This document shows, piece by piece, positions 1-64,000 of a DNA stretch of 64,000 nucleotides. Both the position numbers and the translations under genes were made by a program. Below the pieces are notes generated by a model. It worked only from the letters and a program-made list of their open reading frames with translations. It did no database searches and was not told where the DNA came from. The stretch is from an uncultured Leptospirales bacterium (lineage in GTDB: Bacteria > Spirochaetota > UBA4802 > UBA5550), in assembly GCA_964439325.1 (NCBI GenBank), contig CAYTNW010000008.1, forward strand, positions 69,440-133,439. The letters are read 5' to 3'. Numbering within the stretch: position 1 is the stretch's first letter; every line of letters begins with the position of its first letter.

Positions 1-149
1 GTCAGGGTTTCTACGGAGGGTGCGGCAGGCGGCTGCGCAGAAAGAGGGGAAAGAAAACCCGCCGCAATCAGCAGCTGAATTATAACGAAACTGCAGATGA
101 CGGAGGTTCTAAACGTTACTGTACCGGATAATCTTTTTCTTACGCGCAT
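1..149 (-). CDS. 5' part of a probable exported protein, running off the window edge
   Basis: Own translation from ATG at 149: MRVRKRLSGTVTFRTSVICSFVIIQLLIAAGFLSPLSAQPPAAPSVETL. The frame is open to the edge, with a basic N-terminus, a hydrophobic stretch and an LSA-Q cleavage-like site. Confidence 0.6.
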   Translation of the reverse strand, partial: MRVRKRLSGTVTFRTSVICSFVIIQLLIAAGFLSPLSAQPPAAPSVETL

Positions 150-255
150 TGTCTACCAGTAAGAATTATATTTTATCTGACGGAAACGAATCCCGACAGA
201 ATTAGCTGCAAAAAAACCGTTCAGTTGTCTTTATTAAAATATCCGGGAGGAAATG

Positions 256-1338
256 TTAAGAGTTTTCCATCTCGAATTTTTTCATGAAATCTATAAGCTT
301 CTGAATCCCTTCAACCGGCATCGCGTTGTAGATGCTTGCCCTCATCCCGCCGGCGGTCTTATGGCCCGCTAGTGTTGTAAGAGCGTTCTTCTCGGCGTTT
401 TTTACAAACAGCGCGTCGAGTTCTTTTGAGCCGGTAGAGAAGGTTACGTTCATCAGAGATCTGAACTCCCTGTCTACGTTTCCCCTGAACATCTTCGAGT
501 TGTCGATGAAATCGTACAGAAGACCTGCCTTGTGCCTGTTTATTTTTTCAATCTCCTTCACTCCCCCAAGGTCCCTGAGCCATTCGAAAACAAGCTTCGA
601 CATGTATATCGCGTAAGTCGGAGGGGTGTTGAACAGCGACCTGTTGTCCGCGTGAACGGTGAAGTTCAGCATCGACGGCAGGTCTTTATCCGACCGCTTG
701 AGAAGGTCTTTTCTTATAATTACGATAGTCACTCCGGCCGGTCCGATATTTTTCTGCGCGCCGGCGAATATGATGCCGTACCTGCTTACGTCATACTCTT
801 CCGAGAGTATGCATGACGACATGTCGGCAACGATAGGAGTATCTCCCGGCTCGGGGAGTCTGTTGTACTTTGTTCCGTATATCGTGTTGTTATAGCAGAT
901 ATGGAGGTAATCCGCGTCCCTGTTGAAGTCCAGATTTTTCAGATCGGGGATATAGGCGAATGTCCGGTCTTCGGATGAGGCGAGGACGTTTACCTTCCCC
1001 AGCTTTCCCCCCTCCTTGATCGCTTTTTCGGTCCACGCGCCTGTATGTATTATATCAAAGGTTTTGTTTGAGGTCATTATGTTCATCGGGATCATCGTGA
1101 ACTGAAGCGACGCTCCCCCCTGCAGAAAAAGGACCTGGTAGTTGTCGGGGATATTCATCAGATCTATAAGGAGCTTTTCAGTTTCATCCATAATGTCCAT
1201 GTAAAGCGCGGAGCGGTGGCTCATCTCCATTATAGACATTCCGGAATCGCGGTATTCAAGCATCTCCGATGCGGCTTTTTTCAGGACGCTCTCCGGCAGT
1301 ACGGCCGGGCCGGCTGAAAAATTGTAAACTCTCGCCAT
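256..1338 (-). CDS. serC: Phosphoserine aminotransferase
   Basis: N-terminal YNFSAGPA and EMSHRS, PLP-lysine motif FAGAQKNIGP, NTPP and C-terminal GGMRASIYNA. Confidence 0.97.
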   Translation of the reverse strand: MARVYNFSAGPAVLPESVLKKAASEMLEYRDSGMSIMEMSHRSALYMDIMDETEKLLIDLMNIPDNYQVLFLQGGASLQFTMIPMNIMTSNKTFDIIHTGAWTEKAIKEGGKLGKVNVLASSEDRTFAYIPDLKNLDFNRDADYLHICYNNTIYGTKYNRLPEPGDTPIVADMSSCILSEEYDVSRYGIIFAGAQKNIGPAGVTIVIIRKDLLKRSDKDLPSMLNFTVHADNRSLFNTPPTYAIYMSKLVFEWLRDLGGVKEIEKINRHKAGLLYDFIDNSKMFRGNVDREFRSLMNVTFSTGSKELDALFVKNAEKNALTTLAGHKTAGGMRASIYNAMPVEGIQKLIDFMKKFEMENS

Positions 1339-1494
1339 AGTATTATCCCTGGTAGTTTTTTTTAAAGCAAAATATAATGTACCTGCATGTCAAGTTTTTA
1401 ATTGGGGAATATACTGGAGATGTTTAATAACAGACCGGATTGAACGATAAGTATTCCGGCCTGTTTTGTTGAGCAGGATCTGATTTTTAAGCTG

Positions 1495-2187
1495 TTATTT
1501 GCCGGTATCCGGTTTATATTTGATAGTACGGTTGTTGCTGAAATTCATCAGACTTTTCTCTTCACATCTTGACTCCCATACAAGGCAAGAGATACCTGAT
1601 TTGTTTTCTCTGATGTGCATCACTGTAAAATTGAACGAAGGTATCTTTTCAAATGTTGCAATTTCTTTTTGCCAGTGGGCTGTTGTATCGTCAGCATCAG
1701 AATGTTGATAGTATGAAGTTTGAATAAGTTTATTCTTGTCATAGTAGTTGTTCTGATAAAAACCTTCAGAATCTCTTGTTCCGGTTACAAAATTATAGGT
1801 ATAATTGTAGTAATATGTTGATCCGTCATCCTGATACTGTTCTTCATTGATGAATATCTTTTTATAGTAATCGGTGGCTGAATCGTTCTCTATTTGTGTA
1901 ATCATGGCAGTATCATGATTCAACGGGCAGATTTGCCGGCTGTCTTCTGACCAGACAATATCTGCCGATGTGGGATTATTTTCGATAGCCGCTGTACTGT
2001 TATAAAATTTAACGTCGGATAATTTCCACAGATTCCATAATCCCTTATCATTGTAAGATCCCCGGATATTAAGGGTTTTGCTCGAATTAAAATATGGATC
2101 TTCATACTGTTTATTTGAGTCATCGTCACAGCTTATTATGAAAAGCAATGCGATCATCACAAAAAAATTTTTTTTCATGTCAATCAT
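1495..2187 (-). CDS. Hypothetical lipoprotein
   Basis: MKKNFFVMIALLFIISC lipoprotein signal followed by a Tyr/Asn/Asp-rich mature part. No family recognised. Confidence 0.7.
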   Translation of the reverse strand: MIDMKKNFFVMIALLFIISCDDDSNKQYEDPYFNSSKTLNIRGSYNDKGLWNLWKLSDVKFYNSTAAIENNPTSADIVWSEDSRQICPLNHDTAMITQIENDSATDYYKKIFINEEQYQDDGSTYYYNYTYNFVTGTRDSEGFYQNNYYDKNKLIQTSYYQHSDADDTTAHWQKEIATFEKIPSFNFTVMHIRENKSGISCLVWESRCEEKSLMNFSNNRTIKYKPDTGK

Positions 2188-2449
2188 CTCCGTATGTGTC
2201 CGGTTTTTAATTAAAAAATTTTTATATTCGCATATTATTACGGATATGGTTATGTGTCAATAAAAAAAACACTAATATGGCAGCACACGGGCTGCTTGCC
2301 CTTTTTATACGAAAACTTATTTTGTTTATTTTTCCATACCGGTTCAAAAAATATTCATGCTTGACAAAAGCTGCAGAATTCCGGTTCTATATTGGCGTCT
2401 GTTCTTCAGAAAAAGATAATTATAACACATATAAAAAAGGAGATACCGC

Positions 2450-3118
2450 ATGAAAAAAATAAAGACCGGCTTCATCTGTCTGGTTCTGGCATTTACGGCA
2501 GGATCGATTTTCGCCCAGGACGCAACGGATATGATGAGCCAGTACAAAGCTATGAGCGAGAGTTCGTCTGAAAAATTTCCCTCCGAACTCGACGTGCTGA
2601 TGCCAAAAGGGTTCACGATAAAAACAAGGGGTTTTGTCTACAAACAGACTTCGAACATGTTCATGTTTGCCGCGCTGAGCGGTACAAGGAAAAACGTCGA
2701 GTATCCGAAGTTCGGTCTTGAGACGGAAATTGAAGTAGGGATTATGGCTTACAATCCTCAGTCGGCGTCATACATGTCGTCGCAGATGCCTCTGGTTATG
2801 CAGGCATATAGAAATGACTACAGCAAGTCTGTCGCTAACGAGAGTGAGGGGCAGTGGGAGATCAGCCCTGTTGCGGTTTCAAAAATAAACCAGGCCGATG
2901 TTTACATTCAGAAATGTATCCGCAAGAGTGTCGAGCTTGATAATTTCAAATATGAAGACCAGGTATACTACTTCGTTAAGGCGGCTATGCTTAAAAAGAA
3001 CGTTCTGCTCACTGTAAGTATGGTATACTATCCTCAGAAAAAAGAGGGCGTTGACGCAGCTGTAAACGAGATAACAAAAGCCGTTCTTGCCGCAGATTTC
3101 GATAAATTCATGAAATAG
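2450..3118 (+). CDS. Hypothetical exported protein
   Basis: Signal peptide MKKIKTGFICLVLAFTAGSIFA-Q and GGAG RBS upstream. Confidence 0.75.
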   Translation: MKKIKTGFICLVLAFTAGSIFAQDATDMMSQYKAMSESSSEKFPSELDVLMPKGFTIKTRGFVYKQTSNMFMFAALSGTRKNVEYPKFGLETEIEVGIMAYNPQSASYMSSQMPLVMQAYRNDYSKSVANESEGQWEISPVAVSKINQADVYIQKCIRKSVELDNFKYEDQVYYFVKAAMLKKNVLLTVSMVYYPQKKEGVDAAVNEITKAVLAADFDKFMK

Positions 3119-3152
3119 TTGATTAAAAATAATCCAATTAATGGTGAATTCT

Positions 3153-3806
3153 ATGAAACTCAGTGAACTGGTCAAAGAGCGTTATACTACAAAGGTGTTC
3201 GATCCCGGATTCAGGCTCAGTGATGAACAGGTTGATGAAATAAAAATGCTGCTACAATACTGTCCCTCATCGACGAATTCTCAGCCGTGGCACTTTATAA
3301 TCGCCGGAACCGAACAGGGAAAATCGCGCATTGCCTCGGCAGCCGCGGGACGGTACGAGGTCAATCTGCCGAAGATTAAGAACGCGTCGCATGTTGTGGT
3401 GCTCTGTTCCCGTTCTTTTATCGATGATAACTACCTTGAGTCCCTGCTTAAAAACGAGGAGCGCGACGGAAGGTTTGTCGACAGTGATGCGATGAAAAAC
3501 CAGCGGAATGTCCGCTCGTTCTATACCGGGATGCACAGGTTCGAGATGAAGGACGTCCAGCAATGGACCGAGAAGCAGATATATATAGTCCTCGGTACGC
3601 TGCTGCTCGGCGCGGCAGAGCTTGGTATAGACGCCTGCCCTATGGAGGGTTTCGATCCGGAGATACTTAACCGTGAACTCGGCCTCCGCGAAAAGGGTTT
3701 TACCGCTTCGCTTATAGTGGCGCTTGGGCGCCATGCCGGGAACGACTTTAATAAAAAGCTTCCGAAATCGAGATGGCCGCAGGATTATATTTTCACCGAA
3801 ATCTGA
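3153..3806 (+). CDS. nfsB: Oxygen-insensitive NAD(P)H nitroreductase, NfsB-like
   Basis: RYTTKVFD, PSSTNSQPWHF, IDACPMEGFD and LPKSRWP motifs. Start placed at ATG 3153 (MKLSELV). Confidence 0.88.
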   Translation: MKLSELVKERYTTKVFDPGFRLSDEQVDEIKMLLQYCPSSTNSQPWHFIIAGTEQGKSRIASAAAGRYEVNLPKIKNASHVVVLCSRSFIDDNYLESLLKNEERDGRFVDSDAMKNQRNVRSFYTGMHRFEMKDVQQWTEKQIYIVLGTLLLGAAELGIDACPMEGFDPEILNRELGLREKGFTASLIVALGRHAGNDFNKKLPKSRWPQDYIFTEI

Positions 3807-3965
3807 AAATTCAGTTCGGCTCTGCCTGTTTAATCTTTGCCCGGTCAATCCGTGGCCGCCGGGAGTGTCAGGGAGAGGAAATTATTCATAATTTTCTTCT
3901 TGAAAATAATTTTTATTAATAAGCTATGGTCAGATTTAACAGCGGGTAAAATTCCTAAGTACAGC

Positions 3966-3997
3966 CGGTTAAGACGCGTAGGTCCGCGGCTTAACCG
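3966..3997. other. Intergenic hairpin CGGTTAAGACGCG-taggtc-CGCGGCTTAACCG
   Basis: Inverted repeat between nfsB and DUF1015 with no U-tract. Function unknown. Confidence 0.5.
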
Positions 3998-4062
3998 TAT
4001 CTGAGCGGGATTTATTGCCGTTTTAAAAGATTTTATGTAACTACAAAAGGGGTAATCCAGAT

Positions 4063-5292
4063 ATGGCAAAAATCAGGGCTTTCAGTGCAGTAAGACCGGT
4101 AAAGGAGCTTGCCGATAAAATAGCGGAACTTCCGTATGACGTCGTGTCGCTTCCGGAGGTTATAGGTATAGCGGGCGGCAATCCGTATAATTTTTATCAC
4201 GTCACAAGGTCGGAGATGGACCTCGCGCCTGGAACCGATCCCTACTCGCCGGAAGTCTACAAAAAGGCCAGAGAGACTTTCGAGATGTTCATAAGCAAAG
4301 GCTATATGATAGAAGAGAAGAAACCGATCTTCTACCTCTATTCGCAGGTTATGGATGGAAGGATGCAGACGGGTGTTGTGGCCTGTGCCGATGTCGACGA
4401 TTATCTCAGAGAAACAATAAAAAAGCATGAGCTTACGAGAGAGGAGAAGGAACTGGACCGTACCAGGCATATCGATATAACGAAGGCCAATACCGGCCCT
4501 GTCTTTTTAATCTACAGGGACACCGATCAGAAGAGAAAACTTATAGAAAAAGCGATGAAGGCCGAACCTGTTTACGACTTCACAGCAGTTGACGGCATAA
4601 GGCATATCGTAAGATTAATTGAAGACCGGCAGCTGATCGAAGAGATTGAGAAGTCATTCACTGATGATGAACTCTATATAGCGGACGGCCACCACAGGGC
4701 AGCCTCGGCAGTCAGGGTCTGTAAAATGAGGAGAGAGGCCAATCCCGGCTATACCGGCAAAGAGGAGTTTAACGGCTTTCTCGCTGTGATATTCCCCCAT
4801 ACGCAGCTTAAGATACTGGCATACAACAGGGTCGTCAAGGACCTTAACGGAATGTCTGACGGGGAATTCATGAAAAAACTCTCGCAGGAGTTTACGGTTG
4901 AGAAGAGCGGGGTAAAGGTCCCGGTCAGGGTAAACACCTTCTCTATGTATTTCAGGGGGGAGTGGTACACCGTTAAACCGGAATTTGAGATATCAAAGGA
5001 TCCCATCGAGTCGCTCGACGTAACAATAATCCAGAAAAAGGTGCTTGCCCCGCTTCTCGGAATTAATGATCCGAGAAAGGACAAACGGATAGACTTTGTA
5101 GGGGGAATAAGGGGCACAGCGGAACTTGAAAAGATAGTCAACTCCGGCGAGTTTGCTGTAGCGTTCTCAATGTACCCGACCGAAATCGAACAGCTGATGA
5201 ACGTTTCGGACGCGGGGATGATAATGCCTCCGAAATCGACATGGTTTGAACCGAAGCTGAGAGACGGCCTCCTGGTTCATGTGCTGGAGTGA
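4063..5292 (+). CDS. DUF1015 family protein
   Basis: IAELPYDV, TIKKHELTR, YIADGHHRAASA and C-terminal MPPKSTWFEPKLRDGL. Confidence 0.92.
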   Translation: MAKIRAFSAVRPVKELADKIAELPYDVVSLPEVIGIAGGNPYNFYHVTRSEMDLAPGTDPYSPEVYKKARETFEMFISKGYMIEEKKPIFYLYSQVMDGRMQTGVVACADVDDYLRETIKKHELTREEKELDRTRHIDITKANTGPVFLIYRDTDQKRKLIEKAMKAEPVYDFTAVDGIRHIVRLIEDRQLIEEIEKSFTDDELYIADGHHRAASAVRVCKMRREANPGYTGKEEFNGFLAVIFPHTQLKILAYNRVVKDLNGMSDGEFMKKLSQEFTVEKSGVKVPVRVNTFSMYFRGEWYTVKPEFEISKDPIESLDVTIIQKKVLAPLLGINDPRKDKRIDFVGGIRGTAELEKIVNSGEFAVAFSMYPTEIEQLMNVSDAGMIMPPKSTWFEPKLRDGLLVHVLE

Positions 5293-5296
5293 TATC

Positions 5297-6235
5297 TCAG
5301 AAAGTATAAATCGATATCTTGTTGTCGCCCTTCTCCCCTGCGGTGGTTGTGGCGAACTCAGACCTCCGGATGAATGATTCAAGAATCAGGTCGTTCATCT
5401 GGTGGTCGTCCCTGTTGTTCCTTTCGATATCTCCCGGATCCAGTTCCGATATCCCTATCGATACGCGCGGATTTATATATTCGTCCCTGTACCTGAATTT
5501 TTTGCTCTGGAGATTTTTAATTATCCTCTCTGCAACCTTTCCTGCGTCCTCGTTTCTCGCGTGTGGGAGGTATATTATAAAACGCGATATTTCAAAACGG
5601 CCTATTTTGTCGTAGGGGCGTATCGATTTTTTCAGCCTTGCTGCGAACTCGCCCAGAAAGGAATCGAAGACCCTGGTTCCGAACTGGTCGAGAAGTTCCG
5701 TGTAGTTGTGCAGTTCAATCATAATGGAACAGGTGAACTCCCCGCTCCTCGAGGCTCTCCCCATTTCATTGAGCATTTCATCAAGCAGCGCCCTTCTATT
5801 GAGGACCGACGTGACCGGGTCCTCTTTCGCGAACTTGATAAGCCTCTTCTTTGTTTTCAGTAGGGAGCTTCCTATTTCCATATTTTTTTTAACAATCGTA
5901 AATTTCAGTCGCAGTTCATCCTTTGTAAATGGTATCGACAGGTAATCGTCGGCGCCGGAAGCGATTCCGTCTGCGAGGTCATTCATCGAATCCTTGGTTC
6001 CTATAAGCAGGATATGCGGGCGGCTCTTCATGTTTTTGATCTTTTTTATAGCGTTGCAGATTTCATTATTCATGCCGTCGATCCAGTTTATTATTACCAG
6101 ATCGGGTGATCCTGAATTCAGCACCTCGGCAACGGGCTGATTATGAAGCTCAGTAATTTCCAGTTTAAAATCCGGAGATATCTCCTCGAGCGGCTTAAGA
6201 ATCGTTTTTGTATGGTTTGCAAGAGTTACTTTCAT
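5297..6235 (-). CDS. Pseudo-receiver plus degenerate GGDEF domain protein
   Basis: REC-like N-terminus (DLVIINW; GADDYLSIPF) and GGDEF fold (DPVTSVLNRRA). The active-site motif reads RFEISRF and the I-site RPYD is retained. Confidence 0.85.
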   Translation of the reverse strand: MKVTLANHTKTILKPLEEISPDFKLEITELHNQPVAEVLNSGSPDLVIINWIDGMNNEICNAIKKIKNMKSRPHILLIGTKDSMNDLADGIASGADDYLSIPFTKDELRLKFTIVKKNMEIGSSLLKTKKRLIKFAKEDPVTSVLNRRALLDEMLNEMGRASRSGEFTCSIMIELHNYTELLDQFGTRVFDSFLGEFAARLKKSIRPYDKIGRFEISRFIIYLPHARNEDAGKVAERIIKNLQSKKFRYRDEYINPRVSIGISELDPGDIERNNRDDHQMNDLILESFIRRSEFATTTAGEKGDNKISIYTF

Positions 6236-6398
6236 ATAAACCCGCCTGATTGATTTGTTGATTGTGAATAAAGTATTTTTTAATATTTGTCAACAAAATT
6301 ATGTATATTCAGCGTTATTGTACTGTTTCCGGCTTCATATAAAGAATTGTACAGACAGTGTCACGGAGAGGCATGCAAAGCCTCGGCCGGCTTTGTTT

Positions 6399-6536
6399 AA
6401 ACATCCTGTTTAATGCCGGCAGGCGAACATCGTTTTCGCTCGCCGTTTATTTTTAAAACATCCTGTTTAATGCCGGCAGGCGAACATCGTTTTCGCTCGC
6501 CGTTTGTTTTTAAAACATCCTGTTTAATGCCGGCAG
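6399..6536. repeat. 57-bp tandem repeat, about 2.4 copies
   Basis: ACATCCTGTTTAATGCCGGCAG starts at 6401, 6458 and 6515. The full units differ at one base (6449 A vs 6506 G) and each contains GGCGAAC...GCTCGCC. Confidence 0.95.
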
Positions 6537-6556
6537 TATAAATATAGTTTTTTGAT

Positions 6557-6689
6557 GTCATTTCGAGGAGCGATAGCGACGCGATCTATATTGTGAAATG
6601 GAGGAATGACAGTGAAGCGTATATTTTGCAACAGAAAACAGATTGCTTCACAGCGTTCATCCTGAGCCTGTCGAAGGGTTCGCAATGAC
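6557..6689. repeat. Palindromic miniature element of the GTCATTGCGAG...CTCGCAATGAC type
   Basis: Ends GTCATTTCGAGGAGCGATAGCGAC and AGATTGCTTC...TTCGCAATGAC. An internal TCATCCTGAGCCTGTCGAAGGG sub-motif is present. Confidence 0.75.
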
Positions 6690-6736
6690 AGGGTACTAAT
6701 CAAAGAAGTTGTACGCAGCATCTCTTCGCGGTTATG

Positions 6737-9172
6737 CTACCGGATTTCGATGCTGTAAGGCTGTAAATAGAGAAACTGCTCATCCAGAAGGCGGAATTTT
6801 TCGATGTTCCGGGTTATTAAATTTATGTATTTCAGAAAAGATGATGATTCACGGGTGCTGATAAGCCGTAAAAAGGCGGAACCTTCGCCTGGCAGATTAA
6901 TTATCCTGAAACCGGAATCTATTCCGCTTTTAACCTTCGCGAATTCAATTGCTGCTATAATTCCGCCGGTCTCATCAACCAGTTTTTTGTCCCTGGCCGC
7001 AGCTCCTGTATGTATCCTCCCCTCGGCTATTTCAGGTATAACTCCGGCTTCTATCTTTCTGCCGTCTATGACCTTGCCTGTAAACCTGTCGTAGATAAAG
7101 CCGATCTCCCTCTGAAACAGTTCTTTTTCGCTCTGCGTAAGGCTCCGTGATTCTGAAAAGATGTCAGCGAATTCGCTCATCTTTATCGTTTCTGTGCTTA
7201 TCCCTATTTTTGAGTAGAGCTCCTCCGCCGAGATCTTACCCGCGACTACACCTATTGAGCCTGTGATAGTACCCCTGCTTGCGAATATCGTATCTCCGGT
7301 GCAGGCTATATAGTATCCCCCCGATGCGGCCATGTTGCCGAATGAGAAAACAACCGGCCTGGGATTTTTCTTCTCGGCAGCGCAGAGGGCGCTCCACATG
7401 AAATCCGATGCCGCAGCAGACCCTCCGCCCGAGTCTATCCGTATAACGACCGCTTTAACCGACTGGTCTCCGAAGACCTGCTCGATATATTTTTTATAGT
7501 CGTAATCCCCGGTAGATCCGGAGAAGGACGATCCCCCTCCGTCTCCGGAGACTATCGATCCCGTTACGTTTATCACCGCAATTGCCGGTACTGTCCCCCA
7601 GCAGGTGACAGATTCCTCTTCCTTTATGTAATCTTCAAATGAAATTTTTCGGGCCTTCGCGTTGATTGAGTCAATCGCCTCGCCGGTATACATTATTTCG
7701 TCGATAAACCCCTTCTCTCTGGCTTCTGCCGGGGTGTAGAATCCCTTTTTGAAAATGTCCTCTACCGCGGTACGGCTTATTTTTCTGCCGTCGGTTATTC
7801 CGGAGATAAACTGCTCGTTAAGTTCTTTCAGTACCGCAGTCATGTTTTCTCTCGCCTCGCCGGACATATCGTTTCGTGTGAACATCTCACTGAAAGATTT
7901 GTATTTTCCCTTGCTGAAGGATTCGTATTTGACTCCCCCCCTGTCGAGGAGCCCTTTGAGGTAATAGGTTTTGGCGCTGAGGCCGGAAAGTTTAAATGTC
8001 GAATTCGGCGTGAAGAATATTTTATCCGACGCAGTCGCCAGGTAGTATTCCCTGTTTCCCGGGTAATTCAACACTGCGTAGACTTTTTTCCCGTTCGATC
8101 GGAACCTGTTTAACAGATCCCTGATCTCCTGCACCTGGGCCATGCCGAAACCTGAGCTGTCGATCTCCAGAATTATTCCGTTAATGCCGCGATCATCGCA
8201 GGCCTTTGTGATCCCTGTGGCGAGATCCTGAAACGAGGGTTCCTCTGCGGTGAAAAAAGCAGTCTGCTCTTTCTCCGACGTGTAGTTGTCGCTGATTTTA
8301 AGGTGAATATAATTTTCCGAGACTGAAACATAGAGCGGGTCTCTCTGCTTTCTGTAATTAAGCGCGATTCCGGCGCTCTTCAAATCTGAGGTTTCAGACC
8401 TGAACGACTGGTAGTAATCGGGGATTATGGAGACCCCTCCTCCGTTCCGGATATACAGAGGGATAGTCAGGCCCGCTGTTATGCTTTTATCAGTCCCGTA
8501 TTTGACCGCAAGCGAAAAGTCCTTTAAAAACCTGAACTCGCCGGAATAGCTGTAGTCGGCGCTTTTGTGTTTTCTTTTCACGCAGTCGACGCTGAGCGTC
8601 AGGTCTTCATTCCATGGCCTTATAGATGCTGAATAGACTCCGGCGGGATCGATCTTTTCACCGCCGATTCTGCCGTTTATGTCCCGGAAGACAACACCAA
8701 AAGAGATAAAGGGGACCGGCCTTAAAAGAAGACCGGCGTTCCATCCGTGATAGTTGTCGAAGACCCTGTTTTTCGAGCTTCCTGTGGAATATCCGGCGCC
8801 GAAGCCGAATACATTTTTAAAGAAAAAACCCTTGTTGAAGCTGAAATAATCGGCATCTGATTTTAACAGCCCGCTGTCCCCTGTCCCTGGAACAGTATTG
8901 TAATTCGCGTAAATTATATCGAGTCCGAAGAGGTTTACCGAAGTAAAATGGTTTCCCCTGCCGCCTTCTTTGTATGAAATATACCTGTAGGCTATCTGCT
9001 CGGCGCTGTCTAGGTCGGAGAATACCGGATTTATCATCGATGAGAAAGACCCTCCGGAGTAGCTTGCCGAGAGCGCGGAAACCGGCAGGGGGAAGGGATT
9101 CTCCGCGCCATAGATAATGGATACGGTTGTAAAAAGAATCGTAATAATGATGATTAATTTTTTTTTCAGCAT
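6737..9172 (-). CDS. sppA: Signal peptide peptidase SppA (protease IV) with a long N-terminal beta-strand-rich extension
   Basis: Tandem S49 domains: GKYKS, VVIRIDSGGGSAAAS, SFGNMAASGGYY, TITGSIGV, IAEGRIHTG. Confidence 0.93.
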   Translation of the reverse strand: MLKKKLIIIITILFTTVSIIYGAENPFPLPVSALSASYSGGSFSSMINPVFSDLDSAEQIAYRYISYKEGGRGNHFTSVNLFGLDIIYANYNTVPGTGDSGLLKSDADYFSFNKGFFFKNVFGFGAGYSTGSSKNRVFDNYHGWNAGLLLRPVPFISFGVVFRDINGRIGGEKIDPAGVYSASIRPWNEDLTLSVDCVKRKHKSADYSYSGEFRFLKDFSLAVKYGTDKSITAGLTIPLYIRNGGGVSIIPDYYQSFRSETSDLKSAGIALNYRKQRDPLYVSVSENYIHLKISDNYTSEKEQTAFFTAEEPSFQDLATGITKACDDRGINGIILEIDSSGFGMAQVQEIRDLLNRFRSNGKKVYAVLNYPGNREYYLATASDKIFFTPNSTFKLSGLSAKTYYLKGLLDRGGVKYESFSKGKYKSFSEMFTRNDMSGEARENMTAVLKELNEQFISGITDGRKISRTAVEDIFKKGFYTPAEAREKGFIDEIMYTGEAIDSINAKARKISFEDYIKEEESVTCWGTVPAIAVINVTGSIVSGDGGGSSFSGSTGDYDYKKYIEQVFGDQSVKAVVIRIDSGGGSAAASDFMWSALCAAEKKNPRPVVFSFGNMAASGGYYIACTGDTIFASRGTITGSIGVVAGKISAEELYSKIGISTETIKMSEFADIFSESRSLTQSEKELFQREIGFIYDRFTGKVIDGRKIEAGVIPEIAEGRIHTGAAARDKKLVDETGGIIAAIEFAKVKSGIDSGFRIINLPGEGSAFLRLISTRESSSFLKYINLITRNIEKFRLLDEQFLYLQPYSIEIR

Positions 9173-9209
9173 AAAACTCTCCGGATAGTTAAAGTGGTTT
9201 TAATAGTAA

Positions 9210-9223
9210 ATATATATATATAT
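9210..9223. repeat. (AT)7 dinucleotide tract upstream of sppA
   Basis: ATATATATATATAT lies 38-51 nt upstream of the sppA start codon. Confidence 0.85.
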
Positions 9224-9239
9224 GTATAAATAGAAAAAC

Positions 9240-9368
9240 TGCCCTCATCCGGCCAGTCGGCCACCCTCTCCCCCGCCTGCGGTCGGGAGAGGGTTTTTTA
9301 GGCTAAATTTTTTCTACTCCCCCTCTCCCGGTATTCCGGGAGAGGGGGAATCAAAGGGGGTGAGGGCA
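9240..9368. repeat. Palindromic miniature element of the CCCTCTCCC...GGGAGAGGG type
   Basis: Terminal inverted repeat TGCCCTCA/TGAGGGCA. Internal stems are CCCTCTCCC/GGGAGAGGG and a perfect 14-bp TCCCCCTCTCCCGG-tatt-CCGGGAGAGGGGGA. Confidence 0.85.
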
Positions 9369-9386
9369 TTCTATTCTGTAAATGTT

Positions 9387-9989
9387 TTAACGTATCAGCG
9401 AAAGATAATCCTCTTTTATTGTATTGAAGATTTCGTTTCTGCCGAGCATGCCGTCAATTGTTACAAACCTCGAATCGGCGATCGACAAAAAATTTTTTCT
9501 TACATTTTCAAGGAATGACTGTTTTTCAAACAGCTCGGTTTTGCCGGAACCGGTTCTCAAAGAGATTCTCTTCATTGCTTCAACGGCCGGTATATCAATG
9601 AAGTAGACCCTGTCAGGTACAGGGAAACCCCTGTCTGTGTTACGGCGGATTATTTCCTCCGGAGTTATCTCCGCCGAACCCTGGTATGCGGCGTTTGAGT
9701 AAAAGTACCTGTCCATAACAATCGTTATGCCCTGTTCGAGGCACGGTTTTATATTGAGCTCGCAGTCCTGCATCCGGTCTTCGATGAACAGGTGTATCTG
9801 TTCTTCAACAGGGAGAGGGGTTTCCCCCTTGAGCATTTTTCTTATCTTCTGTCCGTATTCCCCCGACGTCGGTTCCGCAAGGAGTTTTACAGGCGTATTT
9901 TCAGAACGAATGAATTCATAGAGCATTGAGCATTGCGTCGATTTTCCGGAACCGTCTATCCCCTCGAAAACAATGAATTTGAATTTCAC
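9387..9989 (-). CDS. tmk: Thymidylate kinase
   Basis: FEGIDGSGKST P-loop, EPT, LFIEDR and MDRYFYSNAAYQG. Confidence 0.96.
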   Translation of the reverse strand: MKFKFIVFEGIDGSGKSTQCSMLYEFIRSENTPVKLLAEPTSGEYGQKIRKMLKGETPLPVEEQIHLFIEDRMQDCELNIKPCLEQGITIVMDRYFYSNAAYQGSAEITPEEIIRRNTDRGFPVPDRVYFIDIPAVEAMKRISLRTGSGKTELFEKQSFLENVRKNFLSIADSRFVTIDGMLGRNEIFNTIKEDYLSLIR

Positions 9990-10076
9990 GGTATATTATC
10001 TCCAGCAGTATTTTTTATCTATGATCAACATCAGAATTTAGCTGTGATATCTCCCTTCAACGGTATATCATTCATT

Positions 10077-10877
10077 TTACCGCCCGGACTGTCGTGCGTC
10101 TAATACCGGTCTGATCCCTTTCGTATATGTCAGGGCGGCGCCGATTGTGCACATGTTAAGCCCGAGGAATCCGATCAGCGGAATGAAGGAGATAACAAAA
10201 AATGAAAATCCGCACCCCAGAACAGCAGTTTTAAAACTCCAGGCGATACGTATCTTTTCTTTGAAACTGTATTTTTCCCTTTCAAGGGGAAAATCGTAAA
10301 ACTGAAACCCGTAAAAGAACAGTGCTGAAACGAAATTCAGAGATGCGTATATAAAAGATCCGCCGGGGAAAATATTCAGGAGAAATGTCAGAAGATTAAT
10401 TACTATTATAAGAATTATCAGCCTCAACGAATTGGATAACGCCCTCATTATGCCGGATAAACTTTCAGTAACAGAAAACTTTTCATCGCGGCCGCCGATT
10501 CCGAGTATCTTTTCTGTTTTAACTGAGAGAATCTCCAGAAACGGCGCAGAGATAACCGCTCCAGTGAAAGAGTATACGATCACTGAAAATATGGAAAGTA
10601 TTACAAACAGGACCGGTGAAATGAGCGCCCTGATAAACCTTATATACCAGATGTCTCCTGTCAGCACGGATTGCGTCAGCGGTACTAGAGATGTGTAGGA
10701 GAAATAGAAAACGGCTGACAGCAGTGCGATATTAAGAAAAAACGGAATTATAAAATATACAACCAGTCCTTTATTTTTCCATGCAAGCGGGATTGACCTG
10801 AAGGTGTTGAAAAATCCCGCCGTGAAAGAGCTCTCTTTTTTAAGACTGTCTTCTGGAAGATTTACTGTTGTCATCAC
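10077..10877 (-). CDS. EI24/CysZ-like membrane protein
   Basis: Multi-TM protein with ISAPFLEILS and FQFYDFPLER patterns. Confidence 0.75.
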   Translation of the reverse strand: MMTTVNLPEDSLKKESSFTAGFFNTFRSIPLAWKNKGLVVYFIIPFFLNIALLSAVFYFSYTSLVPLTQSVLTGDIWYIRFIRALISPVLFVILSIFSVIVYSFTGAVISAPFLEILSVKTEKILGIGGRDEKFSVTESLSGIMRALSNSLRLIILIIVINLLTFLLNIFPGGSFIYASLNFVSALFFYGFQFYDFPLEREKYSFKEKIRIAWSFKTAVLGCGFSFFVISFIPLIGFLGLNMCTIGAALTYTKGIRPVLDARQSGR

Positions 10878-10886
10878 ATACTCCGT

Positions 10887-11846
10887 TTAACCGAATTTCA
10901 TTGAAGCCTTTTTGAGCCTGTCCATTATCGCGAGTCCGAGGCCCGACCCTTCGACCCTTTCTGCATAGATCCTGTCGATTTCAAGCATGTCGAGCCAGTG
11001 AAGGTGCGAGAAGAGGTTAGCCGCCGCTTCTCTGATGTCCCCATTCTCTGAAAGGACCCTGGACCTCTCTTCCGGAACCGGGAAGTCAGGTTTTTTAAAA
11101 AAAAGATAACCGCTCTGATGATCGGTGTGTTCGATTTTATCGACCAGCACCAGACGCTTTTCAGGGGAGTAGTGATACGGAAGCTGGCCCGGAGATTCGG
11201 GCCTCTCTCCTGCGTGTTCAGTGATAAGCGTCTCTCCGGCGAACTCCTCAATCTCCTCTGCTGCTATGCCGCCCGGTCTAAGCAGATAGATTCTGTTGTC
11301 CATGATTTTGACTATCGTGGATTCAATTCCGATACTGCACGGGCCGCCGTCTATGATAATATCGACTGAATCTCCTAACTGGGCATAGACGTGCTGTGCG
11401 GTCGTCGGGCTCAGGCAGCCGAACCTGTTGGCGCTGGGGGCCGCGACCGGTGTTCCGGCAGCCCTGATCAGCGCCCTCGCTGCGGGGTGTACAGGCATCC
11501 TTACTGCGACCGTAGGCAGTCCGGAGGTCACTATGTCGGGGACTATGTCCCTTTTTTCAAGCACTATCGTAAGGGGGCCGGGCCAGAACCTCTCCATCAG
11601 TTTAAGGCTTTTCGGAGCAGTGTTTCGTGCAACGGTTTCCACTCCGGAAAGGTCGGCAATATGTACTATCAGCGGATCGAAGAACGGCCTTTTCTTTGCC
11701 TCGAATATTCCGGCCGAGGCTACAGGATTAAGAGCATCGGCGCCGAGGCCGTAAACGGTTTCTGTCGGGAACGCTGCCAGCCCACCTTTATTAATAATTC
11801 CGGCCGCGGTTCTGATATTTTCTTCTGTAGGTGTTACTATATTCAT
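10887..11846 (-). CDS. sua5: Threonylcarbamoyl-AMP synthase, Sua5 type with C-terminal SUA5 domain
   Basis: AFPTETVYGLGA, KKRPFFDPLIVH, AAPSANRFG and SPGQLPYHYSP. Confidence 0.95.
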   Translation of the reverse strand: MNIVTPTEENIRTAAGIINKGGLAAFPTETVYGLGADALNPVASAGIFEAKKRPFFDPLIVHIADLSGVETVARNTAPKSLKLMERFWPGPLTIVLEKRDIVPDIVTSGLPTVAVRMPVHPAARALIRAAGTPVAAPSANRFGCLSPTTAQHVYAQLGDSVDIIIDGGPCSIGIESTIVKIMDNRIYLLRPGGIAAEEIEEFAGETLITEHAGERPESPGQLPYHYSPEKRLVLVDKIEHTDHQSGYLFFKKPDFPVPEERSRVLSENGDIREAAANLFSHLHWLDMLEIDRIYAERVEGSGLGLAIMDRLKKASMKFG

Positions 11847-11977
11847 AAAGAACAGGTACTATAACAGATACGTTTTTTTCAAGCAGGTTTTTGATAATTT
11901 ATATTACAAAAAAGTCTTGATTCGATTATCGTTTAGTATAATCTGTTGTAAAATTCCAAAACGTGTGTTGATTAATT

Positions 11978-14632
11978 ATGAAAAAAGAAAAATCGGCTCT
12001 ATTTACAGCTCTTGCAGTAATCATCTGTCTTGCTTCCGGTTTTAACATGCTGAACGCGTCTCCGGCGGGGAGCGCGTTTCTTTCCGGAGGGAGCGCAGCC
12101 TTTACAGGGAGGGGCGGTACCGGTGTATCTGCCGCCGGAGGCGATCTCTCTCTGTCTAATCCCGCATCGATGGCAGTCATTGAGAGAAACAGTTTCGGAA
12201 TCAGCTACGGTTCTCTTAACGGCAGCTTCAGCTATCCGTTTTCGGTACTGGCAATCCCTACAGCCTACGGGGTCGCGGGTCTCGGCTTCGGTTATTTTTC
12301 CATTGATGATGCCGGCGGCAGGACGATGCAGCAGAAGGGATACGTGTTCTCGTTAGGCGCGGCAAAGGAGCTTACTTCAAGGTTTCTGTTCGGGCTCGCC
12401 CTGGACGGGATGTATTCTGATTATTTAAAAAAGAACTATTACGCCGGAATCAAACCCGGTTTTATATACAGGATCGACAGTTCCCAGACAAGAAACGGTT
12501 TCGGTTTCATAACACCGGCAATCGGCCTTTCGGTTGACGCGGGATTCAGCAGCGGTAAGGATGCGGACCTCAACTCGGTTACAGCAGGGTACAGTTTTAA
12601 TTTCTACAGAAGCAGGCTTTTTACATTAGGCTTCTATAATGATATTTCAGCGATTGATGGATACGGTAAATTTCCGGTGAAGTTCGGCCTTGAGGGCGAG
12701 ATCATGAAATCCTTTCTCCTCAGGTGCGGCGCTGTTGTTCCCGACAGCTACCGGTTTATGACATACACGGGAGGCGCGGGGTATAAATTTTCCGGGGAAA
12801 CGTTCAGTACCACATTAAATTATGCGGTAGCGTATTCTCCGGATGAGGGTGTAAACCATTTTGCCGGGATAACGGTCGAGTATGGAATGCTTGACCGGGA
12901 ACCTCCCGAGATTTCGATAAATCCCGATTACACATATATCTCCCCCAATTACGACGGGGTGCAGGATTATCTTATATTTGACATTAGCGTGCGTGACCAG
13001 AGCAGGATCAGGGGATGGAAGCTGCAGATCGCAGATGCAAAGGATGCCGTAGTGAAAGAGTTCAAGATGAGCGACAGGGAAGTGGACGACAGCCTTACGG
13101 TATCAGCTTTTTTCAGCAGGCTGCTGAGCACGAAAGACTCTCTGACCGTGCCGCCGAAAATTCTGTGGGACGGGTCGGATAATGCCGGGGGTAAGCTCCC
13201 CGACGGAAAATATAAATACTACTTCTACGCCTGGGACGCGAGAGACAATATCGCTCCCGTCAAATCGGGGATAATGGCTATTGACAATACGGTTCCTGCC
13301 GTTGGGATCACCACTGATTCGCTGATATTCTCTCCGAACGGCGACAAAAACAAGGATACTCTTGTAATCCGGCAGAAGATAAAATCCGCTCCTGAAGACG
13401 TATGGAAGGGTGATATAAAAAATTCAGCGGGGACTGTGGTCTTTACGCGGGAGTGGAACGGCGATTCCGTCCCTGAAAAATTTGTCTGGGACGGCAGCGA
13501 TACAAACGGAACCGTGCTTCCCGACGGGCTGTACTATTACAGCATCTCGTCTATAGACAAGGCCGGTAATAAAGCATCCGCCGACCTGAACGAGATTATT
13601 CTCACAACGCAGATGGAAAATGCTGATATACGTTTCGAGGACAAATATTTTTCATACAGCGCTGCCGGCAGATCAACGATAAGGCTGTTCCCTGACATCT
13701 CCTCGATCAAGGGGATGGAGAGATGGGAAGTCCTGATAACTGACAGCGAAAACAAGAACACGCTGCGTACCCTGGGTGGAGCGGGGGCCGTTCCCGCATT
13801 TATTGACTGGGACTGTCTCGACACAAACGGAAAACAGCTTGAAGACGGAACGTATAATATACGTTTCGCGGCCTGGTACTCAAGCGGCAACAATCCGGCG
13901 TCCTTCCCGAAGAAGATAGTATTTGACAGCAGAAAACCGGATGTAGGCATTTCGCATGAACCGGCGGTCTTCTCTCCTGACGGGGACGGTGAAAACGATT
14001 ACCTTGCGCTCAGGATGAAGGGAGAAGACAATACAGCAATAGAGAGATGGGATATCAGCATATTCAATGAGAGCGGTATACTGTTTAAAAAGTTCATCGG
14101 GAAGGGTGATGTGCCGCATGAACTGAAATGGGACGGGACCGGAGATAACGGCGAACTCGTCGAATCGGCGTCGGACTACGAGTTGCAGTTCACGGCCGTT
14201 GACCTTGCGGGAAATGTTTCTGAAAGCGCAAACGACAAAATAGCAGTCGATATACTTGTTATAGTCACCGAGAGGGGACTGAAGATGAGGATAAGCAACA
14301 TCGAATTTGCATTCGGAAGCTCGAACATACAGAAGAGGGGAATAAAAATTCTGGACCGCGTCTACCAGATCCTTGAAAAGTACAATACCTATAACGTCGT
14401 CGTGGAGGGGCATACCGATGATGTCGGAGACGAGGGCTACAACCTGAAACTTTCGGAGAGGAGAGCCCTTGAGGTGAGAGACTATCTTGTAAGCAGGGGG
14501 ACAAGGACAGACAGGCTGAAATATGTCGGCATGGGGGAAAGCTCGCCGTTCTATCCGAACTCAAACGATGAGAACAGGAGAAGGAACCGCCGTGTTGAAT
14601 TTCTTCTGATCAAGGAAAAACCGGTTAAATAA
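11978..14632 (+). CDS. OmpA-family envelope protein: N-terminal beta-barrel-like region, repeated FlgD-Ig-like modules, C-terminal OmpA peptidoglycan-binding domain
   Basis: Signal peptide, SNPASMA, three (I/F)SP(N/D)xDG(x)xDxL modules with WDG motifs, and EGHTDDVG...LSERRA...RNRRVEF. Confidence 0.88.
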   Translation: MKKEKSALFTALAVIICLASGFNMLNASPAGSAFLSGGSAAFTGRGGTGVSAAGGDLSLSNPASMAVIERNSFGISYGSLNGSFSYPFSVLAIPTAYGVAGLGFGYFSIDDAGGRTMQQKGYVFSLGAAKELTSRFLFGLALDGMYSDYLKKNYYAGIKPGFIYRIDSSQTRNGFGFITPAIGLSVDAGFSSGKDADLNSVTAGYSFNFYRSRLFTLGFYNDISAIDGYGKFPVKFGLEGEIMKSFLLRCGAVVPDSYRFMTYTGGAGYKFSGETFSTTLNYAVAYSPDEGVNHFAGITVEYGMLDREPPEISINPDYTYISPNYDGVQDYLIFDISVRDQSRIRGWKLQIADAKDAVVKEFKMSDREVDDSLTVSAFFSRLLSTKDSLTVPPKILWDGSDNAGGKLPDGKYKYYFYAWDARDNIAPVKSGIMAIDNTVPAVGITTDSLIFSPNGDKNKDTLVIRQKIKSAPEDVWKGDIKNSAGTVVFTREWNGDSVPEKFVWDGSDTNGTVLPDGLYYYSISSIDKAGNKASADLNEIILTTQMENADIRFEDKYFSYSAAGRSTIRLFPDISSIKGMERWEVLITDSENKNTLRTLGGAGAVPAFIDWDCLDTNGKQLEDGTYNIRFAAWYSSGNNPASFPKKIVFDSRKPDVGISHEPAVFSPDGDGENDYLALRMKGEDNTAIERWDISIFNESGILFKKFIGKGDVPHELKWDGTGDNGELVESASDYELQFTAVDLAGNVSESANDKIAVDILVIVTERGLKMRISNIEFAFGSSNIQKRGIKILDRVYQILEKYNTYNVVVEGHTDDVGDEGYNLKLSERRALEVRDYLVSRGTRTDRLKYVGMGESSPFYPNSNDENRRRNRRVEFLLIKEKPVK

Positions 14633-14647
14633 CGGAAAAGCAGCCAT

Positions 14648-15442
14648 ATGAGGGCCGTATTCTTTACCGATGTCGACGGGACGCTGATAGATCATCACAG
14701 CTATTCCCATGAGAAATCCCTGCGCGGGATCTCTCTGCTTGAAAAACAGAGCGTTCCGCTCGTTGCGGTATCGAGCAAAACATTCGATGAGATGTCCCTG
14801 CTGGTGAGAGAACTGAATCTGAAAAATCCCTTCGCCTTTGAAAACGGGTCGGGAATAGCGTTCCCGTCTGAAAAGGAGGGGGGCTTTAAGCTTGTACTGA
14901 ACGGGCCGGGTGTTGAAAACCTGATCCGGTTTCTCCCTGAGGTTGAAAAACTTACCGGGAAAAAACTTGCCGGGATTCCGGCAATGTCAGAAAAAATGAT
15001 CGTTGAGCTGACGGGGCTTGATTATACAAAAGCAACTCTTGCTAAAAAGAGGAGAACGACACTCCCTTTTATAGCGGACGGGACGCTGCTGCTCTCAGAT
15101 CAGGAGATAGTGAAGCTCAACAGAGAACTGAAAAGCACCGGTCTCTATGTAACAAAGGGTGGCAGGTTCAATCACCTTATACCATACGGTTCGGGAAAGG
15201 GGATTGCCGTAAAAAAAATTATTGAGTTTTACAGCGCTGAATATAAAGATGAAATTCTGACGGCAGGGGCGGGAGACAGCATCAACGATATTCCGATGCT
15301 CGAATCTGTCGACTATTCGTATGTTATCAGGAAACCTGATGGAAGCTTCATCAATTTCGCACCGGGAAAGGTTATGAACAGTGCGGGACCGGCCGGTTTC
15401 TCTGAAGCGGCGGCGGATTTTTTAAATATAATAGCAGGTTAA
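14648..15442 (+). CDS. HAD-IIB hydrolase, mannosyl-3-phosphoglycerate phosphatase family
   Basis: FTDVDGTL, SSKT, FENGS, GKG and GDSINDIPML. Confidence 0.85.
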   Translation: MRAVFFTDVDGTLIDHHSYSHEKSLRGISLLEKQSVPLVAVSSKTFDEMSLLVRELNLKNPFAFENGSGIAFPSEKEGGFKLVLNGPGVENLIRFLPEVEKLTGKKLAGIPAMSEKMIVELTGLDYTKATLAKKRRTTLPFIADGTLLLSDQEIVKLNRELKSTGLYVTKGGRFNHLIPYGSGKGIAVKKIIEFYSAEYKDEILTAGAGDSINDIPMLESVDYSYVIRKPDGSFINFAPGKVMNSAGPAGFSEAAADFLNIIAG

Positions 15443-15445
15443 ACA

Positions 15446-15886
15446 ATGGAAGCTCTGAAGGAACTACTGTATAAAATCGGATCATTTTGCGCGGATTTGA
15501 TCAAAATCGCAGTGGACTGGTTTATGGATCTTTCACTGCTGAATAAGATTATCGTGTTGAATACATTCACCTCCTTTTTCGCAATCACAATGCCGATAGC
15601 GAAGTATTATATATTCGAATCGTGGTTCGGCATAAATAATCCGGTTTCTGTTTATCTGATTCTGATTGTGATAATCATGTTTATTACGATTTTTTTTCAT
15701 GGTCCCGTTGTACTTGCGGGTAGGCTTATTGTCAACCTCTGGTACCTGGGATCTGTAATAGTCATTTCCGCGACTCATTCCATTTCGCACGCTCCCTACG
15801 TTCTGAGCATGGGATTTATATTCAATCTTGTGGCCCCTGTTATCTATATCGTAGTGTCCGCAATGGTTTTTCTGGAAGGGGAGTAA
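15446..15886 (+). CDS. Hypothetical membrane protein
   Basis: About four hydrophobic segments. Starts 3 nt after the HAD gene. Confidence 0.7.
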   Translation: MEALKELLYKIGSFCADLIKIAVDWFMDLSLLNKIIVLNTFTSFFAITMPIAKYYIFESWFGINNPVSVYLILIVIIMFITIFFHGPVVLAGRLIVNLWYLGSVIVISATHSISHAPYVLSMGFIFNLVAPVIYIVVSAMVFLEGE

Positions 15887-16151
15887 TAAATTCCCCCCGC
15901 ACCTGCTCTGGCAGGCTCAGTATATTGCCCGGAGGGTGCACGGCAAAAATACGGAAAATTTTGTTGATTTTTTAGCTGTATTTTTTTTGGTTTGAACTGT
16001 AATCAGCCGGTCAGACTGTATAGTATTAAAGCAGCAGGCAGCTGATATTTAAAGAAATTTATTTTTTAGCCCGCTATGCCGTCAGGCTGGAGGGGGGCAA
16101 AAGATGCCTTAATAAGGCAATAAAATCAATCTATTAAAAGGAGTTTAGTCA

Positions 16152-18023
16152 ATGAGTAAAAAACAGTTTCAGACAGAGGTTCACAGACTTTTACACCTTA
16201 TTATTCATTCACTGTATTCCCATAAAGAGATATTTCTGAGGGAACTTATTTCGAATTCATCGGACGCGCTGGACAAGCTTAAGTTTCTGACGCTGACCGA
16301 TGAAAAATATAAGAGCATCAGTTTTGAACCGAGGGTGGATATCTTTTTTGATCACGGAGAGAAGACCCTTACGATATCCGATACCGGCATAGGGATGAAC
16401 GAGCAGGAGCTGGACGAGAACCTCGGGACCATCGCCCGTTCCGGGACGAGAAATTTCGTCCATAACATGTCCGGTGACGAGAAGAAAGATTCGAACCTCA
16501 TAGGGCAGTTCGGAGTCGGTTTCTATTCAGCGTTTATGGTGGCTGATAAAGTTGAGGTCGTGTCAAAAAAGGCCGGTGAGAGCGATGCGTTCAGGTGGAC
16601 CAGCGACGGCAAAGAGGAGTACAGTATAGAACCCGCTGAAAGAGAGGGGCAGGGTACCACTGTAAAACTTTTCCTCAACGCAGAAGGGGAGGAGTACGCT
16701 AACAGGTGGTCAATACAGCAGATAATCAGAAAGTATTCAAACCACGTGCCGTTCCCGATATACCTTCATTACGAGGAGACAAAAACCGAGGGTGAAGGGG
16801 ATTCGAAGAAAGAGGTTAAAGAGAACAAGATAGACCAGATAAACTCCGCAGCGGCGATATGGAAACGTCCGAAGAGCGAGCTGAAGGAGGAGGACTACTT
16901 CGAGTTTTACAAACAGATATGCTATGACCTCGAGGACCCGCTGATTTATATGCATACGCAGGCTGAGGGGACCCTCGATTATTCGACGCTCTTCTATATT
17001 CCGACAAAGGCTCCGATGGACCTGTTCAGGGCTGACTACAAGGGGGGAGTCAAGCTCTATGTAAAACGCGTATTCATTACCGACGACGAAAAGGACCTTA
17101 TGCCTACATATCTTAGGTTCGTAAGGGGAATTATCGACTCTGAGGACCTTCCGCTAAATGTCAGCAGGGAGATTCTTCAGCAGAATAAGGTAATGGCCAA
17201 GATACGCTCCTCCTCTGTGAAAAAAATACTTACCGAACTCGAGGGCCTCAAAAATCACAACAGGGAGAAGTATAACAGGTTCTGGAAGGAGTTCGGTATC
17301 CCGGTCAAGGAGGGGCTGTACCAGGATTATGAAAACAAGGAGAAGCTCGTTGAGCTTGTGATGTACAAATCGACAAAGGGTGAAGACTACACGACGCTCT
17401 CCGAATATGTTGAAAGAATGGCGCCCGACCAGAATTCGATCTTCTACATCACCGGAGGGAAGGAGAATGTGCTGAGAAACTCTCCGCTGCTTGAGATGTA
17501 CAGGAACAGGAATATCGAAGTGCTGATACTCTCCGACGAAATTGACGAGATTGTAATCACCGCGGTCCCGAAGTATAAGGACTTTGAGCTGAAATCGGTC
17601 AACAGGAGCGATGCCGCCGACGATCTGAAGAGCGATGATGACAAAGAGAGGGAGAAGAAAATCGAGCCACTCGTAAAAAAGATCAGGGAAAAGCTCGGCG
17701 ACCACGTCAAGGATGTAATAGCAAGTACAAGGCTCAGCGACTCCCCGTCATGTATCGTTGCCGATGAGAACGATCCCACGGTGCAGATGCAGAGCATTTT
17801 AAAGGCCATGGGGCAGGATAATCTCCCGGAGTTCAAGCCGGTGCTTGAGATAAATCCCGATCATGAAATAATCAAGAAGCTTGAAAACACCACAGACGAA
17901 TCTCTTATCGAAGATATAAGCTTCCTGCTTCTTGAGCAGGCGATGCTGGTTGAGGGAATGGAGCTTAAAAATCCGAACAGCTTCGTATCGAGAATGAACA
18001 GGATTATGAATAAGGCGATATAA
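16152..18023 (+). CDS. htpG: Molecular chaperone HtpG (Hsp90)
   Basis: SLYSHKEIFLRELISNSSDA, LGTIARSGT, IGQFGVGFYSAFMV and LPLNVSREILQ. Confidence 0.98.
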   Translation: MSKKQFQTEVHRLLHLIIHSLYSHKEIFLRELISNSSDALDKLKFLTLTDEKYKSISFEPRVDIFFDHGEKTLTISDTGIGMNEQELDENLGTIARSGTRNFVHNMSGDEKKDSNLIGQFGVGFYSAFMVADKVEVVSKKAGESDAFRWTSDGKEEYSIEPAEREGQGTTVKLFLNAEGEEYANRWSIQQIIRKYSNHVPFPIYLHYEETKTEGEGDSKKEVKENKIDQINSAAAIWKRPKSELKEEDYFEFYKQICYDLEDPLIYMHTQAEGTLDYSTLFYIPTKAPMDLFRADYKGGVKLYVKRVFITDDEKDLMPTYLRFVRGIIDSEDLPLNVSREILQQNKVMAKIRSSSVKKILTELEGLKNHNREKYNRFWKEFGIPVKEGLYQDYENKEKLVELVMYKSTKGEDYTTLSEYVERMAPDQNSIFYITGGKENVLRNSPLLEMYRNRNIEVLILSDEIDEIVITAVPKYKDFELKSVNRSDAADDLKSDDDKEREKKIEPLVKKIREKLGDHVKDVIASTRLSDSPSCIVADENDPTVQMQSILKAMGQDNLPEFKPVLEINPDHEIIKKLENTTDESLIEDISFLLLEQAMLVEGMELKNPNSFVSRMNRIMNKAI

Positions 18024-18101
18024 AGGTTTAGGTACTTCCACTATCAATAGCTGATAAACACACGGAGATAACCTCTTAAAAAATCTGAATAATATATAAT
18101 A

Positions 18102-18326
18102 CCTCCCCCTGAATGGGGGAGGATAGGTGGGGGTGATAATAATAACTTGATGTATAACACCCTCCCCTATCCCCTCCTGACGGCCACGGACGGACCAGGC
18201 AGACGCGATTTCGACATCGTGTCTGCTGTTTGCAGGCAGTCATCCTGACTGCTCTGCCGCTACTGCGCGCTGTATACGGAAGTCCCCTTTTGGGAGATGC
18301 AGGTGAGCGGCTATCAGGGGAGGGGG
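18102..18326. repeat. Composite palindromic element with nested hairpins
   Basis: Hairpins CCTCCCCC/GGGGGAGG, GGATAGGTGGGGGTG/CACCCTCCCCTATCC, GCAGACGCGAT/ATCGTGTCTGC and GCAGTCA/TGACTGC, with an outer stem CCCCTCCTGACGGCC...GGCTATCAGGGGAGGGG. Confidence 0.75.
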
Positions 18327-18438
18327 ATTCAGATAACTTTATTTCCCTGACCCAGACTGCAATAAAAAGAACTTGCCCTTTACGGGGTAAAGTTTCACAA
18401 TAATCAAAACTGTAAGTTTTTTTGCGGAGAAAAAAATC

Positions 18439-18897
18439 ATGTCTGATAATATAATAGAAATTCTGAGAAACAAGAAGGCGCGGTTTGAGTATGAGATACT
18501 TGATACCTATGAAGCAGGCATTGCACTGAAAGGGACCGAGGTAAAATCGATCCGTCAGAAGAAAGTGAACATACAGGAAGCATACGCTTATATAAAAAAC
18601 GGAGAAGTCTTCATAACCGGAATGAACATCTCCCTGTACGAGATGGGCAACTTTTTCAACCACGATCCGCTGCGGGACAGAAAACTCCTTCTTCATAAAC
18701 ATGAGATAAAAAGACTGGTGGGAAAACTGAACGAAAGGGGCTACACTCTGGTTCCTCTGAAGATGTATATCAAAAACGGGAAGGTCAAGCTCGAACTGGG
18801 GCTTGCAAAGGGTAAAAATGTCCACGACAAACGCCGTACGATCCAGGACAGGGACATGAAGAGGGATATGCAGAGAGAGATAAAAAAATACGTTTAG
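18439..18897 (+). CDS. smpB: SsrA-binding protein
   Basis: NKKARFEYEI, EAGIALKGTEVKSIR, RKLLLHKHEI and GKNVHDKR. Confidence 0.98.
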   Translation: MSDNIIEILRNKKARFEYEILDTYEAGIALKGTEVKSIRQKKVNIQEAYAYIKNGEVFITGMNISLYEMGNFFNHDPLRDRKLLLHKHEIKRLVGKLNERGYTLVPLKMYIKNGKVKLELGLAKGKNVHDKRRTIQDRDMKRDMQREIKKYV

Positions 18898-19152
18898 CGA
18901 TTTAGTTTACTTCGACAGGCGCCGGCTTTCGTTTAATTTACCAAAGATAAAAAATCATGTCTGTATCTTCATAAAAACCGTGATCCACTCAGGCTCGCCG
19001 ATAGCGGCATAGCATATCTCCGGACACTTATACCGGGTATGATTTATTATGCACCGGAATACCGGAAAAAAATATCCCCCGGATGAAACCAGCCGTTTAT
19101 CCCGAAATTTGTCCTTTTATTTATCTGCTGTTTTTCGTCAAGATAGTGATTG

Positions 19153-19290
19153 TTACAATTATGTAAAATTTTATTATTTTGCCTTTTTTCGCGGTCACTT
19201 CATTTAAAGTCACTTGACAGTCAAGTCTGCAAATATTACAAAATTGTTAAATTTTAACTTTTTTGCAATATTTATGTTACGATTAGGTAA
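19153..19290 (+). promoter_or_regulatory. Putative gdh promoter/operator region
   Basis: TTGACA (19214) lies inside a perfect palindrome ACTTGAC-A-GTCAAGT. TTAC-N6-GTAA-like dyads occur at 19153, 19236 and 19277. Confidence 0.35.
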
Positions 19291-19453
19291 AATTATCTTT
19301 TTTTCTTTTAAATAATCATACCCGGGCTTGTTCAACAGATAAATAATCTGGTGATTGTATAACCGGTGATCCGGATGAGGGATAACTGGCCGGTCGATTT
19401 ATTGAAAAGCTCAGGGGAAGATATTAAAATTATTATATTCTGGAGTAAAACAG

Positions 19454-20740
19454 ATGGAATCAAAGTCCTACAACCCTTTTCATGTAGCTCAAAACCAGTT
19501 TGACAGCGTAGCAGCAATGCTTGATCTGGAGGATGGTGTAAGAGAATTATTAAGACAGCCCATGCGCGAATACCAGTTCACAATCCCTGTCCACATGGAT
19601 GATGGAACGGTCAAGATTTTTAAAGGATTCAGAATACAGCACAGTGATGCCCGCGGGCCGGCAAAGGGTGGGATCCGCTTTCACCCCCTTGAAACAGTTG
19701 ATACAGTCCGCGCACTTTCAATGTGGATGACATGGAAATGCTCTGTAGTAGATATACCGCTGGGCGGGGGCAAGGGGGGAGTTATTTGCGACCCGCATCA
19801 CCTCAGCGCGCGCGAACAGGAACAGATATGCAGAGGATGGGTGCGCCAGATAGCCCGGAACCTGGGGCCAGTTCTCGATGTGCCTGCGCCGGATGTTATG
19901 ACCAATTCTCAGCATATGCTGTGGATGCTTGACGAATTTGAAGCTATACATGGAGGGAGATATCCCGGTTTTATTACCGGAAAACCGGTCGGTATGGGTG
20001 GATCTCTTGGCAGAACAGAGGCTACCGGATACGGACTGATATATACACTGCGCGAGGCTTTAAGGGAGCATAAAATTGATCCCGCCAATACAACGGCCAG
20101 CCTGCAGGGGTTCGGTAATGTATCGCAGTATGCCGCTAAAATGTATGATCATCTTGGAGGAAAGATTGTCTGTGTTTCATGCTGGGACCAGGCGGACAAA
20201 AAATCCTACTCTTTCAGGAAAAAAAGCGGTATTGATGTAGATGAACTTTTTTCAATAACCGACAAGTTTGGCGGCATTGACAAGAGCAGAGCCCGTGATC
20301 TCGGCTATGAACAGCTCGATGGTGATGCGTGGCTTGAACAGGAGGTTGATATTCTGCTCCCTTCAGCACTTGAAAACCAGATCAACGCAAACAATGTTAA
20401 CAAAATTCATTCAAGGGTAAAATTCATCGCCGAAGGAGCCAACGGCCCCACAACACCAGAGGCCGATGAGGTGATAAAGAGCAGAGATATATTCCTTATC
20501 CCTGACTTTCTCGCCAATGCGGGTGGCGTCACATGCAGCTATTTTGAACAGGTGCAGTGCAATATGAATTATTTCTGGGAAAAGAAAGAGGTTCTTGATA
20601 AACTTGATATAAAGATGACATCTGCGTTTCTTGCGGTCAGCGAGCTTGCAAGGGGCAAAAAGCTTTACATGCGTGATGCTGCCTATATAATTGCTATTGA
20701 CCGGGTGGCTAAGGCGGTCAAGGCAAGAGGATGGGTCTGA
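19454..20740 (+). CDS. gdhA: Glutamate dehydrogenase (Glu/Leu/Phe/Val family)
   Basis: RGPAKGGIRFHP, MTWKC, GGGKGG, DVPAPD, GRTEATGYG, QGFGNV, EGANGP and NAGGVTCSYFE. Confidence 0.93.
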   Translation: MESKSYNPFHVAQNQFDSVAAMLDLEDGVRELLRQPMREYQFTIPVHMDDGTVKIFKGFRIQHSDARGPAKGGIRFHPLETVDTVRALSMWMTWKCSVVDIPLGGGKGGVICDPHHLSAREQEQICRGWVRQIARNLGPVLDVPAPDVMTNSQHMLWMLDEFEAIHGGRYPGFITGKPVGMGGSLGRTEATGYGLIYTLREALREHKIDPANTTASLQGFGNVSQYAAKMYDHLGGKIVCVSCWDQADKKSYSFRKKSGIDVDELFSITDKFGGIDKSRARDLGYEQLDGDAWLEQEVDILLPSALENQINANNVNKIHSRVKFIAEGANGPTTPEADEVIKSRDIFLIPDFLANAGGVTCSYFEQVQCNMNYFWEKKEVLDKLDIKMTSAFLAVSELARGKKLYMRDAAYIIAIDRVAKAVKARGWV

Positions 20741-20803
20741 TAAGACTGTCCGGCAGTAATGAATTTATGCAAAAAAATGATCTTATAAGCAAAGCGTTAT
20801 AAA

Positions 20804-23800
20804 ATGACTGATGCAAATTTATCAAACGATCAGTTGATAAACACACTCCGTGAACGTGCGAAGGAGTTGAACTGTCTGTACCAGGTTGAAGAGATTCTCG
20901 CCGGTTCCGACAGTTCTCTCCCGGACATGTTCAAACGGATAATTCAGATAATTCCGTCCGGCTGGCAGTATCCGGAAATATGCCAGGCCCGCATCAAATT
21001 CGAGGATACAGAATACAAAAACAGCGACCACATCCAGACGATATGGTCCGACACGGCTGAGATAAGGGTTGAAGACAAGGTTTCGGGTTTTATCGAAGTG
21101 TCATACATCGAGGAGGTTCCGCCCTCGGAGAAAGGATTTTTCCTGGAAAAAGAGCGCAAACTCATTGTTACAATTGCAGACCGTATAGGTCAGACTGTCT
21201 TTCACAGAAAGCTTGAAAGTCTGCTGCGTGAAATTGAAAACGCCGGGATGAAACTCTCAGAAAAATCCGACCGTGAATGGATGGTTGTAACAGGACTGTT
21301 GCGCAGAACTGATGAAAACCTTTATCACCATATTGCTCGAAAAATGATCTATCACCTTTTCTGGAACGGGGTAAAGGACGCAAAGCTGCTGCTCAATAAG
21401 TATAATACAGACCTGGACCGCAGCGACATTGCTAATCAGAACGAAACAAACAGCCCCAGCGTCAAACAGCCGAGAGACCTGCTGTTCGAGGTGAGCGACC
21501 AGGTCTTTCTTACTGCCTCGGAAAACATGAGCAACAACGAAATCATGTCCTGTATCCAGAAGTGGATAAATGAAAACAGGACAGGATTTCTTGTAAAAAC
21601 AATTGATTCAGGAAACGCAAAACTTAACGAGATAATTGATGCCATTCAGAGGTACAGGGCCATGATCGACAGCGATATGGCACTGGCGCCGTCTACGGAG
21701 AAGTGGCTGAGGATATCGCTGATAAGAAGGTTTTTCTCTGAAAGCACCGATTTCATAAACATAGCGAAGCGTCACCTCGAGGTTAATGACTTTTTCGAAC
21801 TTACAACTAAAATTATCCATCATGCCGGGAGCAGCGGAAAACTCGGAGGTAAAAGCGCAGGACTGTTTATGGCAAAGCATATTCTGCGTAAAGCCTCACA
21901 GGGGAATAATCTGCTGAAAAATGTCCGTACCCCGCTTACCTGGTATATTACCGCGGATTCTCTGACCGAGTTTCTGAGGTACAATGATCTTGAAGAGCTT
22001 AACGGGCAGAAGTATAAAGATCCGGAGCAGGTCCGGATTGAATACCCGAACATAGTTCAGCTTTTTAAAAACGCGCAGTTTCCTTCTGAAATAAAGAAAG
22101 GGCTTATGGTGGCCCTTGATGAACTCGGGACCAATCCGATTATTGTACGCAGCTCGAGCCTGCTTGAAGACAGGGTCGGCACAGCATTTTCGGGAAAATA
22201 CAAAAGCCTGTTTCTCGCGAACCAGGGGAGCAGGGAAAAACGGTTTGATGCTCTTCTTGACGCAATTTCAGAGGTCTATGCGTCTTTATTCGCGCCGGAC
22301 CCGATGATATACCGTTCGGAGCGCGGGCTGATTGATCTGCACGAAGAGATGGGCATCATGATACAGCAGGTTGTCGGCAGAAAGGCTGGTAATTACTTTT
22401 TCCCTTCATTTGCAGGGATTGCCTTCAGCAATAACGAGTACCGCTGGTCTCCCAGGCTCAAACGCGAAGACGGACTTATACGGCTTGTTCCCGGACTCGG
22501 CACGCGGGCAGTGGACAGGGTGAGCAATGATTATCCCGCAATGATATCGCCCGGACAGCCGGCTCTGAGGATCAACGTGAGCCCGGACGAGATAAGGCAC
22601 TATTCCCCGGCATTCATTGATGTTATCAATCTTCAGAAAAACTGCTTTGAAACGCTTCCGCTGGAACAGCTGTTCAGACAATACGGGGAGGAGATACCCG
22701 ATATTCACCAGATTGTATCAGTTTACAGTGACGGGCACATCTCCCGATCTTCGCGTTTTGATCTTGACTGTAAAAAAGATGACCTTATAGTAACATTTGA
22801 GGGAATAATTACCAGAACACCGTTTGTCAAACAGGTCAGTTCAATCGTAGCCGCACTCCAGGACGGTTTCGGCATGCCGGTTGATATAGAGTTCGCCTGC
22901 GATGGCACCGATTTTTATATCCTTCAGTGCAGGCCGCAGAATTCGGATGGGGAGAACGCTCCAAGCCCTATACCGCACGACATCCCGGAGAATAAAATAC
23001 TTTTTAATGCCAGACGTTTTATTTCAAACGGAAAGGTGCCGGAAATCACTCATATTGTCTGGATTGATCCTGCAAAGTATGCTGCGCTTGAAAGCCGGAG
23101 CGCGCTTGCAAGTGTCGGGTCTGCTGTCGGGAGGCTGAATTCGATATTGCCGAAGAGGCAGTTCATCTTGATGGGACCTGGTCGGTGGGGCAGCAGGGGA
23201 GATATAAAACTTGGCGTGCAGATAACATACGCTGATATCTGCAACACAGCGGTTTTGATTGAAATTTCAACGAGGAAAGGGGCGTATTCGCCTGAATTGT
23301 CTTTTGGCACCCATTTTTTCCAGGACCTTGTTGAAACCGGCATACGTTATATTCCTCTATATCCTGAAGAGAGGGAAATAATATATAATGAGATTTTCTT
23401 TACCGGTTCGGACAACATGCTGGCAGATATCCTGCCTGAATACGGATACCTGTCCGAAGTGATCCGTGTTATCGATATCCCAAGGCGCACCGGCGGAGAA
23501 ATTCTACGAATACTGCTGAATGCTGAACTTGGGGAAGCTCTGGCTTATTTTAGCGAAGTAAAGACTGCCGAAGAAACTGAAATATTCAGAACCACGCCGG
23601 CTGAACCGCAGCCGGATGATTTCTGGCGGTGGCGCATGCATATGGCTGAACATATCGCCGCCCGGATTGAACCTTCGCGTTTCGGAGTAAAGGCTGTCTA
23701 CGTTATCGGATCAACGTTAAATGCCACTGCCGGGCCATGCAGCGATCTTGACCTGCTTATACATTTTAACGGTTCGGAACAGCAGCGTGAAAAACTGCTG

Positions 23801-23992
23801 TTATGGCTGGAAGGCTGGAGCCTGAGCCTGGATGAGATGAACTACCTTAAAACTGGATATAAGACCGGGGGACTGCTTGATGTTCACATTATTTCAGATG
23901 AAGACATCTCATCGAGGTCGTCCTTCGCTGTGAAGATAAATGCCGTTACCGATCCCGCCCGTCCCCTTTCTATGAAAAGCCGCGTGTTCTGA
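20804..23992 (+). CDS. PEP/pyruvate-binding (PPDK_N ATP-grasp) domain protein with N-terminal GAF-like and C-terminal nucleotidyltransferase domains
   Basis: ERAKELNCLY...PSGWQYPEI; LGGKSAGL, IVRSSSLLED, FSGKYKS, DIEFA...YILQCRP; C-terminal IGST...SDLDLL. No PEP-binding barrel. Confidence 0.85.
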   Translation: MTDANLSNDQLINTLRERAKELNCLYQVEEILAGSDSSLPDMFKRIIQIIPSGWQYPEICQARIKFEDTEYKNSDHIQTIWSDTAEIRVEDKVSGFIEVSYIEEVPPSEKGFFLEKERKLIVTIADRIGQTVFHRKLESLLREIENAGMKLSEKSDREWMVVTGLLRRTDENLYHHIARKMIYHLFWNGVKDAKLLLNKYNTDLDRSDIANQNETNSPSVKQPRDLLFEVSDQVFLTASENMSNNEIMSCIQKWINENRTGFLVKTIDSGNAKLNEIIDAIQRYRAMIDSDMALAPSTEKWLRISLIRRFFSESTDFINIAKRHLEVNDFFELTTKIIHHAGSSGKLGGKSAGLFMAKHILRKASQGNNLLKNVRTPLTWYITADSLTEFLRYNDLEELNGQKYKDPEQVRIEYPNIVQLFKNAQFPSEIKKGLMVALDELGTNPIIVRSSSLLEDRVGTAFSGKYKSLFLANQGSREKRFDALLDAISEVYASLFAPDPMIYRSERGLIDLHEEMGIMIQQVVGRKAGNYFFPSFAGIAFSNNEYRWSPRLKREDGLIRLVPGLGTRAVDRVSNDYPAMISPGQPALRINVSPDEIRHYSPAFIDVINLQKNCFETLPLEQLFRQYGEEIPDIHQIVSVYSDGHISRSSRFDLDCKKDDLIVTFEGIITRTPFVKQVSSIVAALQDGFGMPVDIEFACDGTDFYILQCRPQNSDGENAPSPIPHDIPENKILFNARRFISNGKVPEITHIVWIDPAKYAALESRSALASVGSAVGRLNSILPKRQFILMGPGRWGSRGDIKLGVQITYADICNTAVLIEISTRKGAYSPELSFGTHFFQDLVETGIRYIPLYPEEREIIYNEIFFTGSDNMLADILPEYGYLSEVIRVIDIPRRTGGEILRILLNAELGEALAYFSEVKTAEETEIFRTTPAEPQPDDFWRWRMHMAEHIAARIEPSRFGVKAVYVIGSTLNATAGPCSDLDLLIHFNGSEQQREKLLLWLEGWSLSLDEMNYLKTGYKTGGLLDVHIISDEDISSRSSFAVKINAVTDPARPLSMKSRVF

Positions 23993-24031
23993 TGCAAACG
24001 CAAGAAAATTTTTTACATCATTAAAGAACGG

Positions 24032-24241
24032 TTAGAGATGGTAGTTCCCGTTTGCTTCGGGCTGGTAGATGATCTGTTCAATTCGTATTTTTTTCATGCC
24101 TGCGGGAACTTCCCATGCAATTTCATCGCCGACCCTGTAGCCAAGGAGCGCTGTACCTATTGGTGCAAGCACGGAAAGCCTGTCGTGTTCAATATCCGCC
24201 TCTTCCGGGTAGACAATAGTATACACTCTCTGTTTTTCACC
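24032..24241 (-). pseudogene. rnk: 3' half of Rnk (GreA/B-family nucleoside diphosphate kinase regulator)
   Basis: YTIVYPEEA...SVLAPIGTALLGYRVGD...YQPEANGNYHL. An in-frame TAA lies just upstream and the N-terminal half is absent. Confidence 0.85.
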
Positions 24242-24275
24242 AAAAAAAAGAGGCCTTATTTATGGTCTCTTTTTT
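24242..24275. terminator. Bidirectional intrinsic terminator
   Basis: A8-GAGGCC-ttatttat-GGTCTC-T6, downstream of the HDOD gene. Confidence 0.75.
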
Positions 24276-24365
24276 GTCTGTAAGACGACTCCTGCTGCTC
24301 TCACTGACTGCAGGGTCGTTTATTTTCAGCCTGTCGAAATACGGCCTCTGAGCGGAGTCGAAGAG

Positions 24366-25226
24366 CTATGCCAGTTCCCTAAGCTGTTTATCCATTTCGG
24401 GAAGTTTTGAATAGAGCTCTTCAAGCTCGGCGTTTGTAATTTTCAGGGTCTCAATAGCTGCACTGCTCATCTGGTGATAGAGTCCGTCGCTCCCCACTCC
24501 GAAACCTGCCATGAGACAGAGAGTATTGGCGATATGTACTGCCGATACCTCGGCCTTGAACTCGGCGGGTGCGCTTTCAGGTTCCGCGTAGAATCTTACT
24601 ATGGCCTTCAGAACAGCGGGGAAATTCCATTTTTCCAGGATTTTCTCGCTTATCTCCTGATGGCTGTATCCCATGATCGCTTTTTCAGCTTCATTAAAGG
24701 TAATGTTTTTTGTTTTAACCTCGTTCAGGATATCCTTATATGTGCTCTGGACATAGATTGCTATGACCGTTTTCCCTACATTATGAATAATGCCGCCGGT
24801 AAAAACCACGTCAGCGATATCTTTACGGTTTTTCAGCAGGGCTATCTTTTTTGCCAGGTTGGCAACCATAAGGCCCTGTTTCCAGAGTTCCCCTTTGCCA
24901 AGATCGTAGCCTATTACAAATTTGTCGAGGACCGGTTTTGCGGCTATAACCATGACAATCCCTGTGAGTTCTTTAATTCCTATGCTCACAATAGCCCTGT
25001 CGATTGATGTAATCTCCTTCCCCCTGCTGAAGTAGGCCGAATTGCAGAGTTTTAGAATATTGGTGGTCATCGACTGATCTTTTGATATCTCCTCAGCGAC
25101 ATCTTTGAAAGACACTTCCGGATTATTTACCATGTTAAGAATTTTTGAAGCAATCTCCGGCACTGTCGGAAGAGCTGCAAGATTATTTATTGTACTTTCA
25201 ATTCTCTGTTTTATATCTGCGTGCAT
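24366..25226 (-). CDS. HDOD domain protein
   Basis: LPTVPEI, ISKDQSMTTNILKLCNSAYF, GGIIHNVGK, SHQEI and WNFP. Confidence 0.92.
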   Translation of the reverse strand: MHADIKQRIESTINNLAALPTVPEIASKILNMVNNPEVSFKDVAEEISKDQSMTTNILKLCNSAYFSRGKEITSIDRAIVSIGIKELTGIVMVIAAKPVLDKFVIGYDLGKGELWKQGLMVANLAKKIALLKNRKDIADVVFTGGIIHNVGKTVIAIYVQSTYKDILNEVKTKNITFNEAEKAIMGYSHQEISEKILEKWNFPAVLKAIVRFYAEPESAPAEFKAEVSAVHIANTLCLMAGFGVGSDGLYHQMSSAAIETLKITNAELEELYSKLPEMDKQLRELA

Positions 25227-25243
25227 GTAAAATACCCCGGATT

Positions 25244-25732
25244 TTATCCAACCTTATAGTAATTTTTTTCCTGACCGGCTGCCTTAACCTTAAGACGGCC
25301 ATCCACCATGTAAAAGTCGATGACCCGTCCGGAACATCCCCCTGTGTCCTCATCTACAAGCGGGATCTGGAGTTTCTCGAGCATTTTTTTTGTTATTTCA
25401 ATATTCCTGTCACCGATCTGACCGAGAGAGGCGTTTGATTCGAATTTAAACATCGAGGCGCCGCCGGCAATCTTGGCCGATAAAAATTCCTTCTTCGCCC
25501 CCTCTTTCAGAAGCCTCTGAACAAGAAGTGGTATAGCGGTATCAGCATATTTTTCAGGATTGGCGCCGTGGACGGTATCAAGGGGGAGCAGAACATGCGC
25601 CAGTCCGCCTATTTTCTTCATTCTGTCGTATATGCAGATCCCGACACAGCTCCCGAGGATTGTGCGCAGAACATCCGGTTCCTTGGCCAGTTTGACCTGT
25701 GCGACCCCTACATTTACAAGTGTTTCGCTCAT
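25244..25732 (-). CDS. cheD: Chemoreceptor glutamine deamidase
   Basis: TILGSCVGIC, GGLAHVLLP, KYADTA, AKIAGGA and IGDRN. Confidence 0.95.
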   Translation of the reverse strand: MSETLVNVGVAQVKLAKEPDVLRTILGSCVGICIYDRMKKIGGLAHVLLPLDTVHGANPEKYADTAIPLLVQRLLKEGAKKEFLSAKIAGGASMFKFESNASLGQIGDRNIEITKKMLEKLQIPLVDEDTGGCSGRVIDFYMVDGRLKVKAAGQEKNYYKVG

Positions 25733-25901
25733 ACATTAATCTCTGTTTAAATATTTAATTCAATTCTATAGATACTATCCCTTATTCAATTTGTCAATGG
25801 TTTATATTATTTTTTCGTTTTTTGTTGGCATAAAATAAAAAGTATTTACAATGATTCCGGAATCGGTATTTTATCATAAGTAGAGCGGGTATGTTTATAC
25901 C

Positions 25902-26921
25902 TTGAAATGTATAAATTATTCAGACCTCTCCGCACAGGGCGAGGTTGAGCATATGATGAAGGGAGCAGTTGTGAAGAAAAACAGTCCGGTGAGTTCACCT
26001 GCGGAAAAAATAGAACTCATGCTGAGTCTGATAACCGGAGATGATGTCAACCGGTTTTCCGGCATATATCTTGATGAAACGCTGCAGGAGTTCTTTTATC
26101 TCGATAATGAACTTTCAGTTCCGCCGATTCCGGTCGGTGAACTTGATTACGGAACCGGGATTGAATTGACTGAAAAATTAACTAAAATTATCCCTGAGTA
26201 CATGTATAAGCACACCCTTCTGCAGAAGAGAAAACCGCAGTCGGAACAGCATTCGCTTCAGTTTGTTAAAAAGGTCCCGGGGAAGATCGTCGATTTTGCA
26301 CATATACTGAGGCTCGATTTCAAACTCTCCGGCGGTTCAGGCAGCATAACGGGAAAATCCGACGCAAGGACTTTTCCGTCATATGTGACAGACAGGATAA
26401 AGTATAAATCGAGGCTTGTACCGGTGGTGAAAGAGAGCGATCCGTCGCAGGTAGATGCTCTGAAAATCAAATCACAGTTAAAGGTTGAAAATTCTGAAAA
26501 GAGAATTACCTCGGTATATTTTGACGAGTTCAGCACTTCGGAGATCTCGATAGATTTCAGTACAAAAGCGGGGAGCGGCATCTTCGCGATACCGGCTAAA
26601 ATCTACCAGTTCATCTCGTACGATTATTTCACCGCATGTATGAACGTTCCCGATCCCGCTGAGAAAAATCTGGAACGTGCGGCGGAGATATTCGAACCGC
26701 TGTTTTTTTTCCTGTACCACAGCTACAGGGAGGAGCTTCCTCTGCCGGATGAAGGCATCTCCACGTTATGGGATGACCTTCTTGATGTGACACCTTCCGG
26801 TGTTGAACAGAAAGCGAAGTTCGGAGAGCTGCTGAAAAAATTCTTCTCGCGTTATACAATTTACAGAGACGATGATATGATGCTCAAGGGATTGCGGAAA
26901 TTCGTAATCGATCAGAGATAA
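25902..26921 (+). CDS. Hypothetical protein
   Basis: 339-aa ORF with host-like codon usage, 12 nt upstream of fdhD. No motif recognised. Confidence 0.7.
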   Translation: MKCINYSDLSAQGEVEHMMKGAVVKKNSPVSSPAEKIELMLSLITGDDVNRFSGIYLDETLQEFFYLDNELSVPPIPVGELDYGTGIELTEKLTKIIPEYMYKHTLLQKRKPQSEQHSLQFVKKVPGKIVDFAHILRLDFKLSGGSGSITGKSDARTFPSYVTDRIKYKSRLVPVVKESDPSQVDALKIKSQLKVENSEKRITSVYFDEFSTSEISIDFSTKAGSGIFAIPAKIYQFISYDYFTACMNVPDPAEKNLERAAEIFEPLFFFLYHSYREELPLPDEGISTLWDDLLDVTPSGVEQKAKFGELLKKFFSRYTIYRDDDMMLKGLRKFVIDQR

Positions 26922-26933
26922 ACAGGAAAACCG

Positions 26934-27698
26934 ATGGATACCGCTGAATTTGAAGTTATTAAATACAGAGATCAAAAGATTGAACGTGTTCCTGACTGTG
27001 TCGTCAGGGAGGAACCTCTGGAGATATTCGTCAATAACGAGAAGAAGTATTTCTGTATGAGAATGCCGGAAATGGACTATGAGATGGGACTCGGTATTCT
27101 GTACGGCGAGGGGATGATCAGTTCAATTTCCGATGTAGAGAGTTTTGAACAGGACGGATACTCTTTAAGATACGTGATCAGGGGCGAGACCGGGCCTGGA
27201 GTGAAAAAAGTCTACGCCTCGTCCGGCAGCATTTTTTCCGATGAACTCGTCGCCCCTCCGCTACAATCCGGCGGTGAGATAAACGCTGAAAAACTGTTTG
27301 TCCTGCAGAGGGAGTTTTTCGCGATGCAGAAGGTCTTTAACAAAACCGGGGCCGTACATGCGTCGGCATTCTATTCCCCTGAGGGAAAGCTTATATCTTT
27401 TGCGGAGGACGTGGGGCGGCACAACGCGCTTGATAAATGTATGGGGAGAGCGCTAGCCGCAGGGGAACAGGGGAGCATTTTTTTAATAATGCTCTCCTCC
27501 CGTCTCAGTTTTGAAATGATAAGGAAGAGTTTCAGAACCGGAGCGGCGGTCGTGGCCGGAGTTTCCGCCCCGACAAGCGCCGCAGTCGATGCGGCCGCTT
27601 CATCAGGAATCACTCTTATCGGTTTTCTGAGAGGGGAGAAGTTTAATATCTACTCTCATCCCGAAAGAGTTGCAGATACCGGCCGGAGGCCGCGATAA
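26934..27698 (+). CDS. fdhD: Formate dehydrogenase accessory protein FdhD
   Basis: VREEPLEI, KTGAVHAS, EDVGRHNALDK, SSRLSFEM and VSAPTS. Confidence 0.92.
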   Translation: MDTAEFEVIKYRDQKIERVPDCVVREEPLEIFVNNEKKYFCMRMPEMDYEMGLGILYGEGMISSISDVESFEQDGYSLRYVIRGETGPGVKKVYASSGSIFSDELVAPPLQSGGEINAEKLFVLQREFFAMQKVFNKTGAVHASAFYSPEGKLISFAEDVGRHNALDKCMGRALAAGEQGSIFLIMLSSRLSFEMIRKSFRTGAAVVAGVSAPTSAAVDAAASSGITLIGFLRGEKFNIYSHPERVADTGRRPR

Positions 27699-27703
27699 TA
27701 CCT

Positions 27704-29851
27704 TCAGAACTTCTGAAAGCCGTCACTCTCCATGTAATTTTCTATATTGCTTTTTCCCTCTGTCCCGGCAGTATCAGAGGCGGTTTTTTCGTTCTTTATT
27801 TCTGATCCGGCCGGCTTTGCTGTTTTAATCTCCTTCGCGGCGGAACCGGTTCCGGTTTTCGCGGTCTCTGATTTTTCTGTTTTATCGGTTTTACCGGCGA
27901 GAGGTTTGTTTTTTAAGATACCCTTACCCGGCTCCGATGATTTCCGTGTTTTAACGTCTTTATTGCTGACAGTGAACCTGCTCATAAGTGCAAGCATCTC
28001 CTGCGCCTGGTTTGCCATCTGTTCGCTTGCGGACGCTGTCTCCTCAACAAGGGCGGCATTCTGCTGGGTAGCTGAATCAAGCTCGACAATCGCCTTGTTT
28101 ATCTGGTCCATACCCTGGCGCTGCTCGTCGCTGGCTGCGGCGATTTCAGAAATCAGCGAAGCGGTCGTTTTTGCAGCATTGGCTATCTCCCTGAGAAATT
28201 CCCCGGTTTGAACGACTACCATTGTTCCTTTGCCTACTTTTTCCACCGATTCCTTGATCAGCTGCTCAATCTCTTTGGCGGCGCTTCCGGAACGCTGTGC
28301 GAGATTTCTGACCTCTGCCGCGACAACGGCAAAACCCCTCCCCTGTTCGCCGGCCCGCGCAGCCTCTACCGCGGCGTTAAGCGCGAGAAGGTTTGTCTGG
28401 AAAGCGATCTCATTTATTACCGAGATTATCTCGGAAATCCTTTTGCTTGAATCGTTGATCTCATTTATAGACTGTATGGCTGCCGCCGCCTGTTCGCTCC
28501 CTATCGAGGATTTCTCCACTCCCTGCAGCGTAAGGTTCTGTGCGTTGTTCGAGTTTTCAGCATTCCGTTCCACGGTTGAGGTGTTCTCCTCGATAGTCGC
28601 CGCAATCTCCTGAAGCGACGAAGCCTGTTCGTTTGTCCTCTGCGAGAGGTTCATGTTCCCCTGGGTTATCTGGTCGACAACCTGGCTGAGGTTTTCGGCG
28701 GATATTATTATGTTTGTGATCAGGTTCTCGAGGTTGTCTGCTGAAGCGTTAAGCGCGTTTGCGAGGTTGCCTATCTCGTCCCTCTGGCTTATTTTTACCC
28801 TTTCGGTAAAATTGCCCTCAGCCAGTTTGCTTGCAAACTGGCTCATCTGCTGTACAGGATTTGAAATTTTGCCTGATATGTAAAAACTTACGAGAAGGCT
28901 TATTCCTATGGAAATTAATGCTATGATAAAAGTCACAATAAACATCTGATACAGCGGGGAGTAAAGCTTGCTCTCCGAAACCGTTACGCAAAGGATCCAT
29001 CCTGTCTGGGTTATTTCGTTAAAATACAGCCTTTTACTGTCGCCATCAATCGAAATAGTTGAAGTCCCGTTTTTAAGCTTAAGAATTTGACTTCCCGTTT
29101 CTGAAAATTTTTTATCAGGATGCTCGGTGATCTTCTTTTTCATAATGTAGTCTTTATTATGGAAAGATATGAATGTACCTTCAGAATCCAGAAGAAAAGC
29201 CTCCAGCCCGATTTTGTCATCTTTTATATCCTTCACGATTTTCTGCAGTTCCGCTATATCAAAGTCGCCGCTGGTTGTGCCGAGAAAATTTTTATTATCA
29301 TCGAAAAACGGACAGACTGCGGATGTCATTATGATCCCGGAAGTTTCGTCGAAATAGGGTGTTGTCCAGGTTACAATGTTTTCAGCCTTCCCCTTAGCTG
29401 TTTTATACCACTCCTGTTCGGGGTAGTTATAGGCAACCTTTTCGTAATCAGCTGTAAGTACAGTTTTACCCTTGTCCTTGAAAGCATAAGGTCCGAAATA
29501 TCGTATAGAGGGGCTGAATTTGTACGGCTCAAACCACACTCCTATGCCGAAACTAGCAGGATTATCATTAATTATATCCATAAAAAACCGTTCGTAAACC
29601 GTTCTTGAAACCTGGTTTTTATTTCCCTGGGCAAAAGATGCCACTGCTCTTGAAATTGATGAATGTGCATCAAGCTTCCTGTTCATCTCCGATATTATTG
29701 AACTGAGTTTCAGTCCCATTTTTGTGTTAATCTCTTCATTAAGAGTAAAATAGCTCATTGCAAGAGTTACAATCTGCATTATAATGATCGCGGCAATTAC
29801 TATTGTCGTGATATAAGCCATTAATTTGAATTTGAAGGAATGGATATTCAT
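27704..29851 (-). CDS. Methyl-accepting chemotaxis protein (Cache, HAMP and MCP signalling domains)
   Basis: Two TM helices around a Cache-like region (WTTPYFD), HAMP motif DEIGNL, and [30 protein letters not shown]. Confidence 0.95.
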
Positions 29852-30066
29852 GATTTTGCCCTCCGTGCATATTTCAATTCAATAAAACAAAAAATATGAG
29901 AAAAAAAAAGGATTTCGGAATAAAAATGTTTATTATGTGTAAAAAATTATAAAATAGCGGATATCGGTTAAATATGGAGGATAATATATGAATATGATTT
30001 CACGCAGCCCGGGGAGTTTATGACTGCATGAAAATCATTTTAAAAATCAATTATTAACAGCGGATA

Positions 30067-30567
30067 TTATGCTTCATTCACTTCGGCAAGTACTTCCATA
30101 TCTTTCACTGAGAGCATTATATCGGCATTGAGAATAATTATCAGATTCGCATCCTTGTTGAATACTCCCTTGATAACCTCCCGGTCGATGCTTACATGAA
30201 AATTTGGGACCTCCTGAAGCTGTCCGGGGGCGCTGATAACATCCGATACAGAATCAACGATCACACCTACTAGAAAATCTCTCATCTCGATAATAAGGAT
30301 CACCGTGAAGGCATCATATTCTTTCTCCGGAATGTTGAATTTCATCCTTAGATCAATGACCGGAACAACTATTCCGCGAAGATTCATCACCCCTTTCAGA
30401 TATTTTTCGCTGTTTGGTACTGATGTGATTGTTGTCATCCCGACAATCTCTTTAACGCGCAGTACCTCTATTCCGTATGTTTCGTTATTTATCAGAAAAG
30501 TAACGTATTGTTCTGCGGAAGTTTCCCCTGTTTCAGTTATATTCTGTTCAGATTGTAATGACATCAA
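30067..30567 (-). CDS. cheW: Chemotaxis adaptor CheW
   Basis: YGIEVLRVKEI, GVMNLRGIVVPVIDLR and GVIVDSVSDV. Confidence 0.96.
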   Translation of the reverse strand: MMSLQSEQNITETGETSAEQYVTFLINNETYGIEVLRVKEIVGMTTITSVPNSEKYLKGVMNLRGIVVPVIDLRMKFNIPEKEYDAFTVILIIEMRDFLVGVIVDSVSDVISAPGQLQEVPNFHVSIDREVIKGVFNKDANLIIILNADIMLSVKDMEVLAEVNEA

Positions 30568-30609
30568 ATTCCTCCGGCGTTACATCCAAGATTATTTCAG
30601 TTTCGTTTA

Positions 30610-30636
30610 TTATCGGAACTAATATACCTTTTTTAA
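30610..30636 (-). promoter_or_regulatory. Putative sigma-28 (FliA) promoter of cheW
   Basis: Minus strand reads TTAAAAAAGGTATATTAGTTCCGATAA, close to the consensus TAAA-N15-GCCGATAA. Confidence 0.45.
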
Positions 30637-30853
30637 TGGAAAAGGCAACCTTTTTCAATAAATATTAAACAGCGGCGGGAAAAACCTCATAAATATTTCA
30701 GCCTGGACGCAAAACGACATTAAAATAGCGGTCTTTGCTGCTGAAATGTTTAAAAGTAAACCGGCACAGTTTTCGACAGGCTTCTATAAAAATTTATTGA
30801 TAAATACAATTATTACAGATAGTATATAAAAAAATACCGGCAGGAGAGATCTG

Positions 30854-31765
30854 ATGAATATAGCAGTTGCGGGCGGTCTCGGTTTTCTGGGACAGCATAT
30901 AATCCCCGCCCTGAAGGAATCGGGGCATAACGTAACCCTTTTTGCAAGGAGGGAGGAGACCCAGAGGCACCGGGTATCTTTTGTTTATGCCGACCTGATG
31001 ATACCGGGCGAATGGCAGAAGAGAATTGCTGAGCATGATGTAGTCATAAACCTGGCCGGAGTAAACCTTTTTCAGAGATGGAACAGCGTGATAAAAAAGT
31101 CTATCTATGACAGCAGGATAATTTCAACTTCAAATATAGTGAACTCCTTTCAGCAGGGGGGAGCGGAGGGGAGGACCCTGATCAACGCATCGGCCGTGGG
31201 ATATTACGGGCTCAGGGGGGATGAGACTGTTACCGAATCGGAGGGGCCCGGAACGGATTTTCTTGCAAAGGTCTGCAGCGGCTGGGAGGAGGAGGCTCTT
31301 AAAGGGAACAGCATGGGGCTGCGGGTCGTCCTGCTGCGTTTCGCGTCGGTGTTCGGAGCTGACGGTGGCGCCTTTCCTGAACTTGTGAGGAACTACAGGA
31401 TGTTGCTGGGGGGGAGGCTCGGCAGCGGAAGGCAGTGGTTCCCCTGGATACATATCGATGACGCAGCCGGGATAGTGTTGAAAGCGGTTGCCGACGGTAA
31501 TATGTCCGGAGGCTATAACTGTACATCGCCGGGAATTGTAACGAACAGTGAGTTTACGAAGGTAATGGCGAAGGCGGTTAACAGACCTGTGATTATTCCC
31601 TTTATACCCCGCTTTGCATTGAGAATAGTTCTTGGCGAGTTCGGTTCGTTCCTTACCGGAGGGCAGAGGGCCGTTCCAGACAGACTGCAGAAAGAGGGGT
31701 ACAGGTTCATGTTTCCCGAGCTAAGGGGTGCTCTAGAAGACCTGATCAGGACCGGCAGCTGGTGA
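30854..31765 (+). CDS. TIGR01777-family NAD-dependent epimerase/oxidoreductase
   Basis: GGLGFLG, NLAG, SAVGYYG, GSGRQWFPWIHIDD and GQRAVP. Confidence 0.92.
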   Translation: MNIAVAGGLGFLGQHIIPALKESGHNVTLFARREETQRHRVSFVYADLMIPGEWQKRIAEHDVVINLAGVNLFQRWNSVIKKSIYDSRIISTSNIVNSFQQGGAEGRTLINASAVGYYGLRGDETVTESEGPGTDFLAKVCSGWEEEALKGNSMGLRVVLLRFASVFGADGGAFPELVRNYRMLLGGRLGSGRQWFPWIHIDDAAGIVLKAVADGNMSGGYNCTSPGIVTNSEFTKVMAKAVNRPVIIPFIPRFALRIVLGEFGSFLTGGQRAVPDRLQKEGYRFMFPELRGALEDLIRTGSW

Positions 31766-31779
31766 TATAAAGACTTCTT

Positions 31780-33339
31780 TCATGTGATGAATCCGCCGGC
31801 AAGGCTTTTTAAATCCTCGGCAAGTTTATTCAGCAGCCTCGTCGATTCATTAAGCTTTCTTGAAATATTTACAATTTCACCTGCCTGGTCAGCAATGTCT
31901 GAAATCGTTTTGCCCGATTCCTCCGAGGAGACCCTCTGTTCCGCGGTTGATTCCTCTATTGTTTTACTGAAGCTGTGTACCCGGTCGTTAAGGTTCCTGA
32001 TCGTTTTTATTGTGGAATCTATGTCCCCTATTTTATCTACTTCAATATCAATCTGATTTTTTATTCCGGACACGGCTGCGTGGAGCCTTTCGGTCAATGC
32101 GGCCGATTCCCCTATCAGTGAGCTGCTTTCTCCGATTATCTTTGTATTCTCGTTGATTATTCTTTCAATCTCCTTCGAGTTGGCGGATGTCTGGTCGGCA
32201 AGCTTCGAGATCTGTTCAGCGACTACCGCAAAGCCGCGTCCCGTGTCTCCGGCCCGGGCCGCCTCGATCGACGCGTTCAGCGACAGAAGGTTTACGTGGT
32301 CGGCTATATCGTTTATTATATTGATAAAGTTCGACATCTCGTCGCTCTTCTGGAGCACGGTCTGGAACCTGTCCCTTGTCATATCTATGTGAGTCATAGA
32401 TTCACTGGACAGGTTAAGGAGCGAGACGAGCGTTTTCTGTACATCAATAGAATCGCTCTGCAGCGAATCGTTAACGTCTTTCAGGTCGTTGATCTCCTGC
32501 ATTGTAAGGTTCATCTCGTCGTAGAGCGACCGTGACGTATCAGTTACGGAATCCGCGTTTATCGCCAGGGTCTCCAGCGAGCTGGAAATCTCGGTAAGAG
32601 CGGATGCCTGGTTCTCAGATATGGCATTCATGCTGTTTGAGATCTCCTCCTGCTGGGTAACATGGTTCTTTACTATTGTTATTGAATTAATGACCGATCT
32701 TGCTATCTCTTTAAGAGAGGCGATCGCGTCCATCGACTCGTTGTGTTTCGCAACTGTCAGTTTCAGCAGGAGCCTTGCAGCAGATGCGCCTGTTGTCGCG
32801 CCAAGCCCCACCATCGTATAGACGATGTAGCGCACAATAAGATTGCTCGCGGGTCCGCCGGGGATAAGACCAGGCCTGAAGTAGAATAAGAGACTCTGGG
32901 AGATAAGTACCGTGATAAGGCTGTATATGCACAGGTACGGATTAAAATAAAAAATACCCAGTGCGAGGGTTATATAATTTGCCGCGAAAAGTTCCGACGC
33001 GCCGTGGAACGAATACTGAAAAATCCAGAGACATACCGATATGGAGGTGATCGTCAGATACCCGGAGAATATCGTTCCCCGGTTTTTTCGTATCAGAAAT
33101 TCAGTCAGCAGCAGAATGGCTGATATGACAAGAAGCTGAATGATTATCGCATTGTATGTAAGATACGCCGATCCCTTACCGGCGATCTTTATTCCGCTTA
33201 CTGCGAAATTCGCTATAACCAGAATCGTGATAAACGCCTTCATCATCCTTCTGTTGTTGGTCTGCATTAAATCATAAAAAATTGACGATTTAACCAGTTT
33301 CCCTTCCTCTATCTTCTCGGTTTGAATTTTCAGGTTCAT
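31780..33339 (-). CDS. Methyl-accepting chemotaxis protein with a polytopic membrane N-terminus
   Basis: Five to six hydrophobic helices followed by [30 protein letters not shown]. Confidence 0.93.
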
Positions 33340-33366
33340 AGTGCACCCTCCTTACAGAAGCGTTTG

Positions 33367-33420
33367 AAAAAAATATGCCGCCTGACCGGGTTTCTTTTAG
33401 CGGTAACCACAGGCGGATAT
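33367..33420 (-). terminator. Terminator-like hairpin just upstream of the MCP gene
   Basis: Minus strand: ATATCCGCCTG...CAGGCGGCATAT followed by T7. It ends about 28 nt before the MCP ATG. Confidence 0.5.
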
Positions 33421-33637
33421 TGCTCTATTGAGGAATATTCATGCTTTTAAGGAAGTTAATAAGGGATAAGTTTTTTTCAAAAAAATGTATATGTTTTGTA
33501 AAATTTTTTCAGAAGCGGAAATAATTTTTAAATATATGATTCAAGCGCATTTAAAGCAGCAGCAGGCGAAAAGGAATCGGATGGAAAAACGGGGGCGCCG
33601 GGAAATCGTCCATGGAGAGCCCCCGCTCTCTAAACCG

Positions 33638-33670
33638 GCCAGATCAGCCTGATGCTCAAGCTGATCTGGC
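33638..33670. terminator. Perfect 11-bp hairpin after the repeat lipoprotein gene
   Basis: GCCAGATCAGC-N11-GCTGATCTGGC, 26 nt past the stop codon, with no downstream U-tract. Confidence 0.5.
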
Positions 33671-33695
33671 GCAAAAAACAGAATGGCGGCACCTG

Positions 33696-35759
33696 TCAGT
33701 TAAATTTGAAGGCGTCAATCGCCAGATATTGTAAACTTTCTGTAATTTCAAATTCAATCTCATCAATAAGGATTGTACTGTAACTCGACAGATCGACATA
33801 AGTAAACCCGTTATTGTTGGTGCCTGTGTTAATGTTTTCACCTGACAGATTATATGTGAATTTAATATATCCATCAAGAATTCCGCGAATGATAACATCA
33901 CCATAATTCCCGGAAATATAAGAGGCATCTGCCGGATATAGATACATGCTGAGGGCGTAGAAATCATATGTTGGATTGGTTATTGAACCGATAATCCCTC
34001 CAGCCAGTCCATTGTCAAAATTGTCAATATAATAGTCATCCATATCCGTGCCGGTCCATCCCCAAGAAGGCTGATTATCAATACGCAGGAAACTGCCCGT
34101 AATGACAAATGATAATCCACTCTCCGAGAAAGAATTACTTCCATGTGATTCACCGGCAAAGTGTTCTGTGGTCTGACTAATTCTTGTTTTCGGGAAGACA
34201 GCCGATACGTTACCGGTATCAACGGCATTTGTCGCTGTTGCTCCGTCTACAGTGAAGAAGTTTGCGGGCACGCCTGTCAGAGTGAATCCGGATCTGGGAG
34301 TCAGCACAATGTTAGCAGTATAGACTGTTGATGCCGCAAATATTGTGTCTGAAGGGGACCATGTAATGGTTCCCGTGTACTGTGCCGTGTCTATCGAAGT
34401 TGTTACCGGTACCGCGCCCAGTACGGGGGGCACTACTCCGGGTATTGCGGCGATGTTAATTGTCCGGGGCGCTTTATATACCACCGCGGTCTGCGGTGAA
34501 CCGGTAATCGAAAATCCGGCGGGGCTTGTTACTGTAACCGAGACTGTGGCGCCATTGGCAACGGTTATACCGGAAATACCGATGCTTCTGGTTGTTCCGG
34601 TTCCCGACAGAGCCCCCTTTGTCGCTCCGGTTATTGTAATGTTGTCTGCCGTCAGACTGGTCGGGTCTGTGCTGAAGGTCAGCGTCAGGGCAGTAGTAGT
34701 GACCGAGTTTGAAACGCCGCCGGTCTGTGTCACACCCGAGAAAGTTACCTCTATATCCGGTGCGGCGGCTGTTTCCGGGAAGACAGCCGATATGTTGCCG
34801 GTATCAACGGCATTCGTTGCCGTTGCTCCGTCTACAGTGAAGAAGTTTGCCGGTACACCCGACAGCGTGAATCCTGATTTTGGAGTCAGAACAATATTTG
34901 CGGTATAGACTGTCGATGCAGCAAATATTGTGTCTGAAGGGGACCATGTTACGGTTCCTGTATATTGAGCAGTATCTATTGCCGTTGTTACCGGATCTTC
35001 ATTCCGTACCGGAACTACAATTCCGGGTATTGCGGCGATGTCAATTGTCCGGGGCGCTTTATATACAACTGCCGTCAGAGGCGAACCGGATATTGCAAAA
35101 CCTGCAGGGCTTGTAATCGTAACAGAGATGGACTCCCCGTCGGCAACGGTTATACCGGAAATGCCGATGCTTCTGGTCGTTCCGGTTCCCGACAGGGCAC
35201 CCTTTGCCGCTCCGGTTATTGTAATGTTGTCTGCCGTCAGACTGGTCGGGTCTGTGCTGAAGGTCAGCGTCAGGGCAGTTGTGGTGACCGAGTTTGAAAC
35301 CCCGCCGGTCTGTGTCACATCCAGGAATGTGACCGGCGTGTCGGAATAATTTCCTGTTGCCGCGAACACAGCTGTTACAGTACCGGTATCAGCAGCATTC
35401 GTTGCCGCTGCTCCCGCTACAGTGAAGGAATTTTCCGCAACACCTGTAAAAGTAAATCCTGTTTTAGCTGTCAGTTCGATGTTTGCCGTATAAACAGATA
35501 AAGCTGCAAAAGCACTGTCCGAGGGTTCCCATGTTATGGTTCCCGTATACTGAACAGTTTCTATTGAATCTGCCACAGGAGTCATGCCGACTACCGGGAT
35601 TACTACACCCGGAATTTCGAAAATGGTTATCACCGTATCTCCGGCACCGGGATTTGTACCGGCGCCGTTATTTCTTCCGCAGGCGGCTGCCGTCAACAGC
35701 ATGGCACCCAGCAGAAGAAGTCTTATCCTCCTCCCTGCAATACTTTGAAATATCCTCAT
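33696..35759 (-). CDS. Surface lipoprotein with alternating Thr/Gly-rich Ig-like repeats (A-B-A-B-A) and a distinct C-terminal domain
   Basis: LLTAAAC lipobox. IPG(V/I)VxPV...QYTGT(I/V)TW occurs three times and VTQTGGVSNSVTTTALTLTF twice. Confidence 0.85.
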   Translation of the reverse strand: MRIFQSIAGRRIRLLLLGAMLLTAAACGRNNGAGTNPGAGDTVITIFEIPGVVIPVVGMTPVADSIETVQYTGTITWEPSDSAFAALSVYTANIELTAKTGFTFTGVAENSFTVAGAAATNAADTGTVTAVFAATGNYSDTPVTFLDVTQTGGVSNSVTTTALTLTFSTDPTSLTADNITITGAAKGALSGTGTTRSIGISGITVADGESISVTITSPAGFAISGSPLTAVVYKAPRTIDIAAIPGIVVPVRNEDPVTTAIDTAQYTGTVTWSPSDTIFAASTVYTANIVLTPKSGFTLSGVPANFFTVDGATATNAVDTGNISAVFPETAAAPDIEVTFSGVTQTGGVSNSVTTTALTLTFSTDPTSLTADNITITGATKGALSGTGTTRSIGISGITVANGATVSVTVTSPAGFSITGSPQTAVVYKAPRTINIAAIPGVVPPVLGAVPVTTSIDTAQYTGTITWSPSDTIFAASTVYTANIVLTPRSGFTLTGVPANFFTVDGATATNAVDTGNVSAVFPKTRISQTTEHFAGESHGSNSFSESGLSFVITGSFLRIDNQPSWGWTGTDMDDYYIDNFDNGLAGGIIGSITNPTYDFYALSMYLYPADASYISGNYGDVIIRGILDGYIKFTYNLSGENINTGTNNNGFTYVDLSSYSTILIDEIEFEITESLQYLAIDAFKFN
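34190..35330. repeat. Intragenic near-identical tandem duplication with a 585-bp period (ends approximate)
   Basis: GACCGAGTTTGAAAC at 34701 and 35286; TGCGGCGATG at 34446 and 35031. Confidence 0.9.
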
Positions 35760-35898
35760 TATCGGCTCCTTGTTTAGTGTAATTCCATACTACTCATGAG
35801 AACCGTATACTACTGCATATGATGTTCTTAAAATCAACAAGATTTAAGCGCAGCTGCTCTTTTTTTGGATATAAAGGAGAGGAGAGTGAATAATGGCG

Positions 35899-36249
35899 TC
35901 ATTCTGCCGGTTTTTTAAAAAATCTGTCAGAAACGATGTAGTGTTTTACCATAAGATCGGATGTAATTCCGTATTTATAATCGTCCGGATACAATACGGC
36001 TTTTTCTATATCTTCACCGGCGAATTTCCGGATCGATTCAATCGAATTCCAGAAAGTGACCAGAACCACTTCGAAACAATTGTTTGTCTCCCTGTACATG
36101 ATTTCAGCGCCGGAAAAACCGGGAATCGCGGCAGAATCCTTTACCCCGGTGCTGTGAAGATATGGGATAAACTCCCGGATCTTTTCTTTCGGACAGATGC
36201 ATCTCCATTCCCTGGCGATCATACTATCGTGCCCATTAAAAACTTTCAT
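35899..36249 (-). CDS. ABM (antibiotic biosynthesis monooxygenase)-like protein
   Basis: MIAREW...GFSGA...[25 protein letters not shown]. The true start may be ATG 36222. Confidence 0.75.
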
Positions 36250-37732
36250 CCGACCAGCCTACGTCCTCGAGGAACTCGTCATAAGTCCCGTTAAAGATAC
36301 TTACCGTGTTGTTGTCGAAGATCACAAGCTTTGTAGCTACGGCCCTGAGGTGCATCTCGTTATGAGTAACCATGATAACCGATCCGTCGAAATCATCGAT
36401 CGCCTCGATCAGCGAGTCGCATGACTGCATGTCGAGGTGGTTGGTCGGTTCATCGAGAAAGAGAAGGTGGCACGGCGTAACGAGAATTTTGCCGAGCACT
36501 ACACGGCTCTTCTCCCCTCCGGAGAGGACCTTTATTTTTTTCAGAGCGTTGTCGCCTGGAAACATAAGCCCGCCGGCAATGCTTCTTGCCTTGAATTCGT
36601 TGCACGACTTGTCGGCGCTCCTTATCTCTTCGAAAACCGCCCTGTTTTCGTTCAGGTCGAGCCGGTTTGTCTGCCCGAAGTATCCCTCAAGCAGAGCGGA
36701 GTGTTTTTTGATGCTGCCGCTTACCGGTTTCAGTTCTCCGGCCAGCAGCCTTATCAGAGTCGATTTGCCGCGGCCGTTTTTCCCGATAATACAGATCCTG
36801 TCGCGTTTGCCGACATTTATCGAGAAGTCGTTTATCAGGAACGGTTCCTTTCCGTTGTATGAAAAAGATATGTTTTCGGCGGACATCATCTGTCCCGCCG
36901 CGAAATGGGCGCTGTTGAAGTACAGGTCCAGGTCCTCTATCACCTCAAGCGTCTTCATCTCCCCCTGCTTTTCGAGCTTTTTTACCCGGGACTGGGTGCG
37001 GCTTGCGAAACTCGCCTTGGCCTTGAACCTTTCGATAAAGATCTCCTCCTGCCTTCTTTTCTTCGCTTCGTTGAGGCGGGTCTTCTCGTAGATCTCCTCA
37101 TCCTGGTTTATCATCGTGTAGAGCTTTTCGGTATCTCCCTCCACCTTCCTCGCCTTCGTCCGGTGTATCGCCACAATGTGCGTGCATACGCTGTCCATGA
37201 AGCTTCTGTCATGGGTGATCAGGATAAATTCCCCGTCCCACGATTTGAGGAAGTCCTCGAGCCACCTTATCGCAACGATATCGAGATAGTTGTTCGGTTC
37301 GTCGAGCATCAGCATGTCCGGTTCCGAGACGAGGAGCTTTGCGAGGTTCATCCTGATCTGGTATCCTCCGGAAAACTCCGAGGGGTTCCTCTCCATATCC
37401 TCATCCGAGAACCCGAGGCCGGAAAGGATCTTCTCGACCTTCCATGTTTCGTACTCCTCCCCTGCAGGCAGCCCGAGCGAGCATTCTTCAAGCACCGTAG
37501 GCTTTGTAAAATGGAGATGCTGTTCAAGGTATCCTATTTTATAGTTTTTAGGGACCGTTATGCTCCCGGAATTTTTTTCAACATTGCCGATTATCATCTG
37601 GAACAGGGTTGTCTTACCATGCCCGTTTCTTCCCACCAGACCGATCTTTTCCCCTTTGTTGACATTAAGGTTAAGGTCGTCAAAAAGCACCTGCGTGCCG
37701 AAAGTTTTGTTAAGTCCCGCTATCTTGATCAT
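36236..37732 (-). CDS. ABC-F family ATPase
   Basis: Two NBDs ([23 protein letters not shown]; [24 protein letters not shown]) with a linker and no TM domain. Confidence 0.95.
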
Positions 37733-38058
37733 TTATAATCCCTTCTTTTTTCCGCTCTCTGCAGGTTTGCTGAAAAACCTGTAATTGACCAGATATTTTT
37801 AAGAGCGGAAAAAGAGCAAGTATTTAAAGGGGGCATTTCTACCCGGCGGAATTATTGATGTTTTAAAATTTTTTTTGATAAAAGTGCAAGATTATCTGTG
37901 CAGGATAAAAATTAAATATTAAATTAAAAATATCTCTAACGCCGTTTCAGTTTATTACCCGGTTAAGGGATATACAGTTTTTTATCCACATAGTTTCAGA
38001 GGCCGGATATTCAGAGAATTAATATTTATTCCAATTATACTATTGTAAGGAGATATGT

Positions 38059-39003
38059 ATGAGTATTAATAGTTCAAAACAGGGATTTACAGCCTTAAAA
38101 AAATTTATGATTGTAAAGGGTGCCGGTACTGGACTCAAAATTCTTATCATAGCGTCGTTGATGGTTCCAGTTTTTATAAAGCCCTCGCCGGCGATGGATT
38201 ACCTGGTCGGCGCCAAGGGGGGATATTTTGTCTGGGACCCGTATCTGACACGTTTGGGACATCCGCAGTTTAAAGACATGAAAAAGGGGAGCGGAGTACT
38301 ATACGGACCCGTTGTCAGCGTTCTTTTTTCTTCCGATCTTTCTCTTTCAGTTTCGGGGCTTTTCGGTACACAGCTTGCGGACTGGACAAGTAAGGATTTT
38401 ATCAGGGGTAATTCGACAAGTTATACGACTGCAAAGTTTACAACTGCTGCGGACAGAATGGATGTAGACTCTGCGCTGAGTCTGAGGCTTACTGAAAATT
38501 TTAAGGTTTTTGCCGGTTATAAATATCAGAATTTTGATATGGAGATGAAAAGCGTTGGTTTTGAGAGGAACGCCACAGGATTAACCAGCGCGGAGGTTCA
38601 GGATATTGAAATAAAGATGCCGTTTCACGGACCTGCGGCCGGTATCGGATTTTCGGCACCGCTGGGCGACAGGTTCTTTTTTGCATCTAATCTTTCTGCG
38701 ATATATATGTGGGGAAATTTTGAATTTAAATCGAATGGATATCAATATCGTGCAAATGATACAATCAAATATCCGGGCGGCGGCAATGGAAGTGTTTCCG
38801 GTATAAAAATGAATACCAGGGGACTTAATCTTGAGCCGACTGTGGGAGCAAGTATGGGAGAAGCAATGCCTATCTTTACGCTTGGAGTCAGGATGCAGTG
38901 GTCTCAGACAAAGTTTTTAAATGCAGAGAAAATAGAGATTAAAGAGAAGTGGTGCAATGATTACCAGTACGGTCTTTTTGTCAGCATAGTGCAGCCTTTT
39001 TAA
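38059..39003 (+). CDS. Probable outer-membrane beta-barrel protein
   Basis: Signal peptide, alternating beta-strands (FAGYKYQ, GIGFSAP, LGVRMQW) and a C-terminal Phe. Confidence 0.75.
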   Translation: MSINSSKQGFTALKKFMIVKGAGTGLKILIIASLMVPVFIKPSPAMDYLVGAKGGYFVWDPYLTRLGHPQFKDMKKGSGVLYGPVVSVLFSSDLSLSVSGLFGTQLADWTSKDFIRGNSTSYTTAKFTTAADRMDVDSALSLRLTENFKVFAGYKYQNFDMEMKSVGFERNATGLTSAEVQDIEIKMPFHGPAAGIGFSAPLGDRFFFASNLSAIYMWGNFEFKSNGYQYRANDTIKYPGGGNGSVSGIKMNTRGLNLEPTVGASMGEAMPIFTLGVRMQWSQTKFLNAEKIEIKEKWCNDYQYGLFVSIVQPF

Positions 39004-39027
39004 ACTATAAGAGAAAATCTTATCCAT

Positions 39028-39059
39028 AAAAAAACTCCCCCTGAACGGGGAGTTTTTTT
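39028..39059. terminator. Bidirectional intrinsic terminator
   Basis: AAAAAAACTCCCC-ctgaac-GGGGAGTTTTTTT between convergent genes. Confidence 0.9.
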
Positions 39060-39082
39060 ATTAAAAAGTAATTATTTCTTTT

Positions 39083-39853
39083 TTACAACTGTACCGGTAT
39101 CGCGAGAGATACTCTGGAAAGGTTCTTTTTCGCCTTTTCGTATGCGGGATCAAGTTCAACAGCTTTCTGAAAGTTCGCTTTCGCCTCCTGGATTACCTTC
39201 CTGGCCTCGGCCTCTTTCCCCTCCTTCTTCAGAGCGTTTGCTTCCATGAAAGCGACTTCACCGCTGTAGTTGTTTAGGGAAGCCTCGACTGATTTTGTCT
39301 CTATTTTTGATGCTATAACCTTCTGCTCGTTTTCCGTAAGCATCGCATCGAGGAACACGGTAATTTTAGCTACAAGGTTTTTTTCTATCTCAAAGAATTC
39401 ATCTGTTTTGCCGTTCGCTGCAGCGGTTCCCAGCTGCGCCCCTTTTTCAACTGAAAAAACCTGTGCTTCAATGCGGAGAGATCCGTTCATCTCGGTGAAT
39501 GACCCTGTGAGGATATATTTGGCGCCGGTCAGTTTTCCGATTTCAACTATTTCTCTGGCATCAACAGCACCTGTCATCTGGAACTGCTGTTCTTTCATTA
39601 TATCGGCAAGGCGCTCTTTGCTTATGATATTGAACATGCCGATCGTTTCTATGTCAGTCATAACCATTGAGGCTATTCCGAATTCCCACGGCTCATACTC
39701 GGCAGCCCTGCTTTTAGGGGTATTGTTTTTGTAGTTGAGGACTACAAGACCCTTCCGGCTTTCACGCGGTATGTTTCTGAGATGTTTTGTATCTGAAGAA
39801 CATGTTATAATCAACAGGGACATTATAATAGCGGTAACTGTGTATTTTTTCAT
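39083..39853 (-). CDS. CsgG/HfaB-like lipoprotein with a C-terminal TPR-like helix pair
   Basis: LLIITC lipobox; FNIISKERLADIMKEQ, IGKLTGAKYILTGS and AVELDPAYEKAKKNL. Confidence 0.78.
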   Translation of the reverse strand: MKKYTVTAIIMSLLIITCSSDTKHLRNIPRESRKGLVVLNYKNNTPKSRAAEYEPWEFGIASMVMTDIETIGMFNIISKERLADIMKEQQFQMTGAVDAREIVEIGKLTGAKYILTGSFTEMNGSLRIEAQVFSVEKGAQLGTAAANGKTDEFFEIEKNLVAKITVFLDAMLTENEQKVIASKIETKSVEASLNNYSGEVAFMEANALKKEGKEAEARKVIQEAKANFQKAVELDPAYEKAKKNLSRVSLAIPVQL

Positions 39854-40027
39854 TAATCTCCTCCGGCTGGTTTAACTGAATCTATCTTAAATTATAATAA
39901 TGCGGATCAGTTATTTCAAGATTTTATTTTTACCGGCCGCCAATTTTTATAATTACCTGTCTCTGTGTAATGAAACATTTACCGGTAAAGTTTCTTTATG
40001 GACTTTGCATACCGGCCGATATATCTT

Positions 40028-40054
40028 TATAGAGGTTGCCGGTACTGCCGATAT
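40028..40054 (+). promoter_or_regulatory. Putative sigma-28 promoter of the diguanylate cyclase
   Basis: TATA-N15-GCCGATAT, about 150 nt upstream of the ATG. Confidence 0.35.
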
Positions 40055-40206
40055 CAGAACTGCTGCGGCTTTACCAGGACCGGATCTCCCGGCCTGAAAG
40101 GGCTCTTTTTAGGAATGCGTAAAAGTGAATTTGTTCAGCGGCGGATTGCCGGTTTTATTTTGACTGATCGCGGATTTGCTTTAAAAAACTATACCCGGAT
40201 AATGTA

Positions 40207-42549
40207 ATGTCGTTTATTGATGTAAGAACACTTCTGATCATTTATACTGTTATCACAGTTCTGTGTTTCCTTGTGATGTTTTTTTTATGGAGACAGAACC
40301 GCAGGCATTCGCCGGAGATCATTTACTGGCTGACCGATTATGCGATGCAATTCATCGCTCTTGTTTTAATTCTTCTGCGCGGCAGGATACCGGATTTCCT
40401 GTCCATTGTAGCGGCAAATTCGTTAATAATCTGCGGTATGATAGTATTTTATATAGGCCTTGAAAAATATGTTAAAAAAACAAGCCGTCATCTCCACCTT
40501 TACCTGGCGGCGCTGTTTTTTACCCTGCTGCAGTTCTATTTTACAACAGCTAATCCATCTCATGCAATGCGTTATATAAATCTCTCGGCGGCATTTTTAT
40601 ATATAAGTCTGCACGGTTCGATTCTTATGCTGAGAAGAACCGGACCTGAAATGCGTAATGAGACAAGGGCTACCGGTATCGTTCTGGTTTTTTTCTGTAT
40701 TGTGAATATTTCTCATATCATTATCAACCTGTCGATGAATGTCAGGGATGATCTGTTTGAAGCGGGCCTTTTTGATGCCATTACGCTGCTTGAATATCAG
40801 CTGCTTTTTATTCTGATGACATTTGCGCTGATACTAATGGTGAGCAGGAGGCTGCTCACAAAACTTGAGGTTGAGCTCGAGGAGCGGGTTACGGCGGAAG
40901 AGGAGCTGAAGAACAGCAGGCAGCGGTTTCAGTCACTGGTGGAAACACTTAGTGATTTTGTATGGGAGGTGGATCCTCTCGGGCACTACACCTATGTGAG
41001 CCCCCAGATAAAAAATATACTCGGTTACGATCCGGAAGAGATACTTGGTAAAACTCCGGCTGAACTGATGGACCCGAAAGAGGCAGATGCTGTCTGGAAG
41101 GCTTTTACAGAACTGGCATCAGTAAAAAAACAGGTCTTTGCCCTTGAAAATGTTAACATTCATAAAGACGGCCGCAGGGTGGTACTGGAAACCAACGGCA
41201 TGCCGTTTGTTGATGCTGAAGGCAGCCTGAAAGGATACCGGGGAACTGACCGGGACATCTCAGCACGTAAGAGGGCGGAGGAGGCACTTCTGCGAAGCGA
41301 GGAGAAGTTCTCCAGGGCCTTTCAGATCTCCAATGTCGGGATTGTAATAACAAGGATCAGAGACGGAAAAATCCTTGAAGTCAACGATGCCTTCGCTTCA
41401 TTACTCGGTTTTTCCAGGGATGAGATAATCGATAATACCTCACTGAAACTGAACAGCTGGGTCAATCCAGAAGACAGGAAACAGCTGATGTCTGAAATCG
41501 GCAACGGGAAATCGGTATACGGCCGTGAGTATCTTTTACGGAAAAGGAACGGTGAGATTCTTACGGTTCTGTTCTCCGCACACGCCATTTACCTGGACGG
41601 CGAGCTCTGCATGCTTTCAAATATAAACAATATAACAGACCGAAAAATGGCTGAAGAGGAGCTGCATAAACAGAAACGTTTTCTGTCAGACCTCATTGAG
41701 TATAACGGCGCCCTTGTGAGCATCAAGGACGTAGACAGCAGATATATACTTGTAAACAGGATGTGGGAGGAGAAAACAGGCCTGGACCGTAAGGATGTTA
41801 TAGGCAGGACCGATGAAGAGCTGTTTCCCGGAGAGACAGGCAGGCAGCTCCGGAAGAATGATCTTGAAGTGCTTGAATCGGGAAACGTAATCGAGAAAGA
41901 GGAGATAATCGCCGACGGCATAGGGAAACGCATTTTTCTCAGTATAAAATTTCCTCTCCGGAGCGATAACGGAGCAATCGAAGGACTTTGCGGGATGTTT
42001 AACGACATTACTGAACGGAAAGAAAACGAGGAAAAGATAAGGCACCTCGCCACGCATGATGTACTGACGGATCTTCCGAGCATGAGGCTCGCTAACGACA
42101 GGCTGGCTATGGCACTGAGTAATGCAAACAGACATAAAAACAGGATTGCAGTTATGTTCATCGATCTTGACGGATTCAAGAATATAAATGACACATCGGG
42201 CCACAATGCCGGAGATTTTGTTCTGAAGCAGGTGGCACAGCGTCTTCTCGGATGTGTGCGCTCCACCGATACGGTCGCACGCGTCGGCGGTGATGAATTC
42301 CTGCTTGTAATCACCGAGATCCATTCGTTTGATGATGCTGCAAAGATCGCTGAATCGGTGCTTGATTCCATTTCACAGCCGATTATTTTTGAAGACAGAC
42401 AGCTGAAGGTGGGTGCAAGCCTGGGGATCGCGGTTTATCCGGATCACGGCAGGGATATAAAGCGGCTTATTAAAAATGCGGATGAAGCGATGTACAGGGT
42501 TAAGGGTTCAGGAAAGAATAACTACTGTTTCTCCGGAGTTTTGATATAG
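40207..42549 (+). CDS. Membrane-bound diguanylate cyclase with three PAS domains
   Basis: About seven TM helices and three PAS/PAC repeats, then HDVLTDLP, FIDLDGFKNIND, GHNAGD, RSTD (I-site) and RVGGDEF. Confidence 0.95.
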   Translation: MSFIDVRTLLIIYTVITVLCFLVMFFLWRQNRRHSPEIIYWLTDYAMQFIALVLILLRGRIPDFLSIVAANSLIICGMIVFYIGLEKYVKKTSRHLHLYLAALFFTLLQFYFTTANPSHAMRYINLSAAFLYISLHGSILMLRRTGPEMRNETRATGIVLVFFCIVNISHIIINLSMNVRDDLFEAGLFDAITLLEYQLLFILMTFALILMVSRRLLTKLEVELEERVTAEEELKNSRQRFQSLVETLSDFVWEVDPLGHYTYVSPQIKNILGYDPEEILGKTPAELMDPKEADAVWKAFTELASVKKQVFALENVNIHKDGRRVVLETNGMPFVDAEGSLKGYRGTDRDISARKRAEEALLRSEEKFSRAFQISNVGIVITRIRDGKILEVNDAFASLLGFSRDEIIDNTSLKLNSWVNPEDRKQLMSEIGNGKSVYGREYLLRKRNGEILTVLFSAHAIYLDGELCMLSNINNITDRKMAEEELHKQKRFLSDLIEYNGALVSIKDVDSRYILVNRMWEEKTGLDRKDVIGRTDEELFPGETGRQLRKNDLEVLESGNVIEKEEIIADGIGKRIFLSIKFPLRSDNGAIEGLCGMFNDITERKENEEKIRHLATHDVLTDLPSMRLANDRLAMALSNANRHKNRIAVMFIDLDGFKNINDTSGHNAGDFVLKQVAQRLLGCVRSTDTVARVGGDEFLLVITEIHSFDDAAKIAESVLDSISQPIIFEDRQLKVGASLGIAVYPDHGRDIKRLIKNADEAMYRVKGSGKNNYCFSGVLI

Positions 42550-43065
42550 CTGGTTTAAAAGAGAAAATGCGGCGGATTGTTTAATTGTAAATCTGTTAAA
42601 ATCCGGCACCGTATTACGTCGCATTACCGGTTTGACGATTAGAGGCCGGGGCCAAAAATAAGCGTTATTAGTGAGTTTTTGTGTTGACTGTTATCGTGAT
42701 AATTAAGTATTTTATACAAAATATAACCTTAATCAGGAAGTTTGAGCACAGACAGAAATACGAATATAAGCCGGCATATACCTCTTGCAAGATAGATCCC
42801 GAAGAAATAATTTTCAGTAATACAGGCTGAAGAAGATTCAACTCCCGGGGAGTTCTCCAGAAGAAACAAAAAATCCTAATGGAGGTATATCAGGAAACCG
42901 GATATTATTTCTGATTCAATCGTGTTTCTCTGTATTCTGTGAAAATAGAAGTAAACAAAAAACCTGATAAGTGAAAATCTCTTTTAAGAGACAAAGCCCC
43001 TCCTGCAGCACCGATTTACGGGCTCTGTTCTTTAAAGGATATTTTCCGGAATAAAAATATAAATA

Positions 43066-45810
43066 ATGCGGATAACTGAATATATGAATTTTTTTAAAAA
43101 GTCAAAAGTGACAGGGCGGCCGGCCGGCCTCTATAAAAAGTATGCCGTTGTCTCGCTGATCATTTTGCTTTTCGTAGCGGTCGATATTAATATAGCAATT
43201 TCACAGAGTATGGTTGACCTCCTGCAGGGCAACCATACGGTCGGAGAGAATACGGCCGGCGGGAAGACTGATATTATCAAAACTCTCCAGAATCTCAAGG
43301 GTAAAAACGGAAACCCTGCCTCAACATCGATTAATACAAAACCGGACAACCAGAACCAGCAGAGTGCTGTTAATAACGCTGTAACAAACGGCAACGTGGA
43401 GCCGCCGGTTTTCATGGAAGAAGAGGAGCCTCTTTCAAAGATTGAGGAAACCTATAATTCATTGCTGGATGATGAGAACAAGGCCAAACTGAATGAAGAA
43501 AACATTATTAAGCCTGATACCGGCAAGAAGATAAGACAGTTCGGGTATGAATATTTTAAAAGGGCTGTCCCGGACAACTTCCTCCCAGTAGGTGACGGAT
43601 ACAAGGTGGGGCCGGGGGATACCATCTCGATCTATTTCTGGGGGGATCCGGTTGATATACTCGGTCTTAACGGCTTTTATACAATAACCGTGGACAGGGA
43701 CGGGAAGATATTTGTTCCGAATCTTGGCGTATTTTATGTATGGGGACTGGATATTCTCAGCATAAAAGATATTGTTCACAAATCGCTGGCGAAGAAATTC
43801 AAAAGGTTTGAAATAGCTCTGACCCTCGGGCAGCTTCGCCAGTTCCCTGTATATGTATCCGGCTATGTAAACAGACCCGGTGTGGTGCAGTCGCTGGGGA
43901 CCTATACTATAATGGATGTTCTGGTGCAGTCCGGCGGTATAGCCCGCAACGGGAGTCTCAGAAATATAGAGATTGTAAGAAAAGGGGAGAAAGGGTACGT
44001 CCGGATAAAGGTGGACCTCTACAACCTTTTTATTAAGGGTGAGCTTGCGAATGTTCCGGTGAAAGAGGGAGACAGTATCCTTGTCAACATGATCGGCAAA
44101 ACCGCGGCGGTCGCGGGCGATATAAAGAGGCCCGCTATATACGAAATTTTTGATAACGAGTCTGTTAAAGACGCTATAGAATACGCAGGGGGGCTCTCTT
44201 TTTCGGCCTACAATACAAGCGCAAGACACTTCCGCTTTGAAAATGACAGGGTAAAGGTCTATGAGGGGTCTCTGGCCGACAGCGGGTTTTCCCAGAAAAA
44301 ACTTTCAGATGGAGACTGTATTTCAATTCAGGGAGTAAACAATTCACTTGATAACCAGATCACGGTAGAGGGATACATCAAATATCCCGGCAGCTTTGAA
44401 TGGAAGAAGGGGGCCAGGCTCAGCGAAATACTCCGCAAGGCGGAACTTCTCCCCGATACCGATGCAGGTGTTGCGGATATCAGACGAATCGATTCATTGG
44501 AGGTGGTAAGCTTTTCACCGGCAGGGATTCTTTCCGGAAACGGAGATATTGAGCTCAGGAGAAGGGATGTTATAACTTTCTACCCCAGGTGGCTCAATGA
44601 ACCGGTGCATATATCGGGAGAGGTTGAGGAATCGAGGATTGTACCCTTTTATAACGGGCTTCTGCTCCTGGATGCGATGAAACAGATAAAGATTAAAAAA
44701 GATCCGGCCCTTCTGAAGGCTGAGATATTTTCTTCCAACCGGCAGATAATGAATAATATTAATATGCAGAAAAACAAAACCGGTAAAGACATCATTCAGC
44801 CGAAGAATAAAACTGTAACCGCCGGGACCATCCAGATTGACCAGGGTGCTTTTGACGGGCAGCTGCAGGATAATCAGATGCAGACAATCAAACCGATTGA
44901 AAGTAAAAAGAAGATATACCTTACAGATCTCCTTCTGCATGGAGACCCCGAAGCGAACATCCCCCTTGAACCTGGGGATAAAATCGTGATCAGAAGCGTT
45001 GAGAGCAACGAAAAGAACAAAACTGTGACAATCCTCGGCGAGGTCAGCAGACCAGGCGTTTACAGATATAAACCGGGAGATAAACTTTCCGATATAATTG
45101 AAGAGGCCGGCGGTTATTCCGATACAGCTTATCCACGCGGACTGATCTTTACAAGGCGTAATGCTCAGAAACTTCAGCTGAACCAGATAAACATCACGAT
45201 GATGTCTATGGAGGAGTATGCCGCAAAGAGCAGCGCGGGGCTCGGTGCTGCCGGAGGAAATGAGGAGGAGAAGAGCATCATTACAATGATGATGAAGCAG
45301 CAGGAGGAGATGCTCACGCTGATTAAGAGAAAATCGACTATGGCGCTAGGCCGTCTTGCGCTGGAGATCCCGTTTGATCTTCAGGGACTTAAAGAATCAA
45401 AGGACAACATAACTCTTGTTGAGGACGATTATATCTTTGTACCGGCAAAACCCAACTATGTTCTTGTGCTCGGTAATGTGTACAACCAGATATCGATGCC
45501 TCATGTCAAGGGGAAGACGGTGGGAAGATACCTTGATGATGTTGGAGGGCCGGCAAAAAGTTCTGACCTCAGCAGTATATATGTAATAAAGGCCAACGGC
45601 AAGATTATCTCCCGTGAGAGCTATGAATACCGGTACGGCTACACTATGTCGCTGTTCAGAAATATCGAACGGCTGGAGCTGGAGGAGGGAGATGCCGTTG
45701 TCGTGCCGTTCGAGATAAATATACCTGTTATGTGGAGGCCGATGCTCCGCGATATAACGCAGATAATATTCCAGTCGCTGTCGTCGCTTGTACTTGCGAG
45801 CAAACTGTGA
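43066..45810 (+). CDS. Polysaccharide export protein with multiple SLBB domains (Wza/KpsD-like)
   Basis: QFGYEYF, YKVGPGD, VSGYVNRPG, repeated G(E/D)(V/I)xRP(G/A)xY and AGG motifs, and LEEGDAVVVP. Confidence 0.9.
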   Translation: MRITEYMNFFKKSKVTGRPAGLYKKYAVVSLIILLFVAVDINIAISQSMVDLLQGNHTVGENTAGGKTDIIKTLQNLKGKNGNPASTSINTKPDNQNQQSAVNNAVTNGNVEPPVFMEEEEPLSKIEETYNSLLDDENKAKLNEENIIKPDTGKKIRQFGYEYFKRAVPDNFLPVGDGYKVGPGDTISIYFWGDPVDILGLNGFYTITVDRDGKIFVPNLGVFYVWGLDILSIKDIVHKSLAKKFKRFEIALTLGQLRQFPVYVSGYVNRPGVVQSLGTYTIMDVLVQSGGIARNGSLRNIEIVRKGEKGYVRIKVDLYNLFIKGELANVPVKEGDSILVNMIGKTAAVAGDIKRPAIYEIFDNESVKDAIEYAGGLSFSAYNTSARHFRFENDRVKVYEGSLADSGFSQKKLSDGDCISIQGVNNSLDNQITVEGYIKYPGSFEWKKGARLSEILRKAELLPDTDAGVADIRRIDSLEVVSFSPAGILSGNGDIELRRRDVITFYPRWLNEPVHISGEVEESRIVPFYNGLLLLDAMKQIKIKKDPALLKAEIFSSNRQIMNNINMQKNKTGKDIIQPKNKTVTAGTIQIDQGAFDGQLQDNQMQTIKPIESKKKIYLTDLLLHGDPEANIPLEPGDKIVIRSVESNEKNKTVTILGEVSRPGVYRYKPGDKLSDIIEEAGGYSDTAYPRGLIFTRRNAQKLQLNQINITMMSMEEYAAKSSAGLGAAGGNEEEKSIITMMMKQQEEMLTLIKRKSTMALGRLALEIPFDLQGLKESKDNITLVEDDYIFVPAKPNYVLVLGNVYNQISMPHVKGKTVGRYLDDVGGPAKSSDLSSIYVIKANGKIISRESYEYRYGYTMSLFRNIERLELEEGDAVVVPFEINIPVMWRPMLRDITQIIFQSLSSLVLASKL

Positions 45811-47002
45811 GGATATGATGAAGAGAAAAACGGCGCAGGAGAGTATAGCGGTTCCGGAATTTACCCGGCCTGAGATATATGAGGATGAGATAGATCTTCT
45901 TCAGCTGTGGAACACAATATGGTCAAACAGAAAATTTATCACTTATTTTACAGGAGCGGCGGTTATTCTGACAATAATCATCTCTCTGCTTATCAGCAAC
46001 AAGTATCTCGCTGAATCGACGATCCTCCCCGTTGCATCCAGCGGCTCGGGGATCCTTGGTGACCTTGCAGGGATGGCCTCGCTTGCAGGGATAAATGTCG
46101 GCGGGAATTCAGATAATTCGGCCAAGGTAATGATTGTGGCAAAAAGCCGCACAGTGAAAGAGCAGGTAATAAACGAACTGGGACTTGTTAAAATTATAGT
46201 GGATAAAGTTCCCGATAAACGTGATCCAATGCAGTATACCCTGGAGAAGTTTGATGACCTTCTAAATGTCAGCTCGGACAAGAAGACAGGGCTGATAACC
46301 ATAGGGTTTGAATGGAAAGACCCGAAACTTGCCGCGGATATTGTGAACAGGTATGTAAAGGCTATACAGGACGTACTGGAGATAAAAGCACTCAATATAA
46401 ACAAGATGGAAAGGATCTTCTATGAGAAAAAACTCAAGGAAGAGAAGGCCAAATTTTCGCAGCAGAAACATACGATGGCTGCATTTCAGAAAAGAAGCAA
46501 GATGATCGAGCCTGTTGAACAGGCAAAGGGTACAATGAGCCTCTACAGCACTCTTATGGCTCAGAAGATAGCGCTTGAACTGCAGATGCAGGGACTTGAA
46601 TCTGCGCTGTCGGCAGATAATCCGAGGCTTACGGCTCTAAAGGAGCAGATTGCGGCTATCAACAGAAAGATTCAGTCTATAGAGGGGAATACCAATGAGG
46701 GTGCTATTATATCTCTGGGGAACGCTCCGGACAAGATGGTGGAGTATACCGATATCCTGGAGGGTGTAAAAGTATCCGGGGGTGTATATGAAACCCTGGC
46801 GAAGCTCTATGAGAAATCAAAACTTGATGAAGCGAAAGACAACCTTTATGTTGAAGTCATAGATCCGGCGATTCCGCCTGACAAAAAATCAAAGCCCAAG
46901 AGGGCTTTAATGGTCATCGTTGCAGGTATGACTTCATCCTTTTTTTCGATATTTATTGTATTTTGCATGCAGTGGATTGACTCTGTCAAAAGAAAGAATT
47001 AA
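45788..47002 (+). CDS. Wzz/GumC-like chain-length regulator without a kinase domain
   Basis: DEIDLLQLWNTIW, two TM helices, a coiled coil and VIDPAIPPDKKSKPKR. Confidence 0.88.
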   Translation: MYLRANCEDMMKRKTAQESIAVPEFTRPEIYEDEIDLLQLWNTIWSNRKFITYFTGAAVILTIIISLLISNKYLAESTILPVASSGSGILGDLAGMASLAGINVGGNSDNSAKVMIVAKSRTVKEQVINELGLVKIIVDKVPDKRDPMQYTLEKFDDLLNVSSDKKTGLITIGFEWKDPKLAADIVNRYVKAIQDVLEIKALNINKMERIFYEKKLKEEKAKFSQQKHTMAAFQKRSKMIEPVEQAKGTMSLYSTLMAQKIALELQMQGLESALSADNPRLTALKEQIAAINRKIQSIEGNTNEGAIISLGNAPDKMVEYTDILEGVKVSGGVYETLAKLYEKSKLDEAKDNLYVEVIDPAIPPDKKSKPKRALMVIVAGMTSSFFSIFIVFCMQWIDSVKRKN

Positions 47003-47025
47003 CATGGAGATAGGGGGGAATTCCA

Positions 47026-48504
47026 GTGATCGGTAAATCGAGCTATATTATCGTATTTATATCAGCATTGGCTATTTCAGGTATTCTTGTTCCTTTTATA
47101 ATATTAATCTGTAAAAAATTCAATTTTTTTGACAGAATTGATGAACGGAAAAACCATAAGCACCAGGTGGGGAGGCTCGGCGGAGTAGGGATTGTAGCCT
47201 CTTTTTCAGCGGTTTTCTATTTTTTTATCAGGGAATATATACCTGTAGGAATTTCAGTAGGCTTTATATCAGCCTCTTTTATGCTGATTTTTTTGATGGG
47301 CTTCATAGATGACCTCAGGGGCCTGCGGGTCAGGTATAAGCTGTTTGCTCAGATTCTGGCCTCCTCCCTTGCCGTATATGGAGGGGTATGCCTCCCGGTG
47401 GTTGAATCCTTTAATATTGTTACAGAATACTCCATATATATTGATCCCGTTCTGACTGTGTTCTGGATTCTGGCTTTTATGAATGCGGTGAACCTTATTG
47501 ACGGAATGGATGGTCTTTCGTCGGGGATAGTTTTGACGGCCCTTGTTTTTTTTGCCGCAGTGGGTATACACAGCGGAAATTCCCTGCTGATTATGATCTC
47601 GATGGCTCTGGCCGGCAGTGTAGCCGGGTTTTTTATCTATAACTTTCATCCAGCGAAAATTTTTCTCGGTGACGCGGGCGCTTACTGCATCGGTTTTATT
47701 CTGGCGCTGATATTTCCCGTCTGTTTTGACGGTATAGTCAGCCTTAAAGTGACCCTTGTCCCTGTGGTGATTTTTCTTATCCCTTTCATGGATGTAGCCC
47801 AGGTGGTCACAAGACGTTTATGGCTGAAGACCGGCATTTTCAGGGCAGACAACAATCATATCCATCACAAGCTCCTTGCCGCCGGTTATAACTGCATCAG
47901 CGTGCTGGGGATTATCAGTTCAATAGGTGTAATTTTCGGATGCCTGGGAGTACTGGTCTGGAGAGAGAACAGCGTCTCATGTTTTTATATCTTTATTGTT
48001 ACCTTTATATTTGTATCGATTCTGCTTTTCAAACTCTCTTCAATTGAAGACCGTACAATCAAGCTGTCGAGCCTGGCTGAACCCGGATTCAAATGGTGGA
48101 AGCAGAGCCTGAGGTTTTATTCCGAAAGCGTCTTTATCAGCACGTTAAACGTCAACGGCAGAAAGAAGTCTCTGGTGGGCAACGTCTATGACCTCTCCAC
48201 CGACGGTTTTTTTTATGCCACAGATGCCGTCCTCAATCCTGAAGACAGGCTTTCGATTATTCTGATGTTCATAGACAGAAAGCCTCTGAGGCTTACCGCC
48301 GAGGTCGTATGGACAAATACAAAGCCGAACTCAAATTCTCTGCCGAAAGGATACGGCTGCTGTTTTGTCGGGATAAAAGCCCTTGCGCGTAAAAGAATTA
48401 AATATCATCTGATTTCCAACAAGGCCCCTCTGAGGCTCAGGGTTAAAAAAGAGGAGAGGCCTGCGTCAGTTATAAGAATAATTTCCGGGGGTAGGGTTTT
48501 ATAG
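47026..48504 (+). CDS. wecA: WecA/MraY-family undecaprenyl-phosphate GlcNAc-1-P transferase with a C-terminal PilZ-like domain
   Basis: RLGGVGI, GFIDD, NAVNLIDGMDGL, IFLGDAG and HIHHKL; tail KQSLR...DLSTDG...AEVVW...GYGCCF. Confidence 0.88.
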   Translation: MIGKSSYIIVFISALAISGILVPFIILICKKFNFFDRIDERKNHKHQVGRLGGVGIVASFSAVFYFFIREYIPVGISVGFISASFMLIFLMGFIDDLRGLRVRYKLFAQILASSLAVYGGVCLPVVESFNIVTEYSIYIDPVLTVFWILAFMNAVNLIDGMDGLSSGIVLTALVFFAAVGIHSGNSLLIMISMALAGSVAGFFIYNFHPAKIFLGDAGAYCIGFILALIFPVCFDGIVSLKVTLVPVVIFLIPFMDVAQVVTRRLWLKTGIFRADNNHIHHKLLAAGYNCISVLGIISSIGVIFGCLGVLVWRENSVSCFYIFIVTFIFVSILLFKLSSIEDRTIKLSSLAEPGFKWWKQSLRFYSESVFISTLNVNGRKKSLVGNVYDLSTDGFFYATDAVLNPEDRLSIILMFIDRKPLRLTAEVVWTNTKPNSNSLPKGYGCCFVGIKALARKRIKYHLISNKAPLRLRVKKEERPASVIRIISGGRVL

Positions 48505-48550
48505 CATAACCTGTACCCGCTCCGCATTAAATGGCAGATAAATAATCCTG

Positions 48551-48620
48551 CATCGTGGCCCATCCGCTTTTAATCCGTGTCAATCGAGCGGAGCGGGCGG
48601 AAAAATGAGTGACCGCAGAT
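48551..48620. repeat. Direct-repeat copy 1 flanking the MNT-HEPN pair
   Basis: Core TTTAATCCGTGTCAATCGAGCGGAGCGGGCGG at 48569-48600. Confidence 0.9.
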
Positions 48621-48759
48621 AAAAGAAAAGACAGACTTTAAAATACCAGACCTTTGAGCCCATGTGTACGATGAGTATTTAAATGGCAGGATTTTTCAAT
48701 TGACATTCGGATTCTTATTCTGCCATTTAATAATCGGGAATATATCAGGAAGGTGCATA

Positions 48760-49086
48760 ATGTATTCATCAAAGGACATAAATAATATAACAGATATTGT
48801 TTTAAGGAAAATGAAAGATGTTGTCAGTATCTATCTTTTTGGAAGTTATGCTAAAGGTACAGCACGTGATGACAGCGATATTGATATAGCGATTCTTTTA
48901 AAAAAATTACCTGACTGGCGTGAGCGTAAAAATGTTTTGAATCAGATTTATAATGAAGCAGGGGTATTCAATTACAATGTGGATTTTCTTATTAAATCTA
49001 AAGATAGCTTTGAAAGTGAAAAAACACTGCCGACGTTGTCACGTGTTATAGAAAGAGAAGGTAAACTTTTGTGGACAAAAAAATAG
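48760..49086 (+). CDS. Minimal nucleotidyltransferase (MNT) antitoxin
   Basis: YLFGSYAKG...SDIDIA. Start placed at ATG 48760 after GGAAGG. Confidence 0.9.
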   Translation: MYSSKDINNITDIVLRKMKDVVSIYLFGSYAKGTARDDSDIDIAILLKKLPDWRERKNVLNQIYNEAGVFNYNVDFLIKSKDSFESEKTLPTLSRVIEREGKLLWTKK

Positions 49087-49478
49087 AAGAACTTATCTCT
49101 CAATGGATTATTAAAGCAGATAATGATTACAAAACTATTGTTAACGAAATGTCATCCAAAGAGCCTGTAACGGATTCAATTTGTTATCATGCACAACAGG
49201 GTGTTGAGAAATATTTGAAGACTTTTCTTGTAAAAAACGGGATAGAACCTTTGAAGACTCATAATATAGCATTTCTACGTAGAGAATGTGAAAAAATTGA
49301 TCCGGATTTTTCTTCATTGAGTAATCTGGATTACCTTTCGGACTACGCAGTTGAATTAAGATATCCTGATAGTTTTTATATACCATCACTTGAAGAAGCA
49401 AAAGAAGCTTATGAAGATGCATTAAAAGCCAGAAGTTTTATTAAAACAAAAATTATAGATAATTTGCCGAAGGATTAA
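49071..49478 (+). CDS. HEPN domain protein (toxin partner)
   Basis: CYHAQQGVEKYLK, KTHNI and LRYP. Overlaps the MNT stop. Confidence 0.9.
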   Translation: MDKKIEELISQWIIKADNDYKTIVNEMSSKEPVTDSICYHAQQGVEKYLKTFLVKNGIEPLKTHNIAFLRRECEKIDPDFSSLSNLDYLSDYAVELRYPDSFYIPSLEEAKEAYEDALKARSFIKTKIIDNLPKD

Positions 49479-49485
49479 AATAATT

Positions 49486-49556
49486 CATCTGTGTCCATCC
49501 TGCTTTAATCCGTGTCAATCGAGCAGAGCGGGCGGTAAAAAAGATAGCCACAGATG
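49486..49556. repeat. Direct-repeat copy 2 flanking the MNT-HEPN pair
   Basis: Core at 49504-49535 matches copy 1 at 31 of 32 bases and is bracketed by the inverted repeat CATCTGTG/CACAGATG. Confidence 0.9.
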
Positions 49557-49619
49557 TTGTTTTTATTAAATTTAGTAACGTAATCCCGCATTCCACTTGA
49601 CAAAAAGTTTATATTCTAA

Positions 49620-49642
49620 TTTTGTTCAATACATGAACAAAA
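49620..49642. promoter_or_regulatory. Perfect dyad over the MarR start codon (candidate operator)
   Basis: TTTTGTTCA-ATACA-TGAACAAAA, just downstream of TTGACA at 49597. Confidence 0.6.
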
Positions 49643-49974
49643 CATCTGAAAACATCTCCATAGAAGATACTTACCTGATTTTCAAGTCGATTGAGAAAGA
49701 GAATATTTCGACACAGCGTGATTTTGCCGGTAAACTCGGATACAGCCTGGGGAAGGTGAATTATCTGGTAAAAGCCCTTATGGAGAAAGGCCTTATAAAG
49801 ATTGAAAATTTTTCCAAAAGCAATAACAAACTCGGATACAGATACGTTCTGACACCGCATGGTATAAATGAAAAATACCGTATCACTGCTGATTTTCTGA
49901 AAAGGAAAGAGGCGGAGTTTATAAAAATGCAGGTTGAGATTGAGGAGCTGAGACGGGAAATGGAGCAGACGTAA
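49633..49974 (+). CDS. EPS-associated MarR-family transcriptional regulator
   Basis: STQRDFAGKLGYSLGKVNY...ENFSKSNNKLGYRYVLTPHGI...FLKRK. Located in a polysaccharide locus. Confidence 0.92.
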   Translation: MNKTSENISIEDTYLIFKSIEKENISTQRDFAGKLGYSLGKVNYLVKALMEKGLIKIENFSKSNNKLGYRYVLTPHGINEKYRITADFLKRKEAEFIKMQVEIEELRREMEQT

Positions 49975-50015
49975 ATGGTACACGGGTAAAAGCAGTTGTA
50001 TTATAAAATTAAAAC

Positions 50016-51395
50016 ATGAGTATAATGAAAAAAATATCGGATATAGAAGCAGTAATAAAACAGGGAGAAAGTCAGACTGTTGAATTTAAGCAGTCGTTTG
50101 ACAAAGAAGCCATTGAGACTGTATCTGCTTTTGCAAATAGCAGTGGAGGAATTTTAATTATCGGTGTTAAAGATAATGGAGCAGTCTCTGGAATAACTAT
50201 AAGTAGAGAAACTGTACCGCAGTATATAAACCAGATTAAAAATTCCACTGAACCGTCTTTGATTGTGGATATAATATCTTTCGAGATAGAAAAAAAGAAT
50301 ATTCTGGTTATTAAAGTCGATGAGTTTCCGATTAAACCGGTAAATTATAAAGGAAGATATTTTAAAAGGGTATCGAACAGTAACCATCAGATGACGCCGA
50401 CAGAAATATCAAATTTACATATGCAGTCGCTTCAGTTGTCATGGGATGCGTATTTTTCCAATGAAAATTTACAGAAAGAGATTGATCCGGAAAAAGTAAA
50501 AAATTTTTTTGATAGAGTAAACAAAACCGGAAGATTTGTTCTGAACGCAACATTTGAGGAAAACCTGCAGAAACTTAATCTGTTAAAAGACGGAAAAATT
50601 ACAAATGCGGCATGGCTGCTGTTTTCAAAGGAACAGACTGTTTATAATATACATATAGGACGTTTCAAAACTCCATCCATGATTTTAGATGATAAAATGA
50701 TTAAAGCCGCCCTCTTTGAAGCTGTAGATGAAGTAATGCTTTATATCCTGTCTCATATCAAGGTGGCGTTTGAGTTTACCGGAGACATAGAGCGCAGGGA
50801 AATATTTGAATATCCTAAAGAAGCAATCAGAGAGCTCGTATTAAATGCAATAGTTCACAGGGACTATACCAGCTCCGTGGATGTCCAGATAAAAATATTT
50901 GATAAGTCCATAACGTTTTTCAATCCTGGAAAATTATACGGCGATCTTACCGTTGAGCAGTTGAAGACAGACTCTTACCAGTCCAGGACAAGAAATAAAC
51001 TCATAGCGGAAGCTTTTTATCTGACTGGTGATATAGAAAAATACGGAAGCGGGTATATACGAGTAAGAGAGGCTATTGCAAGTTATCCGACAATGAAGTT
51101 CGAATATCAGGAGACTGGTGACGGTTTTTTAGTGACTTTACGTTATGAAAAACAAAAGACTACCCAAAAGACTACCCAAAAGACTACCCAAAAGACTACC
51201 CAAAAGACTACAAAACAGTTGATCCTTGATTTGATCATATCTGATCCGGCAATCACAAGAGAAGAACTGGCAGATAAAATCGGAGTAACGCCCGATGCGG
51301 TTAAACAGCATATGGCAAATTTGAAAAAGGATGGAATTATTAAAAGATCAGGCGGGAGGAAAGGGGGCAGATGGGAGGTAATTTCAGATGATTGA
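50016..51395 (+). CDS. AlbA_2/Schlafen-like domain, HATPase-like domain and C-terminal wHTH protein
   Basis: GESQTVEFK, SAFANSSGG.LIIGV, AIRELVLNAIVHRDY, IEKYGSG and a terminal HTH (LKKDGIIKRSG..KGGRWEV). Confidence 0.88.
   Translation: MSIMKKISDIEAVIKQGESQTVEFKQSFDKEAIETVSAFANSSGGILIIGVKDNGAVSGITISRETVPQYINQIKNSTEPSLIVDIISFEIEKKNILVIKVDEFPIKPVNYKGRYFKRVSNSNHQMTPTEISNLHMQSLQLSWDAYFSNENLQKEIDPEKVKNFFDRVNKTGRFVLNATFEENLQKLNLLKDGKITNAAWLLFSKEQTVYNIHIGRFKTPSMILDDKMIKAALFEAVDEVMLYILSHIKVAFEFTGDIERREIFEYPKEAIRELVLNAIVHRDYTSSVDVQIKIFDKSITFFNPGKLYGDLTVEQLKTDSYQSRTRNKLIAEAFYLTGDIEKYGSGYIRVREAIASYPTMKFEYQETGDGFLVTLRYEKQKTTQKTTQKTTQKTTQKTTKQLILDLIISDPAITREELADKIGVTPDAVKQHMANLKKDGIIKRSGGRKGGRWEVISDD
51153..51212 (+). 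repeat. In-frame 12-bp tandem repeat, five copies (QKTT)
   Basis: CAAAAGACTACC four times plus CAAAAGACTACA. Confidence 0.95.
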
Positions 51396-51466
51396 TGCCG
51401 GTAATCGCCTGCGTAAAGTATTTTTATTTAGAATAGTGTTACAAGGAATATGATGAGTTTTTAAAA

Positions 51467-51622
51467 AACAACAAGCTTGGATACAGGTATGTTCTGACTC
51501 CTCATGGTATAAATGAAAAATACCGAATCACTGCTGATTTTCTGAAACGGAAAGAGGCTGAATTTATAAAGATGCAGATAGAGATTGAAGTGCTTAAACG
51601 TGAAATTGAACAAATAATATAG
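51467..51622 (+). pseudogene. Second copy of the marR 3' end (51 codons)
   Basis: Translates NNKLGYRYVLTPHGINEKYRITADFLKRKEAEFIKMQIEIEVLKREIEQII*. No 5' half is present. Confidence 0.93.
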
Positions 51623-51798
51623 ATATCTATAAATATGATATTGAATACATCAGGGTATATTTATGAAGATATAGTATATTAAACCGGTATTTATAGAGAA
51701 TTTTTGATTTGATAATTAAAATGTATTTAATTAATTAGGAATAATGAAATAGTAAGCCATTGAATGTAAAATGTAGCATGCAGTGCGGGGAGGATGGA

Positions 51799-52035
51799 AT
51801 GTTAAGAGAAATTATTAAACCTACAGAGCAGAATTATTTATTGCGGATACCAAAAGAGTACTTAAATAGAAACGTAGAGATTTTAGTATTGCTGCTTGAT
51901 GGAGAATCAGACAATCAGTCAATTAAGAGCGATAAGGAAATATTAAAAAAGACGGCAGGTATATTCAAAAACAGAAATATAGATCCGCTGAAATGGCAAC
52001 GGAACATAAGAGCTGAGTGGGATGATAGAACATGA
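51799..52035 (+). CDS. Probable antitoxin of the adjacent PIN toxin
   Basis: Small ORF after GGGGAGG, with an ATGA overlap with the PIN gene and a C-terminal IRAEWD. Confidence 0.7.
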   Translation: MLREIIKPTEQNYLLRIPKEYLNRNVEILVLLLDGESDNQSIKSDKEILKKTAGIFKNRNIDPLKWQRNIRAEWDDRT

Positions 52036-52406
52036 AGTATTTACTTGATTCAAATATAATAATATATCATTTGAATGGTGAAGATATTGCTACAAGGTTT
52101 ATTTTTAATAATAGAGATGTATGTGCAATTTCCAGAATAACATATATTGAAGTTTTGTCGTTTGAATTTTCGGTTGAGGAAGAAAGCGACGTAAAAGAAC
52201 TTCTGGAAAGTTTTGTTATTATAGATACAAATAAAGAGATCGCGATCCAATCAATTAAAAATATTAAATCTGTAAAGATAAAAGTACCGGATAACATTAT
52301 TGCTTCAACAGCACAGGTTAATAATATGACTTTGGTTACGAGAAATATTTTAGATTTTCATTCGTTAGATGTTAAAATGCTGAATATTTTTGATGAAATA
52401 ATATAG
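52032..52406 (+). CDS. vapC: PIN-domain (VapC-like) toxin
   Basis: YLLDSNIII, ITYIEVL, PDNIIASTA and LVTRNILDF. Confidence 0.9.
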   Translation: MKYLLDSNIIIYHLNGEDIATRFIFNNRDVCAISRITYIEVLSFEFSVEEESDVKELLESFVIIDTNKEIAIQSIKNIKSVKIKVPDNIIASTAQVNNMTLVTRNILDFHSLDVKMLNIFDEII

Positions 52407-52482
52407 ATGAAAGTATAGAACCACAAATTTTTAACTTTGATCTTTAAACTGTATAGTGCTTACTTCGAAGTGAATTAGTAAG

Positions 52483-52578
52483 AAGTATCATCTCACTGCT
52501 GCCTTTTTAAAAAGAAAGTAAACTGAGTTTATAAAGATGCAGATGGAGATTGAAGATTTCGAAGTTGAGCAGGTATAG
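52483..52578 (+). pseudogene. Third, decayed copy of the marR 3' end
   Basis: Translates KYHLTAAFLKRK*TEFIKMQMEIEDFEVEQV*, with an internal TAA. Confidence 0.85.
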
Positions 52579-52733
52579 TTGTTGTAAAAATGAAAAAATT
52601 AATATTTTTAAAATGTTATAAGTATTATCTTAGATGAGGAAGTTATTACAATCGTAAAGAAAATAAAAGGAAGTAGCAGATATTTTTACCGTAATCTTCA
52701 GGGTAAAGATAAAAATATTAAATAGGATTTGTT

Positions 52734-54023
52734 TTGTATAAATTTATAAAATATAAGTTGAAAGTTGAAAGCAATAAACGGCTCATCTCAAATTTTATTT
52801 CCCTTGCGGTTCTTCAAGGGGCATCATACATTTTACCGCTTATTACATTGCCCTATCTTGTGCGCGTGTTGGGACCGGAAAGATTTGGACTAGTTGCTTT
52901 TGCAACATCAACTGTAGCATATTTTCAGGTAATTACTGATTACGGATTTGATTTATCTGCGACAAGACATGTATCAATAAACCGAGACAATAATGAAAAC
53001 CTTATTGAAATATTTAGTTCTGTAATAGCGATCAAATTTATATTGATGTTTGTTAGTTTGATTTTATTGTCTATTATTATTTTTTCTTTTGAAAAATTCA
53101 GTGTTAATTGGAAGATTTATTATTTAACTTTTGGGATGGTTTTAGGCCAGATTCTTTTTCCGGTATGGCTTTTTCAGGGACTTGAAAATATGAAGTATAT
53201 TACAGTGTTAAATATAGTAGCAAAGTTGATTTTTACTGTAGCAATATTTGTTGTGGTTAAAACAGAAAATGATTATTTGTATGTACCATTATTAAATTCA
53301 ATAGGGATACTTATTGCAGGAATCAGCGGATTTGTTATTTCTATAAAAATGCTTAATGTGAAATTTAGTTATAGAAAAATATTATTGAAAAAATATGCTA
53401 TATCCAGTTTTCCTATCTTTGGATCAGTTGTATCTTCATCTATATTATACAATAGCCCGGCGCTTTTACTCGGTACACTAACTAATTATCATATCGTTGG
53501 TCTTTATTCCGCTGCTGAAAAAATTATATATGCGATAAGAAGTTTTTTATATATTTTTCATCAGACAGTTTTTCCACGATTGTCAAAACTTTATTATGAC
53601 AATATCAATAAATACTTTTACCTGTGGAAAACATTTTTTCTTGTAATTGTCATTGTATCATTTTCTGTTGCAATAATCTGTAATATTTTTTCCGAAACAA
53701 TAACAAACGTTATTTTTGGTTCAAATTTTTCCGAAAGTGGAGAGATTTTTAAAATTTTATCCATAACCATTATGACGTATTCAATTTATACTATGTTAGG
53801 TTTGGAAAGCCTGATTATAACTGGCCATACGAAACAGTTGGTATATTCTCAAATAATTCCAATTATTATTTATTTAATTATTTCACCATTCGTCTTGAAC
53901 TATTTAAGTATAATTCCTTTTGTTTTTTGCTTAATTATTGCAGAATTCATGATAATAATAATCAGATTATTTTTTTTAAATATGAATGGTTTCTTTTCTT
54001 TAAATAAAAAATATGATAAATAA
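52734..54023 (+). CDS. wzx: O-antigen/polysaccharide flippase
   Basis: LPLITLPYLVRVLGPERFG, TDYGF, FPVWLFQG and VGLYSAAEKI; polytopic. Confidence 0.92.
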   Translation: MYKFIKYKLKVESNKRLISNFISLAVLQGASYILPLITLPYLVRVLGPERFGLVAFATSTVAYFQVITDYGFDLSATRHVSINRDNNENLIEIFSSVIAIKFILMFVSLILLSIIIFSFEKFSVNWKIYYLTFGMVLGQILFPVWLFQGLENMKYITVLNIVAKLIFTVAIFVVVKTENDYLYVPLLNSIGILIAGISGFVISIKMLNVKFSYRKILLKKYAISSFPIFGSVVSSSILYNSPALLLGTLTNYHIVGLYSAAEKIIYAIRSFLYIFHQTVFPRLSKLYYDNINKYFYLWKTFFLVIVIVSFSVAIICNIFSETITNVIFGSNFSESGEIFKILSITIMTYSIYTMLGLESLIITGHTKQLVYSQIIPIIIYLIISPFVLNYLSIIPFVFCLIIAEFMIIIIRLFFLNMNGFFSLNKKYDK

Positions 54024-54025
54024 TA

Positions 54026-54970
54026 TTGGTAAATATGAGCCCAAATGATTTTCTAAATATTAATAATAATCAGGCATTAATCCTTGTATCCGATGATGAT
54101 ATAATAAGATATAAGTCTTCATCAGGTGGTGCAATCACATCTATAATTAAGTCATTGTTTGAATCTGAAAGTATAAAATCGACGATAACTTTTAATTTTA
54201 CTTATGACCTGTTTAAACCAGAGATTATTTATTCTTTCAATGAATACAAAATATGTGGATCAATTTACCACAATATAAATATACCTCGGTTTATTAAAGA
54301 TAATATTGATGTTATTAAGTTACCCTTTCTTGTCGTTTGCCTACCTTGTCAAGTAAATGCAATACGAAAAGTATTCATTATGAATGAAATAACTGAATAC
54401 TTTATTATTTCTTTAATCTGTTCTTCTCAACAAAGTAAAGACGCGACTTATTTTTTATTTAAAAAGTTAAAAATAAACATTAATGATATTTCACTTTTTC
54501 AGTATAGAGGTAATGGATGGCCCTCTGGTGTTACTATTAAGCTTAAAAATAGTAATACATTTTTTCTCTCAAATGAGAATTCATTGTGGACAGATATTTT
54601 TCATTCTCAAATTTTTACAATAAAACGTTGTTTTAGATGTCATTCAACTTTTGGAGAAGATGCTGATATTTGTGTAGGTGATCCATGGAATATTGAATTA
54701 TTGAAAAATGATAATGTAGGCGCTTCTCTTGTTTTTATTAATAATAGTACAGGCTTGGAAATTATCAAAAAAATGATTTTTAAAAATTCATTAAGAATTA
54801 TTGAAAGAATTTCATTGGAACAGGCCTATGATACTCAAAAATGGACTGCTCAAAAGAAATTGGTTTTTAATGTGTACGGTAAAATATTCCAATATTTATT
54901 GAAAATAATTAGGAATAATTTATACATAAATGTTGTTTTTGGACATTCCACAAAATGCACACCGGGATAA
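54026..54970 (+). CDS. FrhB/FdhB-like (coenzyme F420 hydrogenase beta subunit-like) protein
   Basis: RYKSSSGG, CLPCQV, LICSS, YRGNGWP, RCFRC and ADICVGDPW. Confidence 0.85.
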   Translation: MVNMSPNDFLNINNNQALILVSDDDIIRYKSSSGGAITSIIKSLFESESIKSTITFNFTYDLFKPEIIYSFNEYKICGSIYHNINIPRFIKDNIDVIKLPFLVVCLPCQVNAIRKVFIMNEITEYFIISLICSSQQSKDATYFLFKKLKININDISLFQYRGNGWPSGVTIKLKNSNTFFLSNENSLWTDIFHSQIFTIKRCFRCHSTFGEDADICVGDPWNIELLKNDNVGASLVFINNSTGLEIIKKMIFKNSLRIIERISLEQAYDTQKWTAQKKLVFNVYGKIFQYLLKIIRNNLYINVVFGHSTKCTPG

Positions 54971-55012
54971 TTGTGAAATTAATACCAATACTTTATGCCA
55001 GGATAAAAAAAA

Positions 55013-56239
55013 ATGAAAATTACAATTATTAATCAACATACATCAAATCGTGGGGATGAGGCAGCAGCTAAGGCTCTCCTTAGAGCCATTAAAAAATACT
55101 CAGATTTGATTGAATCAATAGATATTGTGTATAATAGACAAAATATTTTGAAAAAGGATGATGAAATTAGTATAGAAGGATTGTCTATCTCTCATCATAG
55201 TAGTGGAAATTTTATGTTAGTTGATAAACTTATAATGATGGCAACATTTTTATTTCCTTTTCAATTAGCAAAGATTTTGATAAAATTTAGTAATTGGCAG
55301 GATGAACTAAAATTGATGGAGAAAGCGGATGTAATAATTAGTTCTCCATGCGGAGTAAATATGGGACTTTATCAGGATTGGCATTACCTATGGAGGTTGT
55401 TTGTTTCTGTAAAGCTTAATAAAAAAGTTGCTATTTATTCAACCTCATTTGGTTTTGTGGAAAGTAAAAGGTTTAATTTTTTATCATACCTTTTTAATAA
55501 AGTAAGTATGTATGTTCTCAATCATATAGATTTTCAATCATATAGAGATAGTAAAAGTCAAGAATTAGCTAAGTCCTTGAAATTAAATTATATTGATTCC
55601 ATTGATACTGTTTTTCTAGATAGTTATTATGAATCGGATTTACCAGATAATTTAAAGTTTTTAAATAATATGGATTACGTAGTTTGTGTTACTAATGAAT
55701 TATATAATTGGCATCCAAATTTTAAAAACATAAAAACTGATAAATTAGATAAAATTTATGTTAATATAATTGATAATTTTTTGAATAAAAACATTTCAGT
55801 AATATTACTCCCACAATTATTTGGTTTAGTTAATGATGAAAAGTATTGTTCATTATTAAGAGAAAAGTCGTGTGACAAATCAAATGTATATGTTATACCT
55901 GAACTCACTAATTCAGATATACATCAGTGCATTATTAAAAAATCTATATTTGTCATCGGAGGGAGATATCATTCAAGTGTATTTGCAATAAGAAACAGTA
56001 TACCATTTGTCTGTTTATCCTATGAGCATAAGATGGAATATATGCTGTCAATATTGAATCTTAGTTTTTTAAATATTGACCTTAATAGTATAATAAAAGG
56101 TAATTTAGATTATATGGATAAGATTAATAAATATTTTGATAGCAAAGATATAATAAATATTGCTGACGCTCGTAAAAAAGCTATTTCAATAGCAAATAAT
56201 ACTTTTTCTGTTTTTTGTAAGGATTTTTTGTTTAAATAA
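55013..56239 (+). CDS. Polysaccharide pyruvyl transferase family protein
   Basis: SNRGDEAA, YRDSKS, IGGRYHSSVFA and LSYEHKM. Confidence 0.87.
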   Translation: MKITIINQHTSNRGDEAAAKALLRAIKKYSDLIESIDIVYNRQNILKKDDEISIEGLSISHHSSGNFMLVDKLIMMATFLFPFQLAKILIKFSNWQDELKLMEKADVIISSPCGVNMGLYQDWHYLWRLFVSVKLNKKVAIYSTSFGFVESKRFNFLSYLFNKVSMYVLNHIDFQSYRDSKSQELAKSLKLNYIDSIDTVFLDSYYESDLPDNLKFLNNMDYVVCVTNELYNWHPNFKNIKTDKLDKIYVNIIDNFLNKNISVILLPQLFGLVNDEKYCSLLREKSCDKSNVYVIPELTNSDIHQCIIKKSIFVIGGRYHSSVFAIRNSIPFVCLSYEHKMEYMLSILNLSFLNIDLNSIIKGNLDYMDKINKYFDSKDIINIADARKKAISIANNTFSVFCKDFLFK

Positions 56240-56397
56240 TTCAGAATTATTGGAATGGTAGCTACTTAAAAATTGGTAACAAAAAATCACAACTTTATGC
56301 CCTTATGAGGTTGTGGTAGTAATTCCTTACTGTTTTAGAACATTAACTAAAAATTTGAGATTTTAAGTAAGTTAATAATGAAATAGATGGAGATTTT

Positions 56398-57285
56398 ATG
56401 GATATAATAAAGCAAGTAGAACTAGGGGTTTTAATTTGCCCTCTTACAAAACATAAACTTTTCATTTCACCAGACAGACAGTGGTTGATAACAAAAAATA
56501 AATCGAATCGGTACAAGCTTAAAGATGAAAAAATTCCAATTCTTCTATCTAATCCCGAGTGGGCTGAGGAATATGCTTCTGATTCTTCAAAGATGAATGA
56601 GGAGTATTCGCTTGAAAATGTAAAAAAGCATAAATCGTTTTTTAATAGAATTAAACAATGTTTGACTTATGATTATAAGACAACCGCATCAAAAAATGCG
56701 TTTTTGTCATTATTTAATAATTTATCAGAAGATGCATTATGTCTATCGATTGGTGGAGGTCCAACACGTGCCCATAAACGACTGACTAATGTTAATATTG
56801 GTCCATTCCCAAATGTTGATGTAGTTGCGGATGCACACCAATTACCCTATGCTGATAATAGCATCGATGCAGTCCATAGTGATGCAGTTTTCGAACATTT
56901 ACAAAATCCTGTAAAAGCAGCAGAGGAAATTTATAGAGTTATGAAGCCTGGTAGTAAGGCATATATTAGCACTCCTTTTATGCAGGCTTATCACGGGTAT
57001 CCCCACCATTTTCAAAATTTTACAATTACTGGGCATAAATTATTATTTACATCAGTGGGATTTGAAGTTCTTGAAGCCGGTACTAGTGTGGGTCCTGTCT
57101 ATACAATAGTTAACCTTATCAGCACATTTATATATTATTATTTACCTATGGTTTTGCGAGTTCCTTTGAGAATTATCTGGGGTGGATTTGGAGTATTGAT
57201 TAGACCTTTAGATAAAATCATAGGTAATAGAAATAATTCTTATATATTAGCATCTACGACATATGTCGTTATAAAAAAAATTTAA
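56398..57285 (+). CDS. Class I SAM-dependent methyltransferase with a Trm112-like N-terminus
   Basis: LICPLTK; LSIGGG, DAHQLPY, VFEHL, YRVMKPG and YHGYPHHF. Confidence 0.85.
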   Translation: MDIIKQVELGVLICPLTKHKLFISPDRQWLITKNKSNRYKLKDEKIPILLSNPEWAEEYASDSSKMNEEYSLENVKKHKSFFNRIKQCLTYDYKTTASKNAFLSLFNNLSEDALCLSIGGGPTRAHKRLTNVNIGPFPNVDVVADAHQLPYADNSIDAVHSDAVFEHLQNPVKAAEEIYRVMKPGSKAYISTPFMQAYHGYPHHFQNFTITGHKLLFTSVGFEVLEAGTSVGPVYTIVNLISTFIYYYLPMVLRVPLRIIWGGFGVLIRPLDKIIGNRNNSYILASTTYVVIKKI

Positions 57286-57452
57286 TTTATCTTTGAAGTA
57301 AATATATAAAGTATAGTCAGTATGAGTAATATATTTTTTTAAATAACAAGAGAGTCGGATATATTTAGTATTTAATCTTCTTTACCTTTCATGACTAAGA
57401 AATTTTTGTTTTTTTATTTAGAATTTTATACTGTTGGTAAGTACTATTTTTT

Positions 57453-58718
57453 ATGAAAATTGATTTTAAACCGCTTTTTTATAAGTTAGGGAATATTTTA
57501 TTTTTTTTAATGCTGGTTTTTCCTAGAACACAGCAGATGATAAAAATTCCATTAGTAATTTTAGTATTTATCCCAATAATTTATATAATAGTGACAACGA
57601 GAACAGTAAATTTGTCAAAAACAGTTGGGATTTGGTTTTGTTTCTATTTTGCATATAGTTTTATATGGATTTGTATTGGGGCATTAAACAGCAATCCTGG
57701 AACTTTTGATTATTTAAAACTAAACATATTCTGGGGACTATTATATGCCACATTTATTGTTGGTATAAAGGATATTGAATATTTTTTTTCTTTAGTTCGC
57801 ACAATGATTTATTCCTGTATTGGTATTGTCGTTGTAAATGTAATATTAATTCTATGTACGTTGAATATACTACCTTCAGAATTAATGGTGATCTCTGATA
57901 GAGAAACAAGTGTAGGTATTTATAGTGGTTTTGTACATCTGACTTCTTATAATATAGGTACACTTGCTTTCTTAACTCCATTTATATTTTCATTGTACTA
58001 TCTAATGGATGATTTTGAATATAATATTTTAGATGTAAAAAAAAATTTATTGGCATTTGTTTATTTCGCAGTTTTTATTATATCGATTTTATCTGGTAGA
58101 AGAGCGTTATGGTTGAATATTTTATTAACTTTTCCAATGTGTTATTTAGCTCTTTTTTTTATAAAAAAAAGGCGACAAGTATTTTTCCGATTAACAAAAC
58201 AAATTATCATAATCACAATTTTTATATTTTCAACTGCAATTTTAATAACCAATAATTTAAATTGGAATATTAATGATTTTACTTACCGGTTTACATCTGC
58301 GTTTACTGATGAAACGGAGAGAACAGATCAGTATATTGCATTAATGAATGTATTCTATGATAATTTTATATTCGGTTCAGGTTTCGGTAAAGGTGTAAAT
58401 CAATGTATTAGAAAGCCTGAAGCACCATGGCAATATGAATTATCTTATATTCTTCAACTTTATAATACCGGAATTTTAGGTATGACATTTTATATTCTCC
58501 TTATTTTCTCTGTATATTATTTAATCTATAAAAATATGTCTAGTTATATTAATAAAGAATATATGTTTATTGGTTTATCATTACTGATCGGATTATCAAA
58601 TTTTTTATTTGCAAATGCAACAAATCCGACTTTATATACTTATGATTTTATGTGGGTCTTATTTTTTCCGATCGCCTTAATAAATGTTTTAATTAAGAGG
58701 AAATATAATGATCAATGA
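57453..58718 (+). CDS. wzy: O-antigen polymerase (Wzy-like)
   Basis: Polytopic, with LSGRRA, FGSGFG, YELSY and ATNP; located in the flippase locus. Confidence 0.72.
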   Translation: MKIDFKPLFYKLGNILFFLMLVFPRTQQMIKIPLVILVFIPIIYIIVTTRTVNLSKTVGIWFCFYFAYSFIWICIGALNSNPGTFDYLKLNIFWGLLYATFIVGIKDIEYFFSLVRTMIYSCIGIVVVNVILILCTLNILPSELMVISDRETSVGIYSGFVHLTSYNIGTLAFLTPFIFSLYYLMDDFEYNILDVKKNLLAFVYFAVFIISILSGRRALWLNILLTFPMCYLALFFIKKRRQVFFRLTKQIIIITIFIFSTAILITNNLNWNINDFTYRFTSAFTDETERTDQYIALMNVFYDNFIFGSGFGKGVNQCIRKPEAPWQYELSYILQLYNTGILGMTFYILLIFSVYYLIYKNMSSYINKEYMFIGLSLLIGLSNFLFANATNPTLYTYDFMWVLFFPIALINVLIKRKYNDQ

Positions 58719-59568
58719 TATTTGTGCTATAATAGTTTCATTTAATGGGAAAGAGACTATTATACAAACTATTGAGGCTCTTCAAAACCAAGTAAATAAA
58801 GTCTTAATAATTGATAATAATTCTGGAAAGAATACAATTGAAGTATTAAAAAGAATTAAATCAGAAAAAATTCACATTATTTATAACAGAAATAATTTTG
58901 GTGTAGCAAAAGCATTAAATCAAGGAATAGCTTACGCAAAAGAGAATAATTATAATTGGATATTGACTTTAGATCAAGACAGTATATGTGATGAAAATCT
59001 AATTATTGAATTTAGAAAGAGTATTGATCTATATTCAGCAAATGATATGTATTCTAAAATTAAAGTCTTTGCTCCTCGAATTTTTTATAACAAAAAAAAA
59101 TATATAACGAAAAAAAAACATCAATTACGTTTAACTTCTATTACCTCCGGAAATTTAATTAATGTAGGTTTGTTTGATTTTATCGGTCAATATAATGAAG
59201 TCTTATTCATCGATTCTGTAGATTTTGATTTTTGCTTAAGAATAGCCAATTCAGGTTTTAAGATAATTCAAAATAATGATGCTGTAATATATCATTCTCT
59301 TGGACAAATTAAAAAAATCTGGTTTATCACAATACATGTTCATTCAAGTATTAGAAGGTATTATATTGCACGAAATCATATTTATATTTTGAAAAACTAT
59401 TTTAAAAGCAATTCAATATTTTGTTTAAAAAAAAACATATGGTTTTTAATGTTAGTTTTACAAATAATATTTCTTGAGTCTGATAAAATTCTAAATATTA
59501 AATATATAGTTTTGGGATTGAAAGATGGAATGCAAAATAATTTTTCCAATGATTTGATGTTCTTATAG
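58708..59568 (+). CDS. GT2 glycosyltransferase (rhamnosyltransferase-like)
   Basis: IIDNNS, NFGVAKALNQG, TLDQDS, ITSGNL, LFIDSVDFDFCLR and RRYYIARN. Confidence 0.9.
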   Translation: MINDICAIIVSFNGKETIIQTIEALQNQVNKVLIIDNNSGKNTIEVLKRIKSEKIHIIYNRNNFGVAKALNQGIAYAKENNYNWILTLDQDSICDENLIIEFRKSIDLYSANDMYSKIKVFAPRIFYNKKKYITKKKHQLRLTSITSGNLINVGLFDFIGQYNEVLFIDSVDFDFCLRIANSGFKIIQNNDAVIYHSLGQIKKIWFITIHVHSSIRRYYIARNHIYILKNYFKSNSIFCLKKNIWFLMLVLQIIFLESDKILNIKYIVLGLKDGMQNNFSNDLMFL

Positions 59569-59591
59569 AATTTTGGTAAAGAAGAGATAAC

Positions 59592-60635
59592 ATGGTAGAT
59601 AAAATAAAAATTGGTTATGCAATCGCAAATATCGATTTACAACATCCCGCTTATAGAAGGAGATTTTGCTTTTATGCACAGCAAAGAAATCTGAATTGGG
59701 AAATTGCTGATTTTAAAAAGAAATATGATATAATTGTTGTTCATCATTCAGCTGATTTAACGTTATGGTATAAATATGAAGATAGTAAAATTATTTTTGA
59801 TTATAATGATGATTATCTTGCAGCCTCTGATGGAGGATTAAAAGCAATATTTAGAGGAACAGCGAAATTTTTAACAAGGCAATATAAATATTTGGAGCTT
59901 GATTATTCAAATGCATATATTAAAATGATGAAGAAAGCCGATGCTGTTGTGTGCTCTACTAATGCGCAGGAAGAGGATGTCAGAAAATATTGTTTAAATA
60001 TACACCAGATATTAGATATGCAAAGTGATAAAGATTGGATAACTAAAAGTAATTATAATGCTGGAAAACCTTTTAATATTGTGTGGGAAGGATTCCCTGA
60101 TTTTTTAGGGATTAAATCTATTTTACCATTACTTGCGAAAGTAAAAGATAAAGAAAATTTTAATATGCATATAGTTACAGCAATAAAATATGGAAGGTTC
60201 TTAATGAATCTATTCCCTGTCCATAGTAAAGATAAAATGGATAAAATTTTTCCGTTCAAAGATGTATTTTTATATGAATGGAATAAATATTTAATTTCAA
60301 ATATAGTTACATCTTGTGACTTGGCTATTATACCAATAGCGATGGATAATCCTTTCTGGGTTAGTAAACCTGCTAATAAATTACTTTTTTTTTGGCGGAT
60401 GGGTATGCCTGTATTAACTTCACCAACACCAGAATATAAAAAAATTATGGAACAGTGTGGTATAGATATGATATGTTACACTCCAGAAGATTGGGAAGAA
60501 AAATTGATTAATTATATGTACGATAAAAAAGAAAGAACAAATGTTGGCCTTTTAGTAAAGAAGTTCGTTGAAAATAATTATAATGAGAATAAACTTTTAT
60601 CACAATGGGACAATGTGTTTGAATCAGTTTTATAG
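59592..60635 (+). CDS. Probable GT-B glycosyltransferase
   Basis: C-terminal CDLAIIP...KPANKL...GMPVLTS nucleotide-sugar-binding-like motif. Confidence 0.65.
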   Translation: MVDKIKIGYAIANIDLQHPAYRRRFCFYAQQRNLNWEIADFKKKYDIIVVHHSADLTLWYKYEDSKIIFDYNDDYLAASDGGLKAIFRGTAKFLTRQYKYLELDYSNAYIKMMKKADAVVCSTNAQEEDVRKYCLNIHQILDMQSDKDWITKSNYNAGKPFNIVWEGFPDFLGIKSILPLLAKVKDKENFNMHIVTAIKYGRFLMNLFPVHSKDKMDKIFPFKDVFLYEWNKYLISNIVTSCDLAIIPIAMDNPFWVSKPANKLLFFWRMGMPVLTSPTPEYKKIMEQCGIDMICYTPEDWEEKLINYMYDKKERTNVGLLVKKFVENNYNENKLLSQWDNVFESVL

Positions 60636-60699
60636 GAAAGAAAGTATTATTCTGATGATAAAAAATTTAATATAAATTAAAATTTGTTTGTGGGTTAAA

Positions 60700-61719
60700 A
60701 TGTTTAATAACAAAACTCTATTAATCACCGGAGGCACTGGATCCTTCGGTAATGCAACAGTAAATAGATTTCTTAAAACGGAAATAAAAGAGATCCGCAT
60801 TTTCAGCCGTGACGAAAAGAAACAGGACGATATGCGTAAATTATACAATAATGATAAGTTAAAATTCTACATAGGTGACGTCCGCGATTATAACAGCATT
60901 AACTTTGCTCTTAAAGGAGTTGATTATGTTTTCAGCGCTGCTGCGTTAAAACAGGTTCCATCTTGCGAATTTTTTCCTATGGAGGCCGTTCGTACAAATG
61001 TTATCGGAACAGAGAATGTATTGAATGCCGCCATTGATAATGGAGTTAAAAAGGTAATAGTTCTAAGTACTGATAAAGCAGTTTATCCGATAAACGCAAT
61101 GGGGATTTCCAAAGCGATGATGGAGAAGGTTATGGTCGCGAAATCCCGCAATAGTGATATAACTGGAACAGTCATGTGCGGAACAAGGTATGGAAATGTT
61201 ATGGCGTCCCGCGGATCAGTAATACCTCTTTTTATTGATCAGATTAAGAATGGAAGACCGATTACAATAACGAACCCGAATATGACAAGATTTATGATGA
61301 GTCTTGATAACGCTGTGGATCTTGTAATTTATGCATTTCAGCATGGAAATCCGGGAGATATTTTAGTGCAGAAAGCGCCTGCATGTACAATAGAAGTACT
61401 TGCACAGGCACTTAAAGATATTTTTAATGCAGATAATGAGATCAAAGTTATCGGAACCCGGCATGGTGAGAAAATTTATGAAAGTCTTATGACATCTGAA
61501 GAGATGGCTGAAGCGGAGGATCTGATCGAATTTTTCAGAATCCTTGCAGATAACAGGGATTTAAATTACAACAAATACTTTAATGAAGGAGATTTACTAT
61601 CTGATAATATTGAGTCATATACATCACATAATACTCGAAGATTGAATGTTGAGGAAACTAAAAGTCTGCTACTCGGGCTTGATTATGTTCAGGAACAAAT
61701 AAATGGTCGGGCGGTATAG
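60700..61719 (+). CDS. fnlA: UDP-GlcNAc 4,6-dehydratase/5-epimerase (FnlA/WbjB/CapE)
   Basis: TGGTGSFG, SRDEKKQDDMR, AALKQVPSCEF, STDKAVYP and RYGNVMASRGSV. Confidence 0.95.
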   Translation: MFNNKTLLITGGTGSFGNATVNRFLKTEIKEIRIFSRDEKKQDDMRKLYNNDKLKFYIGDVRDYNSINFALKGVDYVFSAAALKQVPSCEFFPMEAVRTNVIGTENVLNAAIDNGVKKVIVLSTDKAVYPINAMGISKAMMEKVMVAKSRNSDITGTVMCGTRYGNVMASRGSVIPLFIDQIKNGRPITITNPNMTRFMMSLDNAVDLVIYAFQHGNPGDILVQKAPACTIEVLAQALKDIFNADNEIKVIGTRHGEKIYESLMTSEEMAEAEDLIEFFRILADNRDLNYNKYFNEGDLLSDNIESYTSHNTRRLNVEETKSLLLGLDYVQEQINGRAV

Positions 61720-61721
61720 TC

Positions 61722-62828
61722 ATGAAGGTTTTAGTAACAGGAGCGGATGGTTTTATTGGAAAAAATCTGTGTATAGCACTGGGGCGAATTAATAACATTG
61801 AATTATATAAATATGATATAGACAGCTCAGTCGAGGAATTGAATAACTATCTTTTAGATGTCGATTTTATATTCCATCTGGCAGGTGTCAACAGACCTGA
61901 AAAAGATGAAGAATATAATGATAATGCTGAATTTACGAAACAGATTTGTGAAATATTAAAGAAGCATAATAATCCGGCAACTGTCATCTTCTCTTCATCA
62001 ACTCAATCTATCCTTGATAATACTTACGGGAAAAGTAAAAAAAATGCGGAGGATTATCTAATTGAATATAGTAAAAAATTAAATTCTCTGGTATGCATTT
62101 ACAGATTTCCAAATGTTTTCGGAAAATGGTCAAAACCTAATTATAACTCAGTGGTATCAACATTTTGTTATAACATATCTCATGATCTTGAGATTTCAAT
62201 ATCGGATAAAAGCAGAATCATTGAATTTGTTTATATTGATGATGTTGTTCATTGTTTTCTTGACAAGCTTGAAAAAACTTTGAATGGAGATCAGTTATTT
62301 TATGATGACTATCAAACATATAAAATTTCTCTTGGAGATCTTGCAGATAGAATAAAGTTTTTTAAAGAGATGCGTACTACATTGGTTATTGATGATCTTT
62401 CAGATAATCTGAATAAATATCTGTATTCGACTTATCTTTCTTTTTATGAAAAAGATAATTTTATATATTCTCTCGATAAAAAGGTTGATGACAGGGGATG
62501 GTTGTTCGAATTACTGAAATCAAAACATCTTGGCCAGATTTTTATTTCAAAAACAAAACCAGGTATAACCAGAGGGAATCATTATCACGATACAAAGGTT
62601 GAAAAATTTTGTGTCATAAGCGGTACTGCATCAATAAAATTACGACATATTATTGATAATTCAACAATAGAATACATTGTTAATGATGAAAAGATTCAGA
62701 TTATTGATATACCTCCAGGTTTTACACATTCAATAAAGAATATCGGGAATAAAGATTTAATGACAATTTTCTGGGCTAATGAAATATTCAACCAAGATAA
62801 GCCGGATACATATTTTCTTGAGGTATAG
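61722..62828 (+). CDS. fnlB: UDP-2-acetamido-2,6-dideoxy-hexulose reductase (FnlB/WbjC/CapF)
   Basis: TGADGFIG, HLAGVNRP, PNVFGKWSKPNYNS and C-terminal cupin RGNHYH. Confidence 0.93.
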   Translation: MKVLVTGADGFIGKNLCIALGRINNIELYKYDIDSSVEELNNYLLDVDFIFHLAGVNRPEKDEEYNDNAEFTKQICEILKKHNNPATVIFSSSTQSILDNTYGKSKKNAEDYLIEYSKKLNSLVCIYRFPNVFGKWSKPNYNSVVSTFCYNISHDLEISISDKSRIIEFVYIDDVVHCFLDKLEKTLNGDQLFYDDYQTYKISLGDLADRIKFFKEMRTTLVIDDLSDNLNKYLYSTYLSFYEKDNFIYSLDKKVDDRGWLFELLKSKHLGQIFISKTKPGITRGNHYHDTKVEKFCVISGTASIKLRHIIDNSTIEYIVNDEKIQIIDIPPGFTHSIKNIGNKDLMTIFWANEIFNQDKPDTYFLEV

Positions 62829-62829
62829 C

Positions 62830-63957
62830 ATGTCAAAATTAAAGGTTATGACTGTAGTTGGAACACGTCCCGAAATAATCCGGTTATCATGTGTAATTAA
62901 AAAATTAGATTCATCCTGTGCGATTGAACACCTTCTGGTTCATACAGGCCAGAATTATGATTATGAATTAAATGAAGTATTCTTTAAAGACCTTGGACTC
63001 CGAAAACCGGATTATTTTCTTGATGCTGCGGGCAAGAATGCAACCGAGACTATTGGTAATATTATAATAAAAATTGATCAGGTTCTTGAAAAAGAAAATC
63101 CAGATAGTTTTCTTGTACTTGGTGATACGAATAGCTGTCTCTGCGCGATACCTGCGAAAAAGAGAAAAATACCGATCTTTCATATGGAAGCGGGGAATAG
63201 GTGTTTTGATCAACGAGTACCAGAGGAGACTAATCGTCGCATAGTTGATCATATAAGCGATATTAATCTTACATATAGCTCAATAGCAAGAGAGTATCTT
63301 CTTAGTGAAGGTCTACATGCAGACCGCGTTATTAAAACAGGGAGTCCGATGTATGAAGTTATACATTCTATTCTTCCTGAAATCAATTCAAGTATGGTAC
63401 TGTCAAAATTTAATTTGAAAGAAAATGGTTTTTTTCTTATTTCAAGTCATCGAGAAGAAAATATTAATTCTGAAAATTTTTTTGATCTTGTTAAAGTACT
63501 CAATCAGATTGCTGAAATATACAAGATCCCTGTCCTTGTGTCAACTCATCCCAGAACAAGAAATAGAATTGAAGAGACCGGAGTTAAATTTAATACCTTA
63601 GTCCAGTTATTAAAACCACTCGGTTTTATCGATTATCTTGCACTACAATTAAATGCAAAAGTTGTTTTATCGGATAGTGGTACCATTTCTGAAGAATCTT
63701 CTATATTAAAATTTCCAGCCCTCAATATTCGTGAAGCTCATGAAAGACCAGAAGCAATGGAAGAGGGAACAGTCTTGATGGTAGGTCTAAATCCAGTAAG
63801 AGTGCTGCAGGGAATAGCTGTTCTTGTAGATAATTTGAATAACGAAAGGATTCACATCGTAAAAGATTATGATGTAGATAATGTTTCAGAAAAGGTTTTA
63901 CGGATTATTTTAAGCTATACAGATTATGTTAATCGTGTTGTCTGGCAAAAAATATGA
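62830..63957 (+). CDS. fnlC: UDP-N-acetyl-hexosamine 2-epimerase (FnlC/WbjD/CapG)
   Basis: VGTRPEIIRL, HTGQNYD, HMEAGNRCFD, SHREEN, SDSGT and ERPE. Confidence 0.94.
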   Translation: MSKLKVMTVVGTRPEIIRLSCVIKKLDSSCAIEHLLVHTGQNYDYELNEVFFKDLGLRKPDYFLDAAGKNATETIGNIIIKIDQVLEKENPDSFLVLGDTNSCLCAIPAKKRKIPIFHMEAGNRCFDQRVPEETNRRIVDHISDINLTYSSIAREYLLSEGLHADRVIKTGSPMYEVIHSILPEINSSMVLSKFNLKENGFFLISSHREENINSENFFDLVKVLNQIAEIYKIPVLVSTHPRTRNRIEETGVKFNTLVQLLKPLGFIDYLALQLNAKVVLSDSGTISEESSILKFPALNIREAHERPEAMEEGTVLMVGLNPVRVLQGIAVLVDNLNNERIHIVKDYDVDNVSEKVLRIILSYTDYVNRVVWQKI

Positions 63958-64000
63958 AAATCTTAATTATAGTTATACAATATTTGCCTAACAGTAAAAC
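63954..64000 (+). CDS. Start of a probable GT4 (WbuB-like) glycosyltransferase, truncated by the window edge
   Basis: ATGA overlap with fnlC and the sequence MKILIIVIQYLPNSK. A WbuB-type L-FucNAc transferase typically follows fnlABC. Confidence 0.5.
   Translation, partial: MKILIIVIQYLPNSK

Follow-up and report, generated by a model that had tools for sequence, protein, structure and literature searches.

A sensor/ATP-grasp/nucleotidyltransferase protein encoded beside glutamate dehydrogenase is a candidate regulator of that enzyme

Enzymes with a PPDK_N ATP-grasp domain act on pyruvate, rifampin, phenol, prodigiosin precursors and starch, and in PEP synthase, PPDK and rifampin phosphotransferase (RPH) the β-phosphoryl group is transferred to a histidine. 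Other proteins are devoted to the control of one central metabolic enzyme: PpsR/PDRP regulates PEP synthase/PPDK and AceK is the isocitrate dehydrogenase kinase/phosphatase, with genes that lie beside or near those of their targets. The nucleotidyltransferase MntA, for its part, AMPylates a protein, its HEPN toxin. Here we describe a large protein, BIG, that combines a PPDK_N domain with a nucleotidyltransferase domain and is encoded beside glutamate dehydrogenase (GDH) in more than 15 phylum-level lineages, making it a strong candidate for an unrecognised control system of a central nitrogen enzyme.

In the window, a 64,000-nt stretch of DNA from an uncultured Leptospirales bacterium, gdh occupies positions 19454..20740 of the + strand and encodes a family-I hexameric GDH of 428 residues, with Pfam matches to ELFV_dehydrog_N (1e-53) and ELFV_dehydrog (6e-69). 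Its closest solved structure is that of Thermococcus profundus GDH (1euz, E 4e-120). The gene is the conserved partner 5′ of BIG (20804..23992, + strand; 1062 residues), from which it is separated by a 63-nt intergenic spacer (20741..20803) that holds no terminator-like hairpin on the + strand; coordinates and translations confirm the ORF as first placed by a sequence-only reading, 63 nt past gdh on the same strand. The two genes probably form one transcript. BIG is currently annotated only as a ‘PEP/pyruvate-binding domain-containing protein’, and we found no literature on its family. We take it to be a real gene because its homologues make up more than 6500 protein clusters, with full-length relatives that are 55–60% identical across phyla.

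To describe the neighbourhood we used 73 loci, taken from species-representative genomes with enough sequence upstream of the BIG homologue. A 63–82% identical GDH is encoded at most 2.6 kb 5′ of the homologue in 69 of these loci, on the same strand in 67, so that the linkage on which the sequence-only reading had staked its proposal is indeed general. Melioribacter roseus, which can be cultivated, is among the carriers. The closest relative (82% identity) has the gdh–ORF pair alone in common with the window, its flanks being unrelated. A paralogous subfamily with a receiver (REC) domain, a PPDK_N domain and, C-terminally, the middle domain of BIG has a gdhA-type GDH gene directly 5′ in 44 of 61 metagenome loci; in seven loci such paralogues have GDH on both sides. 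At one locus, a GDH-like gene of 1199 aa lies downstream. Since the linkage of BIG is matched by an independent linkage of its receiver-domain paralogues, functional coupling of BIG to GDH is well supported. Our leading interpretation, held with slightly less than even confidence, is that BIG serves the GDH encoded directly 5′ of it as a dedicated modifying enzyme, one that consumes ATP and is under signal control; gene neighbourhood points to GDH as the putative target of covalent modification.

Alignment of 70 cassette GDHs with T. profundus GDH revealed a cassette-specific insertion, CWDQADKKSYSF (aa 243–254; 20180..20215, + strand), at the loop that follows strand two of the dinucleotide fold. 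Among the 70 proteins, W244 never varies and an S/A-Y pair is conserved. We speculate, from sequence, that the insertion could be a docking or modification site.

Domain HMMs and structure prediction of BIG alone gave the architecture described earlier, and all the motifs then quoted were found: ERAKELNCLY, LGGKSAGL, VRSSSLLED, DIEFA..LQCRP, GPGRWGS, GST..SDLD (969–983) and LLDVH (D1026). The first of these belongs to an N-terminal sensor module (aa 6–140; 20819..21223, + strand) with invariant residues E17, R18, K20, E21, L22, C24, Y26, G53 and C60. Its predicted fold matches the GAF domains 8jrc_B and 3cit_A (Foldseek probability 0.99–1.0), whereas sequence HMMs gave no GAF match in the N-terminus; the module is thus GAF-like by fold and not by sequence profile. 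Histidine kinases encoded 5′ of two cassettes (L003 and L061) have sensor regions 35–36% identical to that of BIG (E 1e-20 and 1e-23). These sensor-sharing kinases are accompanied by NtrC-type sigma-54 activators 5′ of the cassette and are occasional cassette parts. A sensor shared with histidine kinases, together with the receiver domains of the paralogues, argues for a regulatory character, and the description of BIG as signal-responsive holds up. An all-helical linker by AF2 secondary structure (aa 150–345; 21251..21838, + strand), with zero Pfam matches, leads from the sensor to the ATP-grasp region.

The nucleotide-binding PPDK_N ATP-grasp domain (aa 346–727; 21839..22984, + strand) is clear (Pfam E 1e-58), and its motifs GGK (K350), VRSSS (R449), DIEFA (E696) and LQCRP (Q708, R710) are invariant in a set of 57 sequences from many phyla, which we also used for the motifs of the two domains that follow. 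Foldseek matches include rifampin phosphotransferase (5hv3, E 3e-14), PEP synthase (2ols) and PPDK (1kbl). This domain, and relatives annotated as ‘pyruvate, phosphate dikinase’ or ‘pyruvate, water dikinase’, would suit a divergent, possibly split PEP synthase or PPDK in amino-acid gluconeogenesis, adjacent to gdh through shared catabolic regulation only. We judge that very improbable: neither PEP-utilizers nor PEP-utilizers_C has a Pfam match in BIG, the TIM barrel of the latter is absent from BIG and from every conserved neighbour, NCBIfam PEP synthase equivalogs score 20–62 bits against cut-offs of 600–1060 and cover only the ATP-grasp, and sensor and nucleotidyltransferase domains are foreign to both enzymes. 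The earlier conclusion that BIG is not a PEP synthase is accordingly upheld, and BIG is not a PPDK either.

Throughout the superfamily, the ATP-grasp is followed by an unnamed conserved domain (in BIG, aa 728–930; 22985..23593, + strand), which has no match in Pfam or among PDB sequences. It is common to BIG, to the receiver-type subfamily and to a recurrent second ATP-grasp protein of the cassettes, ‘mid’, at 21–28% identity and with identical invariant motifs. Across 121 copies of the domain, G-x-G-R-W-G is invariant (GPGRWGS in BIG, aa 791–797; 23174..23194, + strand); a second motif, SFGTHFF in BIG (aa 833–839; 23300..23320, + strand), holds the invariant His837 and reads G[ST]HFF in 119 of the copies. 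In a confident model of ‘mid’, this histidine opens a helix after a β-strand. The sequence-only reading saw no recognisable phospho-His motif; that was too strong, since an invariant histidine stands at the place expected of a swivel histidine. HMM and profile–profile comparison detect no homology of the domain to a phospho-His swivel domain, which counts against our model, as does the low AF2 confidence of BIG residues 796–847. We regard the domain as a candidate phospho-carrier and His837 as a candidate phospho-histidine.

BIG ends in a minimal, MNT-type pol-β nucleotidyltransferase domain (aa 940–1062; 23621..23989, + strand) that matches Pfam NTP_transf_2, Polbeta and MTPAP-like, the first over aa 958–1004 (26.2 bits, cut-off 21), and, by Foldseek, 2rff, 8xeh_E and 7ae9_G. 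The GS..DxD..D active site is intact: G969, S970, D981 and D1026 are invariant and D983 occurs in at least 90% of sequences. Weak matches to MntA (NCBIfam E 0.0055) and the PADLOC candidate PDC-S09 (E 9e-6) might suggest a defence or toxin–antitoxin-type MNT system outside metabolism. To this we give almost no credence, as these matches are confined to a stretch of some 37 residues in the generic MNT core, a HEPN partner is absent, other cassette proteins lack defence matches apart from a weak hit of PDC-S10 to the metallophosphoesterase described below (E 3e-7), and linkage to a housekeeping enzyme is kept across phyla. That ‘mid’ and the REC-type relatives lack the nucleotidyltransferase domain counts against our model.

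The strict conservation of the ATP-grasp residues, of GRWGS/G[ST]H and of GS..DxD..D in the 57 sequences argues for catalytic competence. In a GDH-modifying enzyme, the GAF-like module would sense a metabolite, as suggested by its fold and by the presence of the module in histidine kinases, and the ATP-grasp, with its catalytic residues intact, would bind ATP; the β-phosphoryl group may then pass to a histidine, perhaps His837 in the domain at the place of the swivel, and from there to GDH, the target suggested by gene linkage, where it would act as a switch of activity or of coenzyme use. The nucleotidyltransferase might add a second, nucleotidyl-type modification or process the first. A likely eraser would be a metallophosphoesterase, encoded with all metal-binding motifs 3′ of BIG in 37 of the 69 loci, about half, and found in one operon with a REC-type paralogue (L081); both placements point to a possible writer/eraser pairing. 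‘Mid’, a second protein with ATP-grasp and His domains, probably forms a complex with BIG, since the two genes overlap by 4 nt and are sometimes fused (about 1630 aa), translational coupling or fusion being seen in many lineages. The genes for ‘mid’ and the metallophosphoesterase are both absent from the window, which counts against this scheme.

Fusion and coupling also imply that the system forms assemblies, and the tight linkage and unusually high cross-phylum conservation of both GDH (63–82% identity) and BIG (50–68%) would fit a stable complex, with BIG a non-covalent, nucleotide- and metabolite-sensing subunit acting allosterically on GDH and its catalytic-looking sites serving ligand binding or auto-modification. 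We think this improbable: the strictly conserved catalytic sets (ATP-grasp Lys/Arg/Glu/Gln, nucleotidyltransferase DxD..D, His837) argue for turnover over binding, and the frequent metallophosphoesterase partner is left without explanation. A small-molecule dikinase/nucleotidyltransferase, with GDH a pathway neighbour and not the substrate, is possible but on balance doubtful. Its ATP-grasp and His domain would phosphorylate, and/or its nucleotidyltransferase nucleotidylate, a metabolite linked to the GDH reaction (for example, one derived from 2-oxoglutarate or glutamate) or a low-molecular-weight effector acting on GDH. To our knowledge, characterised PPDK_N enzymes all phosphorylate small molecules or a glucan and none a protein, which counts against our model; among structural and HMM matches, RPH, PEP synthase, HpeI (9goj) and PigC/RedH rank highest, small molecules (aminoglycosides, for instance) are also substrates of minimal nucleotidyltransferases, and the substrate of the metallophosphoesterase could just as well be a phosphorylated metabolite. 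However, the cassette has no conserved substrate-binding domain (TIM barrel or rifampin-binding) or further pathway enzyme, regulators typically carry sensor and receiver domains, and GDHs of at least three classes are found linked to the core, which sometimes lies between two GDH genes; this speaks for a tie to the enzyme and not to a pathway.

Compared with RPH, PEP synthase and PPDK, its best structural matches, BIG has an ATP-grasp with the same catalytic motifs; its next domain, with the invariant G[ST]H, takes the position of the central His domain of PPDK, and like RPH it is without a pyruvate/PEP barrel. It differs from this superfamily in that it lacks a sequence-detectable PEP-utilizers swivel, a TIM barrel and a rifampin-binding domain and carries a sensor at its N-terminus and a nucleotidyltransferase at its C-terminus, and its genomic tie is to GDH, not to antibiotic resistance or gluconeogenesis. 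The ‘mid’/BIG pair recalls split dikinases (phenylphosphate synthase, HpeHI-type), in which a PPDK_N protein works with separately encoded subunits, but these have a recognisable PEP-utilizers His subunit, of which none is conserved in BIG cassettes, and aromatic small-molecule substrates. The C-terminal domain shares the MNT fold and NTP_transf_2 match of MntA-type proteins, yet it has no HEPN partner and forms one protein with a sensor/dikinase body of 940 aa, and BIG scores 16.6 bits against the NCBIfam MntA cut-off of 60. In its proposed role, BIG resembles PpsR/PDRP and AceK, each dedicated to reversible phosphorylation of one central metabolic enzyme, although the DUF299 kinase/pyrophosphorylase and kinase-like folds of these proteins are unrelated to it and its own chemistry would use an ATP-grasp and a histidine. 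The analogy to GlnE drawn earlier does not extend to domains: BIG has no GlnE or GlnD family domains, its nucleotidyltransferase is a minimal one of about 120 aa, its ATP-grasp dikinase module has no counterpart there, and its proposed target is GDH and not GS or PII. The analogy does hold for logic, with a pol-β nucleotidyltransferase site (G[SG]..DxD) set in a large, signal-integrating enzyme that would control ammonium assimilation and be paired with an opposing removal activity.

The glutamate dehydrogenase (GDH) gene, gdh, lies at positions 19454–20740 (+) of the window and encodes 428 residues. It is followed after 63 nt, on the same strand, by an open reading frame for a 1062-residue protein (20804–23992, +), hereafter the large protein, and no terminator-like hairpin was found on the + strand between the two genes. 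The sequence-only reading had singled out this pairing, which is confirmed by the coordinates, the 63-nt gap and the Pfam domains of the products. The GDH matches ELFV_dehydrog_N (E 1e-53) and ELFV_dehydrog (E 6e-69), resembles Thermococcus profundus GDH (1euz) over its full length (E 4e-120) and keeps the catalytic-lysine motif GGGKGG, as PLGGGKGGV; judged by its sequence, it is a true family-I hexameric glutamate dehydrogenase. Because it scores 464 bits with the NCBIfam model GdhA_Arch, under the equivalog cut-off of 750, we place it in a distinct subgroup. An insertion, CWDQADKKSYSF (aa 243–254; window 20180–20215), follows strand two of its dinucleotide-binding fold; it is specific to GDHs that are paired with the large protein and is missing from the T. 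profundus enzyme. The aligned insertions have the common form CWDQxDxxSYxF, with an invariant Trp and a conserved Ser/Ala-Tyr. A second small insertion occurs in these GDHs near aa 273–285, and both could possibly serve as docking or modification sites.

Every motif quoted in the sequence-only reading was located in the large protein. We built an AlphaFold2 model from 57 homologues (mean pLDDT 77.5) and compared it with the PDB by Foldseek. Residues 1–150 form a GAF-like α/β module in the model (pLDDT 81–91). The GAF fold is a six-stranded antiparallel sheet with flanking helices, and the module matches the NifA GAF domain 8jrc_B and 3cit_A with probabilities of 0.99–1.0, yet with E values of 0.1–0.3 and TMt of 0.5–0.6. 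The GAF-like segment proposed earlier is thus seen in the predicted fold but not by sequence HMMs, since Pfam gave no GAF match in the N-terminus even at E ≤ 10. A region modelled as helical (aa 150–345) precedes the ATP-grasp domain (PPDK_N, PF01326; aa 346–727, E 1e-58), whose closest structures are rifampin phosphotransferase (5hv3, E 3e-14), PEP synthase 2ols and PPDK 1kbl. Next comes an unnamed middle domain (aa 728–930) with no structural match, the most conserved stretch of which, aa 796–847, is modelled with low confidence (pLDDT < 50). Residues 940–1062 resemble minimal MNT-type nucleotidyltransferases (NTases; Foldseek 2rff, 8xeh_E and 7ae9_G), and NTP_transf_2 (PF01909) matches aa 958–1004 at 26.2 bits against a gathering cut-off of 21, or 30.6 bits on the isolated domain. 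Minimal NTases bear the signature hG[GS]-x9-13-D-h-[DE] with a third carboxylate on a later strand, spelled here as G969-S970-x10-D981-L-D983 and D1026. The pol-beta-type assignment made from sequence therefore holds, and the domain falls within the family of minimal pol-beta NTases (NTP_transf_2/MNT).

The 57 full-length relatives compared, drawn from many phyla, all keep K350, R449, E696, Q708 and R710 of the ATP-grasp and two motifs of the middle domain, G791-P-G-R-W-G-S-R-G799 and S833-F-G-T-H837-F-F-Q-D841. In the NTase, G969, S970, D981 and D1026 are likewise invariant, and D983 is present in at least 90%. Strong selection therefore acts on all three putative active centres.

The large protein belongs to an extensive family, with more than 6500 matching protein clusters. 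Full-length relatives of ~1060 aa, extremely conserved at 55–60% identity across phyla, are found in Spirochaetota, Planctomycetota, Kiritimatiellota, Fibrobacterota, Acidobacteriota/Aminicenantes, Ignavibacteriota, Bacillota (Syntrophomonadaceae), Zixibacteria and others, and a scan with a single genome for each GTDB species gave at least 583 species-level genomes that carry the protein. Their source labels read only ‘PEP/pyruvate-binding domain-containing protein’, ‘pyruvate, phosphate dikinase’ or ‘nucleotidyltransferase domain-containing protein’. The family is concentrated in uncultivated anaerobic lineages feeding on amino acids and peptides, in which GDH has a key part in catabolism. 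Searching the best 80 genome loci with the window GDH by tblastn, we found a 63–82% identical GDH adjoining the homologue in almost all of them. When the count was limited to the 73 of these best 80 loci in which 1.5 kb or more of sequence precedes the first ATP-grasp gene, linkage to gdh, on which the sequence-only reading had staked its proposal beforehand, was present in 69 of the 73, with GDH within 2.6 kb and, in 67 of the 69, on the same strand. The closest relative among the best 80 loci (82% identical protein) has only the gdh–large protein pair in common with the window, amid unrelated flanks. The pair is kept in closest and distant relatives alike and thus forms the conserved unit over short as well as very long evolutionary distances. 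We consider it highly probable that the large protein is functionally coupled to GDH.

Clustering of the open reading frames in the best 80 loci returned only three conserved families, namely GDH, PPDK_N proteins and a metallophosphoesterase of ~287 aa. The PPDK_N proteins include a second, shorter member (~580 aa), here called mid, which is encoded between gdh and the large-protein gene in roughly 45 of these 80 loci and consists of PPDK_N and a C-terminal domain that aligns with aa 728–930 of the large protein (motifs GFGRWGS and SQGSHFF). The two genes share a 4-nt overlap (4256–6004/6001–9192 in locus L006; 4256–5992/5989–9147 in L045), and in some Ignavibacteria-like lineages they are fused, giving proteins of ~1630–1650 aa with two ATP-grasp domains (proteins P0055 and P0063; L072, 2799–7754).

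The metallophosphoesterase gene lies just downstream of the large-protein gene, usually convergent, in 37 of the 69 gdh-linked loci among the best 80 (for example at L045, 9177–10037 (−)). Its product matches Pfam Metallophos with all metal-binding motifs invariant; no characterised relative turned up, whether we searched with single sequences or with a profile, and the proteins closest to it are the hypothetical aq_1956 and YfcE. This partner, together with the invariant catalytic sets, makes it improbable that the large protein acts as a non-covalent regulatory subunit. An MNT-type NTase might also recall a defence or toxin–antitoxin system; PADLOC gave weak, generic matches only (the MNT-type PDC-S09 to the NTase, PDC-S10 to the metallophosphoesterase), and we practically dismiss this reading. 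Within the 64-kb window we found no mid, no metallophosphoesterase and no second protein with the sensor module, and the nearest relatives of the window locus among the best 80 also lack mid and metallophosphoesterase.

Directly upstream of the cassette in loci L003 and L061 stand a histidine kinase and then an NtrC-type sigma-54 activator (together at 1202–3843 (+) and 600–3570 (+), respectively). The sensor regions of these kinases are 35–36% identical to aa 6–139 of the large protein (E 1e-20 and 1e-23). Since it is common to kinases that adjoin the cassette, the N-terminal module is a genuine signalling input domain. The kinase with this module and the sigma-54 activator suggest that at L003 and L061 transcription and the enzyme-level system are under the control of one signal. 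In one deltaproteobacterial MAG, a large GDH-like protein of 1199 aa with ELFV_dehydrog is encoded directly downstream of the large-protein gene (L058, 9374–12973 (+)).

Downstream of the pair in the window, genes for an HDOD-domain protein of 286 aa (24366–25226, −) and CheD (25244–25732, −) are convergent to the large-protein gene. The HDOD gene stands where the metallophosphoesterase gene is in other loci, but we rejected it as a stand-in; it was absent near all 160 related loci, and its adjacency therefore looks coincidental. An 81-aa reading frame directly after the large-protein gene (24038–24283, +) has no family match and no counterpart in related loci and is probably not a gene. Further along, from 50000 to 64000, G+C content falls from ~45% to 25–33% over a surface-polysaccharide cluster with a Wzx-type flippase (52734–54023), a polysaccharide pyruvyl transferase (55013–56239), Wzy_C (57453–58718) and epimerases/dehydratases (61722–63957). 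The cluster has probably been exchanged horizontally. At its low-GC border lies a gene combining Schlafen/AlbA_2, HATPase_c_4 and a winged helix (50016–51395, +). Ahead of it, a Glycos_transf_4 protein with a C-terminal PilZ domain (47026–48504, +) may be a c-di-GMP-controlled priming glycosyltransferase.

The middle domain had been described from sequence as having no recognisable phospho-His motif. By sequence searches this stands: Pfam gave no match at E ≤ 10, a profile of 18 diverse copies compared with all PDB sequences found no dikinase and nothing significant, and in hhalign the E. coli swivel domains of PpsA and PtsI scored probabilities below 1%. As none of these searches was significant, we do not claim homology to swivel domains. 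The top PDB match of the profile, the FNIP repeats of Crov588, was discarded as spurious, and homologue searches with the domain alone returned mostly gene fragments. By position, however, the domain stands exactly where PPDK and PEP synthase carry their swivel domain, and there it has an invariant G[ST]H, with G[ST]HFF in 119 of 121 copies. The phospho-His motif of dikinase swivel domains is GG-x-[TS]-[SC]-H-[AT]-A. Aligned with PpsA by hhalign, the mid family reaches a probability of 82%, from the ATP-grasp through to the first hairpin of the PpsA swivel domain. The AlphaFold2 model of mid is confident (pLDDT 88.5, pTM 0.86) and in Foldseek aligns with PPDK over ~680 columns and with rifampin phosphotransferase over ~400; the His domain of the latter is not collinear, and for the C-terminal domain of the model Foldseek found no independent match. 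In this model the G[ST]H histidine starts a helix after a β-strand and a Gly-containing loop, and the TSH histidine of PPDK and enzyme I opens a helix in the same setting. Given the swivel position, the PpsA alignment, the ~680 columns aligned with PPDK, the conservation of G[ST]HFF and the histidine at a helix start, we treat His837 as a candidate phospho-carrier and the middle domain, in the large protein and in mid, as a candidate for that role.

A paralogous subfamily, which we call REC-type, consists of proteins of ~1000 aa with one or more receiver domains, a weak DUF5752 match, PPDK_N and the GRWG/G[ST]HFF domain, and has no NTase. Genes of this type were found in genome loci L054 (10690–13677, −), L063 (10032–13265, −), L070 (9143–12181, −), L018 (2707–5721, +) and L081 (13066–16071, −). 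At L081 the metallophosphoesterase gene (12174–13088, −) forms one operon with the REC-type gene and a gene for a GAF-HD_5 protein. The GDHs beside REC-type genes are gdhA-type, 31–35% identical to the window enzyme. With an alignment of REC-type proteins we scanned metagenome contigs and took the best 80 loci (L087–L166). In these, a gdhA-type GDH gene lies directly upstream on the same strand in 44 of the 61 loci with enough upstream sequence, and a further GDH gene directly downstream in 8 of the 55 with enough downstream sequence; seven of the best 80 have the REC-type gene between two GDH genes. The two subfamilies have only the ATP-grasp and the unnamed domain in common, at 21–28% identity, and their input domains differ. 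That subfamilies with different inputs are tied to different GDH classes points to GDH itself as the functional partner and away from any one pathway.

The linkage to several GDH classes also bears on a rival reading, in which the enzyme is a dikinase/NTase for small molecules and its substrate a metabolite or effector related to GDH. In favour of it, every PPDK_N enzyme characterised so far is, to our knowledge, active on small molecules or glucans; with neither a substrate-binding domain nor further pathway genes, and with several GDH classes involved, we regard this reading as rather unlikely. Even so, such an enzyme would imply a new metabolite connected with GDH.

The best-supported reading is that the large protein is a signal-regulated modifying enzyme for GDH. 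Linkage to GDH and association with mid and the phosphoesterase are observed directly. A metabolite signal would enter through the GAF-like module, and we regard the regulatory nature of the input modules as established. ATP would be bound and cleaved by the ATP-grasp, a domain we likewise count as established, with its catalytic residues intact. The phosphoryl group might then pass via His837 to the target, which may be GDH itself, while the NTase would provide a second, nucleotidyl-type activity in a putative division of labour with the dikinase part, and the metallophosphoesterase could take the modification off. We give covalent modification of GDH by the large protein a little under an even chance. 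More tentatively, the gdh-linked cassette (GDH, large protein, optional mid and metallophosphoesterase) could be the first dedicated covalent-modification switch for a bacterial GDH and the first PPDK-type ‘dikinase’ with a phospho-His relay onto a protein, the NTase adding a second modification that the metallophosphoesterase erases, and, under two-component control, the receiver-domain paralogue acting likewise on other GDH isoenzymes.

GDH stands at the junction of carbon and nitrogen metabolism. Glutamine synthetase is regulated by the classic GlnE/GlnD/PII cascade, but we know of no dedicated modifying enzyme for a bacterial GDH, and a full-text literature search found none. If GDH is modified as proposed, the system would be without precedent: it would add a new regulatory layer to nitrogen and amino-acid metabolism, bring dikinase chemistry to a kind of target new to it, and give a function to two large families of ‘PEP/pyruvate-binding domain-containing proteins’, an unnamed domain and an orphan metallophosphoesterase family.

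Among known enzymes, PEP synthase and PPDK share with the large protein the PPDK_N ATP-grasp and its Lys/Arg/Glu/Gln catalytic residues, but they end in a PEP/pyruvate-binding TIM barrel and the large protein in a nucleotidyltransferase. Pfam found neither PEP-utilizers (PF00391) nor the PEP-utilizers_C barrel in it, and no conserved neighbour of the cassette supplies such a barrel. NCBIfam models for PEP synthase, PigC and rifampin phosphotransferase cover the ATP-grasp only, at 20–62 bits against cut-offs of 600–1300; the best PEP-synthase scores are 62.4 bits for NF004881 (cut-off 883) and 60.4 for TIGR01418 (739.75). With the barrel missing and scores so far below threshold, a real PEP synthase or PPDK is highly improbable, in agreement with the sequence-only reading. 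Rifampin phosphotransferase comprises an ATP-grasp, a rifampin-binding domain and a C-terminal swivel His domain; its model NF041857 reaches 48.4 bits on the ATP-grasp only (cut-off 999), and the Foldseek alignment of ~400 columns is the ATP-grasp. The large protein thus belongs to the PPDK_N dikinase superfamily through its ATP-grasp and lies outside both of these families. GlnE has two copies of GlnE-specific NTase and GlnE_C domains, and GlnD combines an NTase with HD and ACT domains; no Pfam or NCBIfam match to either family was found in the large protein at E ≤ 0.1, so that it is neither, and resembles them solely in the logic of regulation. In its proposed role it comes closest to PpsR/PDRP and AceK, each of which is devoted to modifying a single central enzyme, with folds unrelated to that of the large protein. 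Our full-text search found no account of this family or of any GDH-linked dikinase. Within the dikinase superfamily, both the architecture of the large protein and its conserved genomic partner are new.

Follow-up and report, generated by a model that had tools for sequence, protein, structure and literature searches.

A MarR_EPS regulator gene at the border of a spirochaete polysaccharide locus is followed by stacked Schlafen-type and toxin-antitoxin modules and copies of its own 3′ end

Results

Organization of the marR region

The window, a 64-kb stretch of metagenomic DNA assigned to an uncultured Leptospirales bacterium, contains a polysaccharide cluster headed by a MarR_EPS gene, with wza, wzz and wecA upstream and wzx, wzy, glycosyltransferase and epimerase genes downstream; relatives are organized alike. 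As shown in Table 1, a WecA-like gene fused to PilZ closes the conserved export and initiation block (wza, wzz, wecA; ~45% GC), and the same wza-wzz-wecA/PilZ order is found in the related locus L098. GC content begins to drop from 45% to 25% at 48.4 kb, and wzx, with wzy, glycosyltransferase, pyruvyl transferase and epimerase genes on its 3′ side, opens the variable block. From marR onwards the order is intact marR, a Schlafen/AlbA_2 gene, a marR fragment termed tail 2, a VapBC-like pair, a second fragment termed tail 3, and wzx. This order and the gene identities agree with a preliminary description of the locus made from sequence alone, and are borne out by Pfam, TIGR04176 and tblastn matches. 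Every cargo module is co-oriented with marR, and the inserted units measure 0.7–1.6 kb and are flanked by direct repeats of 77–165 nt that are 71–92% identical.

Table 1. Features of the marR region (window coordinates).
Feature	Position	Strand	Evidence or remark
WecA-like initiating glycosyltransferase fused to PilZ domain	47026..48504	+	Pfam Glycos_transf_4 + PilZ
D5 copy a, 77-nt non-coding direct repeat	48544..48620	+	75% identical to 49479–49555
MNT (nucleotidyltransferase) + HEPN pair, between D5 copies	48664..49478	+	Pfam Polbeta/NTP_transf_2, HEPN
D5 copy b, directly 5′ of marR	49479..49555	+	
Intact MarR_EPS regulator gene	49597 (TTG) or 49633 (ATG) to 49974	+	TIGR04176
Conserved marR core, putative crossover zone	49903..49947	+	45 nt; encodes KRKEAEFIKMQ.EIE
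Cargo 1: SLFN_AlbA_2 + HATPase_c_4 + wHTH protein (Schlafen B)	50016..51395	+	Pfam
marR tail 2, 5′-truncated copy	about 51458..51622	+	blastn, tblastn, alignment
Cargo 2: antitoxin-like 91-aa ORF (51760–52035) + PIN/VapC-like toxin (52032–52406)	51760..52406	+	
marR tail 3, decayed 5′-truncated copy	about 52451..52578	+	tblastn, blastn
Wzx flippase	52734..54023	+	Pfam Polysacc_synt; opens ~25% GC variable polysaccharide block

The intact regulator scored 126.7 bits against the TIGR04176 equivalog model (cut-off 88; model positions 6–105 of 105), and initiation at the ATG yields a 113-aa product with an exact match on Logan contigs (public collections). In cargo 1, a 12-nt tandem repeat (51153–51218) codes for a (KTTQ)n linker, and the protein gave partial matches to Argonaute-associated Schlafen-type PADLOC models. 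The PIN domain of cargo 2 scored 47 bits in Pfam (cut-off 23.6); the antitoxin-like ORF overlaps the PIN gene by 4 nt, as in the type II VapBC layout, and found no family match in profile searches.

Insertion has also taken place on the upstream side of marR, where an MNT–HEPN pair, a module of toxin-antitoxin type and a candidate type VII system, is framed by the D5 repeat. The two genes overlap and their domains pass Pfam; the pair falls in PADLOC candidate family PDC-S09, and the MntA equivalog model gave 51 bits, below its cut-off of 60. The 20-nt core of D5 occurs exactly twice in the window, with 0 occurrences expected. D5 was also considered as a high-copy genomic repeat, which the presence of two copies in 64 kb rejects. 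Related elements lie 5′ of full marR in L008, where the 20-nt core itself matches, and in L094 (distal part, E = 0.003; core by eye), and 5′ of HEPN/MNT in L004.

Tail 2 derives in part from a functional allele, and tail 3 is decayed

Tail 2 matches marR with E = 1e-24 in tblastn, and its positions 51467–51612 align without gaps to 49822–49967 at 86% identity; blastn against relatives places its left edge at ~51458, slightly left of the 51467 given previously. Of the 37 codons from 76 to 112, 12 differ between tail 2 and the intact gene and all 12 differences are synonymous, reproducing the earlier count with zero amino-acid changes. Under neutrality a synonymous-only pattern of this kind has a probability of 4e-9 to 1e-7. 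This signature of purifying selection shows that the left part of tail 2 derives from a functional allele and supports the earlier proposal of such an origin over in situ decay of a duplicate. The tail has no usable in-frame start codon.

Identity to the resident gene changes along tail 2. Codons 84–112 are 92% identical to it, with 7 synonymous and 0 non-synonymous differences; codons 113–123 are 91% identical to L021_t, the tail in L021, as compared with 73% to the resident gene, the right segments compared being 33 nt long and of little statistical power. Tail 2 is a mosaic, with a left part like the resident gene and with its last 12 codons and downstream sequence like a vapBC-linked allele. 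The switch maps to 51550–51572, equivalent to 49905–49927 of the intact gene, and lies within the 45-nt core. Such a structure contradicts the view that tail 2 is simply an older tail.

Tail 3 is real, as indicated by tblastn (E = 1e-8) and by blastn against the marR genes of relatives (E down to 6e-21). Its decay and its internal TAA (52519–52521), both noted previously, were confirmed, with the addition of a TGA at 52471–52473 and a 6-nt length difference near the end; its left edge lies at ~52451–52456 and not at 52483. The nearest alleles come from other genomes, with 80% identity to L077_t1 versus 69% to the resident gene.

The arrangement recurs in independent assemblies

Trivially, strain variants could have been fused into a chimera during assembly, or a local tandem duplication could have arisen recently and then decayed. 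In favor of a chimera, the window was assembled from a metagenome and single-run contigs break inside the Schlafen gene, but they break only at its 12-nt tandem repeat, and separate Logan assemblies from five runs of the sample series reproduced the sequence on either side (40288–51182 and 51182–56035) at 100% identity. The cargo-to-tail junctions, moreover, connect sequences that are unrelated, a product that cannot arise from a k-mer graph, and they are also present, 10–20% diverged, on contigs from other samples. The identical independent assemblies and the recurrence of the junctions rule out a chimera, and a recent local duplication is ruled out by the synonymous-only changes in tail 2 and by the grouping of the tails with alleles of other genomes. 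Neither of these outcomes, both named in the preliminary description as grounds for dismissing the array, was found, and an artefactual or trivial origin is effectively refuted.

Modules and tails re-assort among related loci

One scan of genome contigs returned three loci, with one related locus from a Leptospirales MAG. Empty sites and alternative cargo, both predicted for relatives, were found. In empty sites, marR is followed by wzx (L098), metK (L087, L004) or degT (L088-91), and L087, L088 and L098 have a single marR copy. About half of the close-clade loci contain extra marR tails or whole copies; further tails were found in L007, L008, L009/L094, L021, L077 and L097, and two complete copies in L005/L010 and in L097. 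Other modules bounded in relatives are VapBC variants, DUF4160/DUF2442, a DUF4258/zinc-finger pair, a second Schlafen gene and PemK. Rather than the fixed arrangement with no cargo variation that had been put forward as counter-evidence, we observed re-assortment, with identical module types reappearing in varied combinations. The proposal that toxin-antitoxin (TA) and defence-like modules use marR as a landing zone, where the variable low-GC block begins, is supported.

Displaced 3′ ends stay linked to the genes that follow them, as seen for the right end of tail 2 with vapBC in L021/L094 and for a marR 3′ end with Schlafen B in L077. The tail-vapBC-tail block is present in L021/L094 with a different upstream module, left boundary and downstream cargo, the cargo 2 pair standing there behind a longer marR tail. 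Cargo 1 is colinear with L077 1234–2960 at 80.8% identity, both flanking marR sequences included, and the L077 block (marR 3′ end, Schlafen B, tail) has another Schlafen gene on its 5′ side, which replaces the 5′ part of marR. The right ends of win_full and L077_t1, both 5′ of Schlafen B, are only 61% identical, which is weak for the predicted linkage. The vapC-to-tail 3 junction is shared with L009/L094 (window 52162–52556 versus L009 1–418, 81.6%), in which the cargo 3′ of this junction differs, and by eye the aligned L008 tail has the same non-marR left flank as tail 3.

A gradient of age from proximal to distal tails, proposed for the window, fails as a general rule. In L094 the intact copy is the most distal on the contig, three tails lie 5′ of it and decay is greatest in the most proximal one, which rejects strict age polarity; two whole copies in L005/L010 and L097 also depart from the rule, and L008 and L009 likewise have tails upstream of an intact copy. 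Exchange with functional alleles has overwritten the tail bodies time and again, so that divergence does not measure age.

A 45-nt core is the most conserved part of marR

Among 14 full alleles, the core has the highest mean pairwise DNA identity in marR (0.84–0.86). Identity at third codon positions is 0.65–0.67 in the core versus 0.38–0.63 elsewhere, and the longest identical runs between alleles lie mostly inside it. Raised third-position conservation could also reflect a function at the DNA or RNA level.

One reading, which fits any insertion mechanism, is retention by function: the 3′ core would carry a promoter, operator or RNA signal for downstream genes, or some tails would be translated into truncated MarR peptides, and only inserts that re-supply the signal before the polysaccharide operon would survive. 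The third-position peak agrees with this, as does the near-intact core of decayed tails with scrambled 5′ parts (win_t3, L008_t). Cargo-to-tail junctions are kept through about 20% sequence divergence, and several tails of relatives lie inside ORFs with start codons (L077 1219–1380, L021 856–1083, L007 1349 onward); in the window itself, tail 2 lacks an in-frame start and tail 3 contains stops. Promoter-like sites in the region were not above chance (17 found, 20 expected from shuffles), and a search of Rfam over 47.5–53.5 kb gave only two sub-threshold chance matches. Repeated conversion from functional alleles explains core conservation in tails equally well, and we regard retention by function as improbable. 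Terminator-like sites numbered 5, with 1.9 expected, and none was within the tails.

Searches for a recombinase, an attachment site and a circular donor

A scan of 48 long ORFs spread over the 64 kb revealed no recombinase, transposase or integrase, IntI included, and the related arrays likewise have no integrase, transposase or tRNA gene beside them. The window contains no tRNA gene and so offers no tRNA target. At least five independent left junctions were mapped between 49762 and 49846, an 85-nt zone, and whole copies also occur. Both statements of the preliminary description on these points, that no recombinase is visible and that left boundaries differ, were therefore correct.

These data bear on site-specific integration, in which the modules would be what is left of integrative elements, and an integrase encoded elsewhere or since lost would target the marR 3′ end and replace it, as happens at tRNA genes. 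Tandem accretion of such elements would have left the tails behind as attR-type remnants, and an integron-like system with a distant integrase is included in this reading. Repeated 3′ gene ends behind inserts are the classic mark of integrases directed at the ends of genes, the cargo genes and marR all point the same way, and the left junctions are confined to 85 nt. TA cassettes, which are typical of chromosomal integron arrays, are present in the cargo. Against these points, enzymes and tRNA targets are missing as described, the units are merely 0.7–1.6 kb in size, and left boundaries vary between independent junctions. Alignment of the copies revealed no conserved motif after the marR stop codons, although a crossover inside the conserved coding core would be compatible with the sequence. 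In folding tests for attC-like structures, neither the full 3′ end nor tail 2 exceeded shuffled sequences (z -1.0 to +0.6). Inserts are also framed by a different, non-coding repeat, D5. Site-specific integration is accordingly very improbable in our judgment. A hairpin private to one copy (z -2 to -3) was seen in tail 3 alone.

A more specific and highly speculative idea is that the 45-nt core is a dedicated recombination site, a coding counterpart of attC used by an unlinked recombinase for cassette capture. If this were true, the locus would represent an integron-like cassette system with its site hidden in a regulator gene, reshuffling TA and defence cassettes at spirochaete polysaccharide loci.

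Viral contigs, phage records and plasmids were searched as sources of circular donors and contained no marR fragments; plasmids carried only distant, single, full-length MarR_EPS genes.

Discussion

The explanation that we favor, with moderate confidence, is a homology-anchored displacement array at the border of the low-GC polysaccharide block. Support comes from the functional-allele origin of the left part of tail 2, the position of the tail 2 switch in the core, the conservation of the core, the independent left junctions, module re-assortment and empty sites, as well as from the lack of a recombinase, transposase or tRNA gene in the 64 kb and the fall in GC content from 45% to 25%. marR would stand at the junction between conserved export and initiation genes and horizontally exchanged polysaccharide genes, and we infer that DNA from related strains entered with a marR 3′ end and a different downstream module. 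A homologous crossover with the resident gene, presumably RecA-dependent, would occur preferentially in the core, the one part in which diverged alleles are nearly identical. The far end would be joined either to a pre-existing tail by homologous recombination or, illegitimately, to sequence within or 5′ of resident marR, and the resident 3′ end with its followers would be displaced downstream as a 5′-truncated tail. Existing tails would then act as portable homology through which modules are shuffled between arrays, their bodies being overwritten through exchange with functional alleles, and TA cargo would resist loss by tail-to-tail deletion. The left junctions cluster in 85 nt and are not spread over the gene, which speaks against a displacement array and may reflect an unmodelled constraint.

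Campbell-type integration offers another route, in which small circles with a marR 3′ fragment and cargo, formed for example by tail-to-tail excision elsewhere, would each enter by a single homologous crossover. The expected product is full gene, cargo and tail, with both marR copies chimeric. One crossover in the core would generate the tail 2 mosaic in a single step and would account for direct repeats of local sequence around every module, D5 around MNT–HEPN included; the cargo-to-tail junction would travel with its cargo, in line with the Schlafen B-tail junction that is colinear in the window and L077, and direct-repeat arrays are able to excise circles. However, the searches for donors found no marR fragment, and after a single crossover the intact copy must always lie upstream of the tail, whereas tails lie upstream of it in L094, L008 and L009; rescue requires extra copies beyond the contigs of these three loci. 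The same product would also come from a linear double event that makes use of an existing tail, or from a linear fragment with one crossover. We consider the Campbell-type route possible but unlikely.

A similar displacement logic has been proposed for Rhs orphans, CdiA-CT/CdiI and the T6SS effector-immunity arrays of Vibrio cholerae (Kirchberger et al. 2017, PMC5361080), with Rhs and CDI precedents in Jackson et al. 2009 and Koskiniemi et al. 2014, as cited in PMC5361080. In those arrays, as at marR, an intact gene is followed by 5′-truncated fragments that have a conserved part, a variable 3′ end and a linked gene or genes; for both, entry through a homologous anchor with illegitimate or homologous joining, in the absence of a dedicated recombinase, is proposed, followed by the reshuffling of entire arrays through homologous recombination. 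Unlike them, the marR anchor is a 113-aa wHTH regulator of a polysaccharide locus and not a toxin, the cargo (self-contained TA pairs, Schlafen-type genes) is functionally unrelated to the anchor and is not its immunity gene, and there are upstream inserts and an intact copy that is sometimes distal.

Restriction-modification units insert with long target duplications, and it has been proposed that such units insert, amplify through their repeats and are released in a cycle (Furuta et al. 2010, PMC2853133). Those inserts (<20 kb, repeats >30 bp) resemble the marR units as small selfish or defence-type units with direct repeats measuring tens to hundreds of bp and no mobility genes, and in the single copy found in empty genomes. 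Their repeats are near-identical target duplications, whereas the marR repeats are 71–92% identical with synonymous differences and must come from different alleles; the cargo at marR is TA and Schlafen-type and not restriction-modification, and several units are stacked. Chromosomal integron arrays share with the marR locus small, co-oriented, promoter-poor cassettes that are rich in TA genes, a repeated element, and displacement of older cassettes by newer ones. The marR locus differs in lacking intI, attI or a folded attC-type site, and its repeats, whose left ends vary, are fragments of a protein-coding gene.

In Leptospira, a horizontally transferred rfb (O-antigen) cluster is delimited by marR, and the mechanism of its transfer was left open in the parts of the reports bearing on it (PMC9736851, PMC10958091). 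There, as here, a MarR-type regulator opens a low-GC, exchanged polysaccharide cluster in spirochaetes, a comparison that holds at the level of MarR type only; the passages of the two papers on MarR, toxins, antitoxins and recombination make no mention of marR tails or TA stacks. The marR tails represent physical scars that place crossovers in a defined 45-nt stretch, and the mechanism of polysaccharide-cluster exchange in spirochaetes thereby becomes testable. The logic of polymorphic-toxin displacement would act on an ordinary regulator gene as well, stacking TA and defence-like modules without a mobility gene, which bears on the formation of defence and TA hotspots beside surface-antigen loci. 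Partial copies of flanking genes may be usable as markers for such hotspots in metagenomes.

Truncated marR copies alternate with accessory modules

The window stems from digester communities (runs SRR10083292-96). The intact marR gene and two tails (5′-truncated copies of the marR 3′ end) lie within the wza to wzx block, in which all listed genes are on the + strand. GC content is ~45% up to 48.4 kb and then drops stepwise over 48400–64000, with 33–39% across the MNT-HEPN, marR and Schlafen stretch, ~29% in vapBC and ~25% in the wzx-wzy block. Domain searches of 48 long ORFs from the whole 64 kb gave no recombinase or transposase, and no tRNA gene was found within the window.

Features of the marR locus (window positions)
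Feature	Position	Strand	Remarks
wza-type exporter	43066–45810	+	
wzz	45788–47002	+	
WecA-like glycosyltransferase fused to PilZ	47026–48504	+	
MNT-HEPN pair	48664–49478	+	
Intact MarR_EPS gene	49597/49633–49974	+	TIGR04176, 126.7 bits, cut-off 88
Schlafen B	50016–51395	+	SLFN_AlbA_2 + HATPase_c_4 + wHTH
marR tail 2	about 51458–51622	+	
vapBC	51760–52035; 52032–52406	+	small ORF overlapping PIN gene
marR tail 3	52451–52578	+	
wzx	52734–54023	+	then wzy, glycosyltransferase, pyruvyl transferase and epimerase genes

Tail 2 aligns with the 3′ end of the gene without gaps (86% over 146 nt). Over codons 76–112 the two differ at 12 codons, 12/12 of them synonymously, an outcome with a chance of 4e-9 to 1e-7 under neutral drift of either copy; the proposal in the preliminary description that tail 2 derives from a functional allele is thus borne out. 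Tail 3 is interrupted by TGA and TAA stops. It shares 71% identity with tail 2 across 100 nt, and 69% with the resident gene across codons 84–112. It is a real marR homologue (tblastn E = 1e-8; blastn E down to 6e-21 against marR of relatives). Both halves of the region are reproduced at 100% in assemblies of five sequencing runs and the cargo-to-tail junctions recur, 10–20% diverged, in other samples, which rules out an assembly artefact and, with the alignments, confirms the arrangement of tails behind marR as first described.

Several other features of the block were recorded. An inverted repeat containing TTCGAA brackets tail 3 (52458–52470 and 52556–52570) but no other marR copy, and this tail folds better than shuffled sequences (z of −2 on the + strand and −3 on the − strand), again unlike the other copies. 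The Schlafen-type protein has a (KTTQ)n linker ahead of its C-terminal wHTH, encoded by a 12-nt tandem repeat (51153–51218) at which every single-run assembly breaks; a Schlafen paralogue in the related locus L077 has (NEGV)n at the equivalent place (L077 about 950–1000). Right behind wzx (54026–56239) come the paired genes of an FrhB/FdhB-like protein and a polysaccharide pyruvyl transferase. The C-terminal PilZ domain of the initiating WecA-like glycosyltransferase, seen weakly in L098 as well, and a PAS-GGDEF protein encoded 4.5 kb upstream of it (40207–42549) suggest that polysaccharide initiation is under c-di-GMP control.

Empty and occupied sites in related loci

Searches that used the MarR protein, or an alignment built from 25 close homologues, yielded 3 genomic loci (one from a Leptospirales MAG, another from a Spirochaetota MAG) and 80 metagenomic loci, and exact-protein look-ups provided longer contigs.

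Arrangement of marR in related loci
Locus	Type	Order
L098	empty site	wza-wzz-wecA/PilZ-epimerase-VapBC-marR-wzx
L087, L004	empty sites	marR, then metK and sugar genes
L088-91	empty sites	marR, then degT
L077	array	Schlafen A - tail - Schlafen B - tail
L094 (joins L021 and L009)	array	decayed tail - VapBC′ - tail - window's vapBC - tail - DUF4160/DUF2442 - intact marR - epimerase
L007	array	zeta-toxin-like fragment - intact marR - DUF4258-like/zinc-finger antitoxin-like pair - partial marR (fragment and pair identified by eye)
L008	array	tail - frameshifted VapBC - intact marR
L097	array	paralogous marR - tail - sugar genes - PemK pair - intact marR
L005/L010	array	two intact marR copies 9.3 kb apart

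Empty sites had been predicted and do exist: marR is followed directly by wzx in L098, by metK in L087 and L004, and by degT in L088-91. No tails were detected in L098, L087 or L088-91; unlike the other empty sites, L004 carries a single decayed marR-like stretch (11617–11856). The predicted alternative cargo is likewise present, comprising Schlafen A, VapBC variants, DUF4160/DUF2442, the DUF4258-like/zinc-finger pair and PemK. The proposed role of marR as a landing pad holds. Extra marR copies occur in about half of the distinct close-clade loci; among the many distant MarR_EPS loci (<60% identity) they were found only in L019 and L052.

In L005 (1410–11738), each intact marR is followed by a GxxExxY-type gene (family assigned by eye) with differing low-complexity repeats. 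Between the two copies lie a collapsed metK remnant (3015–3374), a frameshifted epimerase gene, a PIN pair, two genes that by eye look ORF6N-type, and a remnant of a Schlafen-type C-terminal wHTH (6574–6858). In L097 (3468–4223), an intact marR of another subfamily (59% to P0036) is followed after 200 nt by a 5′-truncated window-type tail, as though a paralogue had replaced the marR 5′ half and promoter.

Modules re-assort among arrays

Window 49828–51554, which runs from the marR 3′ end through Schlafen B and the junction into the next tail, is colinear with L077 1234–2960 (80.8%), where a different Schlafen gene occupies the place of the window's marR 5′ part. Window 51458–52069 matches L021 917–1530 (89.6%); the L021 tail extends ~50 nt further left and sits behind a different VapBC pair. 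A third match, of window 52162–52556 to L009 1–418 (81.6%), covers vapC, the junction and tail 3, downstream of which the window has wzx whereas L009/L094 have DUF4160/DUF2442 and an intact marR. The L008 tail has by eye the same non-marR left flank as tail 3 and is itself followed by VapBC″ and an intact marR. Modules thus re-assort among arrays. The left junctions, at least five of them independent, map to 49762–49846; whole marR copies were also found.

Tail 2 is a mosaic that switches within a conserved core

Across codons 84–112, tail 2 matches the resident gene at 92% (7 synonymous and 0 non-synonymous differences) and the L021 tail at 72%; across codons 113–123 it matches the L021 tail at 91% and the resident gene at 73%. 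A site-by-site comparison places the switch somewhere from 51550 to 51572, equivalent to 49905–49927 of the intact gene. This position falls within a core (49903–49947) that has the highest DNA identity among 14 full alleles (0.84–0.86) and in which most of the longest stretches of identity between any two alleles lie, so that it is where diverged alleles would naturally undergo homologous recombination. Third codon positions are also more conserved in the core (0.65–0.67 versus 0.38–0.63 in the remaining gene), a pattern that a DNA/RNA signal overlapping the core, or homogenising recombination, could explain. A function of the core as promoter, operator, RNA or truncated peptide is hinted at by this conservation and by survival of the core in decayed tails, but promoter and Rfam scans gave no positive support.

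Tail bodies resemble marR copies of their own genome. The L009 tail is 95% identical to the intact L009 gene. The second L077 tail is nearest to the allele type of the intact L008 gene (88%) and to the first tail of its own genome (82%), and is only 72% identical to tail 2 despite a common Schlafen-to-tail junction. Junctions are therefore older than tail bodies, which are repeatedly overwritten from functional alleles, so that tail divergence is no clock. The polarity and age gradient originally read from the window are not general: in L094, tails lie upstream of intact marR.

Both flanks of marR are insertion zones

Upstream of marR, a 77-nt non-coding direct repeat (48544–48620 and 49479–49555, 75% identical) flanks the MNT-HEPN pair. 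It contains a doubled ATC(T/C)GTGTC motif followed by GAGCGGAGCGGGCGG, and its 20-nt core occurs exactly twice in the window. Related elements are found upstream of intact marR in L008 (986–1027), where the repeat core itself matches, upstream of marR in L094 (about 2660–2810), where the match (E 0.003) covers just the distal part, the core having been recognised by eye, and upstream of a HEPN/MNT pair in L004 (6942–6997). The repeat might serve as an operator, as a terminator or as an anchor for recombination. TA pairs also lie just upstream of marR in L098, L087, L004 and L005 and, together with the repeat-flanked MNT-HEPN pair, they indicate that both flanks of marR are insertion zones. Transposable elements land at this border too, as the related locus L092 has IS fragments (rve_3, HTH_Tnp_1; 10406–11829) directly behind marR.

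Insertion on both flanks speaks against one specific target in the marR 3′ end. A site-specific recombinase is disfavoured because neither the window nor the surroundings of related arrays contain one, left boundaries differ from junction to junction, no motif follows the stop codons, and the full 3′ end and tail 2 lack an attC-like fold.

Discussion

Of the readings considered, a homology-anchored displacement array has the best support. In this model, DNA that has a marR 3′ end with a different module downstream would enter from a related strain and cross over with the resident marR at or close to the core. The opposite end of the incoming DNA would join illegitimately, either inside the resident marR or upstream of it, or else by homology in a tail already there. 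The resident 3′ end and its linked genes would shift downstream, and tails already in place would provide portable homology for more shuffling. Integration of a circle by a single crossover, as the preliminary description proposed, is a viable sub-variant, in which a single step accounts for the mosaic as well as the flanking repeats. Viral contigs, phage records and plasmids, however, yielded no circular donor, and tails upstream of intact copies (L094, L008, L009) require extra assumptions.

The same displacement logic has been put forward for T6SS effector-immunity arrays as well as for Rhs/CDI orphans (PMC5361080). The array also resembles R-M units showing 'insertion with long target duplication' (PMC2853133), although their repeats are duplicated and those of marR are allelic. 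In Leptospira, marR delimits a horizontally transferred rfb cluster, according to two papers that leave the mechanism of transfer open (PMC9736851, PMC10958091); the passages searched in them contain no description of marR tails or TA stacks. The structure is a variant of the known displacement/orphan arrays and is notable in three respects: the anchor is a small regulator gene, the cargo is TA and defence-like, and the array lies at the border of a surface-polysaccharide locus.
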